DNA of 64,000 nucleotides from Thermodesulfobacteriota bacterium (GCA_030017685.1 JASEHH010000003.1:25319-89318); one strand, 5' to 3'; shown: positions 1 through 64,000, numbered from the stretch's first letter. The notes: a model not told the origin generated them from the letters alone. Translations and numbers: made by a program.

Positions 1-1752
1 AACATAAAGGGGAGCAGAAAGGTCCTCATGTCCAGTTTGAAGGCATTGATCCCTGTTTTAAGGGGATCGGCGCCGGCCACCCCTGCTGCTGCATAGGCAG
101 CCACACAGACCGGAGGAGTTCCGTCCGCCAGAATTCCAAAGTAGAAGACGAAAAGGTGGATGGCAATGATGGGCACATCCGGATTCATCTCTTTCAGGGC
201 AGGAGCCATGATCGTCGCCATGATCACATAGTTGGCCGTAGTGGGAACACCCATGCCAAGGATCAGACAGGTTACCATCGTGAGAAGAAGTCCTATAAAG
301 AGGTTGCCTCCGGAAAGCCCTATGATGATGTTCGTCATATTTAATCCGGCCCCGGTCAGAGTTACCACCCCTACCACGATACCGGCACAGGCGCAGGTTA
401 CACCAATGCCTGCCATCATCCTTGCGGCCTTATGCATGGCGTCGGCCATATTGATCCCGAACAAAGCGATGGGCTTCCATGAATTCACCTTTTTTTCTTC
501 AGAATTCTTTCCGGAGTGGCTCCCCAATCCGAAGCTTCCCATCACTGACTGTATGAAAAAGATCAAAATGGTTGTGACAATCCCTGCAGAAGCCGAAGTA
601 AGGGGAGTTGCTCTTTTGATAATCAGAAAGTAAAAGAGCACTCCAATGGGCACTAAAAAGTGCAACCCTCTCACCAAGATTGGAAAGAACTTTGGAAGTT
701 CTTTTCGTGGAATCCCTTTTAAACCGAATTTGACAGAAAGGAGATGAACCGCACCCAGAAGGGCAAGCTGGTCGATCACCGCAGGAAGGATAGCTGCGGT
801 CACCACCTCGAGATAAGAAATTCCTAAAAACTCCGCCATGACGAAGGCGGCCGCCCCCATGACAGGAGGCATCAACTGCCCATTTCCGCTTGCCGCAGTT
901 TCTATGGCTCCGGCAATCTCCGGTTTAAACCCCATTCGCTTCATTAAAGGGATCGTTACAGATCCGGTGGTCACTACATTGGCAACCCCGCTTCCAGAGA
1001 TCGTTCCCATAAAGGCGCTCGATACTACGGCAACCTTTGCGGGTCCTCCCTGTGTATGGCCAACCAGAGAAAACGCCATTTTCATAAAGTAGTCCATCGC
1101 CCCGGTCTTTTCGAGGATGGCTCCGAATAGGACAAAGGCAAAGACAAAGGTGGACGAAACCCATAGGGGGACGCCAAAAATGCCTTCCATGGTAAGATAG
1201 AGATGATCCACCACTCTCCGGAACCCATATCCCCGGTGGGCAAGGAGATCGGGCAAATACGGTCCGACAAAGGCGTATGTGATGAAAATGGCCGATATGA
1301 GAGGAAGGGGCAACCCAATCGCCCTTCTTGCCGCTTCCAGGACAAAAAGGATGGTGATCACCCCCATCACGACATCTAACGGAGACGGATTACCGATCCT
1401 CCTGACCAGATCGGCATAAAAGAGGGTGACATAAATGGCGCCAAACCCTCCAATGGCTGCCAGGATAAGGTCATAAACCGGAATTTCTTTCGTTCTTGAC
1501 CTTTTGGTCATGGGAAAGAATAAGAAACAGAGAACCAGGGCAAAACAGAGATGGATCGAACGTTGAAGCGTTCCGGTCAATGTCCCGAAGATGGCTGTAT
1601 AGAGTTGAAAACAGGACATCGCAATGGCGATCGTCCCGGAGATATAGAATAGGACTCCTTTGAGTCGGCGCGCTCCATAATCTGCTCCTTCGGCGATCTC
1701 CTTTGATTTTTCTAATGAAACCTGGTCCGGTGCATTTTTATCGGCTTCCATG
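1..1752 (-). CDS. TAXI-type TRAP transporter fused permease (4TM/12TM), 5'-complete, runs off the window edge
   Basis: My own translation of the reverse strand from ATG at 1752 gives a continuous hydrophobic TRAP-permease-like protein (MEADKNAPDQVSLEKSKEIAEGADYGARRLKGVLFYISGTIAIAMSCFQLYTAIFGTLTGTLQRSIHLCFALVLCFLFFPMTKRSRTKEIPVYD...) with no stop down to position 1. It is absent from the ORF track because it is edge-truncated. It sits downstream of the TAXI receptor and DUF1850 genes. Confidence 0.7.
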
Positions 1753-2163
1753 TCTGAAAATAACCTCCCGAAACAACGGATAGGACTTCACCCCGATGGT
1801 CATCACCTCTCCCTCCCTGAAGGAAGAGAACTCCAATCTCTCACCTTTAAAAATCATGGCCTGCTGGGTCATAGGAGAAACAAAAAAAGAGAAATATTCC
1901 ATCTCCAGAGCATCCGTCTTTACTTTGATCTTCCCGCCTTCAACCATCACATCCTTTTCCGTTGAGGGAAGGCCAGCCCCATAGGATTCGAATCGGGTCT
2001 CGACAGGCTTAATCTTCTTGCCGGAGGTGATGAGGAAGTATCCGGTGACAGGTGTCCTATCGACGGAATGAATGTAGTGAAATTCAAACCCCTCGCCCGG
2101 AGAAACTTTTCTTAAAAAAACGATCAGGCCATCCCTCTTATTCCTCACCTCAAGGGTGTCCAC
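1738..2163 (-). CDS. DUF1850 domain protein (TAXI-TRAP operon-associated)
   Basis: 141-aa ORF between the TAXI receptor and the fused permease. DUF1850 proteins typically occupy this position in TAXI-TRAP operons. It overlaps the permease start by 15 nt. Confidence 0.55.
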   Translation of the reverse strand: MDTLEVRNKRDGLIVFLRKVSPGEGFEFHYIHSVDRTPVTGYFLITSGKKIKPVETRFESYGAGLPSTEKDVMVEGGKIKVKTDALEMEYFSFFVSPMTQQAMIFKGERLEFSSFREGEVMTIGVKSYPLFREVIFRHGSR

Positions 2164-2275
2164 GGGATAGAAGAGGATGGCCAGAAAAAAAACGAAGAGG
2201 AGGCATCCCCACTTCCACCTGAAAGTAAGACACCTCCCCTCTTGTCTTCTATTTTTTAGAAAGTATCCCCAATTA

Positions 2276-2350
2276 TCCCCCTCTCCTCTGGTGCCTGCCC
2301 GCCGAATAAGTTCTTTGGCAGACGGGGGAGAGGGCGGGGGTGAGGGGGAG
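2276..2350. repeat. GC-rich nested palindromic intergenic element (CCCTCTCC...GGAGAGGG family)
   Basis: ccccctctcctctggtgcctgcccgccgaataagttctttggcagacgggggagagggcgggggtgagggggag. The outer arms CCCTCTCC/GGAGAGGG and the inner segment aagttctttggcagRcggg recur at 21385. The tail gagggYKggggtgaggggga recurs at 44481. Confidence 0.45.
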
Positions 2351-2360
2351 CATAAATAGT

Positions 2361-3329
2361 TTATTTCTTCAACCCTTTCTCTTTATAGAATTTGTCTGCC
2401 CCCGGATGGAGGGGAATGGGCATTCCGATGAGGGCTTTTTCCAATTTTACCTCTTTGCCTTTGGCATGGGCGCTTTCAATACGACCGATGTTCTCCCACA
2501 TCGCCTTCGTAATACGATAGACCATATCCTCTTCCATCTCAGCTTTGGCAACCAATATGGCCAGAACAGCCACAGTGGGAACATCGCCTATCCCCTTATA
2601 TATACCGGCAGGGATTCTGTCCTTCGCGTAGAAGGGATATTTCTTGACCAGTGCATCTGCCTCAGCGCCGTCAATCGGAACGATCAGGGTCTCTATCATG
2701 AGGGCTGGATCAACGATCGCAGAAGCTCCAACTCCAACGGTATAAAAGGCGGCATCAATTCGCCCGTCTTTGAGATAATCCGCAGATTCCGCGGCTGATA
2801 ATCTCTCAACTTTGCTCAGGTCTTCAAACTTCAGCCCATATGCTTCCAGAATCTGGATGGCATTCTGTTCTGTCCCGCTTCCCAACGGACCCACAGCCAC
2901 CTTTTTCCCTTTGAGGTCTCTAACCGATGCGATCTTCGCGTCTTTTCTCGCGTGAATATGGCAAGCTTCGGGATAAAGAGCGGCAACTCCGCGGATATTG
3001 GGCACTGCTTTGTCAAACATCGGTTTCGTTCCATGAAGGGCATAAAATGCGATATCATTTTGAAGAATGGCCAGATCCGCATCGCCGGAAGCAATCAACT
3101 TGGCATTGGCAACCGAGGCGCCTGAGGATTCCACCGTAATCTTGATATCCGGGAGTTTCTCATGGGCAATTCTTGAAAGTGCCCCTGCAAGCGGAAAATA
3201 AACCCCTACCACCCAACCGGATGCGATTGAGACGAATTTCCTTGAACCATACGCCAGATCAGAACGCATGGCCGAAACGAAAACGACCAGACACAAAATC
3301 ACCACTCCGACAAAAAATTTTCTTTTCAT
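2361..3329 (-). CDS. TAXI family TRAP transporter solute-binding receptor
   Basis: The translation shows TAXI-receptor-like motifs with a signal peptide (MKRKFFVGVVILCLVVFVSA). An AGGAGG RBS lies 5 nt upstream of the ATG at 3329. The track ORF starts further upstream at 3425. Confidence 0.8.
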   Translation of the reverse strand: MKRKFFVGVVILCLVVFVSAMRSDLAYGSRKFVSIASGWVVGVYFPLAGALSRIAHEKLPDIKITVESSGASVANAKLIASGDADLAILQNDIAFYALHGTKPMFDKAVPNIRGVAALYPEACHIHARKDAKIASVRDLKGKKVAVGPLGSGTEQNAIQILEAYGLKFEDLSKVERLSAAESADYLKDGRIDAAFYTVGVGASAIVDPALMIETLIVPIDGAEADALVKKYPFYAKDRIPAGIYKGIGDVPTVAVLAILVAKAEMEEDMVYRITKAMWENIGRIESAHAKGKEVKLEKALIGMPIPLHPGADKFYKEKGLKK

Positions 3330-3544
3330 CACAACCCCTCCTTTTATTATTAGAAATAGATTACAAAAACAACGGGTTATTACCCCCTGGGTTTCCTTCT
3401 CACCCCCCTTCTTCAACGATATCATTATTTATATGAATTTGGCCCACTTGTCAAATATTTTTCAAAAAATAAAAGCGACGAGAATCATTCCCAATCTTAA
3501 AAAAATATGCTATTAAAAACCTAACTCAACCGGAGGCGTATCTC

Positions 3545-4879
3545 ATGAACTTCTTCGATCTCTATCGACAAAAAACATCCCTTTCAGAAAAGCTTTTCAA
3601 AAGAGCCAAAGAGGTGATGCCAGGGGGTATCTCTCATAATGTCCATTACTTTCCTCCCTACCCCTTCTTCCTGAAGGAGGCAAAAGGTTCAAAAATTCGG
3701 GATGTGGACGGAAACGAATATATCGATCTCTGGATGGGCCACTACACCCATATCCTCGGCCATCATTCTGAAATCATCGTCGAAGCCATTGAACAGCAAT
3801 TAAAAGAGGGAATTCACTGGGGCATCCTCTTTGAAAAACAGGTCGAGTGGGCCGAACTCATCCGTGAATTGATCCCCTGTGCGGAAACGGTCCGGTTCTG
3901 CTGCTCCGGAACCGAGGCAACCATGTATGCGGTTCGCCTCGCACGGGCATTTACAAGGAAGAATACGATTTTAAAGATAGCCGGAGGCTGGCATGGTGCC
4001 AACTCAGACCTCTCTGTGGGAATCAAATTGCCCTATGAAAAAGAGGAGAGCCTCGGCCTCCTGCCTGAACTCCAGCATTACACAAAGACCATCTTTTTTA
4101 ATGATCTCCCAGGGACACTTGAAATGATCCATCAAAACAGGAATGATCTGGCAGGAGTCATTCTTGAACCTATCGTGGGTGAGGGTGGATTCATCCCCGC
4201 CACCGAAGAATATCTGAAAATGCTTCGTTCCGAGACGGAAAAATTGAGAGCTCTTCTCATCTTTGACGAGGTGATTTCTGGATTTCGGGTCGGTCTCGGA
4301 GGAGCTCAGGGACTTTTTAATATCCTCCCAGACCTTACTACCCTTGGGAAGATTATTGGCGGAGGAATGCCAGTTGGGGCGCTCGTGGGAAGAAAGGAGA
4401 TCATGGAAAAGACCTCACCTGAAAAGAAGGCAGACAAATGGGAGAAGATTTTGATTGGTGGCGGGACTTTTTCTTCCCATCCACTAACCGTTGCCGCTGG
4501 AATAACCATCCTTCGTTATTTAAGAGATTTTGAGGAGGAGATCTATCCGGTTTTAGAGGTTAAGGGAGAACGGGTGCGTAAGGGTGTTCAGGAAGCCCTT
4601 CAGCGCGAAGGAGTGGAGACCGTTGTCACAGGGACCGGCTCCCTCTTTCAGACTCACTTCCCTTTCCAGAAAGGAGTAACTCTGAACTCTCCCCATTCGA
4701 TCAATCAATTTACCGATACAGAGAAAAGAGAAGTTGAGTTTCGTATCCGGATGCTGAATCACGGAGTCCATATGATGCACGGCGGCGGAAGCCTGTCGAT
4801 GGCCCATTCTGATGAAGACATTGAAAGGATCATCCAGGCGACAAGAGAGGTAGCAAGGGAAATGGTAAATATAGTTTAG
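3545..4879 (+). CDS. hemL: glutamate-1-semialdehyde 2,1-aminomutase family aminotransferase (HemL-like, class III)
   Basis: 444 aa. The HemL-like blocks CSGTEATMYAVRLARAFT, IFDEVISGFRVGLGGAQ and LGKIIGGGMPVGA (the PLP-lysine region) are present. The N-terminal motif is divergent (GGISHNVHYF instead of GGVNSPVRAF). It is adjacent to the hemY/hemH/hemE genes. Confidence 0.65.
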   Translation: MNFFDLYRQKTSLSEKLFKRAKEVMPGGISHNVHYFPPYPFFLKEAKGSKIRDVDGNEYIDLWMGHYTHILGHHSEIIVEAIEQQLKEGIHWGILFEKQVEWAELIRELIPCAETVRFCCSGTEATMYAVRLARAFTRKNTILKIAGGWHGANSDLSVGIKLPYEKEESLGLLPELQHYTKTIFFNDLPGTLEMIHQNRNDLAGVILEPIVGEGGFIPATEEYLKMLRSETEKLRALLIFDEVISGFRVGLGGAQGLFNILPDLTTLGKIIGGGMPVGALVGRKEIMEKTSPEKKADKWEKILIGGGTFSSHPLTVAAGITILRYLRDFEEEIYPVLEVKGERVRKGVQEALQREGVETVVTGTGSLFQTHFPFQKGVTLNSPHSINQFTDTEKREVEFRIRMLNHGVHMMHGGGSLSMAHSDEDIERIIQATREVAREMVNIV

Positions 4880-5117
4880 AGAAGGTAAGGAATGGTTTAA
4901 AACCGTTCCCTTCAGGGGGATAGCCCTTCCTGCCCACCGACGGACAGGCACAAACGATGAAAATTGATTTATGTTACCTGGAAAAGGCATTCGAGTAAGG
5001 GTTACGAATCCAGTTTGGTAAGAGGGTTAAAAGATTACCACTAAAAATGCGATCGCAATTATAGTGGTAATCCTGACCTTCTAATCATTGTATTTTAATC
5101 CATCAAGGAGGTGTCTT

Positions 5118-5840
5118 ATGGGACGAAAGGGAGTAAAATTATTGGCTGAGGTATTATGTTTCACATTCGTTTTCGGAGGCTTAGCTATGGCAAAGGAGAC
5201 AGCAAAGATCGGCGTCATTGTGGTCGATGTCCAGGGTGACTTCACAAAATTTAAAAATGGTTCTCTAGCCGTGGAAGGGACGGATGAGGCCTATATCAAG
5301 GCTGTGGAGGAGAACACGAAGAAACTCAAGGTCGCAGGCTTCCCGATCTATGCCACTCAAGACTGGCACCCTAAAAACCATGCCTCTTTCTTCACCAATC
5401 ACCCCGGGAAAAAAGCCTTTGATGTGATCAAACTCCATGGAAAGGACCAGGTCCTCTGGCCTCCCCATTGCGTTCAGAAGACTCCCGGTGCGGAAATCTT
5501 ATTGGACAAGAAATTATTTAAGGCCGTTGTGAAGAAGGGAATGGATTCGCAATATGACAGCTATTCAGGCTTTCAGGACGATGGCGGAAAGAAAACAGAG
5601 ATGGATAAAATTTTAAAGAAGGAAAAAATTAAAAAGGTTGTAGTCTATGGCATTGCCACCGATTATTGTGTCAGGGCAACCGCCCTTGACGCAGTTGCCG
5701 CGGGATACAAGGTGTTCATGATCAAAAATCTGAGCAGAGGCGTTGCACCGGACACCTCTCAAAAAGCCATCGACGAGATGAAAGCCAAAGGAATCGTTGT
5801 GCTCGATGATCTGGACTTGGAAAAAGTCAAAGCCAACTAA
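5118..5840 (+). CDS. isochorismatase-family hydrolase (nicotinamidase/pyrazinamidase-like) with N-terminal signal peptide
   Basis: Translation contains VVDVQGDFT, QDWHP, the catalytic-Cys region YGIATDYCVRATALDA, and an N-terminal hydrophobic leader. An AAGGAGG RBS lies 7 nt before the ATG at 5118. The track start at 5088 lacks an RBS. Confidence 0.6.
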   Translation: MGRKGVKLLAEVLCFTFVFGGLAMAKETAKIGVIVVDVQGDFTKFKNGSLAVEGTDEAYIKAVEENTKKLKVAGFPIYATQDWHPKNHASFFTNHPGKKAFDVIKLHGKDQVLWPPHCVQKTPGAEILLDKKLFKAVVKKGMDSQYDSYSGFQDDGGKKTEMDKILKKEKIKKVVVYGIATDYCVRATALDAVAAGYKVFMIKNLSRGVAPDTSQKAIDEMKAKGIVVLDDLDLEKVKAN

Positions 5841-5965
5841 TACAAACGCATTTATTTCTTTGACATGAGGCCCCCTCTCCCTCTCCCCACTGGGGATAGG
5901 GAGAGGGGTGATTTCGTCGAATGTAACAATATTTCATGCGTTCTTATTAGTCGGTGGAGACGAGA

Positions 5966-7468
5966 TTAGTAGTACCGTTTCTCTTCGATGTGGTCCTCGG
6001 CGAGGTCGATCCCCCATTCGGTGAGGATCTTTGAAACGGCCCGCTCACCACTTTCAATGCAATTCGGGACGCCAACCCCTCTGTAGCAGCCGCCGGCGAG
6101 GGCGAGGCCTGGGATCTGAGCGCTACGGTTCTCAATCATCGTGACCCGCTCAAGGTGCCCGAGCGAATACTGCGGCATTCCGAGGTACCACCGAAAGACG
6201 CGCGTAAATAAAGGCTTCGCAAACGGGTTGAGGCTCAGGATGTCACGGAACTCAGCGATTACTATCTGTACGAGCTCCTCGTCCGGGCGTTTCAAAATCT
6301 CCTGGTTGTGCGGACCGCCGACGAAACCACGAAGCAGCACCTTGCCTGCCGGTGCCCGGCCCGGCCACTTAATGGAAGAGTAAGTGGCCGCCATGAGCGC
6401 ATGGCCCTCTACGAGGGGACACAGAACCCCGAACGCATTCAGATCGAAGCCGACCTCGTTCTCGTTGAAGGCGATCGAGATCGTCGCCGAGGAAGAGGTC
6501 GGTATGTTGGCAAGTGCATCTGCGATGGCCTGGTCGTGTGGACGGATGAGGGGCTCGGCCGCCCATGACTCGGTGGCAATGATGACAGCGTCCCCATCGA
6601 TGGTGGAGCCGTCAGAGAGTTGAGCATTCCATCGACTATTGTCAGCACATTGGAGCGATGTGACGGCCACGCCCGTGCGCATTCTCTCACGACCTGCCGC
6701 ATCGGCCATACGATCCGTCAGTTGTTGCATACCATTGACAAACGAGGTGAAAAATGTGCGAGGTTTCTCGCCCGGTTTGGGAGGGTACTTTCGCCGCATC
6801 TCTTCAACCATGCGACGGGCCGCGATAAAGCCTTTCATGAGCGACCCATATTTCTGCTCCATTTCAAGGAGGCGGGGGAAAGTCGCGGCCAGTGACATCT
6901 GCGAGGGATCGGAGGCGTGAACGCCGCCGACGAGTGGTTCCGCCAGACGATCGAGGCACTCGCGGCCCATGCGGCGAACCACGAAGCTCTCGAGCGTCTC
7001 ATCGTTTAACTCACCAGGGACAACTTTCTTCGGCGGGATCAGAAGGTCCATGGCCATCCGTATTTTCCCCGGCCATGAGAAGAGGCCAGTCGTGGCGAAC
7101 GGTATGAACTTCGTGGGTGCAAACATCATGACGCCATCTGGCATCTGATGAAGTTTGCCACGTGACAGGATCCATGTCTTCTTCCGGGAGTCGTCAGTCG
7201 GTAACTCGTCGTCGAAAATCCCTGTGAGCTTAGCAATGCGGTGACAGGCCGGCTTTTCAGTCAGAAAACAGTCCGGACCACCGTCTACGATAAACCTACC
7301 CTTCTCCGAAGGATCGGGCACGATCTCCGTCTGGATCTTGCCGCCGAGGCGACGGTCCTTCTCGATCAGAACGAACTCGATTCCGTGGCCCTCGGATGCG
7401 GCCCTGGTCACTTTGTAGGCCGCGCCAAGCCCGGCAATGCCGCCGCCAACAATGATGATGCGTTTCAT
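5966..7468 (-). CDS. hemY: protoporphyrinogen/coproporphyrinogen III oxidase, HemY family (FAD-dependent)
   Basis: 500 aa with an N-terminal FAD-binding Rossmann motif (MKRIIIVGGGIAGLGAAYK) and HemY-family length. It lies immediately downstream of hemH and hemE on the same strand. The gene has markedly higher GC than its flanks. Confidence 0.75.
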   Translation of the reverse strand: MKRIIIVGGGIAGLGAAYKVTRAASEGHGIEFVLIEKDRRLGGKIQTEIVPDPSEKGRFIVDGGPDCFLTEKPACHRIAKLTGIFDDELPTDDSRKKTWILSRGKLHQMPDGVMMFAPTKFIPFATTGLFSWPGKIRMAMDLLIPPKKVVPGELNDETLESFVVRRMGRECLDRLAEPLVGGVHASDPSQMSLAATFPRLLEMEQKYGSLMKGFIAARRMVEEMRRKYPPKPGEKPRTFFTSFVNGMQQLTDRMADAAGRERMRTGVAVTSLQCADNSRWNAQLSDGSTIDGDAVIIATESWAAEPLIRPHDQAIADALANIPTSSSATISIAFNENEVGFDLNAFGVLCPLVEGHALMAATYSSIKWPGRAPAGKVLLRGFVGGPHNQEILKRPDEELVQIVIAEFRDILSLNPFAKPLFTRVFRWYLGMPQYSLGHLERVTMIENRSAQIPGLALAGGCYRGVGVPNCIESGERAVSKILTEWGIDLAEDHIEEKRYY

Positions 7469-7607
7469 GTAATCTCCAAAACTAAGGATTCTAGGGTTCG
7501 TGGGTTCAAAGTTTCAAGTGTAACATTAAAACTCAACAAAATTCTTTTTTCCTTCATCAAACTACTTGCCCTTTAGACCATAGAACGCTTTCCTAAAAAG
7601 AACTTCC

Positions 7608-8546
7608 CTAGGCCCCTTGAACCCTTGTATCCTTAGACCCTTTTATATGATCTTCAACGATACTCGCAAGCGCTTCTATAAATCTTTCAGAAAAGTTGAG
7701 CGATGGTGTCCGCTTCAATATCATCCCCAACGATTCAGCCTTTTCCTTATAAAGGATATCGATATCGTAGAGGACCTCAATATGATCCGATACAAAACCA
7801 ATGGGTACGATGAGAACCTCTCGAACCCCTATCTTGTTAATCTCCACCAGAATGCTTTCAACATCCGGAGCGATCCACTTCCCCGGGCCGCCCCCTTTGC
7901 TCTGAAAGGCCATATGCCAGGAAAGCGGCTCGATCCTTTTCACAACCTCATCTACACTCTCCTTCATATCGTGAACATAGGGATCGTTCCCAATGACTGA
8001 CTCCGGAAGGCTATGGGCAGTAAAAATAAGGTGGACCCTCCTACTTTCTTCCGGAGTAAATTGTTTCAGCCCCTCTACCACCCTCTCTGCCACCGCTTGT
8101 AAAAAGAGCGGATGGGAATGCCATCCCTCGATAAAAGTGATTTTTAATTTTTCTCCTGAGATTTTATTGGCTCGATTCAACTCCTCCTTATAAGCGCCTG
8201 TGCTGAATCGAGACCGGAAAGGGGCCATTGGAATAGCAACAACCTCTTTGACTCCATCTTGAAGGATCTCCTTCAATGTCTCTTCAACCAACGGCTGACT
8301 GTATCGCATCCCCACATAGGATTTGAACAAATAACCCCTGGAATTCAGTTTCTCTTCCAGGGCCCTGGCCTGCCTCTCCGTGATGGTGGGAAGAGGCGAA
8401 CAACCTCCAATTAAACGATAGCGTTCCTTAACCCTTTCAAGCAGTTCAGGGGAGGGTTTCCGCCCGAAGAGACAGGTCAGCAGAAATTCAACCTCCTCCA
8501 GTGAACGGGGCCCACCAAAAGCTAAGAGAAAAAGGGCTTTCATCAT
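7608..8546 (-). CDS. hemH: ferrochelatase (HemH family)
   Basis: 312 aa with a ferrochelatase-like N-terminus (ALFLLAFGGPRSLEEVEFL...RYRLIGGCSPL). It sits between hemE and hemY. Confidence 0.8.
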   Translation of the reverse strand: MMKALFLLAFGGPRSLEEVEFLLTCLFGRKPSPELLERVKERYRLIGGCSPLPTITERQARALEEKLNSRGYLFKSYVGMRYSQPLVEETLKEILQDGVKEVVAIPMAPFRSRFSTGAYKEELNRANKISGEKLKITFIEGWHSHPLFLQAVAERVVEGLKQFTPEESRRVHLIFTAHSLPESVIGNDPYVHDMKESVDEVVKRIEPLSWHMAFQSKGGGPGKWIAPDVESILVEINKIGVREVLIVPIGFVSDHIEVLYDIDILYKEKAESLGMILKRTPSLNFSERFIEALASIVEDHIKGSKDTRVQGA

Positions 8547-8687
8547 TATATTGAGAAAATAAAAGTATTGGGTTTGGGCTAAGGTTAGGGTAAGGATGCC
8601 AGTTTAGTCTATGGGTAAAGGCAAGGGTTTAAATCATCAGCCCTAACCCATTAACCTTACACCAGACGGGCTTCGTAACCTTAACCT

Positions 8688-9746
8688 TTACCTTTTCCCC
8701 TGTTTGACCTGTGAACTATACTCATGGACCATATCGACTAAGGCAGACACATGTTCAACAGGAGTATTGGGTAAAATGCCATGGCCCAGGTTGAAGATAT
8801 GGCCGGGCCGGCCTCCTGCTTGATCGAGGATGCGCTTAACTTCTTTCTTAATTAAATCGACAGGGCCAAATAGAACCACCGGGTCGAGATTCCCCTGGAT
8901 ACCAACATCATACCCGATGCGCGCCCAGGCCTCGCCCAGATCAACTCTCCAATCCACCCCGATGACATCCCCCCCCGCTTTTTTCATCAATGGTAATAAG
9001 GCCGAAGTAGACGTCCCAAAATGAATCACCGGCACGCTTCTGTCCAGATTGCCAAGGACTTTTTGGGTATAAGGAAAGACATACTCCTCATAATCCGTCG
9101 GGTTTAGACAACCCACCCAGGAGTCAAAAATCTGGAGAGCCTGCACGCCTGCCCGGACCTGGGCGTTGAGATATCGAATCAGCACTTCTGAAACCTTCTC
9201 CATCAGGAGATTCCATGCCGGGCGATTCTGATACATCAACCCTTTTGTGAGGATATAATTCCTGGAATGACCTCCCTCGATCATATAACTCGCAAGGGTG
9301 AAAGGGGCTCCTGAAAACCCGATGAGAGGAATTTTCCCTTCCAGCTCTCTCCGGACAATGCGAATTGACTCCATGAGAAAAGGAATCTCCTCTTCCGGTT
9401 CGATGATCTTCAACCGCTCCACATCCTTCAACTCCCGAACGGGACGATGAAAAACAGGGCCTTCTCCTTTCGCAAATTCAAATTTCACTCCCATCGGTTC
9501 CAGAGGAATAAGGATATCCGAAAAGATGATGGCTGCATCGAGTTTAAACTTGTCAATAGGTTGAAGCGTAACCTGCGCTGCCACTTCAGGATTCTTACAC
9601 ATCTCCAGAAATGAAAATCTCTTTCGGAGGGCCCGGTACTCCTTCATATACCGGCCTGCCTGGCGCATCAACCAGATGGGAGTATAGGGAGTGGGCTTTC
9701 TTCGACAAGCTCTAAGAAAAGGGAACTTCTCTATTGTCTTCCCCAT
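8688..9746 (-). CDS. hemE: uroporphyrinogen decarboxylase
   Basis: 352 aa carrying the HemE signature PIWLMRQAGRYMKEYR near the N-terminus. Confidence 0.9.
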   Translation of the reverse strand: MGKTIEKFPFLRACRRKPTPYTPIWLMRQAGRYMKEYRALRKRFSFLEMCKNPEVAAQVTLQPIDKFKLDAAIIFSDILIPLEPMGVKFEFAKGEGPVFHRPVRELKDVERLKIIEPEEEIPFLMESIRIVRRELEGKIPLIGFSGAPFTLASYMIEGGHSRNYILTKGLMYQNRPAWNLLMEKVSEVLIRYLNAQVRAGVQALQIFDSWVGCLNPTDYEEYVFPYTQKVLGNLDRSVPVIHFGTSTSALLPLMKKAGGDVIGVDWRVDLGEAWARIGYDVGIQGNLDPVVLFGPVDLIKKEVKRILDQAGGRPGHIFNLGHGILPNTPVEHVSALVDMVHEYSSQVKQGKR

Positions 9747-9767
9747 TTTATGTTTCCTACCTTAAAA

Positions 9768-9881
9768 TGAAATGCCAAAATTCAAAGTTCAAATGTCAAA
9801 CCAAATCTAAGGCTCAAATACCAAAAGTCTTTTATTTCGGATTTTGACATTTATTTGGCATTTGAACTTTGACATTTGACA
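9768..9881. repeat. long imperfect palindrome (about 115 bp) in the hemE-pepA spacer
   Basis: aaatgccaaaattcaaagttcaaatgtcaaa ... tttgacatttatttggcatttgaactttgacatttgacatt. The arms are reverse complements of each other (aaatgccaaa/tttggcattt; caaagttcaaatgtcaaa/tttgacatttgaactttg). Confidence 0.45.
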
Positions 9882-11378
9882 TTATGGTTTGCTACTCCAA
9901 TCCCTCAGCATTTGGAGTAGCAACCTCACCCCAACCCCTGTTCCCCCTTTGGGAATATAGGGTCTTTCTTTTTCAATATGAGCTGGACCTGCAATATCCA
10001 GATGGACCCAGGGTGTCTTTTCAACAAACTTACTCAAAAAAATCCCTCCAATGATCGTCCCTGCAGCCCGGGTCCCAACATTTCTGAAATCCGCAGTATC
10101 ACTCTTAAGATAATCAAAGTATTCATCCCAGAGGGGCAACCGCCAAACCTTTTCTCCGCTTCTGGAGGCTTCCTCGATCTTTTTTAAGAGCGTGTCATCA
10201 TTTCCCATAATGCCGATCACATAATCTCCCAGGGCGATCACGCAAGCTCCGGTTAGGGTTGCCAGGTCGATGATAGCTTTTGGTTTATAACGAAGGCTGT
10301 AGGTCAGGGCATCTGCAAGGATGAGCCTTCCCTCTGCATCGGTGCTGATTACCTCAACGGTCTGACCTGAAAGGGTCTTCAACACATCACCCGGCTTATA
10401 GGCCTTTCCGCTCGGAAGATTTTCAGTTGCCGGAATAATCCCCACCAAATGAAGAGGAATCTGGAGCTGGGAAGCTGCCTGCAGGGTGGTCAAAACTGCC
10501 GCCGCCCCTGACATGTCGTCTTTCATCCTCTCCATATTTTCTGAAGGCTTAATCGAGATTCCACCACTGTCGAATGTGATTCCTTTCCCCACCAAAGCGA
10601 TGGTATCCAGCTTCTTCCCTTTATTATATTCCAGAACGATGAATTTCCCGGGTTCCTGGCTCCCTCGGGCCACAGCCGCAAAAGCTCCCATGCCCATGGC
10701 CTCTGCTTCGCTCACCTCCAACACCTGAATCTCCATGGAGTGATCTTTGGCAATCTGTCTGGCTTTTTCAACCAGCAACATGGGAGTGACCTGATTACTG
10801 GGTCCGTTGACCAGATTTCTTGCTGTGCAGACCGCATCTGAGATGATCGTCCCTTTCCTTGACCCCTCCCCAATGGATTGGATCTCTTTATCGGTCTCTC
10901 CGAGAAGGATCACTTCCTCAATCGTTTTGATCTTTCCCCTTTCAAGTGTCTTAAATTCATTGAACTGGTAAGTTCCAAGCAGAAGTCCTGTGACAAAAGA
11001 TTCAGTGAGCTCCTCCTCGAATAGACCTTTGAATGGTTTTATCTGAAACGCAAATTGTTTGATCCCCGAATCCCTTATAAACTGCCCGGCCTTCGAAGCC
11101 GCTCCTCTCCATTTCTCCAGATCGAACTCCTCTTTTTTGCCGAGACCTGTCAGCAAAACCCTTCTCGCAGGAATCGCCCCCTGGGTATGAATAAGCCGGC
11201 ATTGGAACAACTCCCCCTTGAAATCACCCTGGCTGATGAGTGTGGAGAGGTACCCCTTCCATTCCAGATCAACATTTTTGATTGGCCCCTCCAGGGGTTC
11301 TGGCGATTCAAAAGAAAAAAGAAGGAGAAGTTCGGAAGGATATTTCTCTGCTTTCCCTTGCTCAACCCGAATTTGCAT
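9882..11378 (-). CDS. pepA: leucyl aminopeptidase (M17 family)
   Basis: 498 aa containing the M17 signature NTDAEGRL (VISTDAEGRLILADALTY). Confidence 0.85.
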   Translation of the reverse strand: MQIRVEQGKAEKYPSELLLLFSFESPEPLEGPIKNVDLEWKGYLSTLISQGDFKGELFQCRLIHTQGAIPARRVLLTGLGKKEEFDLEKWRGAASKAGQFIRDSGIKQFAFQIKPFKGLFEEELTESFVTGLLLGTYQFNEFKTLERGKIKTIEEVILLGETDKEIQSIGEGSRKGTIISDAVCTARNLVNGPSNQVTPMLLVEKARQIAKDHSMEIQVLEVSEAEAMGMGAFAAVARGSQEPGKFIVLEYNKGKKLDTIALVGKGITFDSGGISIKPSENMERMKDDMSGAAAVLTTLQAASQLQIPLHLVGIIPATENLPSGKAYKPGDVLKTLSGQTVEVISTDAEGRLILADALTYSLRYKPKAIIDLATLTGACVIALGDYVIGIMGNDDTLLKKIEEASRSGEKVWRLPLWDEYFDYLKSDTADFRNVGTRAAGTIIGGIFLSKFVEKTPWVHLDIAGPAHIEKERPYIPKGGTGVGVRLLLQMLRDWSSKP

Positions 11379-11410
11379 AAGTTCTCCTCAGTACCCTTGT
11401 TGCTTTAGGC

Positions 11411-11951
11411 ATTTAAATTCGAAGCACTAAATCCGAAATCGCTTAAACTCTAAACACTAAACTCTAAACCCTAAACAAATCCAAAAGCTAAAACTCAAAA
11501 AGTTATTTCGATTTCTCAACAATTGAACCGAATATCTTCGTGAGCTCTGTTGCTTCCTTGATCAAGTTCTGTTTTTCCATCATTTGCTCTTCTTTTGGTT
11601 CGGTTAACTCAAGCCAGTACCCACTCTCTTTTGCCTCTTTTCTTGATATCTTTATTCTCATTACAAAATCCTTTCTACTTAATGCTTCTTCGCCCTCAAT
11701 ATAGTTGGCCCCCACTGAGCCAGAAGCCTTGATAAGCTGTCTTGCGTCTTCTATATTGCTTAAAGTCTTTGGTAAATTCTTCACGTAGTTTCTTACCATT
11801 TTGGCAAATCTAAGCGTCCTGTCCCTTAAATCATACGGTTTTGAGTTTTGTGTTTTGGATATTTGAGCTTGTTTAGAGTTTAGGATTTCGAGTTTAGGGT
11901 TTAACATCTTCGTTTCATCCCGTCTTGGCGTGATTTCAATATTCGGATTTT
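11411..11951. repeat. approximately 540-bp repeat unit, copy 1 (near-identical to 50230..50767), carrying a four-helix-bundle gene
   Basis: Direct nucleotide comparison of 11411-11951 with 50230-50767 shows near identity (a few substitutions, one N/S difference in the encoded protein). This includes about 90 bp 3' and about 45 bp 5' of the ORF. The ends are built from ctaaa(c)-type repeats that are approximately inverted relative to each other. Confidence 0.8.
11503..11907 (-). CDS. four-helix-bundle protein (TIGR02436-like, the 23S rRNA intervening-sequence protein family)
   Basis: 134 aa translating to MLNPKLEILNSKQAQISKTQNSKPYDLRDRTLRFAKMVRNYVKNLPKTLSNIEDARQLIKASGSVGANYIEGEEALSRKDFVMRIKISRKEAKESGYWLEL. 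This is the typical four-helix-bundle pattern. A second copy lies at 50320..50724. Confidence 0.75.
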   Translation of the reverse strand: MLNPKLEILNSKQAQISKTQNSKPYDLRDRTLRFAKMVRNYVKNLPKTLSNIEDARQLIKASGSVGANYIEGEEALSRKDFVMRIKISRKEAKESGYWLELTEPKEEQMMEKQNLIKEATELTKIFGSIVEKSK

Positions 11952-11960
11952 CTCATTAAG

Positions 11961-13166
11961 CTAATCTCTTTCTTTCAGTTTCGATAGGGCAATGGAGCGA
12001 TTCTTCTCGACGGTAGAAAATTCCTTTACCTTTTTTGCCAAAGTGGGAGGCCATCCCCCCCGTTCAAGAATCCTTGCCAGCATCCAGGGGTTCAAATCAG
12101 AAACTTCCATCCACTTTCCGGCGTTCTTGATGAACTCATCCAATGCCTTTCGATTCGGATCTCCCTTCAAGGGATACTTCTCTTTCATCTCGGTCTTAAT
12201 TTTGGCTACATGGTCACTCCCGTAGATAGCCTCTAACTCCTCCCGTTGAGCATAAGCAAAGAGAGCTTCCTCCACTCTGGCCAGCTCTGCATCAATCTCT
12301 CCAATTAAAATCCCCTTCTTTTCTTTCAGTTCCACATATCGGTTGACCAGATTCACCCCTTCTTCCTGAAGATATTCATTCGGGGGAAGACTCTCCGCCA
12401 CAATCCGATGCCTCCGTTTTGGACAGAGACTCTGATAATCACACCAGCTACAGAGGGGGCTCTCTTGGGGAGAAAAATCCCTGTCTGACTCGATCTTCTT
12501 GATGAGTTCCATCGTCTCCTGCCGGAGTCGTTGAAGCTCCTCAGGAGTTCTCAGAGATTGAACCTCCACATCGAAGGCAAGATAGTGCCAGATCAATTTG
12601 ATTTCCTGTATATCTTTCCATTTTCCCTCCACCCCCATTTGATAGAAGGCCAGCTGTCGGTCTGATTGGACGTCTCCCTGGGTCGGGAGTCTACTGGAGG
12701 TTTTATAATCGTGAATCTCGAGGATAGAGTGGTCCGAGAGTGCAAGACGATCAATCACTCCCCTGATCCAGTACCCCTTTTCCTCTTCGAGGGGAAAATA
12801 GATGGTCTCTTCAAGGCCCAATGTCCTTCCCTGGTCAAAGGGATAATAACGTTTGTAATAGTCTGTGATGCATTTTTCTCCCAGACGGCGATAGTCTTCC
12901 GCATGGTATTCCTTTCTGATGATCTGAACCGACTCACTCCAGTTCTTCTCCCAGCATTGATGATAAAAGGCAAGAAGTTCTTCGAGGGTATTGAGTTTGG
13001 TCATCTTCAGGTCACGGTAGAGCTTTTCCAGGGCATCGTGAACCCTCGAACCCATGAAAGCCTCAATCCCTTCCGTATCCATCTTAATTTTCTGGATGTA
13101 GTGAAGTCGATATTGATAGGGACAGGTTTGATAGGTGGAGAGCTGGGAATGGGAATACGCTGGCAT
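11961..13166 (-). CDS. PD-(D/E)XK nuclease superfamily protein, Cas4/RecB-like with Fe-S cysteine motif
   Basis: 401 aa. The N-terminal SQLSTYQTCPYQYRLHYI plus the C-proximal CSWCDYQSLC give the 1+3 cysteine pattern of Cas4/AddB-type nuclease domains. The core contains D/E..K-like residues. Confidence 0.65.
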   Translation of the reverse strand: MPAYSHSQLSTYQTCPYQYRLHYIQKIKMDTEGIEAFMGSRVHDALEKLYRDLKMTKLNTLEELLAFYHQCWEKNWSESVQIIRKEYHAEDYRRLGEKCITDYYKRYYPFDQGRTLGLEETIYFPLEEEKGYWIRGVIDRLALSDHSILEIHDYKTSSRLPTQGDVQSDRQLAFYQMGVEGKWKDIQEIKLIWHYLAFDVEVQSLRTPEELQRLRQETMELIKKIESDRDFSPQESPLCSWCDYQSLCPKRRHRIVAESLPPNEYLQEEGVNLVNRYVELKEKKGILIGEIDAELARVEEALFAYAQREELEAIYGSDHVAKIKTEMKEKYPLKGDPNRKALDEFIKNAGKWMEVSDLNPWMLARILERGGWPPTLAKKVKEFSTVEKNRSIALSKLKERD

Positions 13167-13276
13167 CCGTTACCTCATCTATGCTTTGCAGAAGGTTATA
13201 ACTATTTTTAACAAGAATTCCTCCCCCTGTCAAAAAACATTTCTCCTTGAAACATGAAGCGGGAGTGTGATACGAG

Positions 13277-14068
13277 ATGGATAGGATGGACTCAGAAAAA
13301 AAGTTGGAAAAACTACAGGAAAAAATAATTCGGTGCCGAAAATGTCCAAGGCTGGTCAATTATTTAAAAGAGGTTCAGGACCGCAGACCCAGGCGATACA
13401 GGGAATGGAACTACTGGTCTAAACCCCTTCCCAGTTTTGGAGACCCGAAGGCCCGGGTTCTTATCATCGGTCTTGCGCCTGCGGCCAATGGGGGAAACCG
13501 GACAGGAAGAATGTTTACAGGGGATCGGAGTGGAGAGTGGTTGTTTGAAGCCCTTCACCGTTTTGGCTTTGCCAATCAACCCAATTCGGCTAGACGGGAT
13601 GACGATTTTGCCTTAAAGGATTGTTACATCACAGCAACGGTCCGCTGCGCTCCTCCGGATAATAAACCCCTGCCCGAAGAGATTGAGAACTGCCGACCTT
13701 ATGTCTTAGAGGAACTCAATCTTTTAAAAAATGTGAAGGTCCTTATTCCGCTGGGACAGATCGCTTTTACACAAACCCTAAAATCTCTAAGGTTAAAAGG
13801 ATACGATATTCCCCCTTTATCTTTTGGCCATGGGAAGTTCTATTCGATTTCAAAACTCCGAACTCCTGACTCCCTGCCTTCGCCGAAACGCTACGTGCAG
13901 GCAGGCGAACTCCGAACTGTCACTCTAATTACAACCTACCACCCGAGCCAGCAGAATACCTTAACCGGCAAACTCACCAGACCGATGTTCTATAAGATCT
14001 TTAAAATGATTTGCTCCGAACTCCCCGCCTACCGGACGGGCAGGCGAGCTTATAGCTCCGAACTTTAA
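13277..14068 (+). CDS. uracil-DNA glycosylase, family 4/5 (Fe-S type), carrying two in-frame repeat-element insertions
   Basis: Translation contains CRKCPRL, GLAPAANGGNRTGRMFTGDRSG and the C-terminal HPS motif (TTYHPSQQ). Two palindromic elements with duplicated flanks are embedded in-frame at 13854-13918 and 14013-14064. Confidence 0.75.
   Translation: MDRMDSEKKLEKLQEKIIRCRKCPRLVNYLKEVQDRRPRRYREWNYWSKPLPSFGDPKARVLIIGLAPAANGGNRTGRMFTGDRSGEWLFEALHRFGFANQPNSARRDDDFALKDCYITATVRCAPPDNKPLPEEIENCRPYVLEELNLLKNVKVLIPLGQIAFTQTLKSLRLKGYDIPPLSFGHGKFYSISKLRTPDSLPSPKRYVQAGELRTVTLITTYHPSQQNTLTGKLTRPMFYKIFKMICSELPAYRTGRRAYSSEL
13854..13918. mobile_element. MITE/REP-like palindromic element (CCTGCC...GGCAGG core) with 11-bp target-site duplication AACTCCGAACT, inserted in-frame in the UDG gene
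   Basis: The sequence reads aactccgaact | cctgactccctgccttcgccgaaacgctacgtgcaggcaggcg | aactccgaact. Element plus duplication add 54 bp (18 codons) and the reading frame is preserved (adds LRTPDSLPSPKRYVQAGE). Confidence 0.55.
14013..14064. mobile_element. second palindromic element with 10-bp target-site duplication GCTCCGAACT at the UDG C-terminus
   Basis: The sequence reads gctccgaact | ccccgcctaccggacgggcaggcgagcttata | gctccgaact, then ttaa. The 42 bp added equal 14 codons in frame, and the stop lies immediately after. Confidence 0.5.
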
Positions 14069-14071
14069 TTT

Positions 14072-14338
14072 ATGATCGTTCACCTTCCCATTGAAGACTG
14101 GCTCGATCTTCACACCTTCTCGCCGAAAGAGATCCCTTCTCTTTTGGAGGAATACCTTGGGGAATGTCAGAGGAAGGGGCTTAAAGAGGTTCGGATCATC
14201 CACGGAAAAGGTAAGGGAGTGCAACGAACTATCGTCCACTCCCTTCTCGAGAAAAATCCTCTTGTCGAATCCTACAGACAGGCTCTCCCTGAGGCAGGTT
14301 CATGGGGTGCTACGATTGTCACTTTGAGAAGACAATAG
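14072..14338 (+). CDS. Smr domain protein
   Basis: 88 aa containing the Smr-like block VRIIHGKGKGVQRTIVHSLL. It starts 4 nt after the UDG stop. Confidence 0.6.
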   Translation: MIVHLPIEDWLDLHTFSPKEIPSLLEEYLGECQRKGLKEVRIIHGKGKGVQRTIVHSLLEKNPLVESYRQALPEAGSWGATIVTLRRQ

Positions 14339-14380
14339 ATTCGGATTGTAAAAAAAAGAATTTTATGGTAGCATTTTTCA

Positions 14381-14536
14381 AAATTTGATGGTCTCGTAAA
14401 AAGTCCCAAAAGTGGTCATTGCGTGCGGAGCGAAGCTATCTCGTATCTCATAAGTGCTTGATTTTATGAAATTGCTTCATCGCTACGCTCCTCTCAATGA
14501 CATGTGGTTGGACTTTTTACGATTTCATCAAATTTA
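14381..14536. repeat. approximately 155-bp extended imperfect inverted repeat upstream of the peptide ABC operon
   Basis: The left arm aaatttgatggtctcgtaaaaagtcccaaaagtggtcattg and the right arm caatgacatgtggttggactttttacgatttcatcaaattt are near reverse complements. The centre (ggagcgaagc...gcttcatcgctacgctcc) is also self-complementary. Confidence 0.45.
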
Positions 14537-14583
14537 ATAATCTTCATTTTCCCTTTTAAAAGGTGAAAAGAAAGGGGGTTTTT

Positions 14584-16128
14584 ATGAAACGACTATTCTG
14601 CTTAATGTTAATTCTCATCCCATCTCTTCTCTTCCTCCCGGTTTCCAGCCCGGCTAAAGTACCCGGAGGAACCGTTACTTATGCGGCCGGTGCAGATCCG
14701 GACCGGCTTGATCCGGCAAATGCAGAGAGCAACCCCTCAGAGGCGGTAAACCGGATGATGTACGAGAACCTCGCCAAATTTGATGAAAAACTGAAGATCG
14801 TCCCCGGGCTCGCCACCAAGTGGGAACAGTCGAAAGATGGCATGACATGGACCTTCTTTCTAAGAAAGGGAGTCAAGTTTCATGACGGCACGCCTTTCAA
14901 TGCAGAGTCGGTCAAAGTTTTTATTGAAAGGATGATTGGACCTGAGAAACCTTCCCGGGCAGGTCTTTATGTCCCCTTTGTGAATTCGGTAGAGATTGTA
15001 GATGACTTCACCATCAAGATCCATTTGAAAACTCCCTTTGCTTTTTTCCTTAACAACCTAGCCCACAGCGCATCAGGAATCATCAGCCCCACGGCTCTGA
15101 AGACTCATGGAAAGGATATTGCCCGTAAACCTGTGGGGACCGGTCCATTCAAGTTTGTCGAATGGATTCATGGCGACCACATCACCCTTGTTCGAAACGA
15201 TGATTACTGGGGAGGGAAGCCCAATCTCGACAAGATCATTATCAGGACGGTCAAGGAGGACAGCGCCCGGGTCATGATGCTCCAGTCAGGGGATGCCCAG
15301 CTGATCGTCCGAATTCCTCCGGAAGACGTTCCCAGACTTGAAAAGGATGCGAAGATTAAACTCGATTCTACGGAAACGCTCCGTGCTCTATACATCGGGA
15401 TCAACTGCTCCAAAAAACCTTTCACAGATGTTCGAGTCAGACAAGCACTCAATTATGCGGTCGATAAAGAGGCCATCGTCAAAAACATCTATCAGGGAAG
15501 GGCATTGACCAGTTCAGGAATTGTTGCTCCTTTGACCACCGGTTACTTTCCGATTCAAGGATACCCCTATGATCCGGAAAAGGCGAAAAAACTCCTCGCT
15601 GAAGCGGGGTATCCCAGTGGCTTCAAAGCAAAGCTCTGGAGCCCTCAGGGCCGTTACCCCAAAGACTTTGAGATGGCTCAAGTGGTTCAACAACAGTTAA
15701 AAAAGGTGGGAATTGACTGCACCCTCGACACAATGGAATGGGCGGCCTATTTAGCCGCAACCCGTAAAGGGCCTGAAGAAAATGAATCCGAACTCTTCCT
15801 GCTTGGATGGGCCCCCTCCACGGCAGAAGCTCGCTGGATTCTCTATCCCCTCTTTACCACCGAACAATGGGTGCCGAAGGGGAACAATCGAAGCTTCTTT
15901 TCAAATAAAGAGTTTGACGAGTTGGTCACCAAATTTACCCGGGCGACGAACAAAGCGGAAATGGATCAATATCTGAAGGCCGCCCAGGAATTGCTGGTCA
16001 AGGAAGCGCCTTCCATCTTTATCCTGGTGACCAAAGAAACCATCGGGATGAGTAAAAAACTCCAGGGCGTGATCAACTCCCCGCTGGAATTGACTTACTT
16101 TGATCATCAGACCTATCTTGAGAAATGA
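14584..16128 (+). CDS. ABC transporter substrate-binding protein, peptide/nickel family 5 (DppA/OppA-like)
   Basis: About 514 aa with a signal peptide and family-5 SBP-like composition. An AAAGGGGG RBS precedes the ATG at 14584. The track start at 14563 is a GTG. It is followed by two permeases and two ATPases. Confidence 0.8.
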   Translation: MKRLFCLMLILIPSLLFLPVSSPAKVPGGTVTYAAGADPDRLDPANAESNPSEAVNRMMYENLAKFDEKLKIVPGLATKWEQSKDGMTWTFFLRKGVKFHDGTPFNAESVKVFIERMIGPEKPSRAGLYVPFVNSVEIVDDFTIKIHLKTPFAFFLNNLAHSASGIISPTALKTHGKDIARKPVGTGPFKFVEWIHGDHITLVRNDDYWGGKPNLDKIIIRTVKEDSARVMMLQSGDAQLIVRIPPEDVPRLEKDAKIKLDSTETLRALYIGINCSKKPFTDVRVRQALNYAVDKEAIVKNIYQGRALTSSGIVAPLTTGYFPIQGYPYDPEKAKKLLAEAGYPSGFKAKLWSPQGRYPKDFEMAQVVQQQLKKVGIDCTLDTMEWAAYLAATRKGPEENESELFLLGWAPSTAEARWILYPLFTTEQWVPKGNNRSFFSNKEFDELVTKFTRATNKAEMDQYLKAAQELLVKEAPSIFILVTKETIGMSKKLQGVINSPLELTYFDHQTYLEK

Positions 16129-16160
16129 TGCCTATCCCTCAATGGGTATGAGGCTACCAG

Positions 16161-16200
16161 AGGGCGACTGAAATCGACGAGTCGCCCTTTTATTTATTTT
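16161..16200 (+). terminator. intra-operon Rho-independent terminator/attenuator after the SBP gene
   Basis: agggcgact-gaaatcgacg-agtcgccct followed by ttttatttatttt. Confidence 0.5.
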
Positions 16201-16212
16201 CCAGGGAGATGG

Positions 16213-17133
16213 ATGGGACGTTACATCTTAAAAAGATCCCTCATGCTTCTGCCTGTCCTTTTGGGAGTTTCGCTGGTCTCCTTTTCCCTGCTCCACATGG
16301 TCCCCGGAGACCCGGCGGAGTTGCTGGCAGGAGAGGAAGCCAATCCAGAATTCATCCAGGCCCTCCGGAAGGAATACGGGTTAGACCAGCCCCTTTACAT
16401 TCAATACTTTCATTTCATCTCCCATGTTGTCCGGGGGGATTTCGGAATCTCTATCCGGAATCGGGAACCTGTCATTAAGCTTCTCAAGGAACGATTCCTC
16501 TTCACCCTCCAGCTTTCTTTTCTCTCGATCCTGATTGCCTGCTTCATCGGTCTGATCGCCGGGGTGATTTCTTCAACCAAGCAGTATTCCCTTTTTGATA
16601 ACATGAGCATGGTAGGCGCCCTTTTCGGTATCTCGATGCCCATCTTCTGGTTCGGTCTGCTCCTGATGCTTGTATTCTCTGTGCATCTGAGATGGTTCCC
16701 GGCCGGTGGAAAAGGAACGATCCTGCACCTCATCCTTCCAGCCATTGCCCTCGGGGCCGCCTCGTCCGCGGTCATCGCCCGCATGACCCGGGCCTCCATG
16801 CTGGAGGTGGTGAGGCAGGATTACATCCGGACTGCCCGGGCCAACGGTCTTCGCGAATTCATCGTCATCTACAAGCATGCTCTGAAAAATGCCATGATCC
16901 CTATCATCACCGTCTTCGGCCTCGAATTCGGATACATGCTCGGCGGGGCTGTATTGACCGAAACGGTCTTTTCATTACCTGGAGTGGGAAGGCTGATGGT
17001 GGAAGGGATCTTCCAACGAGATTACCCCGTCGTTCAAGGTTCGATGCTTCTGGTCGCAACGACCTTCGTCGTGGTCAATCTTCTAACCGATATTGCTTAT
17101 GCTTTTTTTGACCCGAAAATAAGATATGAATGA
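16213..17133 (+). CDS. peptide ABC transporter permease (DppB/OppB-like)
   Basis: 306 aa polytopic membrane protein in an ABC operon context. Its stop overlaps the next gene by 8 nt. Confidence 0.8.
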   Translation: MGRYILKRSLMLLPVLLGVSLVSFSLLHMVPGDPAELLAGEEANPEFIQALRKEYGLDQPLYIQYFHFISHVVRGDFGISIRNREPVIKLLKERFLFTLQLSFLSILIACFIGLIAGVISSTKQYSLFDNMSMVGALFGISMPIFWFGLLLMLVFSVHLRWFPAGGKGTILHLILPAIALGAASSAVIARMTRASMLEVVRQDYIRTARANGLREFIVIYKHALKNAMIPIITVFGLEFGYMLGGAVLTETVFSLPGVGRLMVEGIFQRDYPVVQGSMLLVATTFVVVNLLTDIAYAFFDPKIRYE

Positions 17134-17992
17134 GGCAAAAAGAACGAAAACGATAAGCCAGACGGAAGAGGTCTGGCGGAGACTCAAACGAAACCGTACT
17201 GCCATCATCGGAGGGATGATCGTTTTTCTCTTCGTCTTTGTCGCCATTCTGGCTCCCTGGATTTCTCCTTACCCCCCCAATGAGGGAGATCTGGCGAAAC
17301 GGCTGAAACCTCCTAGCAAGGAACATCTTCTGGGGACGGATGCTCTTGGAAGGGATCAACTGAGCCGGATCATCTTTGGAGCCCGGATTTCCCTTCAGAT
17401 TCAGGTGGTCGCTGTTTTCATCGCTCTCATCATCGGAACGCTCCTTGGCATGGTCGGAGGTTACTATGGGGGAACACTCGACAACCTGATCATGAGACTG
17501 ATGGATATTCTCCTCGCCTTTCCGGGGATCTTCCTCGCCATCTCCATCATCGCCGTTCTGGGTCCCGGCCTGACCAATCTGATGCTGGCCGCGGGGATCT
17601 ACTCGATTCCCCAGTTCGCGAGAATTGCCAGGGGATCTGTCCTTTCTTTAAAAGAAAAGGAGTTCATCGAGGCAGCCCGGGCAGTGGGGGAAAACGACTT
17701 GAATATCCTCTTCCGTTATCTGCTGCCGAACTCCATGGCCCCCCTCATTATTCAGACTACCCTTCGAATGGCCACCGTTCTCCTCACTGCATCCGGCCTG
17801 AGCTTCCTTGGTCTCGGAGTTCAACCCCCCACTCCGGAATGGGGCGCCATGCTTTCTACCGCGAGAGCCTATATGATCACCGCTCCTCACGTGGCCACTG
17901 TTCCGGGGCTGGCGATCATGCTGGTGGTGATGGGCTTCAACCTCTTCGGTGACGGTCTGAGGGACTCGCTTGATCCGAGGTTAAGAGACTGA
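17126..17992 (+). CDS. peptide ABC transporter permease (DppC/OppC-like)
   Basis: 288 aa membrane protein in the same operon. Confidence 0.8.
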   Translation: MNEAKRTKTISQTEEVWRRLKRNRTAIIGGMIVFLFVFVAILAPWISPYPPNEGDLAKRLKPPSKEHLLGTDALGRDQLSRIIFGARISLQIQVVAVFIALIIGTLLGMVGGYYGGTLDNLIMRLMDILLAFPGIFLAISIIAVLGPGLTNLMLAAGIYSIPQFARIARGSVLSLKEKEFIEAARAVGENDLNILFRYLLPNSMAPLIIQTTLRMATVLLTASGLSFLGLGVQPPTPEWGAMLSTARAYMITAPHVATVPGLAIMLVVMGFNLFGDGLRDSLDPRLRD

Positions 17993-18076
17993 TTTGACTT
18001 TGGATTGTGGAATGCGGAATTCGGAATGAAATAAGAATAAAATTACAGACCATGTGTTAGGAAGGGTTTCATAAGA

Positions 18077-19060
18077 ATGGGGACACTTCTGAACATAAAT
18101 AATCTGAAGACCCACTTTTTTTCGTCGGGGCGGACCATCCGGGCTCTTGACGGCGTAAGTTTCCATATCGAGGAAGGAGAAGTCTTCGGGCTCGTGGGAG
18201 AGACAGGTTGCGGAAAATCGGTGACTGCCCTTTCGATTCTAAGGCTCATCCCATTTCCCCCCGGGAAGATCATCAATGGTGAAATCCTCTTCAGGGGAAG
18301 AAATCTTCTCTCCCTTCAGGAGGATGAAATGCGGTCCATCCGGGGGCAGGAGATCTCCATGATTTTTCAGGAGCCGATGACCTCCCTCAATCCCGTATTT
18401 CGCATCGGGGATCAAATGATGGAGGTGATCATGCTCCACCAAAAGTTGAATAGGTCCCGGGCCTTCGAAAAGGCCCTTGAGATGCTCCAGCGGGTCCATA
18501 TCCCGGATGCGGACAGAGTGGTAAAACAATATCCGCACCAATTGAGCGGTGGGATGAGGCAGAGGGTGATGATCGCCATGGAACTCTCCTGCCATCCCTT
18601 CCTCCTGATTGCGGATGAACCCACCACCGCCCTGGACGTCACCATTCAGGCACAGATTCTCAGGCTTATTAAGGAAATAAAAAAGGAATTGCAAACCTCA
18701 ATCCTTTTAATCACACACGATCTGGGGGTGATCGCCGAGATGTGCGATCGGGTGGCCGTGATGTACGCAGGCTCGATAGTCGAGGAGGCAAAGGTCGAAG
18801 AAATCTTTGAAGAACCCAAACATCCCTATACCCAAGGGCTCTGGGGAGCTATCCCGCGAGTAGATCAGGAAAAGGAAGCCCTGGTGGTCATTCCTGGGAT
18901 GGTCCCGGACCTGAGTCAACCTCCGACGGGTTGTAAATTTCATCCTCGATGTCCTTATCGATTTGACCCCTGCGATCAAAAAAAACCTCCTCTTTTTCCG
19001 TTATCCCCCGGACATCTTGTCTCCTGCTATCTCTACGAAGAGGGGAAGAGCCATGAATGA
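18077..19060 (+). CDS. peptide ABC transporter ATP-binding protein (DppD/OppD-like)
   Basis: Translation shows Walker A GETGCGKS, the signature LSGGMRQR and Walker B LLIADEPTTALD, plus a C-terminal oligopeptide-type extension. Confidence 0.85.
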   Translation: MGTLLNINNLKTHFFSSGRTIRALDGVSFHIEEGEVFGLVGETGCGKSVTALSILRLIPFPPGKIINGEILFRGRNLLSLQEDEMRSIRGQEISMIFQEPMTSLNPVFRIGDQMMEVIMLHQKLNRSRAFEKALEMLQRVHIPDADRVVKQYPHQLSGGMRQRVMIAMELSCHPFLLIADEPTTALDVTIQAQILRLIKEIKKELQTSILLITHDLGVIAEMCDRVAVMYAGSIVEEAKVEEIFEEPKHPYTQGLWGAIPRVDQEKEALVVIPGMVPDLSQPPTGCKFHPRCPYRFDPCDQKKPPLFPLSPGHLVSCYLYEEGKSHE

Positions 19061-20018
19061 ACCTCTCCTCAAGGTGAAGGAACTCAAAAAATATTTTCCA
19101 ATCATGCGTGGATGGCGAAAGGGAAAAACCTTTGTCCGTGCTGTGGACGGGATCGATTTTTCCATTCGTCCTGGGGAAACCCTGGGCATGGTGGGAGAGT
19201 CGGGATGTGGAAAAACAACGGTCGGAAGGCTCATCCTTAAGCTCATCGAACCCAGCGAGGGGAAAATTCTCTTTGAAGGGAGGGACCTTGCCCATCTGGA
19301 TAAAAAGGAAATCCATCCCCTGAGGCATGCCTTCCAGATCATCTTTCAGGATCCCTTTGCCTCTCTCAATCCCCGGATGACCGTCAGCGCAATCGTGAGA
19401 CGGCCGATGGAAATCCATGGCCTGGTGGAGCCATCTCAACGGGATGAAAAGGTCTGCCAGCTTCTCGAGTCGGTGGGGCTCATGAGAGAACATCTCAGCC
19501 GATATCCCCACGAATTTTCTGGAGGACAGCGTCAACGGATCGGAATCGCCAGGGCACTGGCCACACAACCCAGACTGATTGTGGCCGACGAACCCACTTC
19601 TGCACTCGACGTATCCGTCCAGGCCCAGATCCTTAATCTGATGAAACAACTCCAGAAGGAGCTGGGATTGACCTATCTTTTCATTTCACACAATATCAGC
19701 GTCATCCGCCACATCAGTGACCGGGTCGCTGTCATGTATTTGGGAAAGATCGTAGAGATGGCAGAAAAAAGGACCCTCTTTCAATCTCCAGCGCATCCCT
19801 ATACAAAAGCCCTGTTAGCTGCCGTCCCCTCTCTTGACCCAAGGCGAAAGAGAGCTGAAATCATCCTTGAGGGAGATGTCCCCAGTCCCATCAACCCTCC
19901 CTCAGGATGCCGGTTCCATACGAGATGCCAATATACCCTTCAAAAATGTTTTGAGGAAGAGCCTTTTCCCCGGCAGGTGGAGGATACGCGATGGGTGGCT
20001 TGTCACCTCTATCCGTGA
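19053..20018 (+). CDS. peptide ABC transporter ATP-binding protein (DppF/OppF-like)
   Basis: Translation shows GESGCGKTT, FSGGQRQR and IVADEPTSALD. The ATG at 19053 overlaps the previous stop (ATGAATGA). The track ORF begins upstream at 18963. Confidence 0.85.
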   Translation: MNEPLLKVKELKKYFPIMRGWRKGKTFVRAVDGIDFSIRPGETLGMVGESGCGKTTVGRLILKLIEPSEGKILFEGRDLAHLDKKEIHPLRHAFQIIFQDPFASLNPRMTVSAIVRRPMEIHGLVEPSQRDEKVCQLLESVGLMREHLSRYPHEFSGGQRQRIGIARALATQPRLIVADEPTSALDVSVQAQILNLMKQLQKELGLTYLFISHNISVIRHISDRVAVMYLGKIVEMAEKRTLFQSPAHPYTKALLAAVPSLDPRRKRAEIILEGDVPSPINPPSGCRFHTRCQYTLQKCFEEEPFPRQVEDTRWVACHLYP

Positions 20019-20110
20019 AATGAAATGATGTGCTCCAGCCAGGGAATAGAAAGTGCTGAGTGTTGGGTTTTGAGTTTGTCACTCCGAACCTAAAAAAGAG
20101 GAGGAAAACA

Positions 20111-21271
20111 ATGTTCACGCTGATTAAAGGGGGAACCCTTTATGGTCCCGAAAAAATGGGGGATCGGGATATCCTCATTGCCGGAAGAACGATAGCCAGA
20201 GTTTCGGAGCATATTGATCTGCCAGAGCAATTCGAGACTCGGGTGATTTCGGCTTCCGGGAAAGTCGTCACGCCTGGGATGATCGATCTGCACGTCCATC
20301 TGCTGGGAGGAGGGGGAGAAGGAGGTCCTCGAACGAGGACGCCGGAGATCACTCTTTCCAAGATCACCCGTGCGGGAGTCACTACGGTAGTGGGTTGCCT
20401 TGGCACGGATGATGTGTCTCGAAGGCCTGAAACCCTTTTAGCCAAGGCCATGCAACTGGAGGAGGAAGGCATTTCAACCTATATCTATTGTGGCTCTTAC
20501 CAGTTTCCGCTTGCCACCATCACTGGATGCGTCCGAAAGGATATCGCCCTTATTCCAAAAGTGATCGGCGTGGGAGAAATTGCAGTTTCTGACCATCGCT
20601 CCTCCCAACCTAGTTTCGAGGAACTCTGCCGGGTCGCGGCAGAGGCACGGGTGGGAGGGATGCTCGGTGGGAAAGCGGGATTAGTCCATCTCCACATGGG
20701 GAGTGGTAAAGGGATGCTCGATCCGATCATGCGGATTGTGAAAGAGACGGAGATCCCGATCGGTCAGTTTCTTCCCACCCATTTAACCCGGACCCTATCG
20801 CTTCTGGAGCAATCCATTCAGTTTGCCAGAATGGGAGGAAATATTGATTTCACTGTGAAGGGACAGGAGTTACAATTCCCGTTGACGACAGCCAGAGCTT
20901 TACAGATGGCGCTCAATGGAGGAGTCAGCATCGAACAGATCACGCTCAGTTCAGATTCAAATGGCTCGATGCCCGTCTACAATGAGAAAGGAGAGATCAT
21001 CAAGCTGGCGGTTGGAGATATTCAATATCTCCATTCGGAATGTAAGGAATTGGTAAAGGGCGGCTTCCCCCTCGATCAGGTTCTAAAAATGGTAACCGCC
21101 AATCCGGCGAAAAGGACTGGAATCGACCGCTGGAAAGGAAGCATTGAAGAAGGTAAAGATGCGGATCTGTTGATCTTAGACAAGGATCTCGAAATAGAAA
21201 CTGTCATTGCAAAAGGGCAAATGATGGTTCACCAGAAAAAAATTCTCATCAAGGGGACTTTTGAGGAGTGA
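20111..21271 (+). CDS. iadA: isoaspartyl dipeptidase (IadA-like amidohydrolase)
   Basis: Translation shows the metal-dependent amidohydrolase pattern (GMIDLHVHLLGGGGEGG..., AVSDHRS, HLHMGSG) typical of beta-aspartyl dipeptidase. A GAGGAGG RBS lies 7 nt before the ATG at 20111. The track start at 20060 is a GTG. Confidence 0.7.
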   Translation: MFTLIKGGTLYGPEKMGDRDILIAGRTIARVSEHIDLPEQFETRVISASGKVVTPGMIDLHVHLLGGGGEGGPRTRTPEITLSKITRAGVTTVVGCLGTDDVSRRPETLLAKAMQLEEEGISTYIYCGSYQFPLATITGCVRKDIALIPKVIGVGEIAVSDHRSSQPSFEELCRVAAEARVGGMLGGKAGLVHLHMGSGKGMLDPIMRIVKETEIPIGQFLPTHLTRTLSLLEQSIQFARMGGNIDFTVKGQELQFPLTTARALQMALNGGVSIEQITLSSDSNGSMPVYNEKGEIIKLAVGDIQYLHSECKELVKGGFPLDQVLKMVTANPAKRTGIDRWKGSIEEGKDADLLILDKDLEIETVIAKGQMMVHQKKILIKGTFEE

Positions 21272-21299
21272 AGCTCCCCGTGCTTCCGCAGGGAGCATT

Positions 21300-21420
21300 T
21301 TGACGACTTCGGCGAAACCCGCCGAAGCATATCCGCCTTCACTGACCCGCCCGCCGAACCTGCCTTCGCCGAAACGCTTCGTGCAGGCAGGCAAGTTCTT
21401 TGGCAGGCGGGAGCTTCGGC
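21300..21420. repeat. nested palindromic element (CCTGCCTTCGCCGAAACGCTTCGTGCAGGCAGG core) in the iadA-peptidase spacer
   Basis: cttcggcgaaacccgccgaag is a hairpin. cccgcccgccgaacctgccttcgccgaaacgcttcgtgcaggcaggcaagttctttggcaggcgggagcttcggc is nearly the same core as the element inside the UDG gene. Confidence 0.5.
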
Positions 21421-21493
21421 AGATACCTTTTCCACATTCATCCCCATTCTTCTGGACGGGGCATCCTGCGAAGGCGGGTGAGGAGAAAATCGG

Positions 21494-22243
21494 ATGAGAC
21501 CACTGATTGGAATCACCTGTTCAAGGGTGGTGGGAGGCGCCTGGGGACTTTACTCCCCGGGGCACTTCATGGATTATACCTTTGATGATTATAGCCAGGC
21601 TGTTCGTTACGGCGGAGGAGCTCCCGTGCTTCTGCCAGTGGCTCAAAATCGGGAAACCCTTCAGACCGTCCTTGAGCGACTGGATGGCCTCATCCTCAGC
21701 GGTGGACCGGATATTAACCCTAAATTCTACGGCGAACAGCCCTTAGAAGGTCTTGGAGAAATTGACGAAGGTCTTGATCAAATGGAGCTTCAGGTTGCGA
21801 AGATGGCTTTCAAAATGGGGCTTCCCATTTTCGCCATCTGTCGGGGCATCCAGATTCTAAATGTCTCCCTCGGAGGAACGCTCTATCAGGACATCGCCAG
21901 CCAGATGGAAGAAAGCATCAACCATACCCAAAAAGCAGATAAGGGAGTCAATACGCATTCGATAAGGATTCAGGGAAAGACATTGCTCCATCAAATTTTA
22001 AAAAGAAAAGTCATCTGGGTGAATGGAAAGCATCATCAGGCGATCAAGGACCTGGCAAAGGGGTTTATCGTCAGCGCTTGGGCGTATGACGGAATCATCG
22101 AGGCCATCGAATACCCGGATAGAAATTTCGTCCTTGGAGTTCAGTGGCATCCTGAAGGATCCTGGAGAGAAGATGCCTATTCAAAGAGACTTTTTCGCGC
22201 CTTTACTCATGCCGCTCGAAAGCCTTCTAAAAGACCGGGCTGA
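21494..22243 (+). CDS. peptidase C26 (gamma-glutamyl hydrolase / class I glutamine amidotransferase-like)
   Basis: 249 aa with GLILSGGPDINP, the catalytic Cys in IFAICRGIQ, and a WHPE-type His region (VQWHPEGS). Confidence 0.7.
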   Translation: MRPLIGITCSRVVGGAWGLYSPGHFMDYTFDDYSQAVRYGGGAPVLLPVAQNRETLQTVLERLDGLILSGGPDINPKFYGEQPLEGLGEIDEGLDQMELQVAKMAFKMGLPIFAICRGIQILNVSLGGTLYQDIASQMEESINHTQKADKGVNTHSIRIQGKTLLHQILKRKVIWVNGKHHQAIKDLAKGFIVSAWAYDGIIEAIEYPDRNFVLGVQWHPEGSWREDAYSKRLFRAFTHAARKPSKRPG

Positions 22244-22279
22244 AATTCCAAGGCGCCCAACTCATCCCAGGGGAAAACC

Positions 22280-22603
22280 TTATACATTCTCCTCTTTCGC
22301 CAGTCTTCCCTTTTCTTTCTGGTAGGCTTCCTTGCCAGCCTCGATAGCCGTGGCCACAATTGATTTCTTTTCTTCAATAACTTCCTTCCCCTTTTCTACA
22401 ACAGAGGTTACCTTGCCCTTTACCTGCTCGATCACTTCATCTGCCTTTCCTCTGGCTTCTCCGGCAAATTCCTTAATCTTTTCTCTTGTCTCCCTCCCTG
22501 ACTTTGGAGCCAATAAGAGCGCAACCCCTGCTCCGATCAGCCCGCCCAGAAAGAATGAAAAGATCAATGGTCCGGCGCTGCATTCACCCTCTTCATGTTT
22601 CAT
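22280..22603 (-). CDS. YtxH domain protein
   Basis: An N-terminal TM segment followed by a KE-rich coiled region (KIKEFAGEARGKADEVIEQVKGKV). An AAGGAGG RBS lies 6 nt before the ATG at 22603. Confidence 0.5.
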   Translation of the reverse strand: MKHEEGECSAGPLIFSFFLGGLIGAGVALLLAPKSGRETREKIKEFAGEARGKADEVIEQVKGKVTSVVEKGKEVIEEKKSIVATAIEAGKEAYQKEKGRLAKEENV

Positions 22604-22646
22604 GGACTGCCTCCTTTCTTTTGCCGACGGCAAAAAAGATATTCCC

Positions 22647-23063
22647 TTATTGATCGTCTTTGTGTTGTTTTAATAGGTTTTTCAAAAAAGTTTGCAAGCC
22701 TACCCTGATACCCGCCTTCATGCCTGAAGCCTCGGCCCTTGCCAATAAACTCACATCTCCAACCATTTCACTCACACGTCTTACATTCTCGCTTGTACCT
22801 TTCACGCTTTCACTGACCCCTTTTATTGAGTTTGAAAAATCTCTTACATCCTCAGCCACCTCATTGATATTGTCAGTAAAATTTCGAAGGCTTTTAAGAG
22901 TCCCCTGAAACTCAGCGAGAGTCGGTTTAATGGACTTCTCGGTCGTCCGGATCAACTCTTTTAATTCTTTGATGGCGCCCTTCAGTTCGATCATGACGAC
23001 GATAAAGATGATGACTCCAGCTATAAAACCAAGAACAATAAGACCCAAAAAGATCGTATTCAT
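22647..23063 (-). CDS. DUF948 domain membrane protein
   Basis: An N-terminal TM helix followed by a coiled-coil with repeated VxxxxxNI/SV blocks. It is paired with a YtxH gene as in ytxG/ytxH loci. Confidence 0.5.
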   Translation of the reverse strand: MNTIFLGLIVLGFIAGVIIFIVVMIELKGAIKELKELIRTTEKSIKPTLAEFQGTLKSLRNFTDNINEVAEDVRDFSNSIKGVSESVKGTSENVRRVSEMVGDVSLLARAEASGMKAGIRVGLQTFLKNLLKQHKDDQ

Positions 23064-23261
23064 CTCCCCTCCGCTTTAAGGCTATTTGGGTATATTATAC
23101 CATAAAACTTTGATCTTTGAAAAAAACTTTTTTAAGGCAGAGACGACCTCGAATACTATCAGGGGTACTTTTTAGCCCCCCTAAAGAGAGCTCTGAAAAA
23201 GTACCTTTTGCTCTCTGATTATAGAGATTTCTGGGCTTTTTCATAAATCTCTTAAAAACAC

Positions 23262-23300
23262 TTGACAATAATAATTCTAATATGATAATTATTCTATTAG
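23262..23300 (+). promoter_or_regulatory. sigma70-like promoter with overlapping Fur/PerR-box-like AT-rich inverted repeat upstream of the Fur-family gene
   Basis: TTGACA (23262-23267), a 17-nt spacer, then ATAATT (23285-23290). The embedded GATAATTATTCTATT resembles 7-1-7 Fur/PerR boxes. Confidence 0.4.
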
Positions 23301-23720
23301 ATGAGCGCAGAGGGAATGGCAAAGTATAAAGAGGCTGGACTAAAACTGACGCCCCAGCGACTGGCGATCCTGAAGTATCTTGAAGGGAATAAGGAACATC
23401 CGTCCGCAGATGAAATCTATAAGGCGGTATCAAAAAAGTTTCCTACCATGTCCTTCGCCACCGTATATAACACCCTGGAGACATTAAGAAGGCATGGTCA
23501 GATCATGGAACTCAACTTCGACCCCTATAAGAAACGCTTCGATCCTAATCCCAAACCCCATCATCACGTCATCTGTGTCAGGTGCCAGAAAATTCTCGAT
23601 GTTCAAAATCACTTTTCTCTCAAACCGCCAAAAATCGAATCTGAGGAGTTTGAAATTATCGGCAGCCACATAGAATTTTATGGGGTCTGTTCAAAGTGCA
23701 AGGATAGGTTAGGGGCTTAA
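23301..23720 (+). CDS. Fur family transcriptional regulator (PerR-like by context)
   Basis: Translation shows a Fur-family fold (LKLTPQRLAILKYL, HHHVICVRCQKI, CSKC) with two CxxC pairs. It lies upstream of rubrerythrin and peroxidases. An alternative start exists at 23316. Confidence 0.7.
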   Translation: MSAEGMAKYKEAGLKLTPQRLAILKYLEGNKEHPSADEIYKAVSKKFPTMSFATVYNTLETLRRHGQIMELNFDPYKKRFDPNPKPHHHVICVRCQKILDVQNHFSLKPPKIESEEFEIIGSHIEFYGVCSKCKDRLGA

Positions 23721-23789
23721 AAAAGCAGAAAACTCATCCCTGTCAATAAAAATTTAATCAACAAATAAAGAGAGAGGAGGAATGTCCTT

Positions 23790-24287
23790 ATGTCGAAGAC
23801 AGAACAGTTTTTAAAGGAGGCATTTGCAGGAGAATCTCAGGCAAACCGAAAATATCTTGCCTTTGCAGGAAAAGCCGATCAGGAGGGTTATCCTCAGGTG
23901 GCGCGTCTTTTCCGTGCCGCAGCCGAGGCAGAGACCGTCCATGCCCACAGTCATTTAAGGGTTCTGGGGGGGATCAAAAGCACCAAAGAGAACCTCCAGG
24001 AGGCTATAGCGGGTGAAACCCATGAGTTTAAGAGCATGTATCCGGAGATGATCGAAGCAGCTAAATCAGAAGGCCAAAAAGATGCGGTTAGAAGTTTCAA
24101 CTTTGCCAATGAGGTTGAGAAGGTCCATGCCCAGCTTTATCAGAAACTGTTAGACGGTCTGGGAAAACCTCAGGAGAATTATCCCTATTATATCTGCCCG
24201 GTCTGTGGATACACGGCTGAAAAAGAGCCTCCCGGAACCTGCCCGGTCTGTGGAGCCAAAGGAGAGATGTTCAAAAAAATAGAATAA
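23790..24287 (+). CDS. rbr: rubrerythrin (ferritin-like diiron domain plus C-terminal rubredoxin-like CxxC...CxxC)
   Basis: Translation shows E...EAETVHAHSH and a C-terminal CPVCGYT...CPVCGA. A GAGGAGG RBS lies 9 nt upstream. Confidence 0.85.
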   Translation: MSKTEQFLKEAFAGESQANRKYLAFAGKADQEGYPQVARLFRAAAEAETVHAHSHLRVLGGIKSTKENLQEAIAGETHEFKSMYPEMIEAAKSEGQKDAVRSFNFANEVEKVHAQLYQKLLDGLGKPQENYPYYICPVCGYTAEKEPPGTCPVCGAKGEMFKKIE

Positions 24288-24305
24288 CCGGAAAAGGAGG
24301 TCTTA

Positions 24306-24821
24306 ATGAAAGAACGAACAGGAATTATAACCATGAAGGGAAACCCCTTAACTCTAATCGGAAACGAGCTCAAAGTCGGTGACGTCGCACCTGACTTTGT
24401 CGCCTTGAACAATGATCTCTCCCCAATAAAATTTTCATCGTTTCGTGGCAAAATCTGCATTCTCTCGTCAGTGCCTTCCCTTGACACACCGGTCTGTGAT
24501 ATGGAGACTCGAAGATTTAATGAAGAGGCAAGCCGTCTGGGTCCGGATGTGATGATTTTAACCATCAGCATGGACCTCCCCTTTGCGCAGAAACGCTGGT
24601 GTGCGGCAAGCGGAGTGGATAAGGTTCAAACCCTGTCAGATCATCGCGATGCCTCTTTCGGCACCTCATATGGGGTGTTGATTAAAGAGCTGCGGCTCCT
24701 TGCCAGGGCTGTCTTTCTGGTGGATCGGAAAGGGACCCTTCAATATATCCAGATCGTCAAGGAGATGACGAGCGAGCCGGACTATGAAGCTATCCTGAAT
24801 GCCTTAAAAAAATTGACATGA
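24306..24821 (+). CDS. tpx: thiol peroxidase (Tpx, atypical 2-Cys peroxiredoxin)
   Basis: Translation shows GDVAPDF, the peroxidatic-Cys region VPSLDTPVCD and a resolving-Cys region RWCAA. An AAGGAGG RBS is present. Confidence 0.8.
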   Translation: MKERTGIITMKGNPLTLIGNELKVGDVAPDFVALNNDLSPIKFSSFRGKICILSSVPSLDTPVCDMETRRFNEEASRLGPDVMILTISMDLPFAQKRWCAASGVDKVQTLSDHRDASFGTSYGVLIKELRLLARAVFLVDRKGTLQYIQIVKEMTSEPDYEAILNALKKLT

Positions 24822-24833
24822 GGGGGTAAAGAT

Positions 24834-25409
24834 ATGAAGAAGATCTATTTAACAATGCCTGTCCTCACCATTCTGCTTCTCACACTGGTGTCTCCCGTTT
24901 TACCTGCCAACAAGCCGCCGGCAAAAGGTGAGACCTTACCTGTATTCAATCTTCCGATTCCTAAAAGTCCCGCTGAAAAAGGTTATCTGGGTCTCTCCGG
25001 CGATGGCCTTTTTAAAATTCCACAGATCAAAGCCAGGGTGGTGATTGTCGAAATCTATAGTATGTATTGTCCTTATTGTCAGAAGGATGCTCCCGGGATC
25101 AACGAATTCTATCAACTAATCGAGAAAAGTTCGAATCTTAAATCCAAGATTAAAATGATCGGAATCGGTGCGGGAAATACATCCTTTGAAGTGGAGGTAT
25201 TTAAGAAGACCTATCAGGTCCCGTTTCCGCTCTTTCCGGATAAGGATTTTACAATCCATAAGGCTTCCGGGGAAGTAAGGACACCCTACTTTATCGTCAT
25301 TAAGATCAATGATGACGGGACTCACCAGATCGTCCATGCCCAGTTAGGGGATTATCCAGGGGCCGAACCATTTCTGGAGATTGTCCTTAAGGCTTCGGGA
25401 CTTAAATAA
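24834..25409 (+). CDS. secreted thioredoxin-fold thiol-disulfide oxidoreductase (TlpA/ResA-like)
   Basis: Signal peptide plus the active-site region YSMYCPYCQKD. Confidence 0.6.
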   Translation: MKKIYLTMPVLTILLLTLVSPVLPANKPPAKGETLPVFNLPIPKSPAEKGYLGLSGDGLFKIPQIKARVVIVEIYSMYCPYCQKDAPGINEFYQLIEKSSNLKSKIKMIGIGAGNTSFEVEVFKKTYQVPFPLFPDKDFTIHKASGEVRTPYFIVIKINDDGTHQIVHAQLGDYPGAEPFLEIVLKASGLK

Positions 25410-25419
25410 GGAAGAGAGG

Positions 25420-26028
25420 ATGAAAAAGATAATAAGGGTTGACCTTGTCTTGATCTCAATGGCCATTTCAATCGGGGCGTTTATTCCGGCAGTTTATGGC
25501 GCATCGGACGCCTTTAAGGAGAATATTTATAAGGTGGGCGCCCTTAAACCGGTTGACAGTAAACTCAATGTGAAGGTCGGAGATCGTGCGCCTGACTTCA
25601 CCCTTCCCTCTGTATCCGGAGAGAAGGTTTCTTTGAGCCAGTATCGCGGAAAGAAGAACGTGGTCCTTTCCTTTGTCCCTGCGGCCTGGACCCCTGTCTG
25701 CTCAGATCAGTGGCCTGGTTATAATATCATAAAAGATGTTTTTCAACAGAACGATGCCATCCTCTTCGGAATTACGGTGGACAATATCCCCACCCTTTTT
25801 GCCTGGACTAACCAGATGGGAAAATTATGGTTCTCTGTGCTCTCAGATTTCTGGCCTCATGGGGCCGTGGCAAAAAAGTATGGTGTCTTGCGCTCCGATG
25901 GAGTCTCAGAGAGGGCGCTTTTTGTAATCGATAAGAAAGGAACCCTTGGATATATTGACGTCCACGACATCAACAAGCGGCCTCCCCTCGAAGACCTGGT
26001 GAGTGCATTGGAGAAACTTAAAAGATAG
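25420..26028 (+). CDS. secreted peroxiredoxin (AhpC/TSA-redoxin family)
   Basis: Signal peptide, GDRAPDFTLPS, peroxidatic-Cys region FVPAAWTPVCSDQ. An ATG at 25420 has a purine-rich RBS. The track ORF starts upstream at 25381, inside the previous gene. Confidence 0.65.
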   Translation: MKKIIRVDLVLISMAISIGAFIPAVYGASDAFKENIYKVGALKPVDSKLNVKVGDRAPDFTLPSVSGEKVSLSQYRGKKNVVLSFVPAAWTPVCSDQWPGYNIIKDVFQQNDAILFGITVDNIPTLFAWTNQMGKLWFSVLSDFWPHGAVAKKYGVLRSDGVSERALFVIDKKGTLGYIDVHDINKRPPLEDLVSALEKLKR

Positions 26029-26029
26029 A

Positions 26030-26105
26030 ACGATGAACCACATTTATTTTTCATCGTTCATCGTTCATTGTTCATGGTTCATCGTTTATCGTTCATCATT
26101 CATCG
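26030..26105. repeat. heptanucleotide tandem repeat (TCGTTCA, about 9 copies) between convergent genes
   Basis: catcgttcatcgttcattgttcatggttcatcgtttatcgttcatcattcatcgtcat. Confidence 0.7.
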
Positions 26106-26582
26106 TCATATTGTAATGATTTCCCCTTCGATCTTTTCTCCGATGTTTAGAATTCCAAGGGTGGCACCATGCCAGAAAGAGCGAGTAGGAGAGCCGGGGT
26201 TGAAAAAAAAGCTGTTCTTCACCCGGTGATTGGCAGGAGCATGGGTATGGCCATAGATGATCGCATCCACCTCATCAAATTCGTCTCTGATCCTTGACTC
26301 GATTCCGAAGGGCGCCCCGCCTCCGTGAATCAAACCTATTCGAAATCCCCCTAATTCAATGACCTGTTTCTGCGGAAAGACCTTCCGGATTTCATAAGGG
26401 TCCATATTCCCGCAAACAGCAATCAACTCTTTGATTCCAGAAAGGTATTCTGCAACAGACCAACTTACAAAGTCCCCTGCATGAACAATCTTCTCCACAT
26501 CCCCGAAATGGAATTCCATCATCTTTTTGAATTCAGAATTTGGTTCCCTTAAATGCGTATCGGAAAGGACACCAATCTTCAT
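26106..26582 (-). CDS. metallophosphoesterase, YfcE/MJ0936-like
   Basis: Translation shows MKIGVLSDTHL, GDFV, GNMD and GHTH motifs of calcineurin-like phosphoesterases. The start at 26582 is the internal Met (the track ORF begins at 26645). Confidence 0.7.
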   Translation of the reverse strand: MKIGVLSDTHLREPNSEFKKMMEFHFGDVEKIVHAGDFVSWSVAEYLSGIKELIAVCGNMDPYEIRKVFPQKQVIELGGFRIGLIHGGGAPFGIESRIRDEFDEVDAIIYGHTHAPANHRVKNSFFFNPGSPTRSFWHGATLGILNIGEKIEGEIITI

Positions 26583-26638
26583 ATTAAACTCCGGTATCGG
26601 AATAGAAATGGAATTTATGTTATTTAAAAAAGGGAGTC

Positions 26639-27136
26639 TTGTCAATTTACATGATGCATTTCCCTTTTTTTCCTAATCTGGGTTATAATAAAAATGTGGC
26701 GATTGGTCGCAAAAAGAAGGCCCTTGTCCATATTGCAAAGGAGGACCTCCACCTCGATGAGGAATCTTATCGCCAGATTCTCAAGGGAGTGGCAGGGGTG
26801 GAGAGTTCAACCCAGTTGAACAAGGAAGGGTTTGAAAAGGTGATGAGACGTTTTCAGGAGATGGGATTTAAAGGCCTCCTCCCCCATCCCTATCATCCCG
26901 CCCCAAAGGGCAGGCTCATCCCTTCAGACAGCCCCCAGGGCCTGGAATCGATCACCTTGAGCCAGAACGATTTTATTTCTTATCTTCTGGAAGGGTTAAA
27001 GTGGGAGGAGGGACATTACCACGCCTTCTGCCAGCGCATCATCAAAAGCCCCCAACCGCGGACCAAAAGGGACGGGCAGAAGATCATCATCGGTCTTATG
27101 GCCATATTGAGAAAAAAAGCAATCCAGAAAATGTAA
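26639..27136 (+). CDS. DUF1018 (phage Mu GemA/gp16-like) domain protein, start uncertain
   Basis: KKKALVHIAKEDLHLDEESYRQILKGVAGVESSTQLNKEGFEKVMRRFQEMGF matches the characteristic DUF1018/GemA block. No other phage genes are nearby. The start codon is ambiguous (TTG at 26639 or GTG at 26696). Confidence 0.5.
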   Translation: MSIYMMHFPFFPNLGYNKNVAIGRKKKALVHIAKEDLHLDEESYRQILKGVAGVESSTQLNKEGFEKVMRRFQEMGFKGLLPHPYHPAPKGRLIPSDSPQGLESITLSQNDFISYLLEGLKWEEGHYHAFCQRIIKSPQPRTKRDGQKIIIGLMAILRKKAIQKM

Positions 27137-27198
27137 CCCCCCTACCCCTCCCTCCCCCGCAAGTGGGGAGGGAAAAGGGGAGGGGGAAGGAGAGAGCT

Positions 27199-27987
27199 AT
27201 GAAAAAATATATCATGATCGGTCTGGCAGTTCTATTGATCGCTTCTCTGGGGCTTGTCACCCTCAGTAAGGAAAAAATTCCTCCCTTCATTGAAATGGAG
27301 GTGAAGGGAGTAAGGATAGATCCCGTTGGTCAGAGCCCGGTCGTCATCCTTGCTGACAGGGATGGGAAAAAAGCGCTCCCCATCTGGATCGGTCTTCTTG
27401 AAGCCAATGCCATCGATAAAGAGCTTAAACAGGTTTCCTCTCCAAGGCCAATGACCCATGATCTCCTTCATTCCATTCTGACACAGACGCATATGAAGGT
27501 GAAGGAGGTAAAGATCGTCGATCTCAAAGAACAGACCTATTATGCCACCCTCTTTCTTATTTTGAACAAAGGGCTGATCGAAGTCGATGCCCGACCGAGC
27601 GATGCCATCATCCTCGCACTGAAATCGAAAGTCCCGATTCTCGTCTCTGCCAAGATTTTGGAGCAACAGGGGCTTGCCCTTTCCAGGCAGGAAGGAATTG
27701 GGGAACGGCATGGAATTCGGATTCAGGAACTCACACCCTCCCTCGCCTCTCACTTCAACTTCAAAGGGCAAAAGGGGGTGCTGGTTTCCGAGGTGCTGAC
27801 AGGGAGCATCTCGGAGGCCTCCGGAATCAAGGCAGGAGATATCATTACCAAGATCAATTTAAAAGAGGCGGGAAGCATTCAGGAATTTGAAGAAATCTTT
27901 GACAAGGCCAAGGCGGGCGATTCGCTACGGATCTTACTTTTTAGAGATGAAAAATTCCAGGAAGTAAATCTATTCCTGAAACCCTGA
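27199..27987 (+). CDS. bifunctional nuclease (BFN/DUF151) domain protein with C-terminal PDZ domain
   Basis: A signal/TM leader, then BFN-like blocks LPIWIG...EANAI...RPMTHDL...IDARPSDAIILAL, then a PDZ-like tail (GVLVSEVLTGSISEASGIKAGDIITKIN). An ATG at 27199 has a GGAAGGAGAG RBS. Confidence 0.55.
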   Translation: MKKYIMIGLAVLLIASLGLVTLSKEKIPPFIEMEVKGVRIDPVGQSPVVILADRDGKKALPIWIGLLEANAIDKELKQVSSPRPMTHDLLHSILTQTHMKVKEVKIVDLKEQTYYATLFLILNKGLIEVDARPSDAIILALKSKVPILVSAKILEQQGLALSRQEGIGERHGIRIQELTPSLASHFNFKGQKGVLVSEVLTGSISEASGIKAGDIITKINLKEAGSIQEFEEIFDKAKAGDSLRILLFRDEKFQEVNLFLKP

Positions 27988-28500
27988 TCCAAACTGAAAA
28001 GGTATTTTGGGATGTGCCTTGAAAGAGAGGACCCCTCACCACCTTTCTCTTCCCCATCCCCGACCGCAACTCCGATTCCCCCATCCCTTCTCCTTTAACG
28101 ATTCTCCGCCAAGGTCACTAATCAGGCACTTTACCAGAAAGTCTCAGAGTTTCCTTTTCTTTAAGTTGTTTTAGAACCTACGTTTACTCCCGTTGTTGTA
28201 AGGATAGCAAAAATAATAGCTTGATTCAGGATGCCATGCAATGTATCTCTTCGAGAGTCACACACGGTTCATGGCCGAATGTCAACATTAAAGCCCCCCC
28301 ATGTTTACAAAGAAGAAGTGGTATTCTGGTTTGCAGATCTTTTCGTGCCTCATCCAACCTATCGCTTTTGATTTTCGCCCTTTCACTCCTATAATCCCCC
28401 CTTTATCGCCTTATGGATCTTTTCATCACCAAACTGTTTATAAAGCATGATTTGTCAAATAAGATGATCTCAAAACTGAAACTCTTAACAAGGAGGAACA

Positions 28501-29193
28501 ATGGATATGGCCCTAATCGAAATGCAAAACATAAAAAAGGACTACTTCTTGGGTGAAACAGTAGTGCATGCCCTCCAAGGGATTGACTTACAAATAGATA
28601 AAGGAGAGTTTGTGGCCATATGGGGACCCTCCGGCTCTGGCAAAACCACGCTTCTGAACCTTATCGGCGCCATTGATGAACCATCGACAGGGGATCTGGC
28701 GATTGCTGGCAAGGAAGTTCGGTCTTTGTCAGATAACCAAAGAAGCGAGCTTCGTAATGAAACGGTCGGTTTTATATTTCAAGGTTTTAACCTAATCCCG
28801 GTTCTCTCCGCCCTGGAGAATGTGATGCTCCCTCTTCAAATTAAAGGTGCATCTTTCGGAGAAGCTAAAGCCAAGGCCTTGAGCCGTTTAAAGCAAGTGG
28901 GCTTAAGTGAACTTATCCATAATCGCCCGGCCAAAATGTCAGGAGGGCAACAACAAAGGGTGTCGATTGCGAGGGCATTGGTAAATGATCCCTCTTTGGT
29001 GATTGCCGATGAACCGACCGCCAATCTGGACACTGAAACAGCCCGCATGATCATTTCCATCATGCGCGAGCTGAATGAAAAAGATGAGATCACTTTTATT
29101 TTTTCTACCCATGATCAACGGCTCCTGGATCAGGTCAAACGCCTGGTGCGCCTGGAGGATGGACGAATCGTCGATGGAGGGATGAAGCGATGA
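28501..29193 (+). CDS. ABC transporter ATP-binding protein (MacB/LolD/FtsE-like)
   Basis: Translation shows GPSGSGKTT, LSGGQQQRVSIARAL and VIADEPTANLD. A GGAGG RBS is present. Confidence 0.85.
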   Translation: MDMALIEMQNIKKDYFLGETVVHALQGIDLQIDKGEFVAIWGPSGSGKTTLLNLIGAIDEPSTGDLAIAGKEVRSLSDNQRSELRNETVGFIFQGFNLIPVLSALENVMLPLQIKGASFGEAKAKALSRLKQVGLSELIHNRPAKMSGGQQQRVSIARALVNDPSLVIADEPTANLDTETARMIISIMRELNEKDEITFIFSTHDQRLLDQVKRLVRLEDGRIVDGGMKR

Positions 29194-30428
29194 GAAAATG
29201 GATGAAAATAGCAATTCGCAATATTCTAAGAAATAAGCGCCGGTCCTTTGTCACTTTGCTCGCGATAGGTGTGGGCTTTTCAGCGATCAGCCTCTTTCGC
29301 GGTTATGTCAGTAATACCTATTCCGGATTAAGGGAATCAGCTATTCGAGGCGAGGGCCTGGGTCATCTAACTATCTACAAGGCTGGCTGGCTCGAGAAAG
29401 GGAAACTTGATCCTGAGCGATATATGTTTTCGAAAGCGGAAGTCGACAAAATAACGAAACTGGTCACGGAAGAAAATGAGGTCATTTTGGCTACCCCTCA
29501 GATTCAGGTTGCCGGTATTGTCTCGAATGGAACCACCTCTACCATTTTCATAGCCCAGGGAGTCGTTCCCAGGGATGATAAGACTATTAAAGGAGCCTGG
29601 GCTGCTTTTAGGCCCATTAATGGAGAGGGATTACATGAGCAGAAGACTTATGGAGTGGAGATTGCCCAGGATTTAGCCAAGTATCTCAACCTCAAACCTG
29701 GCAAGGACGGGGTTGTGATGGTCACTACCCTTAGCGGGCAGATGAATGCCATGGACATACAAGTTGCGGGTGTATATGATTCTGGGTCGGATGCCACTAA
29801 TGACAAATACATGCGTTTCACTTTTGACTTCGCACAGTCCCTTTTTGACACGAAAATGGCTGAAAGAATCGTTTTACTGCTGGAAGACTGGGGAAAGACC
29901 GAGAAGATGCGTGCGCTCCTTCTGACCAAACTAACCAAGGCAGGCATTGCCTGTGAGATAAAGACCTGGAACGAACTATCCTTATTCTATTCAAAGGTTA
30001 GAGGGATGTTTGATATGATCTTCCTATTCCTGTTCTCCATTATCTTAGTCATCGTTGTTATGAGCACTGTCAACACGATGGGTATGGCAGTTTTAGAGAG
30101 AACCAGAGAGATTGGAACCCTGAGGGCCTTGGGCTTAAAGAGAAGGGGTACATCGCTGCTCTTCGCGATGGAAGGCGGCCTGTTGGGCCTTTTCGGCAGT
30201 TTCATAGGAGTAGTATTGCATGTGAGCGTGTGGGCCATTATTCGAGCTTTCTCCCCGACCTACACACCTCCGGGTGCTTCTACACCTGTGCCATTAATTG
30301 TCAACCTTGTACCTCAAACCATGTTCGTGTTGATGCTCTTTCTGATTTTCCTTTCTTTGTTAGCTGCTATCATCCCGGCGAGGCGTGCGGCCAAACAAAA
30401 TGTTGTGGACGCCCTGGGACACGTGTAA
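29190..30428 (+). CDS. ABC transporter permease, FtsX/MacB-like (N-terminal TM, large periplasmic domain, C-terminal 3-TM bundle)
   Basis: 412 aa with FtsX-like topology. Its start overlaps the ATPase stop (ATGA). Confidence 0.75.
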   Translation: MRKWMKIAIRNILRNKRRSFVTLLAIGVGFSAISLFRGYVSNTYSGLRESAIRGEGLGHLTIYKAGWLEKGKLDPERYMFSKAEVDKITKLVTEENEVILATPQIQVAGIVSNGTTSTIFIAQGVVPRDDKTIKGAWAAFRPINGEGLHEQKTYGVEIAQDLAKYLNLKPGKDGVVMVTTLSGQMNAMDIQVAGVYDSGSDATNDKYMRFTFDFAQSLFDTKMAERIVLLLEDWGKTEKMRALLLTKLTKAGIACEIKTWNELSLFYSKVRGMFDMIFLFLFSIILVIVVMSTVNTMGMAVLERTREIGTLRALGLKRRGTSLLFAMEGGLLGLFGSFIGVVLHVSVWAIIRAFSPTYTPPGASTPVPLIVNLVPQTMFVLMLFLIFLSLLAAIIPARRAAKQNVVDALGHV

Positions 30429-30447
30429 ATATATTAGAAGGAGGAAG

Positions 30448-31215
30448 ATGATGAATTGCCAACATAAAAAACGAGATTTGATTCTTTTAGTTTTTACACT
30501 TGTTTCTTGTCTGGGCTTTTTCCTCCCTTCGCTTCATGCCGCCATGGACCCCAAGGAGATCCTCATAAAAGCGGATGGAGCTCGGGGTAACGTGGGAGGA
30601 GTAGAGTGGGAGATCGACATTGAATCCGTTGAAGGAGGGCGTCAACAACAAAGAACAATCAGGGTAACTGCTCGTGATTTCAACTCACTGGCAGACTTTC
30701 TTGCTCCAGCCAATGTGAAAGGCCAAAAGTTATTGATGCTAGACCGCAATATGTGGTTTGTGAAACCAGGTCTTTCTAAAGCAGTCCCTATCTCTCCCCG
30801 GCAAAAACTAATGGGCGGTGCTGCCAATGGCGACATAGCATCGACCAACTATGCCGGCGACTATCAAGCCATTCAAAGTTTGGAGGACACGGCGAATGGA
30901 GAGCCCTGCTATCTCTTTGATTTAAGCGCAGTGGATAAGAAGGCTACTTATGACCGGATTAAATACTGGGTATCCAAAGAGCGGCTGGTGGGCCTCAAGG
31001 CTGAATTTTACACGGTTTCAGGAAAAATGTTTAAGACCGCCACATTCGAATATGAAAACAGCATCACTGTCGATAGTAAGCCGCAACCATTCATTTCCAA
31101 AATGGTTATTACGAGCGCCGTGCTGAAAGAGGATGTCACAACCATGTACTTTCGCAAGGTATTGATCAAGAAGGTTCCTGATTCCGTTTTCAACCTAAAC
31201 CTGCTGTTAAAATAG
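30448..31215 (+). CDS. LolA-like outer-membrane lipoprotein-sorting family protein (secreted)
   Basis: Signal peptide (MMNCQHKKRDLILLVFTLVSCLGFFLPSLHA). The size and position after the ABC/FtsX pair fit the LolA-like family. AGGAGG precedes the ATG at 30448. Confidence 0.45.
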   Translation: MMNCQHKKRDLILLVFTLVSCLGFFLPSLHAAMDPKEILIKADGARGNVGGVEWEIDIESVEGGRQQQRTIRVTARDFNSLADFLAPANVKGQKLLMLDRNMWFVKPGLSKAVPISPRQKLMGGAANGDIASTNYAGDYQAIQSLEDTANGEPCYLFDLSAVDKKATYDRIKYWVSKERLVGLKAEFYTVSGKMFKTATFEYENSITVDSKPQPFISKMVITSAVLKEDVTTMYFRKVLIKKVPDSVFNLNLLLK

Positions 31216-31226
31216 TACCTTTCAAA

Positions 31227-32606
31227 ATGAGTACATGCCTTAGAATGAAGAATCGCCTTTTCACAGTTGTTGTTTTATTAATGGTTGGTTTAGGATGCTT
31301 GCCAGAGACAGGAATGGCCGGTGAGGATAGTCATACAGCCCTTGCCGTGATCCAGAAGACATTGGCCGAGCGCTTCTCGTGGGATTTGCGGATTTTGACC
31401 TATGGTATTATCCAGGAGCCTTCCAATTCAAGCCAAAATTCTGAAAACAACTTTCTGCAAATTCCGCATTACACGGCAGATCTGGAAATACGGCCGGATC
31501 TTCGTCTAAACATAGACCCTTTAGAGCTAAGCGCTAAACCCAGAATGAGACTTGAGTATAGCATCTGGCGAGAAGGGTACCGCAAGGGAGAGTCAGAATG
31601 GGATGACGATTGGTACATCAATGAGTGGTTGGCAAGATGGAAGGTGTGTAACAATCTATTTATATCCTACGGCCGCGAAAACCTGCAATGGGGGCCTTCT
31701 TTTCTTTTTTCTCCTTCAAATCCCTTTTTCCAGGATAATGGTCGTCGTAACCCCTACCTGGAAGTGCCGGGCATGGATTTCGGCCGGTTGGTCTGGATCC
31801 CGGAAAGTTCCTGGACGATATCTTTCATCGCCAATACAGATGAAGGACGTAACAAGACCGCATCCGGCTTTCCGATTGGCTTTCCTCAAGGTACACCATT
31901 TAAAAAGACTTATGCCTTGAAGATAGATTATACAGGCCGGCAGAATTATGGTTCAATCATCTTCTCGCATAGGGAGGATTCCCTGAATTCATTGGGGTTT
32001 TTTGGAGGATGGACTATTTCCGATGCCATCCTGCTCTATGGCGAGGGAGTCATTACTCAAGGTAGTAAGGCATTATACCCCAAGAGGGATAGCTCCCCTT
32101 TCGGGGCTTCAATGCAAAAACTCCATCAAGACGATTCCACTATTAAACCGGTTCTCCTCATCGGAGGCTCCTACACTTTTGCAGCGAGTGGAACCTTGTC
32201 GATGGAATACGCCTATTATAGCCCAGGGTACAGCGATGCTGATTCAGATACCTACTACTCCTTAAGGCGCAGGGCAGCAGGAGCTATCAGCTCTAACGGT
32301 TTGGTATCGGCATTGGGACAAAAAAACCTCACCGAAACGGCCAATACGGGATTAAGATTCTTGCGAAAGAATTATGCACTGTTCCAGTATACTCAGAATA
32401 ATATCAAAAACAAAATCGATCTTACCTTACGCTGGACCCAGAATTTGAATGATGGATCTGGTCAATTTACAACGGTTGTGTCATATTCTATGGGTAATCA
32501 TCTGGAGTTGTTTTCCGTCGGTACCGTAATGGCAGGTGGTAAGAATACAGAGTTTGGGAGTATCCTCGATTATCAATGGATAATCGGTTTAAAGTATAGT
32601 TTCTGA
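31227..32606 (+). CDS. hypothetical outer-membrane beta-barrel protein
   Basis: Signal peptide with alternating polar/aromatic strands. The C-terminal GLKYSF ends in an aromatic residue, typical of outer-membrane proteins. Confidence 0.4.
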   Translation: MSTCLRMKNRLFTVVVLLMVGLGCLPETGMAGEDSHTALAVIQKTLAERFSWDLRILTYGIIQEPSNSSQNSENNFLQIPHYTADLEIRPDLRLNIDPLELSAKPRMRLEYSIWREGYRKGESEWDDDWYINEWLARWKVCNNLFISYGRENLQWGPSFLFSPSNPFFQDNGRRNPYLEVPGMDFGRLVWIPESSWTISFIANTDEGRNKTASGFPIGFPQGTPFKKTYALKIDYTGRQNYGSIIFSHREDSLNSLGFFGGWTISDAILLYGEGVITQGSKALYPKRDSSPFGASMQKLHQDDSTIKPVLLIGGSYTFAASGTLSMEYAYYSPGYSDADSDTYYSLRRRAAGAISSNGLVSALGQKNLTETANTGLRFLRKNYALFQYTQNNIKNKIDLTLRWTQNLNDGSGQFTTVVSYSMGNHLELFSVGTVMAGGKNTEFGSILDYQWIIGLKYSF

Positions 32607-32632
32607 TATAGAAAGCACCGGGTAACCCGAGC

Positions 32633-33712
32633 ATGGAACAAAGCGAAATTTATATCAAGCATTATATCAATGCGAGAAATGTTCTTATTGATTTACTCTA
32701 TACAATTATCATATCCACCTTGATCGCCGCTTTCTTGACCTTTACGGGCATCACCACAAAGTCCTTTATCATTAATTTAATTGTGTCTCAATCTTTCGGG
32801 ATCTCTATTTGCTCGATTATTATGTTTTTACTCTGGATATTTAAACCAGAGAAGAGTGCGTCCCTTGCTTTCATATTCACAATAGGCGTTGGCAGTGGAA
32901 TCCTGATCGGCCTGCAAATAGGGCCTTTTGTCCTTCAGCAGATCTTTTCCATCGCCCTGAAGCCACAGGATAGAGGTCTTCTTCAGACTATCATCATTGC
33001 CATCGCCTTCGGTAGTGCTGTCAGTTATTTCTTCTACGCCAGAGCAAGATTAAGAGTGAGTGAGGAAGAGATCCAGCAGGAAAGGATCAAACGTCTTTCC
33101 AGCGAAAAAGAAGCCCTTGAGGCCAATCTGAGACTGCTCCAAGCACAGATCGAGCCCCATTTCTTGTTCAATACCCTTTCCAATATCCTGAGTCTGATAG
33201 ATACAGACCCGACCAATGGCAAGTCCATGTTAATGGATCTGATTCATTATCTGCGCACCTCTCTGTCAAGGACATTTCCTGATCCAATCACATTGGATCA
33301 GGAAATAGACATGATCAAAGCCTATCTTAATATTCAAAAAATCAGGATGGGCGAAAGGCTGCATTTCAAGATCGAGCTTTCTGATGCAGTCCGGAAACAT
33401 CCCTTCCCGCCTATGTTGCTTCAGCCTCTGGTAGAGAATGCCGTAAAACACGGGCTTGAGCCCAAAATGGAGGGAGGAGCAATCATGATAAAGGTTGGAG
33501 AAGAGGATGAAGTCATAAGAATCGAAATCAGCGATGATGGTCAAGGATTCTCCTCTTTCAACAAGACCGGGGTAGGTATCGGAAACGTGAGAGAACGCAT
33601 TAGATTGCTTTATGGAGAAAAAGGGCGTTTAATATTAGAAGAAAACAAGCCAAATGGAGTAAGGGCGATCATCGAGGTGCCCAAGCATGATCTACAAAGC
33701 TATTATTGCTGA
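32633..33712 (+). CDS. sensor histidine kinase, LytS/YehU-type (multi-TM sensor + His_kinase + HATPase_c)
   Basis: About 5 TM helices, then the HPHFLFNTL H-box and a HATPase region (PLVENAVKHGL...DDGQGF). Confidence 0.75.
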   Translation: MEQSEIYIKHYINARNVLIDLLYTIIISTLIAAFLTFTGITTKSFIINLIVSQSFGISICSIIMFLLWIFKPEKSASLAFIFTIGVGSGILIGLQIGPFVLQQIFSIALKPQDRGLLQTIIIAIAFGSAVSYFFYARARLRVSEEEIQQERIKRLSSEKEALEANLRLLQAQIEPHFLFNTLSNILSLIDTDPTNGKSMLMDLIHYLRTSLSRTFPDPITLDQEIDMIKAYLNIQKIRMGERLHFKIELSDAVRKHPFPPMLLQPLVENAVKHGLEPKMEGGAIMIKVGEEDEVIRIEISDDGQGFSSFNKTGVGIGNVRERIRLLYGEKGRLILEENKPNGVRAIIEVPKHDLQSYYC

Positions 33713-34451
33713 TGATGAAAAGGAGTTGAGGACATACCTCAAATCCATTCTATCAGAGATTTGGCCGGAGCTCTTGATTTGCGGCGAGGCCAAAAATGGT
33801 AAAGAAGCCCTTGAATTAGTGGAATCAAAACGGCCGCAGATCGCCTTCCTTGATATCAGAATGCCTGGTCTTTCAGGTATGGAGGTGGCAAAAAGAATCG
33901 CAGGTCTCTGTCGTATCGTATTTGTAACCGCCTTCGATCAGTATGCAGTAGAAGCCTTTGAGAAGGAGGCTGTTGATTATCTCCTCAAACCTGTATCGAA
34001 AGACAGACTGATTCAGACCATTCAACGCCTCAAGAACCAATTGAGTTCTTCCACTGAACCACCTGCAAGGCTGGCTGAGGTTGTAGAGCAGGTCCTTTCC
34101 AAGTTGCCGGGTAGGGGGGGGTCTGATTTCCTGCGTTGGATTAAAACGCAAAACAAAGAGAGTATCCGTCTCATACCAGTGGAGGAGGCAGACTACTTCA
34201 AGGCCGAAGATAAATACACTCTGGTCATAACGAAAGAAGGGGAGTCCCTTATTAAAAAGAGCATTAAAGAATTGGTCCAGGAACTCGATCCCGGTCAATT
34301 CTGGCAGATACACCGGGGAACCATAGTGAATGTCTCCAAAATAGACAAAGTGAGTCGTTCACTCACAGGACGGGGAATATTGAAACTTAAAGAAAGACCG
34401 GAGCTTCTCACCGTAAGCCGCAACTACCTACATTTGTTTAAACAAATGTAA
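33687..34451 (+). CDS. LytR/AlgR-family response regulator (REC + LytTR DNA-binding domain)
   Basis: Translation shows a REC domain (IADDE...FLDIRMPGLSG) and a LytTR C-terminus (YFKAEDKYTLVITKEGESLIKKSIKEL...QIHRGTIVN). Confidence 0.8.
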   Translation: MIYKAIIADDEKELRTYLKSILSEIWPELLICGEAKNGKEALELVESKRPQIAFLDIRMPGLSGMEVAKRIAGLCRIVFVTAFDQYAVEAFEKEAVDYLLKPVSKDRLIQTIQRLKNQLSSSTEPPARLAEVVEQVLSKLPGRGGSDFLRWIKTQNKESIRLIPVEEADYFKAEDKYTLVITKEGESLIKKSIKELVQELDPGQFWQIHRGTIVNVSKIDKVSRSLTGRGILKLKERPELLTVSRNYLHLFKQM

Positions 34452-34532
34452 CCGGCCCGAAACCGAATACTTTTGATGACGGCTTTATGATGAGTTCAAA
34501 AAAGGGACCGAGAGATCACAGCATTCAAAGCC

Positions 34533-34940
34533 TCAGTTCAGAAGCCGTTTGACGATCGGGACCTTGAAGAACTGGACTCCTTCTTCCTTCAGGATTACTT
34601 CCTCCTCTGTCGTGGCCGTTCCCCGGATGTTTCTCTTTTCTTCTTCTCCATGGTGGATTTTGAGCGCCTCCTGGGCAAATTTGGCTCCCACATCTTCGAA
34701 GTGTTTGTCCACATACTCATGAATTAACTGCAAGGCCTGCTGAGCAACCTCCTCTCCCTTCTTTCTCTCTCCATCGCTCTTCTTAATCATGAATGGAGAA
34801 AAGGTTTTCACCACCTGGGTATCATCGCAGATGGGGCAGTTGATGATGCCGGCAGACTGCTGCTCCTCAAAGCAGGAGCTGTCTTTAAACCAGCACTCAA
34901 AAAGATGGCCATTGGAACAGATGAGATCGTAAGCAATCAT
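34533..34940 (-). CDS. DUF1178 family zinc-ribbon protein
   Basis: MIAYDLICSNGHLFECWF...CPICDD matches the DUF1178 pattern. The start at 34940 is an internal Met of the track ORF. Confidence 0.5.
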   Translation of the reverse strand: MIAYDLICSNGHLFECWFKDSSCFEEQQSAGIINCPICDDTQVVKTFSPFMIKKSDGERKKGEEVAQQALQLIHEYVDKHFEDVGAKFAQEALKIHHGEEEKRNIRGTATTEEEVILKEEGVQFFKVPIVKRLLN

Positions 34941-35054
34941 TCTGACACCCCAATATAATTTAACACCTTCCTCCAAATTTTGGCAAACTATTTCTCGCAA
35001 TTGCAAAGGAGAAAAAAAAGGGGTAATATTTAATATAAAAGAAAGGAGGCAACC

Positions 35055-35606
35055 ATGAGAAAAAAGTTATTCCATCAGGGGATTTTCATATTTCTCTTGT
35101 TACTGCTCCTTCTCCCCCTTTCCAATGCGGAAGCGAAGAAAAAGGTGGAGTTGGTTGGGAGAGAGATACTTAATTTTACCCTACCCTCCACCCAGGATCG
35201 TGTGATCACTTACGCCGATGAGTATTATGGCAAGTACCACCTGGTCATCACCTTTTTCCCTGCGGCCTTCACACCCATCTGAACAGGCGAGATGGAGGGC
35301 CATCAGAGGAACCTCTACCTCTATGAGCGCTTCAACGCCCGGGTCCTGGGCGTCAGTAGGGACGATGTGATAACTTTAAAATACTTTGCCAATAGCCTCG
35401 ATTTAACCTTCCCTCTCCTTTCCAATGTCACCTCTTTTCTGGGTGTCAGTGTCGATGCTCAACCTGATGGTAGGCCCATCTTCAGCAGGCGGACGATTAT
35501 CATCGACAAGGCAGGTATCATTCGTTATGTGAGGGATGGTTCGCCGGATTTCAAGGATATCCTCCTCTTCCTTAAAAAACTGAACCAGAAAGGAGGAAAA
35601 CCATGA
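35055..35606 (+). CDS. secreted PrxQ/Bcp-type peroxiredoxin with in-frame TGA at the peroxidatic Cys codon (candidate selenoprotein, or otherwise a nonsense pseudogene)
   Basis: Track ORFs 35055..35282 and 35292..35606 are in the same frame, separated only by TGA at 35280-35282. The translation ...VITFFPAAFTPI[TGA]TGEM...ARVLGVSRDD...FPLLSN aligns with PrxQ FFPxxFTPVCTTE...GVSxDS...FPLLSD, placing the TGA exactly at the catalytic Cys. A hairpin gatgg-aggg-ccatc starts 9 nt downstream. Confidence 0.55.
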
Positions 35607-36214
35607 AGAGAATAAGTCTTCTGTTCCTGTGTTTGTTTTTAATGATGGCCTGGCTTTCCGGATGCGCAACCTTTGAGACAGAGAAAAAGGCTGTTCCCTA
35701 TCGGTTGACCGCCCAGGGAACGGTGATCTGGGAGGACGAGTTCGAGTTTTTACCTCCCCCTCCAGACTGGAAACTCCTCCGGGTGGAGGGAGAAGGAGGG
35801 GACATTAACTTCGGGTTTACGCGATCAGACCCCGGAACCTTCCCCTCGATGACTTCATTCGCTTACGATGAGGAACCCTTCGGCTGCTCAACCAAATTTG
35901 AAGACAGGGAAAGAGAGTTTTTCAAACGGTTTCTCTTTAATGCCATCCTCCAGTTTCAGGTATTAGAGAAAAAGAAGACTCAGGTGCTTGGTGGAGAAGG
36001 ACTGGAGGTGGTCGTTGAGGGAAAGGACCCGGTCAAAAAAGAGAAAGTGAGGGCCAAAGTCGTCTTTGGCAAACGGGGCGAACGGATCGTGGGTTTCTAT
36101 ATCACCCAGTGGAGGCATTTGGACGGGACCTATGACCTCTCAGCTTTTGAAGTCTTTGACAGATTTGTGAAGTCTTTTAAGCTTCTCAAAAAATCTTTTT
36201 ATGAAACCCTATAG
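35603..36214 (+). CDS. hypothetical lipoprotein
   Basis: Signal peptide with lipobox LSGC. Translationally coupled to the Prx gene (ATGA overlap). Confidence 0.5.
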   Translation: MKRISLLFLCLFLMMAWLSGCATFETEKKAVPYRLTAQGTVIWEDEFEFLPPPPDWKLLRVEGEGGDINFGFTRSDPGTFPSMTSFAYDEEPFGCSTKFEDREREFFKRFLFNAILQFQVLEKKKTQVLGGEGLEVVVEGKDPVKKEKVRAKVVFGKRGERIVGFYITQWRHLDGTYDLSAFEVFDRFVKSFKLLKKSFYETL

Positions 36215-36241
36215 AAAGGTTGGGTTGTTGATTTATTGAAT

Positions 36242-36280
36242 AAAAAAGGGTGAGAGAAATCTTCTCTCACCCTTTTTTAT
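36242..36280. terminator. bidirectional Rho-independent terminator between convergent genes
   Basis: aaaaa-gggtgagagaa-atc-ttctctcaccc-ttttttat. A perfect 12-bp stem with A/T tracts on both sides. Confidence 0.6.
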
Positions 36281-37457
36281 TCAGCGAAGTCACGCCCAGG
36301 CAGAGGACAAATCCGATCAACGAGACGAAAAGGGTCAACTGAAAAGAACCTGTCAAATCTCTCAGATATCCTCCGAGAATGGTCCCTAAAAACTGTCCGA
36401 TGCCATGGACCAAGGTTACCCAGCCATAGAGGGTCGCACTTTTCTCCGTCTCCTCATCACCCACGCATGCCGCAATCACTGTAACCGTTCCTAAAAAGGT
36501 CGCCCCAAAAAGAAAAGCTGAGAGGCCAAGAAGGAAGGTCTGATGAAACAGCAGGGGGATCAATACAGATAAGGAAATCAAGCCATTGTTCCAGACCAAG
36601 GCTTCCCTTCTGCCTATGCGGTCTGAAAGGAATCCCCATATCCATCCGCTCACCACGCACATCCAGCCGAAAATCGACCAGATCGCTCCCGCAACTCCCT
36701 CTGTCAGTCGGATCTCTTCGACGAGAAAAGCAACAAAATAGGTGACATAGATGTTGTAGGCCAATCCGAAAATAAAATAGATGAGAAAGATGGCCCGAAG
36801 GGTCAGACCGCTACCTTTGACCCTGTCTGGCCCTAGAGCGGTCCTTTGGTCGCCCTGGAGCAAAGGGGGGGCCTTGTGGGATGGTTTCTCCTTTAAAAGA
36901 AGGAATGAAATAAGCCCGACCAGAAGGGTAAGCAAAGCCATAAAAATCCAGCACTCCCTCCATGCCTCTCCGCCCAGAGTGGAGAGGAGATAGGGAAGCA
37001 GAAGGCCCGTGATGATGATTCCAAACCCTGTCCCTCCCGTGACAATCCCTAAGGCTCCACCCAATCTCTCTCTTTCAAACCATGTCATGGGCAGGGTGGT
37101 CATGGAAATATGAGCCCCTCCCCCAGCGCCTCCCATGGCAAAAGTGAAGAAGAGAAGGGGAATAAATTCTGACAACCTGCTGATAAAGAACATGGAGATT
37201 GTTCCGCATAGCATCGAGGTGATGACAATTCTTTTGGAACCGAACCGTGTCGCCAGAATTCCGCCAATCAAAGAAAAAAGGAGGTATCCCGCAAGGATGC
37301 CACCGCTCAGAAGCCCCATCTCGAAGTAGTTGAATCGAAGGGACTCCCTCATGCTGGGGAGCAGCATGGGATAGGCAAAACGGCCAAACCCCAGACCTGC
37401 CATCTTGACGAGAACTCCTACTCCGACAATGATCCAGCCATAGTAAACCGTTTTCAT
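36267..37457 (-). CDS. MFS transporter
   Basis: 396 aa with 12 predicted TM segments and MFS-like loop motifs. Confidence 0.7.
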   Translation of the reverse strand: MKTVYYGWIIVGVGVLVKMAGLGFGRFAYPMLLPSMRESLRFNYFEMGLLSGGILAGYLLFSLIGGILATRFGSKRIVITSMLCGTISMFFISRLSEFIPLLFFTFAMGGAGGGAHISMTTLPMTWFERERLGGALGIVTGGTGFGIIITGLLLPYLLSTLGGEAWRECWIFMALLTLLVGLISFLLLKEKPSHKAPPLLQGDQRTALGPDRVKGSGLTLRAIFLIYFIFGLAYNIYVTYFVAFLVEEIRLTEGVAGAIWSIFGWMCVVSGWIWGFLSDRIGRREALVWNNGLISLSVLIPLLFHQTFLLGLSAFLFGATFLGTVTVIAACVGDEETEKSATLYGWVTLVHGIGQFLGTILGGYLRDLTGSFQLTLFVSLIGFVLCLGVTSLNKKG

Positions 37458-37542
37458 CGCCTTAGACCATATCCTCCAATATTGACGAAGTCAACCCTTT
37501 CTGATATGGATAAATCGAGACCAGAGAAAGGAGAAAAGGTCA

Positions 37543-38082
37543 ATGAAGGAAATGGTTCATCAATCTGTTTTAGAAGTGGTTCAGGGGGATATTACCCAGC
37601 AAGATACCGAGGCCATAGGAAATGCGGCCAATTCCCGGCTGGCAGGAGGGGGTGGTGTCGATGGCGCCATCCACCGGGCTGGTGGACCTACGATTATGGC
37701 TGATCTTAGGGCGAAATATACCGGATGCCCCACGGGGTCGGCGGTCATTACGGGTGGAGGGAATTTAAAGGCAAAATATGTGCTTCATGCTGTTGGTCCC
37801 ATCTACTCCGGATCCCCAAAAGATGCTCAGCTCCTTTCGAGCGCCTATAGGACCTGCCTGGAACTCTGCACCCAGCATCAAATCTCTGCTATCGCTTTTC
37901 CCTCGATCAGCACGGGTGTGTATGGTTACCCTGTGGAGGAAGCATCCCGTGTTGCTTTAAAAACAGTGAAGGACTATTTGAAGGGCCACCCCGAAATCAA
38001 ACTGGTGAGATTCGTCCTCTTCGACTCAAAAACTTACAGCGTCTATGAGGAGGCGTTGAAGGAACTAACCAAAACGGAATAA
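37543..38082 (+). CDS. macro domain protein (O-acetyl-ADP-ribose deacetylase, YmdB-like)
   Basis: Translation shows VQGDITQQDTEAIGNAANSRLAGGGGVDGAIHRAGG and the macro-domain C-terminal GVYGYP. Confidence 0.8.
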   Translation: MKEMVHQSVLEVVQGDITQQDTEAIGNAANSRLAGGGGVDGAIHRAGGPTIMADLRAKYTGCPTGSAVITGGGNLKAKYVLHAVGPIYSGSPKDAQLLSSAYRTCLELCTQHQISAIAFPSISTGVYGYPVEEASRVALKTVKDYLKGHPEIKLVRFVLFDSKTYSVYEEALKELTKTE

Positions 38083-38177
38083 AATTCCAAATCCCCCCAA
38101 AACTTCACCTAATACTGTTTAATGGAAGGTAAACCCGAAAGTCGTGGATACCTGCTTAAAAGAGAGAATGATCAAAA

Positions 38178-38417
38178 TCAGCGGCGGCCCTTAACCGTCC
38201 GTTGGAGTGACTTAGGCAATTCTTTTTCTATCTGTTCATAAGACAAATGGGGAAGACTTGCCTGTTTGCGGGCATGCTCAATCGTCATGGCAACCAAATT
38301 GCCACCGGTATCGAGATCGATATAAATATTTTCATTTATCTCTTTGGTTTCAGCAACCTTGCGGTCGGAAAACTCAACTAAGGCTGTGTCGGTGTCTGAA
38401 AAATACTTTATCTTCAT
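38178..38417 (-). CDS. DUF2283 domain protein (putative antitoxin-like partner)
   Basis: MKIKYFSDTDTALVEFSD... is the DUF2283 pattern. It overlaps the upstream DUF4258 gene by 4 nt. Confidence 0.5.
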   Translation of the reverse strand: MKIKYFSDTDTALVEFSDRKVAETKEINENIYIDLDTGGNLVAMTIEHARKQASLPHLSYEQIEKELPKSLQRTVKGRR

Positions 38418-38656
38418 TTCGTTCCTCCCTTAAATCTCCTATCAAAAAAAACATTATGAACTGTTTCTCCGTCTGGAAGCAAGATTACTCGGAGAAACCT
38501 TCCCTCCTCCCTGATCTTTTTCCACTTTCGAATCCTCTTATCCGACTGAACCTCCATAAAGTCTGGGTTCTTAATCGCATCTTCAATCCACTCCATCTTT
38601 ATTTTAGCACGATCAGGTCTCTGCATCGTATAGAGGAAATATTGAGTAAATTTCAT
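38414..38656 (-). CDS. DUF4258 domain protein (putative toxin-like partner)
   Basis: 80-aa basic protein, co-oriented and overlapping with the DUF2283 gene. Confidence 0.5.
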   Translation of the reverse strand: MKFTQYFLYTMQRPDRAKIKMEWIEDAIKNPDFMEVQSDKRIRKWKKIREEGRFLRVILLPDGETVHNVFFDRRFKGGTK

Positions 38657-38872
38657 CTTCTGGTTTTTTCGCCTAACAATAATTATGCTGCGGCGATGTT
38701 TATCATAAAAACAAAATCTTCCAGCCCCTTGAGGGAATTCTCAGGAACAGACTTGTTAATTGTGAAACCTGGTTATTAATATACACGTTTTTAAAACTTT
38801 TGGGAAGTGAGAAAGGAATTTGCAAGCATAGGGATTAGTGGCTACGATTACAATTGGTCGCTCCTGCCAAGT

Positions 38873-40279
38873 TCAGGAGTCTGATGATGATAGGTGGGTC
38901 TGTTGAGGGTCTTCCTGGTAATCCCTGTAAGCATTTTTTAGTTGATTGAGGACACGGGTTGACTTCTTCATAAGGGAAGGGATCTCTTTTAAAGGAAATT
39001 TCTTTAAGATGTAAAGGATCTGTTTACTCATGGGAACCGCTTTTTTATAGAGATCATAATATTCTCGATAGAACTCATTGAGCGGAAGAGACGTCGGGAG
39101 CAAAGTATGAATAAAGTCGAAGTAGTCATAGTCATGGGTGATCAATTGATCCTTCACCTCTTCATAGAGGTCAGTGCCGGGCAGAGGGGTAAGTACCGCA
39201 AAGCTGGCGAAACTTAATCCCAGCTCCCGGCAATATTGCCTTAGGGCTCTGAAATCCGCTTTGTTGAATTCCTGTCTCACGATGAAAGAGGCATAGACCT
39301 CAATATCAAGATATTGAAGGATCTTTATCGCCTTCTTATTGTCACCTGCTGTGGAGCCTTTCCGAATGTAGCTGAGGTCTTCGTCTTTGAGGAATTCGAG
39401 CCCTACAAAGACCCTTTCAAGACCAATCCCTCTCCACATCTCCAGAAGTTCAGGATTTCTGCAAATGGTATCGCTTCTCCCATAAAGAAAGTATTGCTTT
39501 CTTATCCCTGCCTCTTTGATCAGCCCTGCAAGCTTTTTCATTCTTGAAGCATCGACGAGTGATTCATCGTCAGCAAAGAAGACGAATTCCTCTGCCAAGC
39601 CAGCTAACTCCTGGACAACGCTCTCCGGATTTCTCCTCAAATAACGCCCCTCCGCCAGTTTCCACTGGGCGCAAAACTTGCATCGAAATGGACATCCCTT
39701 CGAGGTCCGTATCGACGCCAAGGGCCTCATCCATTCTGAGTAGTAGTGACTCCGGTACTTCTTTGTTAACTTCCTCTCCGGAAAAGGAAAGCGATCGAGA
39801 TCGGCTATCGCCTGACCATCGGTTCTGACAAGGCGATCCCCTTTCGGAATGGCGATTCCTGGGATGCCATCTAAGCTCTCTCCTCTCTCGAATCTTGTGA
39901 TGATTTCCTGGAATGCAAAGACCCCTTCCCCAATGACAATGAGATCAACAAACGGGGAAAGGAAGTCTTCTGCCACCATGGTAGCATGATGACCACCCAC
40001 CACCGTGAGAACCTGAGGATTCCATGCCTTTATCTCTTCAAAGAGCCTTCTAACCATGTTTACATGCACAGTGTATGCGGTGATGCCAACAACGTCAGGG
40101 AAGAAGTCTGCGAAAATTCCTTGCAGGTCCTTTTCGAGCCGGAGGTCAAGGATTCTTACATCGTGGTCCTTTGCCACTCCTGCGGCGATGTATTCAAGGG
40201 CAAGTGGCTCATAGATAAACACGTCCTCTCCGCCTATGGTTAAAGGCGCTTTGGCCGGTTCGATTAATAATATTTTCAT
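38873..40279 (-). CDS. B12-binding domain-containing radical SAM protein (class B, DUF4070-type C-terminus)
   Basis: An N-terminal cobalamin-binding Rossmann region (GITAYTVHVN...VVGGHHAT), then the CX3CX2C motif GCPFRCKFC. Confidence 0.8.
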   Translation of the reverse strand: MKILLIEPAKAPLTIGGEDVFIYEPLALEYIAAGVAKDHDVRILDLRLEKDLQGIFADFFPDVVGITAYTVHVNMVRRLFEEIKAWNPQVLTVVGGHHATMVAEDFLSPFVDLIVIGEGVFAFQEIITRFERGESLDGIPGIAIPKGDRLVRTDGQAIADLDRFPFPERKLTKKYRSHYYSEWMRPLASIRTSKGCPFRCKFCAQWKLAEGRYLRRNPESVVQELAGLAEEFVFFADDESLVDASRMKKLAGLIKEAGIRKQYFLYGRSDTICRNPELLEMWRGIGLERVFVGLEFLKDEDLSYIRKGSTAGDNKKAIKILQYLDIEVYASFIVRQEFNKADFRALRQYCRELGLSFASFAVLTPLPGTDLYEEVKDQLITHDYDYFDFIHTLLPTSLPLNEFYREYYDLYKKAVPMSKQILYILKKFPLKEIPSLMKKSTRVLNQLKNAYRDYQEDPQQTHLSSSDS

Positions 40280-40295
40280 CCAGTCTTCTCTCGCT

Positions 40296-40889
40296 TTACT
40301 TTTTTGGTCTTGAAAAAGTGAATCCCTGTTCCTGTTTGGGCTCGATAAAACTATCGACTCCCTTTTTTAAAATCAATGACACCAGCTCATCCGCTCTGGA
40401 GGTCACTATGGTTTTCCATCGGGTGATGTTGCCTTTGAGTTCACCTTTGCGAATCATATCGTTAATCCTGTCAACATCAAATATCCTAAACGAGAAGCGG
40501 CCGTCGTCTGAAATTTTATAAGGGACGATGTAATAGCCCAATTCCTCCGCATCTTCCTTTTTGGCAATCATCTCCCTTTCTTTGAGACAAAGAAATTTTT
40601 CCTGCTTAATTTGGGTGGTATAACCCTCATAGATATCGAGCTTGATTTTATTCTTAGAATCTATCTCAACACTAATAATATCTATCCACCCTGATTTTCG
40701 TGGATAAATATATAGCCTCACCTTTTCATCCTTCTCGGTTATCTCCCATTCGCCCAATAACGCCGGATCCGGTTCCGATGACTTAGGCGGAGGAATCGGG
40801 TTGATAAACTCAGCCACACAGGAAGTGAGCAAAGGGATTAATCCAAACCACAGGGCCAATAGACGAACACAGCGAAACTTTCTTGGCAT
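40296..40889 (-). CDS. hypothetical lipoprotein
   Basis: Signal peptide with lipobox LLTSC. Start chosen at the Met preceding the signal peptide. Lies 16 nt downstream of the radical SAM gene on the same strand. Confidence 0.4.
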   Translation of the reverse strand: MPRKFRCVRLLALWFGLIPLLTSCVAEFINPIPPPKSSEPDPALLGEWEITEKDEKVRLYIYPRKSGWIDIISVEIDSKNKIKLDIYEGYTTQIKQEKFLCLKEREMIAKKEDAEELGYYIVPYKISDDGRFSFRIFDVDRINDMIRKGELKGNITRWKTIVTSRADELVSLILKKGVDSFIEPKQEQGFTFSRPKK

Positions 40890-41107
40890 GAATCTCCTCC
40901 TTTTTAACCAGTCATCATTAAACCTGCTGAAAATACAAACAATTTCATCACCTTGTTTCAAATCGCTTAAAATAAGCCTTATTGCTGTAAAAAGATTAAA
41001 AACTTTTAATCTTTTTTTAATCCTCCTCTAATGTGAGTGGTGTATACTTATTCTCAACGAAAGAGAAAATTCTCTTTCCTCCTCCTCCTTAAAAACCTTA
41101 ACCCAAT

Positions 41108-41147
41108 TAAATCCACCAAGCCAAAGGCTCGGTGGATTTTTTATTTT
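41108..41147. terminator. Rho-independent terminator hairpin at the 3' end of the oxidoreductase gene
   Basis: aaatccaccaagcc-aaag-gctcggtggattt flanked by T-rich sequence (ttttttatttt). Confidence 0.45.
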
Positions 41148-42346
41148 AATTGATTGAAATCGAACCCCTCTTTCAAGATGGAATTCTTGATCTCCTTGAT
41201 GTCCACCTCCTTTTCGATGGCACTGAGTAGCTCTGCCCTTCCTCTGGTCTCCCCAAGCAGGATACAACCGACGATTTTATCCTCCTTGAATGTGACCTTG
41301 CAGTAGCTGCATTTCTCACGATCACTTCTCACCACACACTCGAACTTCCCCTCTGCGTCGATTTCCCCTGCGGAGGTGAGATCAATTCCTACCACCTTAA
41401 GGGTATTGGAAACAACCGTGCCTTCATAGGACTCATTTCCTCCTGCCATATTGACTCCGGCAATCTCGCCCTGTTTCTGGGCAGCAGGCCAGATCCCATA
41501 AACTCGGCCCCGATGTTCTGCCACATCTCCAGCCGCAAAGATGTCTTTGGCCCTCGTTTCCAGCCCGTCATTGACCAGAATTCCATTCTTCATCTCCAGC
41601 CCCATCTCCTTGGCCAGTTGAATATTCGGCCTTACCCCTGCAGAGATGATCGCCATCTGGCCTTCTACCACCCTGCCATCCTTAAGGCGGACCCCCTCAA
41701 CCTTCTCTTTCCCCAGAATCTCCTCGGACTGTCCATTGAGAAAGAAGAAGAAACCCATGGTTTCCATCTTTGCCTGAAGGATCTGGGCACCCTCCGGGTC
41801 CATCTGTCTTGGAAGAATTCTGGGATTATGCTCAATCACTGCCACCTTAATGGACCGTCTCAATAAGGCTCCGCCTGTCTCCAAACCGACCAGCCCCCCT
41901 CCAATGAGGATCGCCTGGCTGATCTTCTCTGAGAATGCTTTCATTCCAATCGCATCCTTCATCGTTCGAAGGGTAAAAACTCCTTCCTTTTCTGTCCCCT
42001 TGATGGGAGGCACAAAGGCGTTCCCACCTGTGGCTATAAGCAGGCTATCATAAGAATAAGTTTTCCCCTGTTTGCTCAAGACCTCTTTTTTGTCCGGACG
42101 AACCTCAACAACCGGCTCTTCCAGATGGAGGGAGATGTTTTTCCCCTGATAAAACTCTTTGGTGTGGATGGTAATCTCCTTGATCGCCACCTCTCCTGCA
42201 ACCAGTTCCGGGAATCGAACCCGGTAGTAAAAGGGATAACCTTCCCCTGTAAAGATGTGGATTTCACCCTTTGGGTCTCTTTCTCTGATCCTGACCGCTG
42301 CCCTTGCGCCTGCCACTCCGTTTCCGATGATGAGATACCGTTTCAT
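41141..42346 (-). CDS. FAD-dependent pyridine nucleotide-disulfide oxidoreductase (NADH oxidase / rubredoxin reductase-like)
   Basis: Translation shows the N-terminal GNGVAGARAA FAD site, a second GGGLVGLE NAD site, and the C-terminal cysteines CSYC...C. Confidence 0.65.
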   Translation of the reverse strand: MKRYLIIGNGVAGARAAVRIRERDPKGEIHIFTGEGYPFYYRVRFPELVAGEVAIKEITIHTKEFYQGKNISLHLEEPVVEVRPDKKEVLSKQGKTYSYDSLLIATGGNAFVPPIKGTEKEGVFTLRTMKDAIGMKAFSEKISQAILIGGGLVGLETGGALLRRSIKVAVIEHNPRILPRQMDPEGAQILQAKMETMGFFFFLNGQSEEILGKEKVEGVRLKDGRVVEGQMAIISAGVRPNIQLAKEMGLEMKNGILVNDGLETRAKDIFAAGDVAEHRGRVYGIWPAAQKQGEIAGVNMAGGNESYEGTVVSNTLKVVGIDLTSAGEIDAEGKFECVVRSDREKCSYCKVTFKEDKIVGCILLGETRGRAELLSAIEKEVDIKEIKNSILKEGFDFNQLK

Positions 42347-42831
42347 TTACAGCCTCCTCTGAGATGGAAAGTCGAATGTGGAACGCGGAGGGTGGTTTTT
42401 AAAAAATCTGCTTCTACTTTCCACATTCCACTTTCCACACTCTGATGTTATAGATACCAAAATTTCCATGCCCAAACAAGAAGTTTTTAGAAGGAAGCAT
42501 CTCCAATATCGTGATGACAGAATGGACTCCAGAGGGGCAGGTAGGCCAGACTCCGAAATCTTTAGGATTGCGGATCATTAGAGGTTTAAGGGAAACTTTC
42601 GTAGTCAATGGAAATGAGGTTTTTATTGGTCTTGGAGCATCTTGAGTCAATCCTTAAGCGGTGCCGCCCTAAATCTTTCCCGCCTGCCCCTCTGGATTTG
42701 GCATTCCCATGGATTTCTATCACTGGAAAAGAGATGCTTACTTTTAGAAAAACACAATGGTATTTTGGACGAAAAAGAGTTAAAATTGTTGTTATGTTTA
42801 ATGGGGGGAAGAGATAAATCATGGAGGTGAA

Positions 42832-43230
42832 ATGATGAAATTATTAACCCTCATCATATCTTTTTCGATGGCTATTGGATGTTTAACCCCTGCCTTTTCT
42901 GCCGAGGCGCCAAGGATAACCAAAGAGGAGTTGAAGGCTTTGCTCGGCAATCCGGATCTCGTCATCATCGATGTCCGTTATGGCAGGGATTGGACCAACA
43001 GTGATATAAAGATCAAAAGCGCCGTAAGAGAAGACCCGGATGATTTAAAATCCTGGGCAAACAAATACTCACCGGATAAGACCATTGTCCTTTACTGAAC
43101 CTGACCCAGTGAAGGGACCAGTGCCAGTCTGGCACAGGAACTAATTGAGATGGGATTTAAGAAAGCCTTCGCCCTCAAAGGCGGCTGGAAGGAATGGTCT
43201 AAAGCAGGCTATCCGATAGAGAAGAAGTGA
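42832..43230 (+). CDS. secreted single-domain rhodanese-like protein interrupted by in-frame TGA codons at the expected active-site Cys (candidate selenoprotein or pseudogene)
   Basis: Signal peptide with lipobox-like AIGC. The translation ...DKTIVLY[TGA]T[TGA]PSEGTSASLAQELIEMGFKKAFALKGGWKEWSKAGYPIE matches the rhodanese pattern (VVLYC......AA..L...GF.......GG...W..AG.P) with a TGA at the Cys position (43096-98) and another at 43102-04. The hairpin gtgcca-gtc-tggcac (43121-43135) lies 17-23 nt downstream. Confidence 0.4.
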
Positions 43231-44042
43231 TATTCTCGCCCATCATTCTCAATGCTGGATCGTCACTAAAAGTTTCTCTGGATCAGCCCATTGATGTTGC
43301 ATTAACCCTTTCGATGGCTGACCTGAAAGCGCTGTTTATCGACCCGGAGAGGGGCCAGGTCCAATATCATGCGATCCGCAACTCTGAGAAGTTTGAAAAG
43401 TATAAAGACCTCACGAAAGGATTGCAATCCTTCGATCTCCAATCCTTAAAAGACCGCGGACAGAGACTTGCCTTCTGGGTTAATATTTATAATGCAGCCG
43501 TGATCCACGGGGTCATCGAGCTGGGGTTAAAGCATTCGGTCAAAGAAGTTTATAATTTTTTTGATCGAATCGTCTATGAGATCGGAGGATATCGTTTCTC
43601 GTTAAACGATATGGAGCATGGCATCCTTCGGGGCAACCGGAGGCCACCCTACCGGCTTTTAAGACCCTGGGGTAAAAATGATCCACGTTTAGCATTCGCC
43701 ACCCTGCCGATGGATGCAAGAATCCACTTCGCATTGGTCTGTGGCGCAAGGTCCTGTCCACCCATTGGATTTTATGAATCCGGGCAGATCGACTTTCAGC
43801 TTCAACTTGCTGCAGAGAGCTTCATCAATAGTTCCCAGGTCAGGATCCTTCCGGAGGATAATTCGATCTTGATTTCAATGATTTTCAAATGGTATAAGGC
43901 AGATTTTGGGGGAAATGATCGAGCGATTGTGGATACGATTCTCAATTTCCTCGATGAGGGGGAGAAAAAGAATTTTTTAAGAGAAAATAAGAATCGAGTT
44001 CGTATTAAGTATCAACCCTATGACTGGAATCTGAATCAATAA
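43227..44042 (+). CDS. DUF547 domain protein
   Basis: 271 aa. The block FWVNIYNAAVIHGVIE...GILRG...RIHFALVCGARSCPP is characteristic of DUF547. GTG start overlapping the rhodanese stop. Confidence 0.55.
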   Translation: MIFSPIILNAGSSLKVSLDQPIDVALTLSMADLKALFIDPERGQVQYHAIRNSEKFEKYKDLTKGLQSFDLQSLKDRGQRLAFWVNIYNAAVIHGVIELGLKHSVKEVYNFFDRIVYEIGGYRFSLNDMEHGILRGNRRPPYRLLRPWGKNDPRLAFATLPMDARIHFALVCGARSCPPIGFYESGQIDFQLQLAAESFINSSQVRILPEDNSILISMIFKWYKADFGGNDRAIVDTILNFLDEGEKKNFLRENKNRVRIKYQPYDWNLNQ

Positions 44043-44114
44043 TCAGGTCTTAATCGCCCCCTGATGGATAAACAGGATTCTTGCGTATGCGAACAGGTTC
44101 AGGAGGTCATTCCG

Positions 44115-44417
44115 ATGAGAAAAACTTCTTATCGAATCCATCGAAATCGACAGGCTAAAAAGGCGGACCCGAATAAATCCGTCGAAGAGATCGTCAGGGA
44201 ATTGCAACAGACCCCTCTTAGAAAAAGCGATTACAGGGAACAATCTCTTAATATTCATGGTTTCATCTGTGCCCGATGCGGAAGGGAGTTTGATCATAAG
44301 ACAAGCCATCTTCTCACAGTCCACCACAAAGATGGAAATCACCTGAACAATCCCCCGGATGGGTCGAACTGGGAAAACCTCTGCGTTTACTGCCACGATG
44401 AAGAGCACAACTGGTAA
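44115..44417 (+). CDS. HNH endonuclease family protein (YajD-like)
   Basis: ICARCGREF...LTVHHKDGNHLNN...NLCVYCHDEEH is the HNH motif with its Zn-binding cysteines. AGGAGG lies 8 nt before the ATG at 44115. Confidence 0.65.
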   Translation: MRKTSYRIHRNRQAKKADPNKSVEEIVRELQQTPLRKSDYREQSLNIHGFICARCGREFDHKTSHLLTVHHKDGNHLNNPPDGSNWENLCVYCHDEEHNW

Positions 44418-44439
44418 ATTCAGATTAGTTGCCCAGAAA

Positions 44440-44590
44440 ATAATCTGATTGTCTCCCTCTCCACTGGCGGGAGAGGGTTGGGGTGAGGGGGAACAGGCGA
44501 TGGTTACCCCCACCTCAATCCTCCCCCCTGCCTACCGGCCCCGGTCCCGACCGAGGGCGGGGCAGGCAGGCGTCGAGGGGGAGGATAAAG
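44440..44590. repeat. cluster of GC-rich nested palindromes (CCCTCTCC/GGAGAGGG and CCTGCCTACCGG...GGCAGG families)
   Basis: tctccctctccactggcgggagaggg (compare 5875-5910), gagggttggggtgagggggaa (compare 2321), and cctcccccctgcctaccggccccggtcccgaccgagggcggggcaggcaggcgtcgagggggagg. Confidence 0.45.
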
Positions 44591-44659
44591 CTTGGCAATT
44601 TTCATTGTTTAAGGGTGACGCATTCGTTATGAAAGATGACCCGGAAACTAAATGAGGGG

Positions 44660-45556
44660 TTATCTACGGCGGGATCGTTTCTGTCTCTCCCATCGCCGAT
44701 GGATCCAGAGCCATTGTTCAGGGTACTGGCGGATGATCGATTCGAGAACCCGGTTAAAGAGCTGAGTATTGGCTTCCACATCCTGCCTGAAAACGCCGGT
44801 ATGGATGATTTCGAGAGGGTCCCTGATGATGAGACGGTGTTTCCAGAATCCCTCCCGGACCATGAAAACGGGCAGGACAGGAGCGCGGCTTTTGATGGCC
44901 ATGACTGCCAGGCCGGAAGTGGTCGGCACCTTTCTTCCGAAAAAGTCGGCCCAGACCCCTTTGCTTCGCTTTCCCCTCTGATCAAACAGAATTGCAACAA
45001 TCTGGTTCCGGGAAAGGGCCTGCAAAACTTTCTTTGTCGCATTCACAGGAGGAATGATCTCCAGACCTATTTTATTTCTGGTTCCGATAATCCATCGATC
45101 CAACCGTGGATTCTTTTTGATGGGTTTGGCAATGGCCAGGATCGGCCTGTTGATGACCTTCGACATCAGAGCCATCAGTTCCCAGTTCCCGAAATGCCCG
45201 AGGAGAAGAAGCGCTCCTCTGTTCTCATCGAGAACCTTCAATGCCTTATCGAGCCCTTCCACGGCTACTTTTCTATCATAGGTTTCCATATCCATCTTTG
45301 GAATCTGGAAAAATTCGATGGCCATCATTCCAAGATTCTGAAAGTTCTTTCTGGCTATGGAATGCATCTCCTCTTCCGACTTCTCGTGACCGAAGGCAAG
45401 ATGAAGATTTTGAATGGCGATTTTCCGATGTTTTACGTCGAGGAGGTGCATCACATTTCCCAACTGCCTTCCGATCCAGAGGGCAAACCCCTCCGGCAGA
45501 AGATTGATGAAGAAGCCGAATAATCTGAGCGTCAGGTAGATGAGAAGAGAAGTCAT
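44660..45556 (-). CDS. lysophospholipid/lipid A biosynthesis acyltransferase (LpxL/HtrB family)
   Basis: 298 aa with an N-terminal TM anchor and LpxL-family length and composition (HLGNWE...). Sits among LPS-core genes. Confidence 0.65.
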   Translation of the reverse strand: MTSLLIYLTLRLFGFFINLLPEGFALWIGRQLGNVMHLLDVKHRKIAIQNLHLAFGHEKSEEEMHSIARKNFQNLGMMAIEFFQIPKMDMETYDRKVAVEGLDKALKVLDENRGALLLLGHFGNWELMALMSKVINRPILAIAKPIKKNPRLDRWIIGTRNKIGLEIIPPVNATKKVLQALSRNQIVAILFDQRGKRSKGVWADFFGRKVPTTSGLAVMAIKSRAPVLPVFMVREGFWKHRLIIRDPLEIIHTGVFRQDVEANTQLFNRVLESIIRQYPEQWLWIHRRWERQKRSRRR

Positions 45557-45612
45557 CTCACAATTTTAAATGATTCATTCCAGGCTTAAATTGACATTTT
45601 GATTCTGCAATC

Positions 45613-45692
45613 CCTGCCTACCGCAGGCAGGCGAATTCCGCCATGCACCACGTTGGGTGCATGGCAGCCCTAAACCTCACATGGTTTAGGGC
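45613..45692. repeat. three consecutive perfect hairpins in the trm112-lpxL spacer
   Basis: cctgcctaccgcaggcagg, gccatgcacc-acgtt-gggtgcatggc, and gccctaaacc-tcacat-ggtttagggc. Confidence 0.5.
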
Positions 45693-45700
45693 GAAATACC

Positions 45701-45883
45701 TTACCCCTCTTCCTCCTGGTAGGGCAGGGCCTCGTCAATCAGCATGACCGGGATATCGTCTTTGATCTGATAGAGCAATCGACACGATTTACAGATCAAC
45801 CCATCCCCTGCCTTGTTAAGGAAGATATCCCCCTTGCATTTCGGACAGGCTAAAATGTCGAGCAATTCCTTGCTGAGCGCCAT
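45701..45883 (-). CDS. Trm112 family protein (DUF343)
   Basis: 60 aa with DILACPKCKG...LICKSCRLLYQIKDDIPVML, the Trm112/YcaR zinc-ribbon pattern. Confidence 0.7.
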   Translation of the reverse strand: MALSKELLDILACPKCKGDIFLNKAGDGLICKSCRLLYQIKDDIPVMLIDEALPYQEEEG

Positions 45884-46155
45884 CGTTATCCTCCTTTTAA
45901 AAATTTCGTTTAACGTAACCCCTCAGTTAAAGAGAGAAAAAAGGGTCGGGAGGTTCTTCTGGAAAAACCTTGAAGCGAAACCTCTATCCGTTAAACTGCT
46001 TAGGTTCGTTTCCTAAAACCACCATGCAAAGGACAGGATGGCTGGTTCGCATAACCTCTATGATCGCTTTTCAAGGTTTTGGAAGGAGAACCTTCCGACC
46101 CTTTCTGGTCAAGTACCTCCCATAAGCGAGACATTACCGCCTGACCTACCACTTT

Positions 46156-46740
46156 CTACTTTCTACTTTCCCTGTTAAGAATCCACTGGACCGCCTCAAA
46201 AAGGTCCTGAGCTACATAATCCGGCTTTGACTTCCATTGTTCTCCGAAATATTCCCGCTCCCCTTTGCCATATCCTGTGAGGACCAGAATGGTCTTTGCC
46301 CCAATCCGATGGCCAAATTCGACATCCGCCCCCCGGTCCCCGATCATATAACTTTTAGAACAGTCGATCTCCAGATCCTTCACGGCTTCTTCGATCAGAC
46401 CCGTCTCAGGTTTTCGACACCGGCATTTCTGACGGTATGGAGGCTCTCCTGCATCGGGATGATGGGGGCAGTAATAGATTCCATCGAGATGTGCTCCTGC
46501 ATCCCTTAAATGGTCTTCCATCTTCCGGTGGACCAGGTGGATTAAGGACTCCGGGAAATATCCCCTTGCCACACCCGCCTGATTGGTGACAACAACGACC
46601 TTTATCCCATTCTGGTTCAATAACCGGATCGCCTCACCGACTCGGGGAAGTAGTCTAAACCGTTCGAGATGATTCACATACCCCATCTCTTCATTAATCG
46701 TTCCATCCCGGTCCAGAAAAACCGCCCTGTGCCTCCCCAT
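46156..46740 (-). CDS. gmhB: D-glycero-beta-D-manno-heptose 1,7-bisphosphate 7-phosphatase (HAD-IIIA)
   Basis: Translation shows AVFLDRDGTIN, VVVTNQAGVARGYF and the CRCRKPETG Zn-binding motif. Start taken at MGRHRAVFLDRDG. Confidence 0.75.
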   Translation of the reverse strand: MGRHRAVFLDRDGTINEEMGYVNHLERFRLLPRVGEAIRLLNQNGIKVVVVTNQAGVARGYFPESLIHLVHRKMEDHLRDAGAHLDGIYYCPHHPDAGEPPYRQKCRCRKPETGLIEEAVKDLEIDCSKSYMIGDRGADVEFGHRIGAKTILVLTGYGKGEREYFGEQWKSKPDYVAQDLFEAVQWILNRESRK

Positions 46741-46841
46741 CCCCCTATCTCCCTCTGACCGTGTCCCATAAGTCATCTGCTGGACACAGGGAGACGGGGT
46801 ATAATTGGTTCAATTGAGGCTCCAACATAACATATTTGTGT

Positions 46842-46915
46842 GTCATTCCCGTGAAAACGGGAATCCAGGACCAACAGGAAATACCTGGATTCCTGCTTCC
46901 GCAGGAATGACAAAC
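46842..46915. repeat. REP/MITE-like nested palindromic element (about 74 bp)
   Basis: gtcattcccgtgaaaacgggaatccaggaccaacaggaaatacctggattcctgcttccgcaggaatgacaaac. Three internal hairpins (attcccg/cgggaat, ccagg/cctgg, ttcctgc/gcaggaa) sit inside the outer gtcattcc/ggaatgac arms. Confidence 0.55.
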
Positions 46916-46997
46916 TTAAAGAATAATAATGATTTCGACTTGTTAACAACATAGAACTTAGCCCCTTGTGTCCAGCCCCCCCATTTATGGGTAAGGA

Positions 46998-47828
46998 TCA
47001 GTATCTCCCTATCTCCCCATCACCCCATCTCCCTAACTCAAACCGATCCGGAGGCGTGAACCTCAGGAAGGACCGGTGGACCATCCAGTCTCCCACATTG
47101 AAATAGAGACATCTCTTTCCGTCTATCCGCTCCTCCATCTCCTCCGGAAAGTGGGAGTGGCCAAGAATCACCCTATCAAAACCCTCTAAAAATTTTTGAT
47201 GGGCAAAGCTTTTGAATTCCGGAGGCGGGCCGGAGGAAAGGACGGCATGATTTTTATGATAACTCCTTTGACTGAGCCACTTCGCAACATGACGGGAGAA
47301 TCTGGGACCAACTCTCTCGATAAGACCGTAGGTCCACCGGTTCTTGATCATTCTCCGGAAGGTCCGGTATCTCCATAGTTTCGGATTGGATAAGTCTCCA
47401 TGAGAGATAAAAACCCTTCTTCCTCCCAGCCGCTCCTCATTCCCTTCAGGATAAACCTCCACCTCCATCCCGAATCTTTCTGAGAAGAAGGAGTGGAGGA
47501 AGAAATCGTGATTTCCCTCAAAATATTTGATTCGAATCCCCCGGCGAAATAAGTTTTGAAGACCTTCCAAAATGGGAAGGTAATCTGCAAAAGGAAAGGG
47601 CTTCCCGCGGGCAGGATTATCTTTAAAACCGAAGAGAAATTCGAACAGGTCACCCAGGATCACCAGATGGTCCATCCGCTCCTTCTCCGAATTTAAGAAT
47701 CTGAGAAAGACCTCCATCGCCTCGGGTTCTCTTCCACTAAAATGGGCATCGGAGACGAAGATCCAGTCCTTTTCAGTTTGAGTCAATATAAATCCTTCCC
47801 GTAATTCTTCAGTCTCAACTAAAACCAA
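46998..47828 (-). CDS. metallophosphoesterase, UDP-2,3-diacylglucosamine hydrolase (LpxH)-like
   Basis: Translation shows calcineurin-like motifs (DAHF, GDLFEF, GNHD, GHSH). Lies in a lipid A/LPS-core neighbourhood. Start uncertain. Confidence 0.55.
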   Translation of the reverse strand: MVLVETEELREGFILTQTEKDWIFVSDAHFSGREPEAMEVFLRFLNSEKERMDHLVILGDLFEFLFGFKDNPARGKPFPFADYLPILEGLQNLFRRGIRIKYFEGNHDFFLHSFFSERFGMEVEVYPEGNEERLGGRRVFISHGDLSNPKLWRYRTFRRMIKNRWTYGLIERVGPRFSRHVAKWLSQRSYHKNHAVLSSGPPPEFKSFAHQKFLEGFDRVILGHSHFPEEMEERIDGKRCLYFNVGDWMVHRSFLRFTPPDRFELGRWGDGEIGRY

Positions 47829-47830
47829 TG

Positions 47831-47926
47831 CTGTTCACATAAGCCGTTCGTGCTGAGCTTGTCGAAGCATGAACGGCTTCAATTACCCACCCTTCGACAG
47901 GCTCAGGGTGAACGGTTTTTCCTTAA
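47831..47926. repeat. structured palindromic element with two related hairpins
   Basis: gccgttcgtgc-tgagcttgtcgaa-gcatgaacggc followed by cttcgacaggctcag (the reverse complement of the first loop) and ggtgaacgg. Confidence 0.4.
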
Positions 47927-47980
47927 CTGAACCGTATTGCAACTAAAACCCATTAACAAAGATGGCTGACTGAGGGCTTA

Positions 47981-49285
47981 CTACCTTCCTACGCCGCAGT
48001 AACGAAAGCCCAGCCGCTTCATATGGGCGGGATCGTAAACATTTCTCAGGTCGATGAAGATAGGCTCCTTCAATAACGCTTTAATGCGAAGGAGGTCGAG
48101 TCGCCGGAATTGATTCCACTCAGTTGCCAGAACAAGGGCATCGGCTCCACTGGCCACATCGTAAGCATCCTTCCCGTACTCCACCTCAGGAAGGACCGTC
48201 TTTGCTTCCTCCATGGCTGCCGGGTCGAAGGTCTTCACCTTTGCTTCCATTTCGAGAAGCCCTTGGATGATGGCAATCGAGGAGGACTCCCGGATATCAT
48301 TCGTATTCGGTTTAAAGGAAAGTCCAAGGATGCCGATCCTTTTCCCCCTGAGATCCCCGACCATCTCCTTAATCTTATCCACCATCCTCCTCTTCTGATC
48401 CTCATTCGCCTGAATGACGGAATCGAGGACTCTAAAGGTGTATCCTTTTTCACGGGCTATTTTCGAAAGGGCACGGGTATCCTTCGGAAAGCACGAGCCT
48501 CCATAACCCGGACCCGGATGAAGAAATTTTTTACCAATCCTTCCGTCCAATCCCATGGCCTTTGCCACATGGTGAACATCCGCTCCCACCTTCTCGCAGA
48601 GATTGGCAATCTCATTGATGAAGGTCACCTTCGTGGCTAAAAAACCGTTCGTCGCATATTTGATCATCTCCGCAGATTCGAGGGAGGTAAGGATAAACGG
48701 AGTCTCGATCAGATATAAGGCGCTGTAAATATCCTTCATGATGGCCACCGCCTGCTCGCTCTCCGCGCCGATGACGACCCGATCCGGCCGCATGAAGTCC
48801 TCTATGGCAGAGCCTTCCCTCAGAAATTCCGGATTGGAAACGATGTCGAAGGGAGCAGGCTGCGGTTGATGTTTCTGAATCAATTCCTTCAGCCAGCGGG
48901 CCGTACCTACCGGGACGGTCGATTTCATCACCGCCACTTTGTAACCATCCATCCAGGGGGCAATCTCCTTGCCCACTTCTTCAACGAACCGGAGATCGGC
49001 CGAACCGTCCTCATTGGGAGGCGTTCCTACAGCGATGAAGATCACCAGGCTTGATTTTACTCCCTCTTCGATGCTTGAAGAAAAACGGAGTCTGCCTTCC
49101 CTTGTACCCTTCGCCACCAGGTTATCCAGCCCCGGTTCATAGACCGTGATTTTCCCCTGCCTGAGGAGATCGATCTTCTGGATATCGTTATCCACACAGA
49201 TCAGATTCATTCCGAACTCTGCCAGACAGGCTCCTGTCACCAGTCCCACATAACCTGTTCCGATCACGCAGATATTCATGGTCAA
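47981..49285 (-). CDS. ugd: UDP-glucose 6-dehydrogenase (nucleotide-sugar dehydrogenase family)
   Basis: NICVIGTGYVGLVTGACLAEFG is the N-terminal NAD motif. The catalytic Cys lies in GGSCFPKD. Confidence 0.8.
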   Translation of the reverse strand: MTMNICVIGTGYVGLVTGACLAEFGMNLICVDNDIQKIDLLRQGKITVYEPGLDNLVAKGTREGRLRFSSSIEEGVKSSLVIFIAVGTPPNEDGSADLRFVEEVGKEIAPWMDGYKVAVMKSTVPVGTARWLKELIQKHQPQPAPFDIVSNPEFLREGSAIEDFMRPDRVVIGAESEQAVAIMKDIYSALYLIETPFILTSLESAEMIKYATNGFLATKVTFINEIANLCEKVGADVHHVAKAMGLDGRIGKKFLHPGPGYGGSCFPKDTRALSKIAREKGYTFRVLDSVIQANEDQKRRMVDKIKEMVGDLRGKRIGILGLSFKPNTNDIRESSSIAIIQGLLEMEAKVKTFDPAAMEEAKTVLPEVEYGKDAYDVASGADALVLATEWNQFRRLDLLRIKALLKEPIFIDLRNVYDPAHMKRLGFRYCGVGR

Positions 49286-49294
49286 CTCCTTTAC

Positions 49295-50167
49295 TTAAAC
49301 GGACGCCATCTCCTTTTGAGGGATGGATAAAAAGTCCTTCAGGGCTTCAGACCAGGGCCGGAGTTTGATTCCGATCTCCTGTTTAAATTTCTCTGTGCTG
49401 AGGACCGAATAGGATGGCCGGGCCGCTTTCCGGTTCAGCTCTCCGGAGGAGATGGGAAGGACTTTCACTTCCTCCATTCCCGAAAGTCTTAGAATGGCCT
49501 GGCCAAAGTCATACCAGGAACAGATATCACTGTTGGTCACATGAAAGATTCCGCTTGCTTTTTTCCGGATCAACAGGGCGATAGCCCTGGAAAGATCAAC
49601 CGTGTAAGTGGGAGAGCCGATCTGGTCGTTCACAATCGAGAGGACTTTCTTCTCTTTTGCCTGGCGGAGAATGGTCGTGACGAAATTCCTTCCATGTCCA
49701 CCATAGAGCCACTGGGTTCGGATGATCAATCCATCTCCGGCTAATTTCAAGACAGACTGCTCCCCTTTCCATTTTGAACGGCCGTAGATGCTGAGGGGAT
49801 TGGGAGGATCGTCTTCGAGATAAGGCTTGTCCTTCTCTCCGTCGAAGACATAGTCGGTGCTCAGATAAATCACTTTTGCCCCGCATCGCCTGACACCCAT
49901 GGCGACATGCCTCATCCCATCCGCATTGACGGCAAAAGCTTCCTGCTCATTCGACTCACAACCATCCACATCGGTGTAGCCAGCCAAATTAATTACGATC
50001 GCAGGTCGAAACCCCTCGATCTTGGTGACGGTCTCCTGCTCCTTTCGGATATCGATCTCATCGATGTCCCATCCCAGGACTTCGTCGTCGGAAAAAGAGA
50101 GCTGGAGCTCCTTCATCAGATCTCTTCCCAGCATTCCTTTAGCTCCGATCACCAATATCCGGTTCAT
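49295..50167 (-). CDS. rfbD: dTDP-4-dehydrorhamnose reductase
   Basis: 290 aa with MNRILVIGAKGMLG and the RmlD-like YGRSK catalytic region. Confidence 0.85.
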   Translation of the reverse strand: MNRILVIGAKGMLGRDLMKELQLSFSDDEVLGWDIDEIDIRKEQETVTKIEGFRPAIVINLAGYTDVDGCESNEQEAFAVNADGMRHVAMGVRRCGAKVIYLSTDYVFDGEKDKPYLEDDPPNPLSIYGRSKWKGEQSVLKLAGDGLIIRTQWLYGGHGRNFVTTILRQAKEKKVLSIVNDQIGSPTYTVDLSRAIALLIRKKASGIFHVTNSDICSWYDFGQAILRLSGMEEVKVLPISSGELNRKAARPSYSVLSTEKFKQEIGIKLRPWSEALKDFLSIPQKEMASV

Positions 50168-50229
50168 CTCTTAAATGAATCTCCAACACTCTCCTGTTGA
50201 TTTCCGAATCAACCGCTATCCTAAAAGGT

Positions 50230-50767
50230 TTAAATCCGAAGCACGAAATCCGAAACCGCTTAAACTCTAAACACTAAACTCTAAACCCTAAATAAATCCA
50301 AAAGCTAAAACTCAAAAAGTTATTTCGACTTCTCAACAATTGAACCGAATATCTTCGTAAGCTCTGTTGCTTCCTTGATCAAACTCTGTTTTTCCATCAT
50401 TTGCTCTTCTTTTGGTTCGGTTAATTCAAGCCAGTACCCACTCTCTTTTGCCTCTTTTCTTGATATCTTTATTCTCATTACAAAATCCTTTCTACTTAAT
50501 GCTTCTTCGCCCTCAATATAGTTGGCCCCCACTGAGCCAGAAGCCTTGATAAGCTGTCTTGCGTCTTCTATATTGCTTAAAGTCTTTGGTAAATTCTTCA
50601 CGTAGTTTCTTACCATTTTGGCAAATCTAAGCGTCCTGTCCCTTAAATCATACGGTTTTGAGTTTTGTGTTTTGGATATTTGAGCTTGTTTAGAGTTTAG
50701 GATTTCGAGTTTAGGGTTTAACATCTTCGTTTCATCCCGTCCTGGCGTGATTTCAATATTCGGATTT
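50230..50767. repeat. approximately 540-bp repeat unit, copy 2 (near-identical to 11411..11951), inserted between rfbB and rfbD
   Basis: Nucleotide-level near identity with copy 1 across the ORF and both flanks. Confidence 0.8.
50320..50724 (-). CDS. four-helix-bundle protein (TIGR02436-like), second copy
   Basis: 134 aa. Identical to the 11503..11907 product except for one residue (N/S). Confidence 0.75.
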   Translation of the reverse strand: MLNPKLEILNSKQAQISKTQNSKPYDLRDRTLRFAKMVRNYVKNLPKTLSNIEDARQLIKASGSVGANYIEGEEALSRKDFVMRIKISRKEAKESGYWLELTEPKEEQMMEKQSLIKEATELTKIFGSIVEKSK

Positions 50768-50787
50768 CGTATTGTTGAATCTTCTCG

Positions 50788-51804
50788 TTATCGGTCCTGA
50801 TACATCCGTTTGTAATAGTCGAGATACTCCCCTGTCTTGATCTTCTTCCACCATTCCCGGTGGGTTTGATACCATTCAATCGTCTGGTTGATCCCTTGTT
50901 CAAAAGAGACCGTGGGCGTCCACCCCAGTTCCCTTTTTATCTTGGAAAAATCAATGGCATAACGCCGATCGTGACCGGGACGGTCCGCAACGAATCGGAT
51001 CAGGGAATGGGGTTTTCCCAGTCGATCCAGGATGCTCTTCGCCACATAGAGATTGGTCCTCTCACTTCCGCCCCCTATGTTGTAAACCTCCCCTTCCCTC
51101 CCCTGTCGCAGGACTTGATCCAGAGCCCGACAGTGGTCCTCCACATAGATCCAGTCCCGGATATACATCCCATCGCCGTACATGGGAAGCTCCTTATCTT
51201 CCATGGCATTGGAAACCATCAGCGGGATCAGTTTTTCGGGAAATTGGTGGGGGCCATAATTATTGGAACATCGCGTGATGACGGTGGGAAGGCCATAAGT
51301 ATGGTAATAGGCTCGGACCATCATATCCGCCGCTGTCTTGCTCGCCGAATAGGGGCTGTTGGGAGCCAGCGAAGTCTCCTCGGTAAAAGCTCCTGTCTCT
51401 CCCAGGGAGCCATAGACCTCATCGGTTGAGATATGAAGAAAACGGATCTTCTGCCCCGGGAAAACCTTTCTCACCGCCTCCAGCAGGGCAAACGTCCCGA
51501 AGATGTTCGTTCTCATAAAGGCGCCCGGATCTTCGATGGAGCGGTCCACATGCGATTCAGCCGCAAAGTTGACGATGGCATCCACCCCTTTCCGGATCAA
51601 TTCCTCCATGCGGGCCGCCTCGGCAATGTCCCCCCGGATGAAATGGTAACGGGGAGAATGGGAAAGGTCGGAAAGGTTTTCCAGATTTCCGGCATAGGTC
51701 AGTTTATCGACATTGATGATCGAGACCTTCGGATAGTTCTTCAAATAATATCGAATGAAATTGCTTCCAATAAATCCACAGCCGCCTGTCACGAGTAGTC
51801 TCAT
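50788..51804 (-). CDS. rfbB: dTDP-glucose 4,6-dehydratase
   Basis: Translation shows MRLLVTGGCGFIGSNF, the catalytic YSASK, and RmlB length. Confidence 0.9.
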   Translation of the reverse strand: MRLLVTGGCGFIGSNFIRYYLKNYPKVSIINVDKLTYAGNLENLSDLSHSPRYHFIRGDIAEAARMEELIRKGVDAIVNFAAESHVDRSIEDPGAFMRTNIFGTFALLEAVRKVFPGQKIRFLHISTDEVYGSLGETGAFTEETSLAPNSPYSASKTAADMMVRAYYHTYGLPTVITRCSNNYGPHQFPEKLIPLMVSNAMEDKELPMYGDGMYIRDWIYVEDHCRALDQVLRQGREGEVYNIGGGSERTNLYVAKSILDRLGKPHSLIRFVADRPGHDRRYAIDFSKIKRELGWTPTVSFEQGINQTIEWYQTHREWWKKIKTGEYLDYYKRMYQDR

Positions 51805-51845
51805 TATTCTCTGACCTCTTGTAATTCTCGAACGAGTTGCACCCC

Positions 51846-51992
51846 TTAAATCCGAAATCCGAATATCGGGCGAAGCTTCCCGAAGGGATCAATCCGAAAC
51901 AAATCCAAAATCCAAATGACTCAATTTTCAAAACGTTACATTAATTTCTGTTTTATGTGTGATTGGAATCTTTTTCGGATTTCGGATTTCGT
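51846..51992. repeat. long-range inverted repeat in the rfbC-rfbB spacer
   Basis: ttaaatccgaaatccgaa (51846-51863) and ttcggatttcggatttcg (51975-51992) are reverse complements. An internal hairpin cgggcgaagcttcccg is also present. Confidence 0.45.
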
Positions 51993-52012
51993 GCTTCGAA
52001 TTTCCGATTTTG

Positions 52013-52471
52013 TTAGCCATCCTTCCTCGCCCAATCGTAAGGGATATCCTTCCCGTGAGGAGGGAGACGGTATTCATCGGGTGCGTTGTAAGCATAAACG
52101 GCTGTCGGGATATTGATGATAATCGCCTCCTCCTCGCTGACGCACTTCCACCCATGATAGATCATATTGGGCACCTGGACTAACATCGGGTGATGGACAC
52201 CAATGAAAAATTGATTGATCTCCCCCCGGGTAGGAGATTTTTCCCTTGGATCGTAGAGGACGAGTTTGATCATTCCCTGGACGGCCGCTATATGATCGGT
52301 CTGGATCTTGTGGTAGTGCCAGGCCTTCACCACCTGCGGATAGGTCGTGGTGATATAGACCTGACCGAATTTTAAGAAGAAATCATCATCTGCCCGGAGG
52401 ATCTCCATCACCCTCCCCCGCTCATCCGGAATCACCTTTAAGGGTTTCGTCCTCACGCCGTGTATCATCAC
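52013..52471 (-). CDS. rfbC: dTDP-4-dehydrorhamnose 3,5-epimerase
   Basis: Translation shows RmlC cupin motifs (VIPDERG...AWHYH...AAVQG). Confidence 0.85.
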   Translation of the reverse strand: MMIHGVRTKPLKVIPDERGRVMEILRADDDFFLKFGQVYITTTYPQVVKAWHYHKIQTDHIAAVQGMIKLVLYDPREKSPTRGEINQFFIGVHHPMLVQVPNMIYHGWKCVSEEEAIIINIPTAVYAYNAPDEYRLPPHGKDIPYDWARKDG

Positions 52472-52580
52472 ATCCTCCTATTCAAATCATGTTTAAGGTT
52501 AGAGGTGAAAGGTTTTAGGCAAATGATTCTCCCTCTAACCTTTAGACTCAAACCTAACGCTAAGGTTTGGCATTCACTTG

Positions 52581-53309
52581 TCAAACCTTATTGGCTCCGG
52601 TTTGTGACACCAGCTCATTGGCCCGAAGCAGGGACTCGAAGGTTCCCGCATCGGTCCACCAGCCTTTCAGAATATCATAGGTCATCGATCCTTTTCCAAT
52701 ATATCGATTGTTCACATCGGTGATCTCCAGCTCTCCCCGATCAGAAGGCTTCAGAGTCTTAATAAAATCAAAGACGGTGGAATCATAGAAATAGATTCCG
52801 ATCACCGCATATTTTGATTTTGGCTGTTTGGGTTTCTCTTCAATCTGGGCAATTCGGTCCCCTTTCAATTCAGCAACGCCGAATCGATGCGGGTCAGGGA
52901 CCTCTTTGAGGAGGATCTTCGCCCCTTGCTTCTGCTTTCGGAAAGCCTCCGCCGCCCTTCGAATATTCTTCTCAATGATGTTATCGCCCAATACCACGCA
53001 GATTCCCTCACCGGCAGCAAAAAATTCCGCAAGACCGAGAGCCTCGGCAATCCCTCCCTCTCCCTGCTGGTAGGTATAGTTAATATGCTTAAGCCCGAAC
53101 TCTTTTCCGTTTCCAAGCAGTCTCAGAAAATCACCGGCATTATTTCCACCGGTGACGATCAGGATATCATCGATGCCCGCATTAATCAGGATCTGGATCG
53201 GGTAATAGATCATCGGTTTATCATAGACCGGAAGCAGATGTTTGTTGGTCACTTTCGTCAATGGATAGAGCCGTGTTCCCAATCCCCCCGCCAAAATCAC
53301 TCCCTTCAT
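52581..53309 (-). CDS. glucose-1-phosphate thymidylyltransferase-like sugar nucleotidyltransferase (short-form RmlA)
   Basis: Translation shows MKGVILAGGLGTRLYPLT, the nucleotidyltransferase signature. At 242 aa it is shorter than canonical RmlA. It is first in the rfb gene string. Confidence 0.7.
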   Translation of the reverse strand: MKGVILAGGLGTRLYPLTKVTNKHLLPVYDKPMIYYPIQILINAGIDDILIVTGGNNAGDFLRLLGNGKEFGLKHINYTYQQGEGGIAEALGLAEFFAAGEGICVVLGDNIIEKNIRRAAEAFRKQKQGAKILLKEVPDPHRFGVAELKGDRIAQIEEKPKQPKSKYAVIGIYFYDSTVFDFIKTLKPSDRGELEITDVNNRYIGKGSMTYDILKGWWTDAGTFESLLRANELVSQTGANKV

Positions 53310-53336
53310 CCTTTCCTCCCTTCTGTTGCCCGTTCT

Positions 53337-55490
53337 TTACAAACTCATATAAAAAGGTTTCTTCCCAAACGAACCCAGACCCAGCAGATTGAGATAGACC
53401 TGAAACTTTAATTCCTTCTTCTGGACCCCATCAGGAGATCGCCCCTTATCCTCCACCGTCAGTCCCAATGTCCAGCACTGCGCCTGGTATTCTGCCCCAT
53501 AGATATTCTCCACCTTCCAGTGATCTTTTAAATTATAGCGCATCGAGCCATAGAGATAGAGAGGAGGGATCGTCTTGATCCGGGTGCCCGCATTGACCTC
53601 TTTAATGTTGCGCTGGGCATATCGGTATTGAACCTGAAGCGCATCATTCCGGTTATCCTTGATGTTGATGGAGGCATTCCCAACTTCCAGATTTCCATGA
53701 TAGGGGCTGAACTCTCCATCTAATTTCGCAGAAAGGTGAGGGCTGAAATTCCACCAGAGTTCTCCCTGGATATTGGAAAAAAACCTCCCATTGCCCTTTG
53801 AATCCCGCGTGAAGGGGTCTCCAAGACTATAGGACTGGAAGATTTTCAGCTTTGCGTATTCCGAGGGTCCGGAACTCATCCCTTCTTTCTCGGGTTTTCC
53901 TATAAGGCGTTGTGTGAAGCCATAGGTGATCTGATTCGAATACGGGATTCGATCCAAATCGTCGAAGGTGGGAAGCTCTTTCTGGTTGACCGGGGGACTG
54001 TAATGGTAGCCGATCATGGGCTCGATGGTATGCATCCATTTCGCCACCTTATAAAGTCTGGAAATTCCCGGAACCGCTCCCGCCTCGTAGACCCGGTAAA
54101 ATTCTGTGGAGACCTCCGTGTTTGCCACAACGGTCTCACGCGACTCCCATCCTTTATATTGCCGGGCCGGATCATCAAAAGACTTATACAGGGTCTCTCT
54201 TGGCCCCACACTCGATTCCACCTTCAAGACATTGAAGAGCCTCATCGGATAGGAGAGTCTTGGAAAGAGGTCTCCCCGGTGCGCCTCCACGCCTTTCTCC
54301 CGCCAGAAATTAGTGTAAGAGGCGCTTGCATCGAAGAAGAGCGGCGTATTGAAAAGGGATTGGGGGTGGGCAGAAAAACTTATTTGCGGTAGCCTCTGAA
54401 CCGTCCCGTCATTACTCTCTCTGGTCAGATCCTGAAAAACGGATGCCTCTGCCAGGAAACTGAATTGGTCCCAGTTTTTGCCTCCGAAGAGGGTGGACCT
54501 TAACTGTCCCCTGCTTCTTGAGTCGATCTTCGCCTCTCCCGGAAGGTCTTCATCAAAATCGCTGTGGTAGCGGATGTCGCTCACGCGATTGATATTGCCC
54601 TTTAAATAGAAGTCGTATGGAAATTTCTGTTGATGCTGGCCGAAGAAGGCATAGCGATTCTTATTAAAAACTTGATCATCGATGAAATGGAAGCTGACCT
54701 GTCCCCTGGTCTCCGGAGTGAAGGCGTAGCGGTATTCCAAACCTTCTTTAAAACCCCTCTTCCCCAAATAATCCAGATAAAGAGTGGCATCCATGTCTTT
54801 GGTAATGGCCCAGAAGAAAGCGTTCTTCACCTCGGGACCGTACTTTTTCGAATACCCCACACGGGGAAGGAGAAAGCCCGTCTGTCTCTCCCTTCTCACG
54901 GGAAAGAGTCCCCAGGGAAGATAGAGAGATGGAATGCCTTCGAGATAAAAGGTTGGACCCTTGGCAATCCCATATCCTTCGACCGTGACCTCCAATTCTT
55001 TGACCGTAAATTTCCACGGAGGCCGCGCCGCATCGCAGGTGGTGAAAGAACCTTCTCGAATTCGATACCGGTTCTCTCCTAATTTCTCCCCCTCCTTGCT
55101 CGTGATATGAAAATTCTGATCCTTGAGAAAGAGTCTGGCCTGATAGATCTTACCCAGCCGGGTATCGAGGTTGATCTCCAACCGCTCGCACTCGAGAACA
55201 TCTTCTCCTTCCCTTAATACAACATTTCCCCAGGCCACCAGATCTTTCGTCGTCATATTCAGTTGAGCGTGATCTCCTTTGAGAAAGAGATCCCCTCTTT
55301 TCACTTCCACCCTTCCATGGGCCTCATAGACCTGCCTGTCCCGTTCATAAGAAAGCTCATCCGCCTCAATCTCCACGGGCCCTTCCCCCTTCTCCACCTT
55401 CACATCGGCGATCTTTCCATCGGAGACAGGGGGATGAAAGAGGGTGAGGAGGATGGATAAGGAGCTCAAAACGAACCAGCGATATCTCAT
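53337..55490 (-). CDS. lptD: LPS-assembly protein LptD (OstA family)
   Basis: 717 aa with a signal peptide, an N-terminal OstA-like region and a large C-terminal beta-barrel. Confidence 0.8.
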   Translation of the reverse strand: MRYRWFVLSSLSILLTLFHPPVSDGKIADVKVEKGEGPVEIEADELSYERDRQVYEAHGRVEVKRGDLFLKGDHAQLNMTTKDLVAWGNVVLREGEDVLECERLEINLDTRLGKIYQARLFLKDQNFHITSKEGEKLGENRYRIREGSFTTCDAARPPWKFTVKELEVTVEGYGIAKGPTFYLEGIPSLYLPWGLFPVRRERQTGFLLPRVGYSKKYGPEVKNAFFWAITKDMDATLYLDYLGKRGFKEGLEYRYAFTPETRGQVSFHFIDDQVFNKNRYAFFGQHQQKFPYDFYLKGNINRVSDIRYHSDFDEDLPGEAKIDSRSRGQLRSTLFGGKNWDQFSFLAEASVFQDLTRESNDGTVQRLPQISFSAHPQSLFNTPLFFDASASYTNFWREKGVEAHRGDLFPRLSYPMRLFNVLKVESSVGPRETLYKSFDDPARQYKGWESRETVVANTEVSTEFYRVYEAGAVPGISRLYKVAKWMHTIEPMIGYHYSPPVNQKELPTFDDLDRIPYSNQITYGFTQRLIGKPEKEGMSSGPSEYAKLKIFQSYSLGDPFTRDSKGNGRFFSNIQGELWWNFSPHLSAKLDGEFSPYHGNLEVGNASINIKDNRNDALQVQYRYAQRNIKEVNAGTRIKTIPPLYLYGSMRYNLKDHWKVENIYGAEYQAQCWTLGLTVEDKGRSPDGVQKKELKFQVYLNLLGLGSFGKKPFYMSL

Positions 55491-56785
55491 AATCCTCCCC
55501 TGGGCAGGAAGTAGTATCTGGCTTCTCCAACCGTATAGAGTGATCCGGTAATACAGAGGATATCTTCCTCGCCTGCGAGAGAGAGACCCCTGTCAATCGC
55601 CTTCCTAAAATCTTCGATGACCTCAGCCTTCTTTCCATTCCGTCCCAGGGCCTTCCTGAGCAAAGCAGGAGAGGCGGCGCGGTCCGTGCCGGGCCGGGTG
55701 AAAATGATGTGATCTGCGAGAGGAGACAGGGAATGGAGGATGGAATGGACGTCCTTGTCCTTCATGATCCCGATCAGAAGGATGAGATGGTGATACTGAA
55801 AATCTTTCTCCAGGGATTCTCTCAAAGAGAGGGCTCCTTCGGGATTATGTGCGCCATCGAGGAGAACTCGAGGGGAGGAGCTTACCATTTCCAATCTTCC
55901 AGGCCATTCAACCACCTTCAATCCTTCGACTATGGCATCGTTCGAAACACGGTATCCCAGATCGTCCAGGATTTCCATAGCTCCGAGGGCGGTCGTGGCA
56001 TTGACCATTTGATGGGATCCCCGGAGGTTGAGAGAAAGGTCCCACAGTTTTCGATGAAGGCCTTCATAGCTGAAACTCCCCTCCCCTGCTAAAACATAAT
56101 GGAATTCCTTGCCGACCCGGAAAAAAGGGGCTTTTTTCTCACGGCAGATTTTTGAAAAGAGGCGGAGCACCTTGGGCTGTGTCGCAGCCGTGATGAGGGG
56201 GCGGCTCTCTTTGATGATCCCTGCCTTTTCTCCTGCAATCCTTAAGATGCCCTTGCCGAGAACATCTTCATGGTCCTTGCCAATATTGGTAATGATGGAG
56301 AGAAGAGGATCGATCACATTGGTCGAATCGAGTCTCCCTCCCAGACCCACCTCCAGGACAGCCAGATCAACCATCTTCTGTTTGAAATAGAGAAAAACCA
56401 TCGCAGTGGTAAAATCGAAGAAGGTGAAGGGAGGGGCAATTCCGGCTGCATCAATCCTCTCCCTCATCCATTCCGTCAGGGACGCCACCTCCTCCTTCTC
56501 GATCTCCTTTTCATTCACCTTCATCCGTTCGGTGAATCGGATGAGATGTGGGGAAGTGTAGAGACCTACCCTGTAACCCTCTTTTCGCAAGATCGAAGCG
56601 ATGATGGCCGCAGTGGAACCTTTTCCGTTCGTTCCTCCGATATGGATGGCCTGAATTTCCCGGTGGGGGTTTCCGACGGCCTCGAGAATCTCCTCGATCT
56701 TCGTCAATCCGAAGATCATCCCAAACTTTTCGAGACCATAGAGATAGTCGAGCGATCGTTGATAGCCATTCTTGTTCATTTCCAA
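55487..56785 (-). CDS. folC: bifunctional folylpolyglutamate synthase/dihydrofolate synthase
   Basis: Translation shows the Mur-ligase P-loop GTNGKGS and FolC length. Confidence 0.8.
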   Translation of the reverse strand: MEMNKNGYQRSLDYLYGLEKFGMIFGLTKIEEILEAVGNPHREIQAIHIGGTNGKGSTAAIIASILRKEGYRVGLYTSPHLIRFTERMKVNEKEIEKEEVASLTEWMRERIDAAGIAPPFTFFDFTTAMVFLYFKQKMVDLAVLEVGLGGRLDSTNVIDPLLSIITNIGKDHEDVLGKGILRIAGEKAGIIKESRPLITAATQPKVLRLFSKICREKKAPFFRVGKEFHYVLAGEGSFSYEGLHRKLWDLSLNLRGSHQMVNATTALGAMEILDDLGYRVSNDAIVEGLKVVEWPGRLEMVSSSPRVLLDGAHNPEGALSLRESLEKDFQYHHLILLIGIMKDKDVHSILHSLSPLADHIIFTRPGTDRAASPALLRKALGRNGKKAEVIEDFRKAIDRGLSLAGEEDILCITGSLYTVGEARYYFLPRGGL

Positions 56786-56786
56786 T

Positions 56787-57647
56787 CTATTCCTTTAGCG
56801 ATTCTATCTTGAGCATTTTGAGGAGGGAGGAAAGGGTGTGCCGGAGATCTTTCCGTTCAACGATGAGATCGACCATCCCATGCTGGAGAAGGTATTCCGC
56901 CCGTTGGAATCCCTCCGGAAGTTCCGCTCGAATCGTATCCTTGATCACCCTTGGCCCTGCAAATCCGATCATTGCTTTTGGCTCGGCGATGATGACATCA
57001 CCCAGCATGGCAATGCTGGCCGACACCCCCCCTGTGGTCGGATCGGTCAGAACCGAGATGTAGGGAAGCCTTGCTTCCTGGAGCCTGCCAAGGGCTGCGC
57101 TGGTCTTGGCCATCTGCATCAGAGAGAGAATCCCTTCCTGCATCCTGGCTCCTCCTGAGGCGCAAAAGATGATCACGCCGACTCTCTTCTCAATCGCCCT
57201 TTCAATCAGACGGGTGATCTTTTCCCCTACGACCGAACCCATGCTTCCGCCCATAAAATTGAATTCAAAGATGCCGACCATCACCGGTTCGCCCTCGAAC
57301 TGTGCCTCTCCGCAGATGACGGCATCATTCTGACCGGTCGTTTCTTGAGATTCTTTGACCCGGTGCGGGTACTTCTTCGAATCTTTGAATTCCAGGGGAT
57401 CGAGGGAAGTAAGATCTGAGTCGTACTCAAGGAAGGTTCCCGGATCAACCAGGCACTCCATTCGTTTCCGGGCAGGTATCTGAAAGTGATAATTGCACTT
57501 TGGACAGACCTGAAGATTTCGTTCGACGACCTTCCGGTAGATCATCTCATTGCAGGACTTACACTTTAACCAGAGCTCATCGAAGAGCTTCGGGTCCTCA
57601 CGCCTCTCTTTCTTCTCTTCCTCTTCTCCCTTCTTAAACCAAGCCAT
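56787..57647 (-). CDS. accD: acetyl-CoA carboxylase carboxyltransferase subunit beta
   Basis: An N-terminal zinc ribbon ([26 protein letters not shown]) followed by a carboxyltransferase domain. Start taken at [11 protein letters not shown]. Confidence 0.85.
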
Positions 57648-57766
57648 CGAATCGATCGATCCTCTCTTTTGGATGTTTAAAGCTAACAAAATAAGGGTGA
57701 GATGTCAATGAAATGAGAACTTCCGGGACGATTGAATCTCATTCTTGGCTGTGGTATTTTAAAGCG

Positions 57767-59038
57767 ATGAACAGGAAGGTGAAGATCGAGTCCATGGCCT
57801 TTAAAGGAAATGGAGTGGGACATATCGATGGCAAAGTCATCTTCGTCCCTTACACCGTGACCGGAGATGAGGTATCGGTAGAGATCGCCGAAGATAAAAA
57901 AAGCTACTCCGTAGGCGGGCTGAAGGAAATTCTAATTCCATCTCCTTGGAGGATCAATCCTCCCTGTCCATATTTTGGCGACTGCGGGGGCTGTCAATGG
58001 CAGCACATCGACCCGTCTGTCCATGAAGCGTTGAAGAAAGAGATCCTAAAAGAGTCGCTTCAAAGATTGGCAGGACTGAAAGAGATCCCTCCTCTCTCCG
58101 CCGTTCCCTCACCCCAACCCTATGGATATCGGATCAGAATCCAGCTGAAGGCTGAGGGAAATAAGATCGGTTTCTTTGGGGAAAAATCTCATCGGGTTGT
58201 TGAGATTGACCGGTGCCCCATCGCCCATCCCATGATCAATGCAATCCTCCAACACATTCGAAAAGAGCGATTCCCTTTTTCCGGAATGGAAGGATTTGAG
58301 ATCAATGTCTCTCCCGAGGAAGGAAAAGGGATATTGATCTTCCATTTGAATCTGTCTGGGCAAAGGAGAAAAATTCCTTTTAAAGAACTCCTCCAATCCA
58401 TCCCTCTTTTAAAGGGCATCGCCGTGGTGAGGAAAAAGAGGTGGACCTATCTCGGCGATCCAACTCTGAACGTCACGGTGACATTGATAAGGCATGGTTG
58501 GGAAAAAACCTTCCGTCTGCGTGTCTCTCCGGGGAGTTTCTGCCAGGTGAACCTCGGATTGAATCAAGAACTCATTCGAGCGGTTCTCGAATTTAGTGAA
58601 TTGAAAGAAAACAAACGGGTTCTTGACCTTTATGCGGGTATTGGAAATTTTACCCTCCCATTAGCCACGGAAGCAAAATGGGTCATCGGGATTGACGAGA
58701 GTAAGAAAGCCATCGCAGATGCCCGTTTCAATGCGGAGAGGAATGGTGTCAAAAACTGCCAATTCATCTCTGGAAGTGTGGAAGAGATGCTAAACGAGTT
58801 TGGAGAAGTGTTAGACCTCATCGTTCTCGATCCCCCAAGGGCAGGCTGCAAGAAGGTCGTCGATCAAATGGTAAGATTGGAGCCTGAAAAAATCGTCTAT
58901 GTCTCCTGCGAACCGACCACCCTCTCCCGGGACCTTCGCCTCTTCTGTGAAAGAGGATACTTCCTCCGGAAACTCTGCCTCATCGATATGTTCCCGCAGA
59001 CCTATCATATGGAAGTCGTAGGGCTTCTCACGCATTAA
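57767..59038 (+). CDS. 23S rRNA (uracil-C5)-methyltransferase RlmD/RumA-like (TRAM + Fe-S + class I SAM methyltransferase)
   Basis: A TRAM-like N-terminus, then the 4-Cys cluster CPYFGDCGGCQWQH, then the SAM-binding LDLYAGIGNF and DPPRAG. Confidence 0.75.
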   Translation: MNRKVKIESMAFKGNGVGHIDGKVIFVPYTVTGDEVSVEIAEDKKSYSVGGLKEILIPSPWRINPPCPYFGDCGGCQWQHIDPSVHEALKKEILKESLQRLAGLKEIPPLSAVPSPQPYGYRIRIQLKAEGNKIGFFGEKSHRVVEIDRCPIAHPMINAILQHIRKERFPFSGMEGFEINVSPEEGKGILIFHLNLSGQRRKIPFKELLQSIPLLKGIAVVRKKRWTYLGDPTLNVTVTLIRHGWEKTFRLRVSPGSFCQVNLGLNQELIRAVLEFSELKENKRVLDLYAGIGNFTLPLATEAKWVIGIDESKKAIADARFNAERNGVKNCQFISGSVEEMLNEFGEVLDLIVLDPPRAGCKKVVDQMVRLEPEKIVYVSCEPTTLSRDLRLFCERGYFLRKLCLIDMFPQTYHMEVVGLLTH

Positions 59039-59148
59039 AACCGCAGGAGGATGGAGGAGCGGTCCTTCGGCCCTTGAGGATAGAGGCCAAATCTCTTGCC
59101 TCAAACAAAGTGCTCCTCAAGCGAAGCGATCCTCAAGCATCGAAAACC

Positions 59149-60021
59149 TTAGATAACCTTATTGAGCGGATATTCGATGATCCCCACTGCCCCCCGTTTC
59201 AACAATTTCGGGATGAGTTCCCGCACGACCTTTTCGGAGACCATCACTTCTATGGCAAACCAGTCGCTCTGAAAGAGGTTCGAAATCGTGGGTGCTGTGA
59301 TCGAGGGTAAAATTTCCATTACGCCCTTGAGGTCATTGGCTGAAACATTCATCTTCAGCCCCACCATCCCTTCGGCCCGGAGTGCCCCCTGGAGAAGAAG
59401 GGAGATCTGTTCGATCTTCTCCCTTTTCCACGGATCCTCATAGGACCGGCGATTGGCGATAAACTGGGTATTGGTCTGAAGGAGTTCTGCGACAATACGA
59501 AGTTTATTGGCCCGAAGCGTGCTTCCTGTCTCTGTCACCTCCACAATGGCATCGCACAACCCTTCGATCACCTTGCCTTCGGTGGCTCCCCAAGAGAACT
59601 CCACATCCACCTTGACACCCCTTTCGATAAAATAGCGCCGGGTAAAATTGACCAGTTCGGTAAAGATCTTCCTCCCCTCCAGATCTTTCAGGGTGCGGAT
59701 CGGCGAGTCTTCGGCAACCACCAGCACCCATCGGGCAGGAACCTGGCTTGTTTTTGAGTAAACCAGGTCTTGAACAACCACCACATCCGAGTTGTTTTCG
59801 AGGATCCAGTCCTTACCGGTCAACCCTACATCCAGAGTGCCTGCCTCCACAAACCTCGACATCTCCTGGGCCCGGGCCAGAGTACAGCGGATCTCCTCAT
59901 CATCCACCATAGGGAAGTAGCTGCGGGAACTGACCATGATCTTCCAGCCTGATTTCCTGAAGAGTTCAATCGTGGCGCTCTCAAGGCTCCCCTTTGGAAT
60001 TCCTAATTTCAGCATCTTCAC
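59149..60021 (-). CDS. hisG: ATP phosphoribosyltransferase, long form
   Basis: 290 aa with a HisG-like N-terminus ([11 protein letters not shown]) and a C-terminal regulatory domain. Confidence 0.85.
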
Positions 60022-60395
60022 TTTCCGTATACCTCCTTCGGATCAAAAATTCTCTTCCCTGAAACTTTCCATTCACCCTCTTCATGCCGGTGATGAAAAC
60101 AACTTTGAAAACCTGTATGGCAGGCCGCTCCTCCGATCTGGTCGACTTTTAGAAGAAGGGTATCTCCGTCACAGTCGAGCCAAATCTCCCTGACTTCCTG
60201 AACATGGCCCGATGTCTCCCCTTTTAACCAGAGTTTTTTGCGGGACCTTGACCAGAAGGTAGCCTTTCCTGTCTTCAGTGTCTCTTCCCACGACTTTCGG
60301 TTCATATACCCCAGCATCAGGACTTGATTGGTCGAAGCGTCCTGAATGACGACCGGGATGAGTCCATCCCCTTTTTTAAAATCGATCTCAATCAC
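60018..60395 (-). CDS. hisI: phosphoribosyl-AMP cyclohydrolase
   Basis: 125 aa with [17 protein letters not shown] and the CDGD metal site. GTG start with an AGGAG RBS. Confidence 0.85.
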
Positions 60396-60414
60396 GCTAT
60401 TTCTCCTTCCGTCG

Positions 60415-60567
60415 AAGTTCGGAGTAGTTTAGTTCGCCTGCCTTCGCCGAAGCGGCTTGCCTACATTGAAGCTTTAGCACAAGCAGGCTACGCGCAGGCA
60501 GGTAGTTCGGAGTCTTAAATCTTCTATGTCTTTTTACTCCGAACTCCCAACTCATTACTCCGAACTG
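60415..60567. mobile_element. CCTGCC...GGCAGG palindromic element flanked by TAGTTCGG duplications, plus a tandem TACTCCGAACT pair, at the hisI/DUF72 junction
   Basis: The sequence reads agttcggag tagtt tagttcg | cctgccttcgccgaagcggcttgcctacattgaagctttagcacaagcaggctacgcgcaggcagg | tagttcggag ... tactccgaactcccaactcattactccgaactg. The last motif supplies the C-terminal SSE-stop of the DUF72 gene. Confidence 0.5.
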
Positions 60568-61361
60568 TGTTTCATCAGCAACTTGGCCATCTGAGCCGCA
60601 TTCTTGGCCGCAGAACCGGCATGGCAATTATTAAAAAAGATAAACGTCTTTGCCGTTTTCTTAGAAATGTCCTCGATGTCCGGGACAAACTCCTTCAACT
60701 CTTCCTCACTGTAAAGGTAATCATACCTCACCGAAGTAGGAACATTGAACCAATTGGGGTTCCTTCCATGGAATCGAAAATAACTAATTTCGGATGTTGT
60801 TCTCGGAATGTAGGGCATCAGTTTCGGCAGTTTGGGTTCATCCACGATGCAAAAACCAACGCCGTTCTTCGACAAGAATTCAAAGGTCCCTTCCTTCATC
60901 CAGGTCTGGTTCCGAAATTCAAAGACAAGGGCAACATCCCCCATCTCCTCTTTGAACCTTTCGAGATAGCCGAAATTCTCCCGGTTGGGGAAAAACCCGT
61001 AGGGAAACTGAGCCAGGACACCCGCAAGCTTACCATCCCCGATCAGAGGATCAAGGCTGTATTTAAACTTCTTAAAGGTATCCTGATTGTCTATCATCTC
61101 TCCCGTTTCTTTGTTCCGAATCTCATGGGTCATCCCCTTGAAGGATTTGACGATGAATTCAAAACCGCCTGAGGTCTTCTGGGACATCGCCGCAAAACTC
61201 TTCTGAGAAGGAAGGGTATAATAGGTGAAGTTCACCTCCAGGGCATTAAACCCAAGCTCTTTTTCATAAAAAGATAACATCTCCCTTTCCGGAAGACCAG
61301 GAGGATAGACCGTGCCCTTCCAGTCCGCAAATGAAAATCCACTCGTCCCGATCTTGATCAT
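60555..61361 (-). CDS. DUF72 domain protein (UPF0759)
   Basis: MIKIGTSGFSFADWKGTVYP is the DUF72 N-terminal signature. Confidence 0.7.
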   Translation of the reverse strand: MIKIGTSGFSFADWKGTVYPPGLPEREMLSFYEKELGFNALEVNFTYYTLPSQKSFAAMSQKTSGGFEFIVKSFKGMTHEIRNKETGEMIDNQDTFKKFKYSLDPLIGDGKLAGVLAQFPYGFFPNRENFGYLERFKEEMGDVALVFEFRNQTWMKEGTFEFLSKNGVGFCIVDEPKLPKLMPYIPRTTSEISYFRFHGRNPNWFNVPTSVRYDYLYSEEELKEFVPDIEDISKKTAKTFIFFNNCHAGSAAKNAAQMAKLLMKHSSE

Positions 61362-61468
61362 CTATACATTTTATATTTAATCCATTTTAGACTTAAATTC
61401 AGCAAGCGCCTTCAGATAGCGTATAATCTATTCCAATGTCTTTTTCTGGTATTCTTTGAGTTCCATAA

Positions 61469-61777
61469 TTATAGGACTGCTGACTTCTCCGGCTGTTCTT
61501 CATCTATTTGGGGGGTCATCCATGAGGGCAACGGTTCACCGGTTGCCTCACTATAAAGTGTTTCAGGAGCAATATCTACATCTCCAGGCCAGCATAAAAC
61601 TCCTATCTCTTTGTTAATATAAAATTGCTTGAAATACTGGAGATCAGAAAAACGACTGAACACTCCCCCTTTTTTATCATAACCTTTGAAATCGATGACC
61701 CCTTTTTTCCCATTCTCGAAGGTAAGTTCCAGTCTATACCCCTCTATATACTTTGCTTCAATTACATCGTAGTACAT
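61469..61777 (-). CDS. DUF2442 domain protein
   Basis: 102 aa. The small beta-rich YYDVIEAKYIEGYRLELTFENG pattern is typical of DUF2442. Confidence 0.5.
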   Translation of the reverse strand: MYYDVIEAKYIEGYRLELTFENGKKGVIDFKGYDKKGGVFSRFSDLQYFKQFYINKEIGVLCWPGDVDIAPETLYSEATGEPLPSWMTPQIDEEQPEKSAVL

Positions 61778-61789
61778 AAAGTCACCTCC

Positions 61790-62050
61790 TTACTTTAACG
61801 GCTCGATCGGGAAAAGAGGTTTTTTCTCCATTGCCAATTCCCAATCCTTTAAAAGCTCAACTTTGTGTAAATCGGCCCATTCCATAACAAGCCCCAGTGC
61901 CCTTGGAGGCAGATATCCCTCCAACACTGCAAAATCTGCTATTCTTATCGATGCCTTATATTCCCCGTATCTTGCGTGAAAATGGGGTGGATAATGTTCG
62001 CTATGGAACATGGCTATTATAATGCCAAAAAATCTGCTTATCTCTGGCAT
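61790..62050 (-). CDS. DUF4160 domain protein
   Basis: MPEISRFFGIIIAMFHSEHYPPHFHARYGEYKA is the DUF4160 signature. Lies directly upstream of the DUF2442 gene (12-nt gap). Confidence 0.5.
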   Translation of the reverse strand: MPEISRFFGIIIAMFHSEHYPPHFHARYGEYKASIRIADFAVLEGYLPPRALGLVMEWADLHKVELLKDWELAMEKKPLFPIEPLK

Positions 62051-62218
62051 TCTATTCCTTCAACTTTTAAATCTCAAAATGATGAAATTATCTTCAATGA
62101 CCCGGCCCCATTTTAAAGATAGACGAACAGGAGGGTATTGTCAACTCTGATATTGGCACTCCGATATTGGGTATAATTTTGCTTGAGTCCTTCAACAAAT
62201 TAGCCTATATTGGTAGCC

Positions 62219-64000
62219 ATGAAGAACGCTACGGTAATGGAATTCCATATCTCTCGCAAGGCGCGGGACCTCTACATGTTCGACGAATCCTTTTTTACTG
62301 TAAGCGGAAATGTCATCTTCCCCAATTTCCGTGCGGTAAGATTATTCGTCCAGAGGATGAATGAGAAAAGGGACCTCGTCAGCTTTCCGGAGCAGACCAT
62401 TAAACCCGGTCAGATGAATGCGATGGGGCTGATTGATGAGATTCTCCACTACATCATCGGTCTATTCGGGAGTGAGAAAAATCCTCAGGTGATGAAACAG
62501 GCGCTTGATTGGCTCTATGAAAAATTCGGCAAATTGAGGGTGGATGAGGCCCTGCGAAATTTTGCAGAGGAATTTCCCACGGTTGCTGTCTTTCGAGGAG
62601 AGATACCTCCTGAAATTTATTTGGAGGGTGAAACAGAAGGAGTGGACAACCGCCAGATCATCTTAGAAGAGATGCTCATGCTTTGGCTGGCCAACAGGAA
62701 CCCTGCTTTCTCTCCTTTCGTCGAACTTTTTGATGACTCCGCTCTTCAAAAAGAGACCCTTTACCTCCGGATCATGGAACAACTTCTCGTCTTCTTCAAT
62801 TCACAGTCTCCTTTTGGCCCTGACCATCAAAATCTGATCGATATGCTTCGAAGTCCTGCGATTGCTGTTCCACATTCTCTCTCGGGACAACTCGAATACA
62901 TACGGGAAAGATGGGGATTTTTATTGGACAGGTACTTCTCCCTCCTTCTCAGCAGCCTGGATCTCATTAAAGAGGAAGAGATTGCGGAGATGCGAAGGAT
63001 GACATTCTGGAGCCGCGCCCCTGCTCCTGTGTATGAATTCACCGGAATGGAGGGAGAGCCGGAGGGATTCAGTCCAGACCTGGAGTGGATGCCCAGATTG
63101 GTGCTACTCGCAAAAAACATCTATGTCTGGCTCCATCAGCTCTCAAGGAAATATCAGCGCTCCATCTACCGGCTCGATCAGATCCCTGACGAAGAGCTGG
63201 ATCGATTAGCCTACTGGGGCTTCACCGGACTCTGGCTCATTGGCCTATGGGAGCGGAGTCTCGCATCAAAAAGAATTAAGGAACTTTTAGGCAGTCCTGA
63301 CGCGGTGGCTTCTGCCTACTCCCTTTTCGATTATGAGATCGCTGGCGACCTCGGCGGTGAAGAGGCCTTCCAGAATCTAAAAAACCGTGCCTGGAGTCGC
63401 GGAATTCGTCTGGCAAGCGATATGGTGCCTAACCATATGGGCATTGATTCGAGATGGGTGATTGAACATCCGGACTGGTTCATCTCGTCAGAAGAGAGCC
63501 CCTTCCCAGCCTATCGTTTCAGCGGGCCAGACCTCTCCTGGCATGGAGAGGTTGGAATCCATCTTGAGGATCACTATTTCGACCAGAGTGATGCGGCGGT
63601 GGTATTCAAGCGGGTGGATCATAGAACAGGCGGGGAACAGTATATCTATCACGGAAATGATGGCACCCGAATGCCCTGGAACGATACCGCCCAGCTCAAT
63701 TTCCTAAAGGAAGAAGTCAGGGAAGCCGTCATCCAGAACATTCTCCATGTCGCCCGTAATTTTACCGTCATCCGTTTCGATGCGGCCATGACCCTGACCA
63801 AAAAGCATTATCAGCGACTCTGGTTTCCGGAGCCGGGGACAGGCGGCGCGATCCCGTCACGGGCGGAACATGGGATGACCAGAGAAGAGTTTCATCACCA
63901 TATGCCCGAAGAATTCTGGCGTCAGGTCGTGGATCGCATTGCCCGGGAGGCGCCCGGAACCTTGCTCCTCGCTGAGGCCTTCTGGCTGCTGGAGGGATAT
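62219..64000 (+). CDS. alpha-amylase family (GH13-like) protein with a long N-terminal extension, 3'-truncated by the window edge
   Basis: My own translation from ATG 62219 (MKNATVMEFHISRKARDLYMFDESFF...) is open to the window end. It contains GH13-like region I (DMVPNHMG) and region II (IRFDAAMTL). It is not in the ORF track because it is edge-truncated. Confidence 0.6.
   Translation, partial: MKNATVMEFHISRKARDLYMFDESFFTVSGNVIFPNFRAVRLFVQRMNEKRDLVSFPEQTIKPGQMNAMGLIDEILHYIIGLFGSEKNPQVMKQALDWLYEKFGKLRVDEALRNFAEEFPTVAVFRGEIPPEIYLEGETEGVDNRQIILEEMLMLWLANRNPAFSPFVELFDDSALQKETLYLRIMEQLLVFFNSQSPFGPDHQNLIDMLRSPAIAVPHSLSGQLEYIRERWGFLLDRYFSLLLSSLDLIKEEEIAEMRRMTFWSRAPAPVYEFTGMEGEPEGFSPDLEWMPRLVLLAKNIYVWLHQLSRKYQRSIYRLDQIPDEELDRLAYWGFTGLWLIGLWERSLASKRIKELLGSPDAVASAYSLFDYEIAGDLGGEEAFQNLKNRAWSRGIRLASDMVPNHMGIDSRWVIEHPDWFISSEESPFPAYRFSGPDLSWHGEVGIHLEDHYFDQSDAAVVFKRVDHRTGGEQYIYHGNDGTRMPWNDTAQLNFLKEEVREAVIQNILHVARNFTVIRFDAAMTLTKKHYQRLWFPEPGTGGAIPSRAEHGMTREEFHHHMPEEFWRQVVDRIAREAPGTLLLAEAFWLLEGY

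Follow-up and report, generated by a model that had tools for sequence, protein, structure and literature searches.

Palindromic hairpins that probably home into heptamer arrays at gene ends and in coding sequence in a Thermodesulfobacteriota bacterium

To our knowledge, how the smallest bacterial repeats move, whether hairpins of a few tens of bases or arrays of heptamers, is little understood outside the REP/RAYT system. Rickettsia palindromic elements (RPEs), which are ~100-150 bp long and known only from Rickettsia, are palindromes that lie in frame in protein genes, adding tolerated peptides to the products, and they are not known to be associated with heptamer arrays. The cyanobacterial small dispersed repeats SDR4-6 (Elhai et al. 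2008) reportedly also occur within heptamer repeats and MITEs. For SDR5, the point of insertion lies exactly between nucleotides 3 and 4 of HIP1 (PMC4390886). Heptamer arrays are known from Calothrix and Nostoc (STRR) and from Xanthomonas (GGGAATC) (PMC4692102), and Geobacter metallireducens carries elements of four tandem heptanucleotides (Gmet_H4) both within and between genes (PMC2700814).

Here we describe a stretch of 64,000 nucleotides (64 kb; the window) from a Thermodesulfobacteriota bacterium, in which palindromes of the form CCTGCC...GGCAGG are associated with arrays of a degenerate heptamer, CCGAACT. Like the REP and REPIN sequences of the RAYT (Y1 HUH) system, these palindromes are short (15-66 nt), GC rich, imperfect, and noncoding, occur in many mostly intergenic copies, occasionally form inverted doublets and nested clusters, and show no target duplication (PMC6006769, PMC3116915). 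They differ from REPs in lacking the conserved GT[AG]G located 0-2 nt 5' of the foot (PMC6006769), the flank being ACT[C/A] in arrays and unconserved elsewhere; in their fixed register in heptamer arrays, with two copies in frame inside the UDG gene; and in that searches of the window, of L035, and of 80 homologues yielded no RAYT with these hairpins at the flanks. With IS200/IS605 they share hairpin-dependent, site-specific insertion without target duplication (PMC6006769), but in IS200/IS605 elements and their gene-less derivatives (PATEs) the two subterminal hairpins differ from each other and integration takes place in a single orientation, 3' of one fixed tetra- or pentanucleotide, whereas the element described here is a single symmetric hairpin with two related subfamilies in opposite orientations. 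The hairpins resemble the cyanobacterial SDRs in being very small modules at a fixed position of an iterated motif, as their register and empty sites show (PMC4390886 for SDR5), a likeness in behavior only that implies no family membership; the sequences and host phylum of SDR4-6 are unrelated, and the landing motif here is a 7-nt array unit rather than an 8-nt palindrome. STRR, the Xanthomonas GGGAATC arrays, and Gmet_H4 resemble the present arrays in having 2-8 degenerate 7-nt units and a specific overrepresentation of period 7, but the unit here is CCGAACT, and hairpins at a fixed unit register do not appear in the descriptions of those arrays that we consulted. Overall, the system lacks the GTAG foot and the extragenic location that define REPs, no flanked RAYT was found in the loci searched, and the target duplication that defines MITEs is absent. 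Heptamer arrays are a known kind of repeat, as are small hairpins placed at one nucleotide of an iterated motif, and the present system behaves like both; what is new is a heptamer array of deltaproteobacterial type as the landing site for duplication-free hairpin modules, with in-frame effects on proteins. When the literature was searched for the repeat and the hairpins as exact strings, no paper containing them was found.

The reading that we favor, and consider probable, is that this is lineage-specific repeat DNA in two layers, in which hairpins resembling REPs and SDRs home into heptamer arrays. The first layer is two inverted arrays of the degenerate CCGAACT heptamer with an AT-rich loop between them, the DUF72 reading frame running into the first array. 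The second is a 66-nt module, composed of a 34-nt CCTGCC...GGCAGG hairpin and a nested hairpin, that would have been inserted between positions 1 and 2 of one heptamer unit at ACTA^CGAACT (the caret marks the point of insertion), without duplicating the target. The hairpins would be nonautonomous mobile elements like REPs or small dispersed repeats, preferring one register of CCGAACT arrays and also able to enter the loops of other hairpins.

According to the ORF list, the genes at the junction lie on the minus strand in the order DUF72 (60555-61361; Pfam PF01904 on homologues), hisI (PRA-CH; 60018-60395; PF01502 on the syntenic genes of L115-L122), and hisG. The 159-nt spacer upstream of hisI (60396-60554), together with the last DUF72 codons, consists almost wholly of repeats. 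The first array (60532-60566, plus strand) comprises five heptamer units, TTTTACT CCGAACT CCCAACT CATTACT CCGAACT, which in the sense of the transcript (minus strand) read ...cac AGTTCGG AGTAATG AGTTGGG AGTTCGG AGTAAAA ag. It encodes the last three DUF72 codons (60558-60566, S-S-E) and the stop codon (60555-60557), the conserved part of the protein extending to ..AAQMAKLL and the tail MKHSSE being array encoded, and it recurs with two point differences in the related contigs L116 and L119. An AT-rich spacer of 18 nt (60514-60531), also conserved in L116 and L119 and forming the loop of a predicted RNA stem, separates this array from a second, inverted one. The first unit of the second array (60503-60513, minus strand, where it reads ACTCCGAACTA, or CT CCGAACT A in the order of the transcript) is the left flank of the insertion site (ACTA^). 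The palindrome CCTGCC...GGCAGG follows (60437-60502), delimited by the comparison of empty and filled sites, a break in BLAST alignment, and DNA folding. The remainder of the array, CGAACTA AACTACT CCGAACT (60416-60436, minus strand), lies 3' of the hairpin on that strand, so that the transcript continues with CGAACT AAACTACT CCGAACT and tcgacGGAAGGAGaaatagc GTG, the last being the hisI start; the array stops 20 nt before this GTG, and the ribosome-binding site GGAGGAG stays free.

An initial annotation of this DNA had recognized the palindrome but gave it 67 bp; the element is 66 nt long, the T at 60503 belonging to the flank. The tandem tactccgaact pair that it described is likewise real (TACTCCGAACT at 60535-60545 and 60556-60566, 21 nt or three heptamers from start to start), with a gap of 10 nt rather than 9, and, as it held, the second copy overlaps the end of the DUF72 gene, whose final codons AGT TCG GAG TAA (S-S-E-stop) are read from that copy. 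The 9-mer CTCCGAACT occurs in eight exact copies in the window against 0.65 expected, a number reached in 0 of 100 shuffles, and all eight are confined to two clusters, one in the UDG gene or at its end and the other at the DUF72/hisI junction. Similarly, CCTGCC-N5-35-GGCAGG has four matches in the window against 0.11 expected. Directly upstream of DUF72 lies a DUF2442/DUF4160 gene pair (61469-62050) that is also present in L208; L115 and L121 lack it and have an alpha-amylase-family gene in that place.

The synteny of DUF72, hisI, and hisG is kept in related metagenomic contigs, and comparison of orthologous junctions, a check that the initial annotation had itself suggested, revealed an insertion polymorphism. 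The junction is free of the hairpin in L116 and L119, the flanks of which are 86-92% identical to the window and which have the MKHSSE tail in common with it; they read ...gatttaagaCTCCGAACTA^CGAACTAAATTACTCCGAACTtcgacgg..., with the core CTCCGAACTA^CGAACTAAATTACTCCGAACT. The window has this same sequence with one base changed (CGAACTAAACTACTCCGAACT; AAACT for AAATT) and 66 nt added at the caret, and the BLAST alignment between L116 and the window splits exactly at 60436/60502. The insertion point is ACTA^CGAACT, with a boundary ambiguity of 1 nt and no duplicated base. On the plus strand the hairpin is flanked by TAGTTCG at 60430-60436 and TAGTTCGG at 60503-60510, and these tagttcg(g)/CTCCGAACT flanks had been taken for target duplications. 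However, both flanks are already present in empty sites (the L116/L119 junction and the UDG loop of L123, described below) as neighboring heptamer units and therefore predate the insertion; a filled site gains the hairpin alone. Nor is CTCCGAACT a preexisting target at gene ends, as had been proposed: it is part of the tandem array CCGAACT CCCAACT CATTACT CCGAACT, a lineage-specific repeat that is replaced in the closest relatives by other heptamer arrays or hairpins. In light of these comparisons it is very improbable that a MITE-like palindrome transposes into preexisting CTCCGAAC(T) sites, duplicating the target and striking gene ends since the target is frequent there. Such a model would account for the copies of CTCCGAACT flanking every array-embedded hairpin and for the location of elements at gene ends, but not for empty sites that already hold both flank copies, nor for flanks that are tandem arrays and also occur without a hairpin (60532-60566, L124, and several loci), and with 0.65 copies expected per 64 kb, two native CTCCGAACT 9-mers in one gene would be far too improbable. 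The elements are palindromic throughout, and three empty/filled pairs are without duplicated bases. At each site, the filled and empty alleles may differ either by gain or by precise loss of the hairpin, both of which fit a comparison of two states.

The 66-nt palindrome, with predicted DNA folds of -15.8 and -16.7 kcal/mol for its two strands, is itself composite. Comparison with 34-nt copies shows that an outer hairpin of 34 nt, the module seen in L034 and L017, carries in its loop an inner hairpin of ~32 nt (TTGCCTACATTGAAGCTTTAGCACAAGCAGGC; 60457-60488, with bounds ambiguous by 3 nt), and the two together make up the 66-mer. Copies of the 34-nt sequence, CCTGCCTT[CT]GCCGAAGCGGCTACGCGCAGGCAGG, lie at L034:3167 and L017:3987, and the outer module is found by itself in L034, L017, and L110.

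We scanned species-representative genomes with the pattern GGCAGGCGA-N0-15-CTCCGAACT and obtained 114 matches, mostly single chance ones; real multicopy elements among them came from only ~10 MAGs, all deltaproteobacterial or Thermodesulfobacteriota and including Syntrophorhabdus and Syntrophaceae. The architecture proved reproducible elsewhere, recurring in independent assemblies of many MAGs, and this repetition rules out an assembly artefact. At all 21 loci with an array-embedded hairpin, which come from different MAGs, the hairpin occupies one fixed register, NACT[C/A]^hairpin^CGAACT (in a wider frame, ..CTCCGAACT[C/A]^hairpin^CGAACT..), with nearly every flanking position invariant (A-A-C-T-C-C-G-A-A-C-T-[C/A] on the left and C-G-A-A-C-T on the right). 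The earlier suggestion that hairpins home to the CTCCGAAC motif accords with all 21 of these copies. The hairpins have CC[TC]GCC...GG[CG]AGG stems, measure 15-66 nt, and give DNA folds of -4.3 to -21 kcal/mol. Most copies are nearly identical, and the hairpins have spread across genera, near-identical 33-34-nt copies being found in different genera and at loci with no relation to one another. The 33-nt and 34-nt subfamilies differ in the fold of their upper parts and are oppositely oriented relative to the heptamer (4/4 versus 3/3 loci).

The same hairpins occur outside arrays. A 33-nt copy at 21359-21391 (plus strand), 97% identical to one in the UDG gene (13873-13905), lies in the loop of the hairpin CCCGCCCGCC..GGCAGGCGGG (21346-21411) and not in a heptamer array, and a 19-nt member of the family, CCTGCCTACCGCAGGCAGG (45613-45631, plus strand; flanks AATC^..^CGAATTCC), was recognized by pattern match and DNA fold. 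Further nonarray copies lie at L017:3750, L017:3987, and L123:2811, the last within a 186-nt MITE-like insertion, and nesting of hairpins is seen at 21346-21411, 60457-60488, and L039:6776. The nonarray copies have no common flank consensus. These observations bear on a serious rival explanation, which we nevertheless judge unlikely, according to which there is no transposition and the hairpins spread by short-homology recombination or gene conversion between arrays and are lost, spontaneously and precisely, by replication skipping the stem base, the register merely reflecting homology. The fixed register and the absence of duplication agree with such a process, as do the constant orientation within each hairpin subfamily (4/4 and 3/3) and the scaffold CTCCGAACTA-[34-nt hairpin]-CGAACTAAnnTACTCCGAACT, which is common to the window and to L034 of another genus. 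However, copies of the same hairpins lie outside arrays without flanking homology (21359, 45613, L017:3750, L017:3987, and L123:2811), the homology arms are just ~10-20 nt long and degenerate, and the entry of a first copy into an array would be left unexplained.

Two other repeats contain nested hairpins of this kind. A second, G-rich hairpin family (CCCCTCTCC..GGAGAGGGG / GGGGTGAGGGG) is present at 2280-2352 and 44440-44590, with CCTGCC-type hairpins nested inside, and in L208, a close relative, one of its members fills the spacer between DUF72 and hisI. The ~186-nt insertion in L123 (2764-2949), absent from the window at 13233-13234, has inverted ends AGAAACCTCTGATT / AATCAGAGGTCTCT, a possible TTTCT duplication, and a CCTGCCTGCCGGTAGGCAGG hairpin nested inside; from these features it looks like a true MITE carrying one small hairpin.

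If, as we favor, the hairpins home into arrays, they might be mobilized as single strands in folded form, by an HUH/Y1-type enzyme (RAYT/IS200-like) or a similar structure-specific one acting in trans. We infer such mobility only weakly. It is the sole well-described mechanism that unites hairpin dependence, site specificity, and the absence of duplication (PMC6006769), but there is no GT[AG]G foot, the subfamilies have opposed orientations, tblastn found no Y1 gene in the window, and the homologues of the L035 gene described below are free of the repeats. An IS200-type target rule would agree with the left flank ..AACT[C/A] in 21/21 array copies, yet the opposite orientation of the subfamilies is hard to square with a simple rule of one left-flank target, and the nonarray copies have no common flank. 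In tblastn searches with IS200 TnpA and E. coli RAYT probes, no Y1 transposase was found in the 64-kb window. One Y1_Tnp gene (IS200-like/RAYT-like) was found near an element, in L035 of a Syntrophaceae MAG (2120-3148; the same locus as L126); it encodes 342 aa with an HYH motif and is 1.2 kb away from a hairpin-bearing CCGAACT array. The flanks of its 80 metagenomic homologues contain neither CCTGCC hairpins nor CCGAACT arrays (80/80), and a RAYT linked to the hairpins is therefore unsupported. More speculatively, CCGAACT arrays might be dedicated landing pads, common to several Thermodesulfobacteriota lineages, at which palindromes of 15-66 nt integrate precisely to the nucleotide, leaving no duplication, by means of a structure- or sequence-specific single-strand integrase or a new templated mechanism, remodeling C termini and inserting peptide cassettes, for example in family-5 UDG; we regard this idea as tentative and, taken as a whole, rather doubtful. 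The locus provides clean pairs of empty and filled alleles and a landing site known to the nucleotide, for which several hairpin families compete; all of these are materials for a biochemical test of mechanism.

The UDG gene (13277-14068, plus strand) contains two of the three empty/filled pairs, and its two hairpin copies lie in frame within the ORF, the others being intergenic. The first array in its coding sequence, CT CCGAACT CCTGACT C^CGAACT CCGAACT (13856-13918, plus strand), was recognized from the protein alignment and from its empty counterpart in L123, and it holds a 33-nt hairpin at 13873-13905 that amounts to 11 in-frame codons, LPSPKRYVQAG. The loop is empty in L123, which reads ..CCTGACTC^CGAACTCCGAACT.. 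(in wider flanks, ..CTCCGAACTCCTGACTC^CGAACTCCGAACTgtc..), whereas the window and L125 have the 33-nt insert there. The same register is occupied recurrently by different hairpins: at the DNA level, UDG orthologues contain at least three hairpin families at NACT[C/A]^CGAACT, the occupant being a 33-nt CCTGCCTTCGCC.. hairpin in the window and L125, a 45-nt hairpin in L210, a GTAGGGAACGG..CCGTTCCCTAC hairpin in L211, and none in L123 and L124, and at the loop position the protein alignment shows a minimum of one additional type of insert, LPRFYRD/G. The GTAGGGAACGG-loop-CCGTTCCCTAC hairpin, present in the L211 UDG loop and at L040 4146-4249, begins with the canonical REP tetranucleotide GTAG; it sits at the CCGAACT-array register and encodes ..VGNGFKPFPT.. 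in several UDG orthologues. At the C terminus, a second array (14014-14064, plus strand) holds a 21-nt hairpin, CCCGCCTACCGGACGGGCAGG, at 14024-14044. This site is empty in L124 (..CTCCGAACTTTAA, ending ..HSEL*) and filled in the window, L123, and L125, where the gain is the 21-nt hairpin plus three more heptamers, or 14 codons. The gene ends ..SSEL-stop on CTCCGAACTTTAA, confirming what the initial annotation had said of this motif. Palindromic insertion in frame into coding genes recalls the RPEs, from which the present elements differ in size, host, and association with heptamer arrays. The closest match to the protein was family-5 UDGB (PDB 2D3Y; E = 3e-51), and in the alignment the array and hairpin add ~20 residues where 2D3Y has a short turn before the ..YHxS motif, suggesting that the insert falls in a loop. 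This alignment is better evidence than the AlphaFold model, a low-confidence one whose weakest segments lie over both inserts and whose mean pLDDT of 57 makes it unfit for fold-level conclusions. The ~9 kb that follow the UDG-Smr genes in the window (~14300-23200) are unmatched at the collinear position in L123, which passes straight to a Fur/rubrerythrin region matching the window from 23223 onward.

That the motif clusters at gene 3' ends, as initially proposed, is borne out at other MAG loci, where on a crude ORF map an ORF stop lies within 4 nt in 13 of 30 motif clusters and within 20 nt in 18 of 30. Six heptamer arrays in the window, of various units, come to within 4 nt of a stop codon. 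Because the arrays usually abut stop codons, they supply variable C-terminal tails, and the proposed alteration of C termini is seen in both genes: DUF72 tails vary after ..QMAKLL among 120 orthologues (MKHSSE, TEQT, QLRNAD, MN, ANSSEQSVRGSEMESSNSKL, and others), and the UDG tail is 14 aa longer than that of L124. Because the hairpins add in-frame segments of 7-15 residues, orthologues that are 90% identical can differ in length and tails for nonfunctional reasons. Repeat arrays set the last residues and stop codons of genes, which matters for annotation and for protein evolution in uncultured Thermodesulfobacteriota. The bacteria whose protein tails are rewritten in this way form an uncultured, sulfate-reducer-like group.

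In the transcript, the inverted arrays at the DUF72/hisI junction might act as a long stem. The predicted fold of the junction transcript is -64.6 kcal/mol (z = -5.2), with the array arms as the outer stems and the hairpin as a side branch, and it is possible, on the strength of this model, that the stem is a processing or stabilizing structure. It is a different and improbable proposition that the repeats are not selfish DNA at all and form instead a selected cis-regulatory RNA between DUF72 and hisI, in the manner of REP/BIME or IVS stems: an RNase III site, an mRNA-stabilizing stem, or a partial terminator. The strength of the predicted fold (z = -5.2) would suit this proposal, as would the placement of arrays, which begin directly behind stop codons and leave ~20 nt free ahead of the following start codon, and there are precedents in the Coxiella IVS, where tandem heptamers mark an RNase III site (PMC4990558), and in REPs reported to stabilize mRNA and to terminate transcription (PMC6006769). 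However, the spacer is wholly different in relatives whose flanking genes are 92-94% identical to those of the window. In L206, an inverted array of another heptamer (ATTGCGG/CCGAAAT) encodes the tail QLRNAD; in L208, a G-rich hairpin and CCGAAAT units fill the spacer; and L121 has no arrays. Such rapid spacer replacement among close relatives argues against a conserved regulator, and the copies inside the UDG coding sequence could not fill such a role. As for a terminator, no stem with a U-tract is present on the transcribed strand of the spacer, and Rfam searches gave no match, either for the window at the gathering threshold or for the junction at E<=1.

The heptamer layer extends well beyond these two genes. 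A simple scan found 13 period-7 arrays in the window against 0.1 expected in Markov-1 shuffles, periods 4-6 and 8-12 being near chance, and TRF reported many period-7 arrays with differing units. The arrays are dispersed between and within genes (9861, 11444/11837, 26046, 46147, 51848/51971, 13856, 14014, and 60416/60532), with inverted pairs at 11444/11837, 50261/50654, and 51848/51971. Related loci likewise have dispersed arrays between and within genes, often as inverted pairs, and arrays without any hairpin are found at 60532-60566, in L124, and at several other loci. Since three units make 21 nt, or seven codons, LRTPNSE-type peptides appear wherever a CCGAACT array is translated. The longest heptamer array in the window consists of eight tandem TTCATCG units between two convergent ORFs (26046-26104). 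Inverted arrays of another heptamer (AAATCCG / TTTCGGA) lie at 51848-51916 and 51971-52010, the left one being interrupted between units by a small hairpin, ATCGGGCGAAGCTTCCCGAAGGGAT, an architecture like that of the DUF72/hisI junction. Two cassettes of ~500 bp, 97% identical to each other (11412-11907 and 50229-50724), each contain a minus-strand ORF of 134 aa that matches Pfam 23S_rRNA_IVP (S23p-like) and have inverted heptamer arrays on both sides, with CTAAACN to the left and NGTTTAG to the right. They resemble the ORF-bearing intervening sequences of 23S rRNA, which in Coxiella have heptamer repeats at their ends (PMC4990558).
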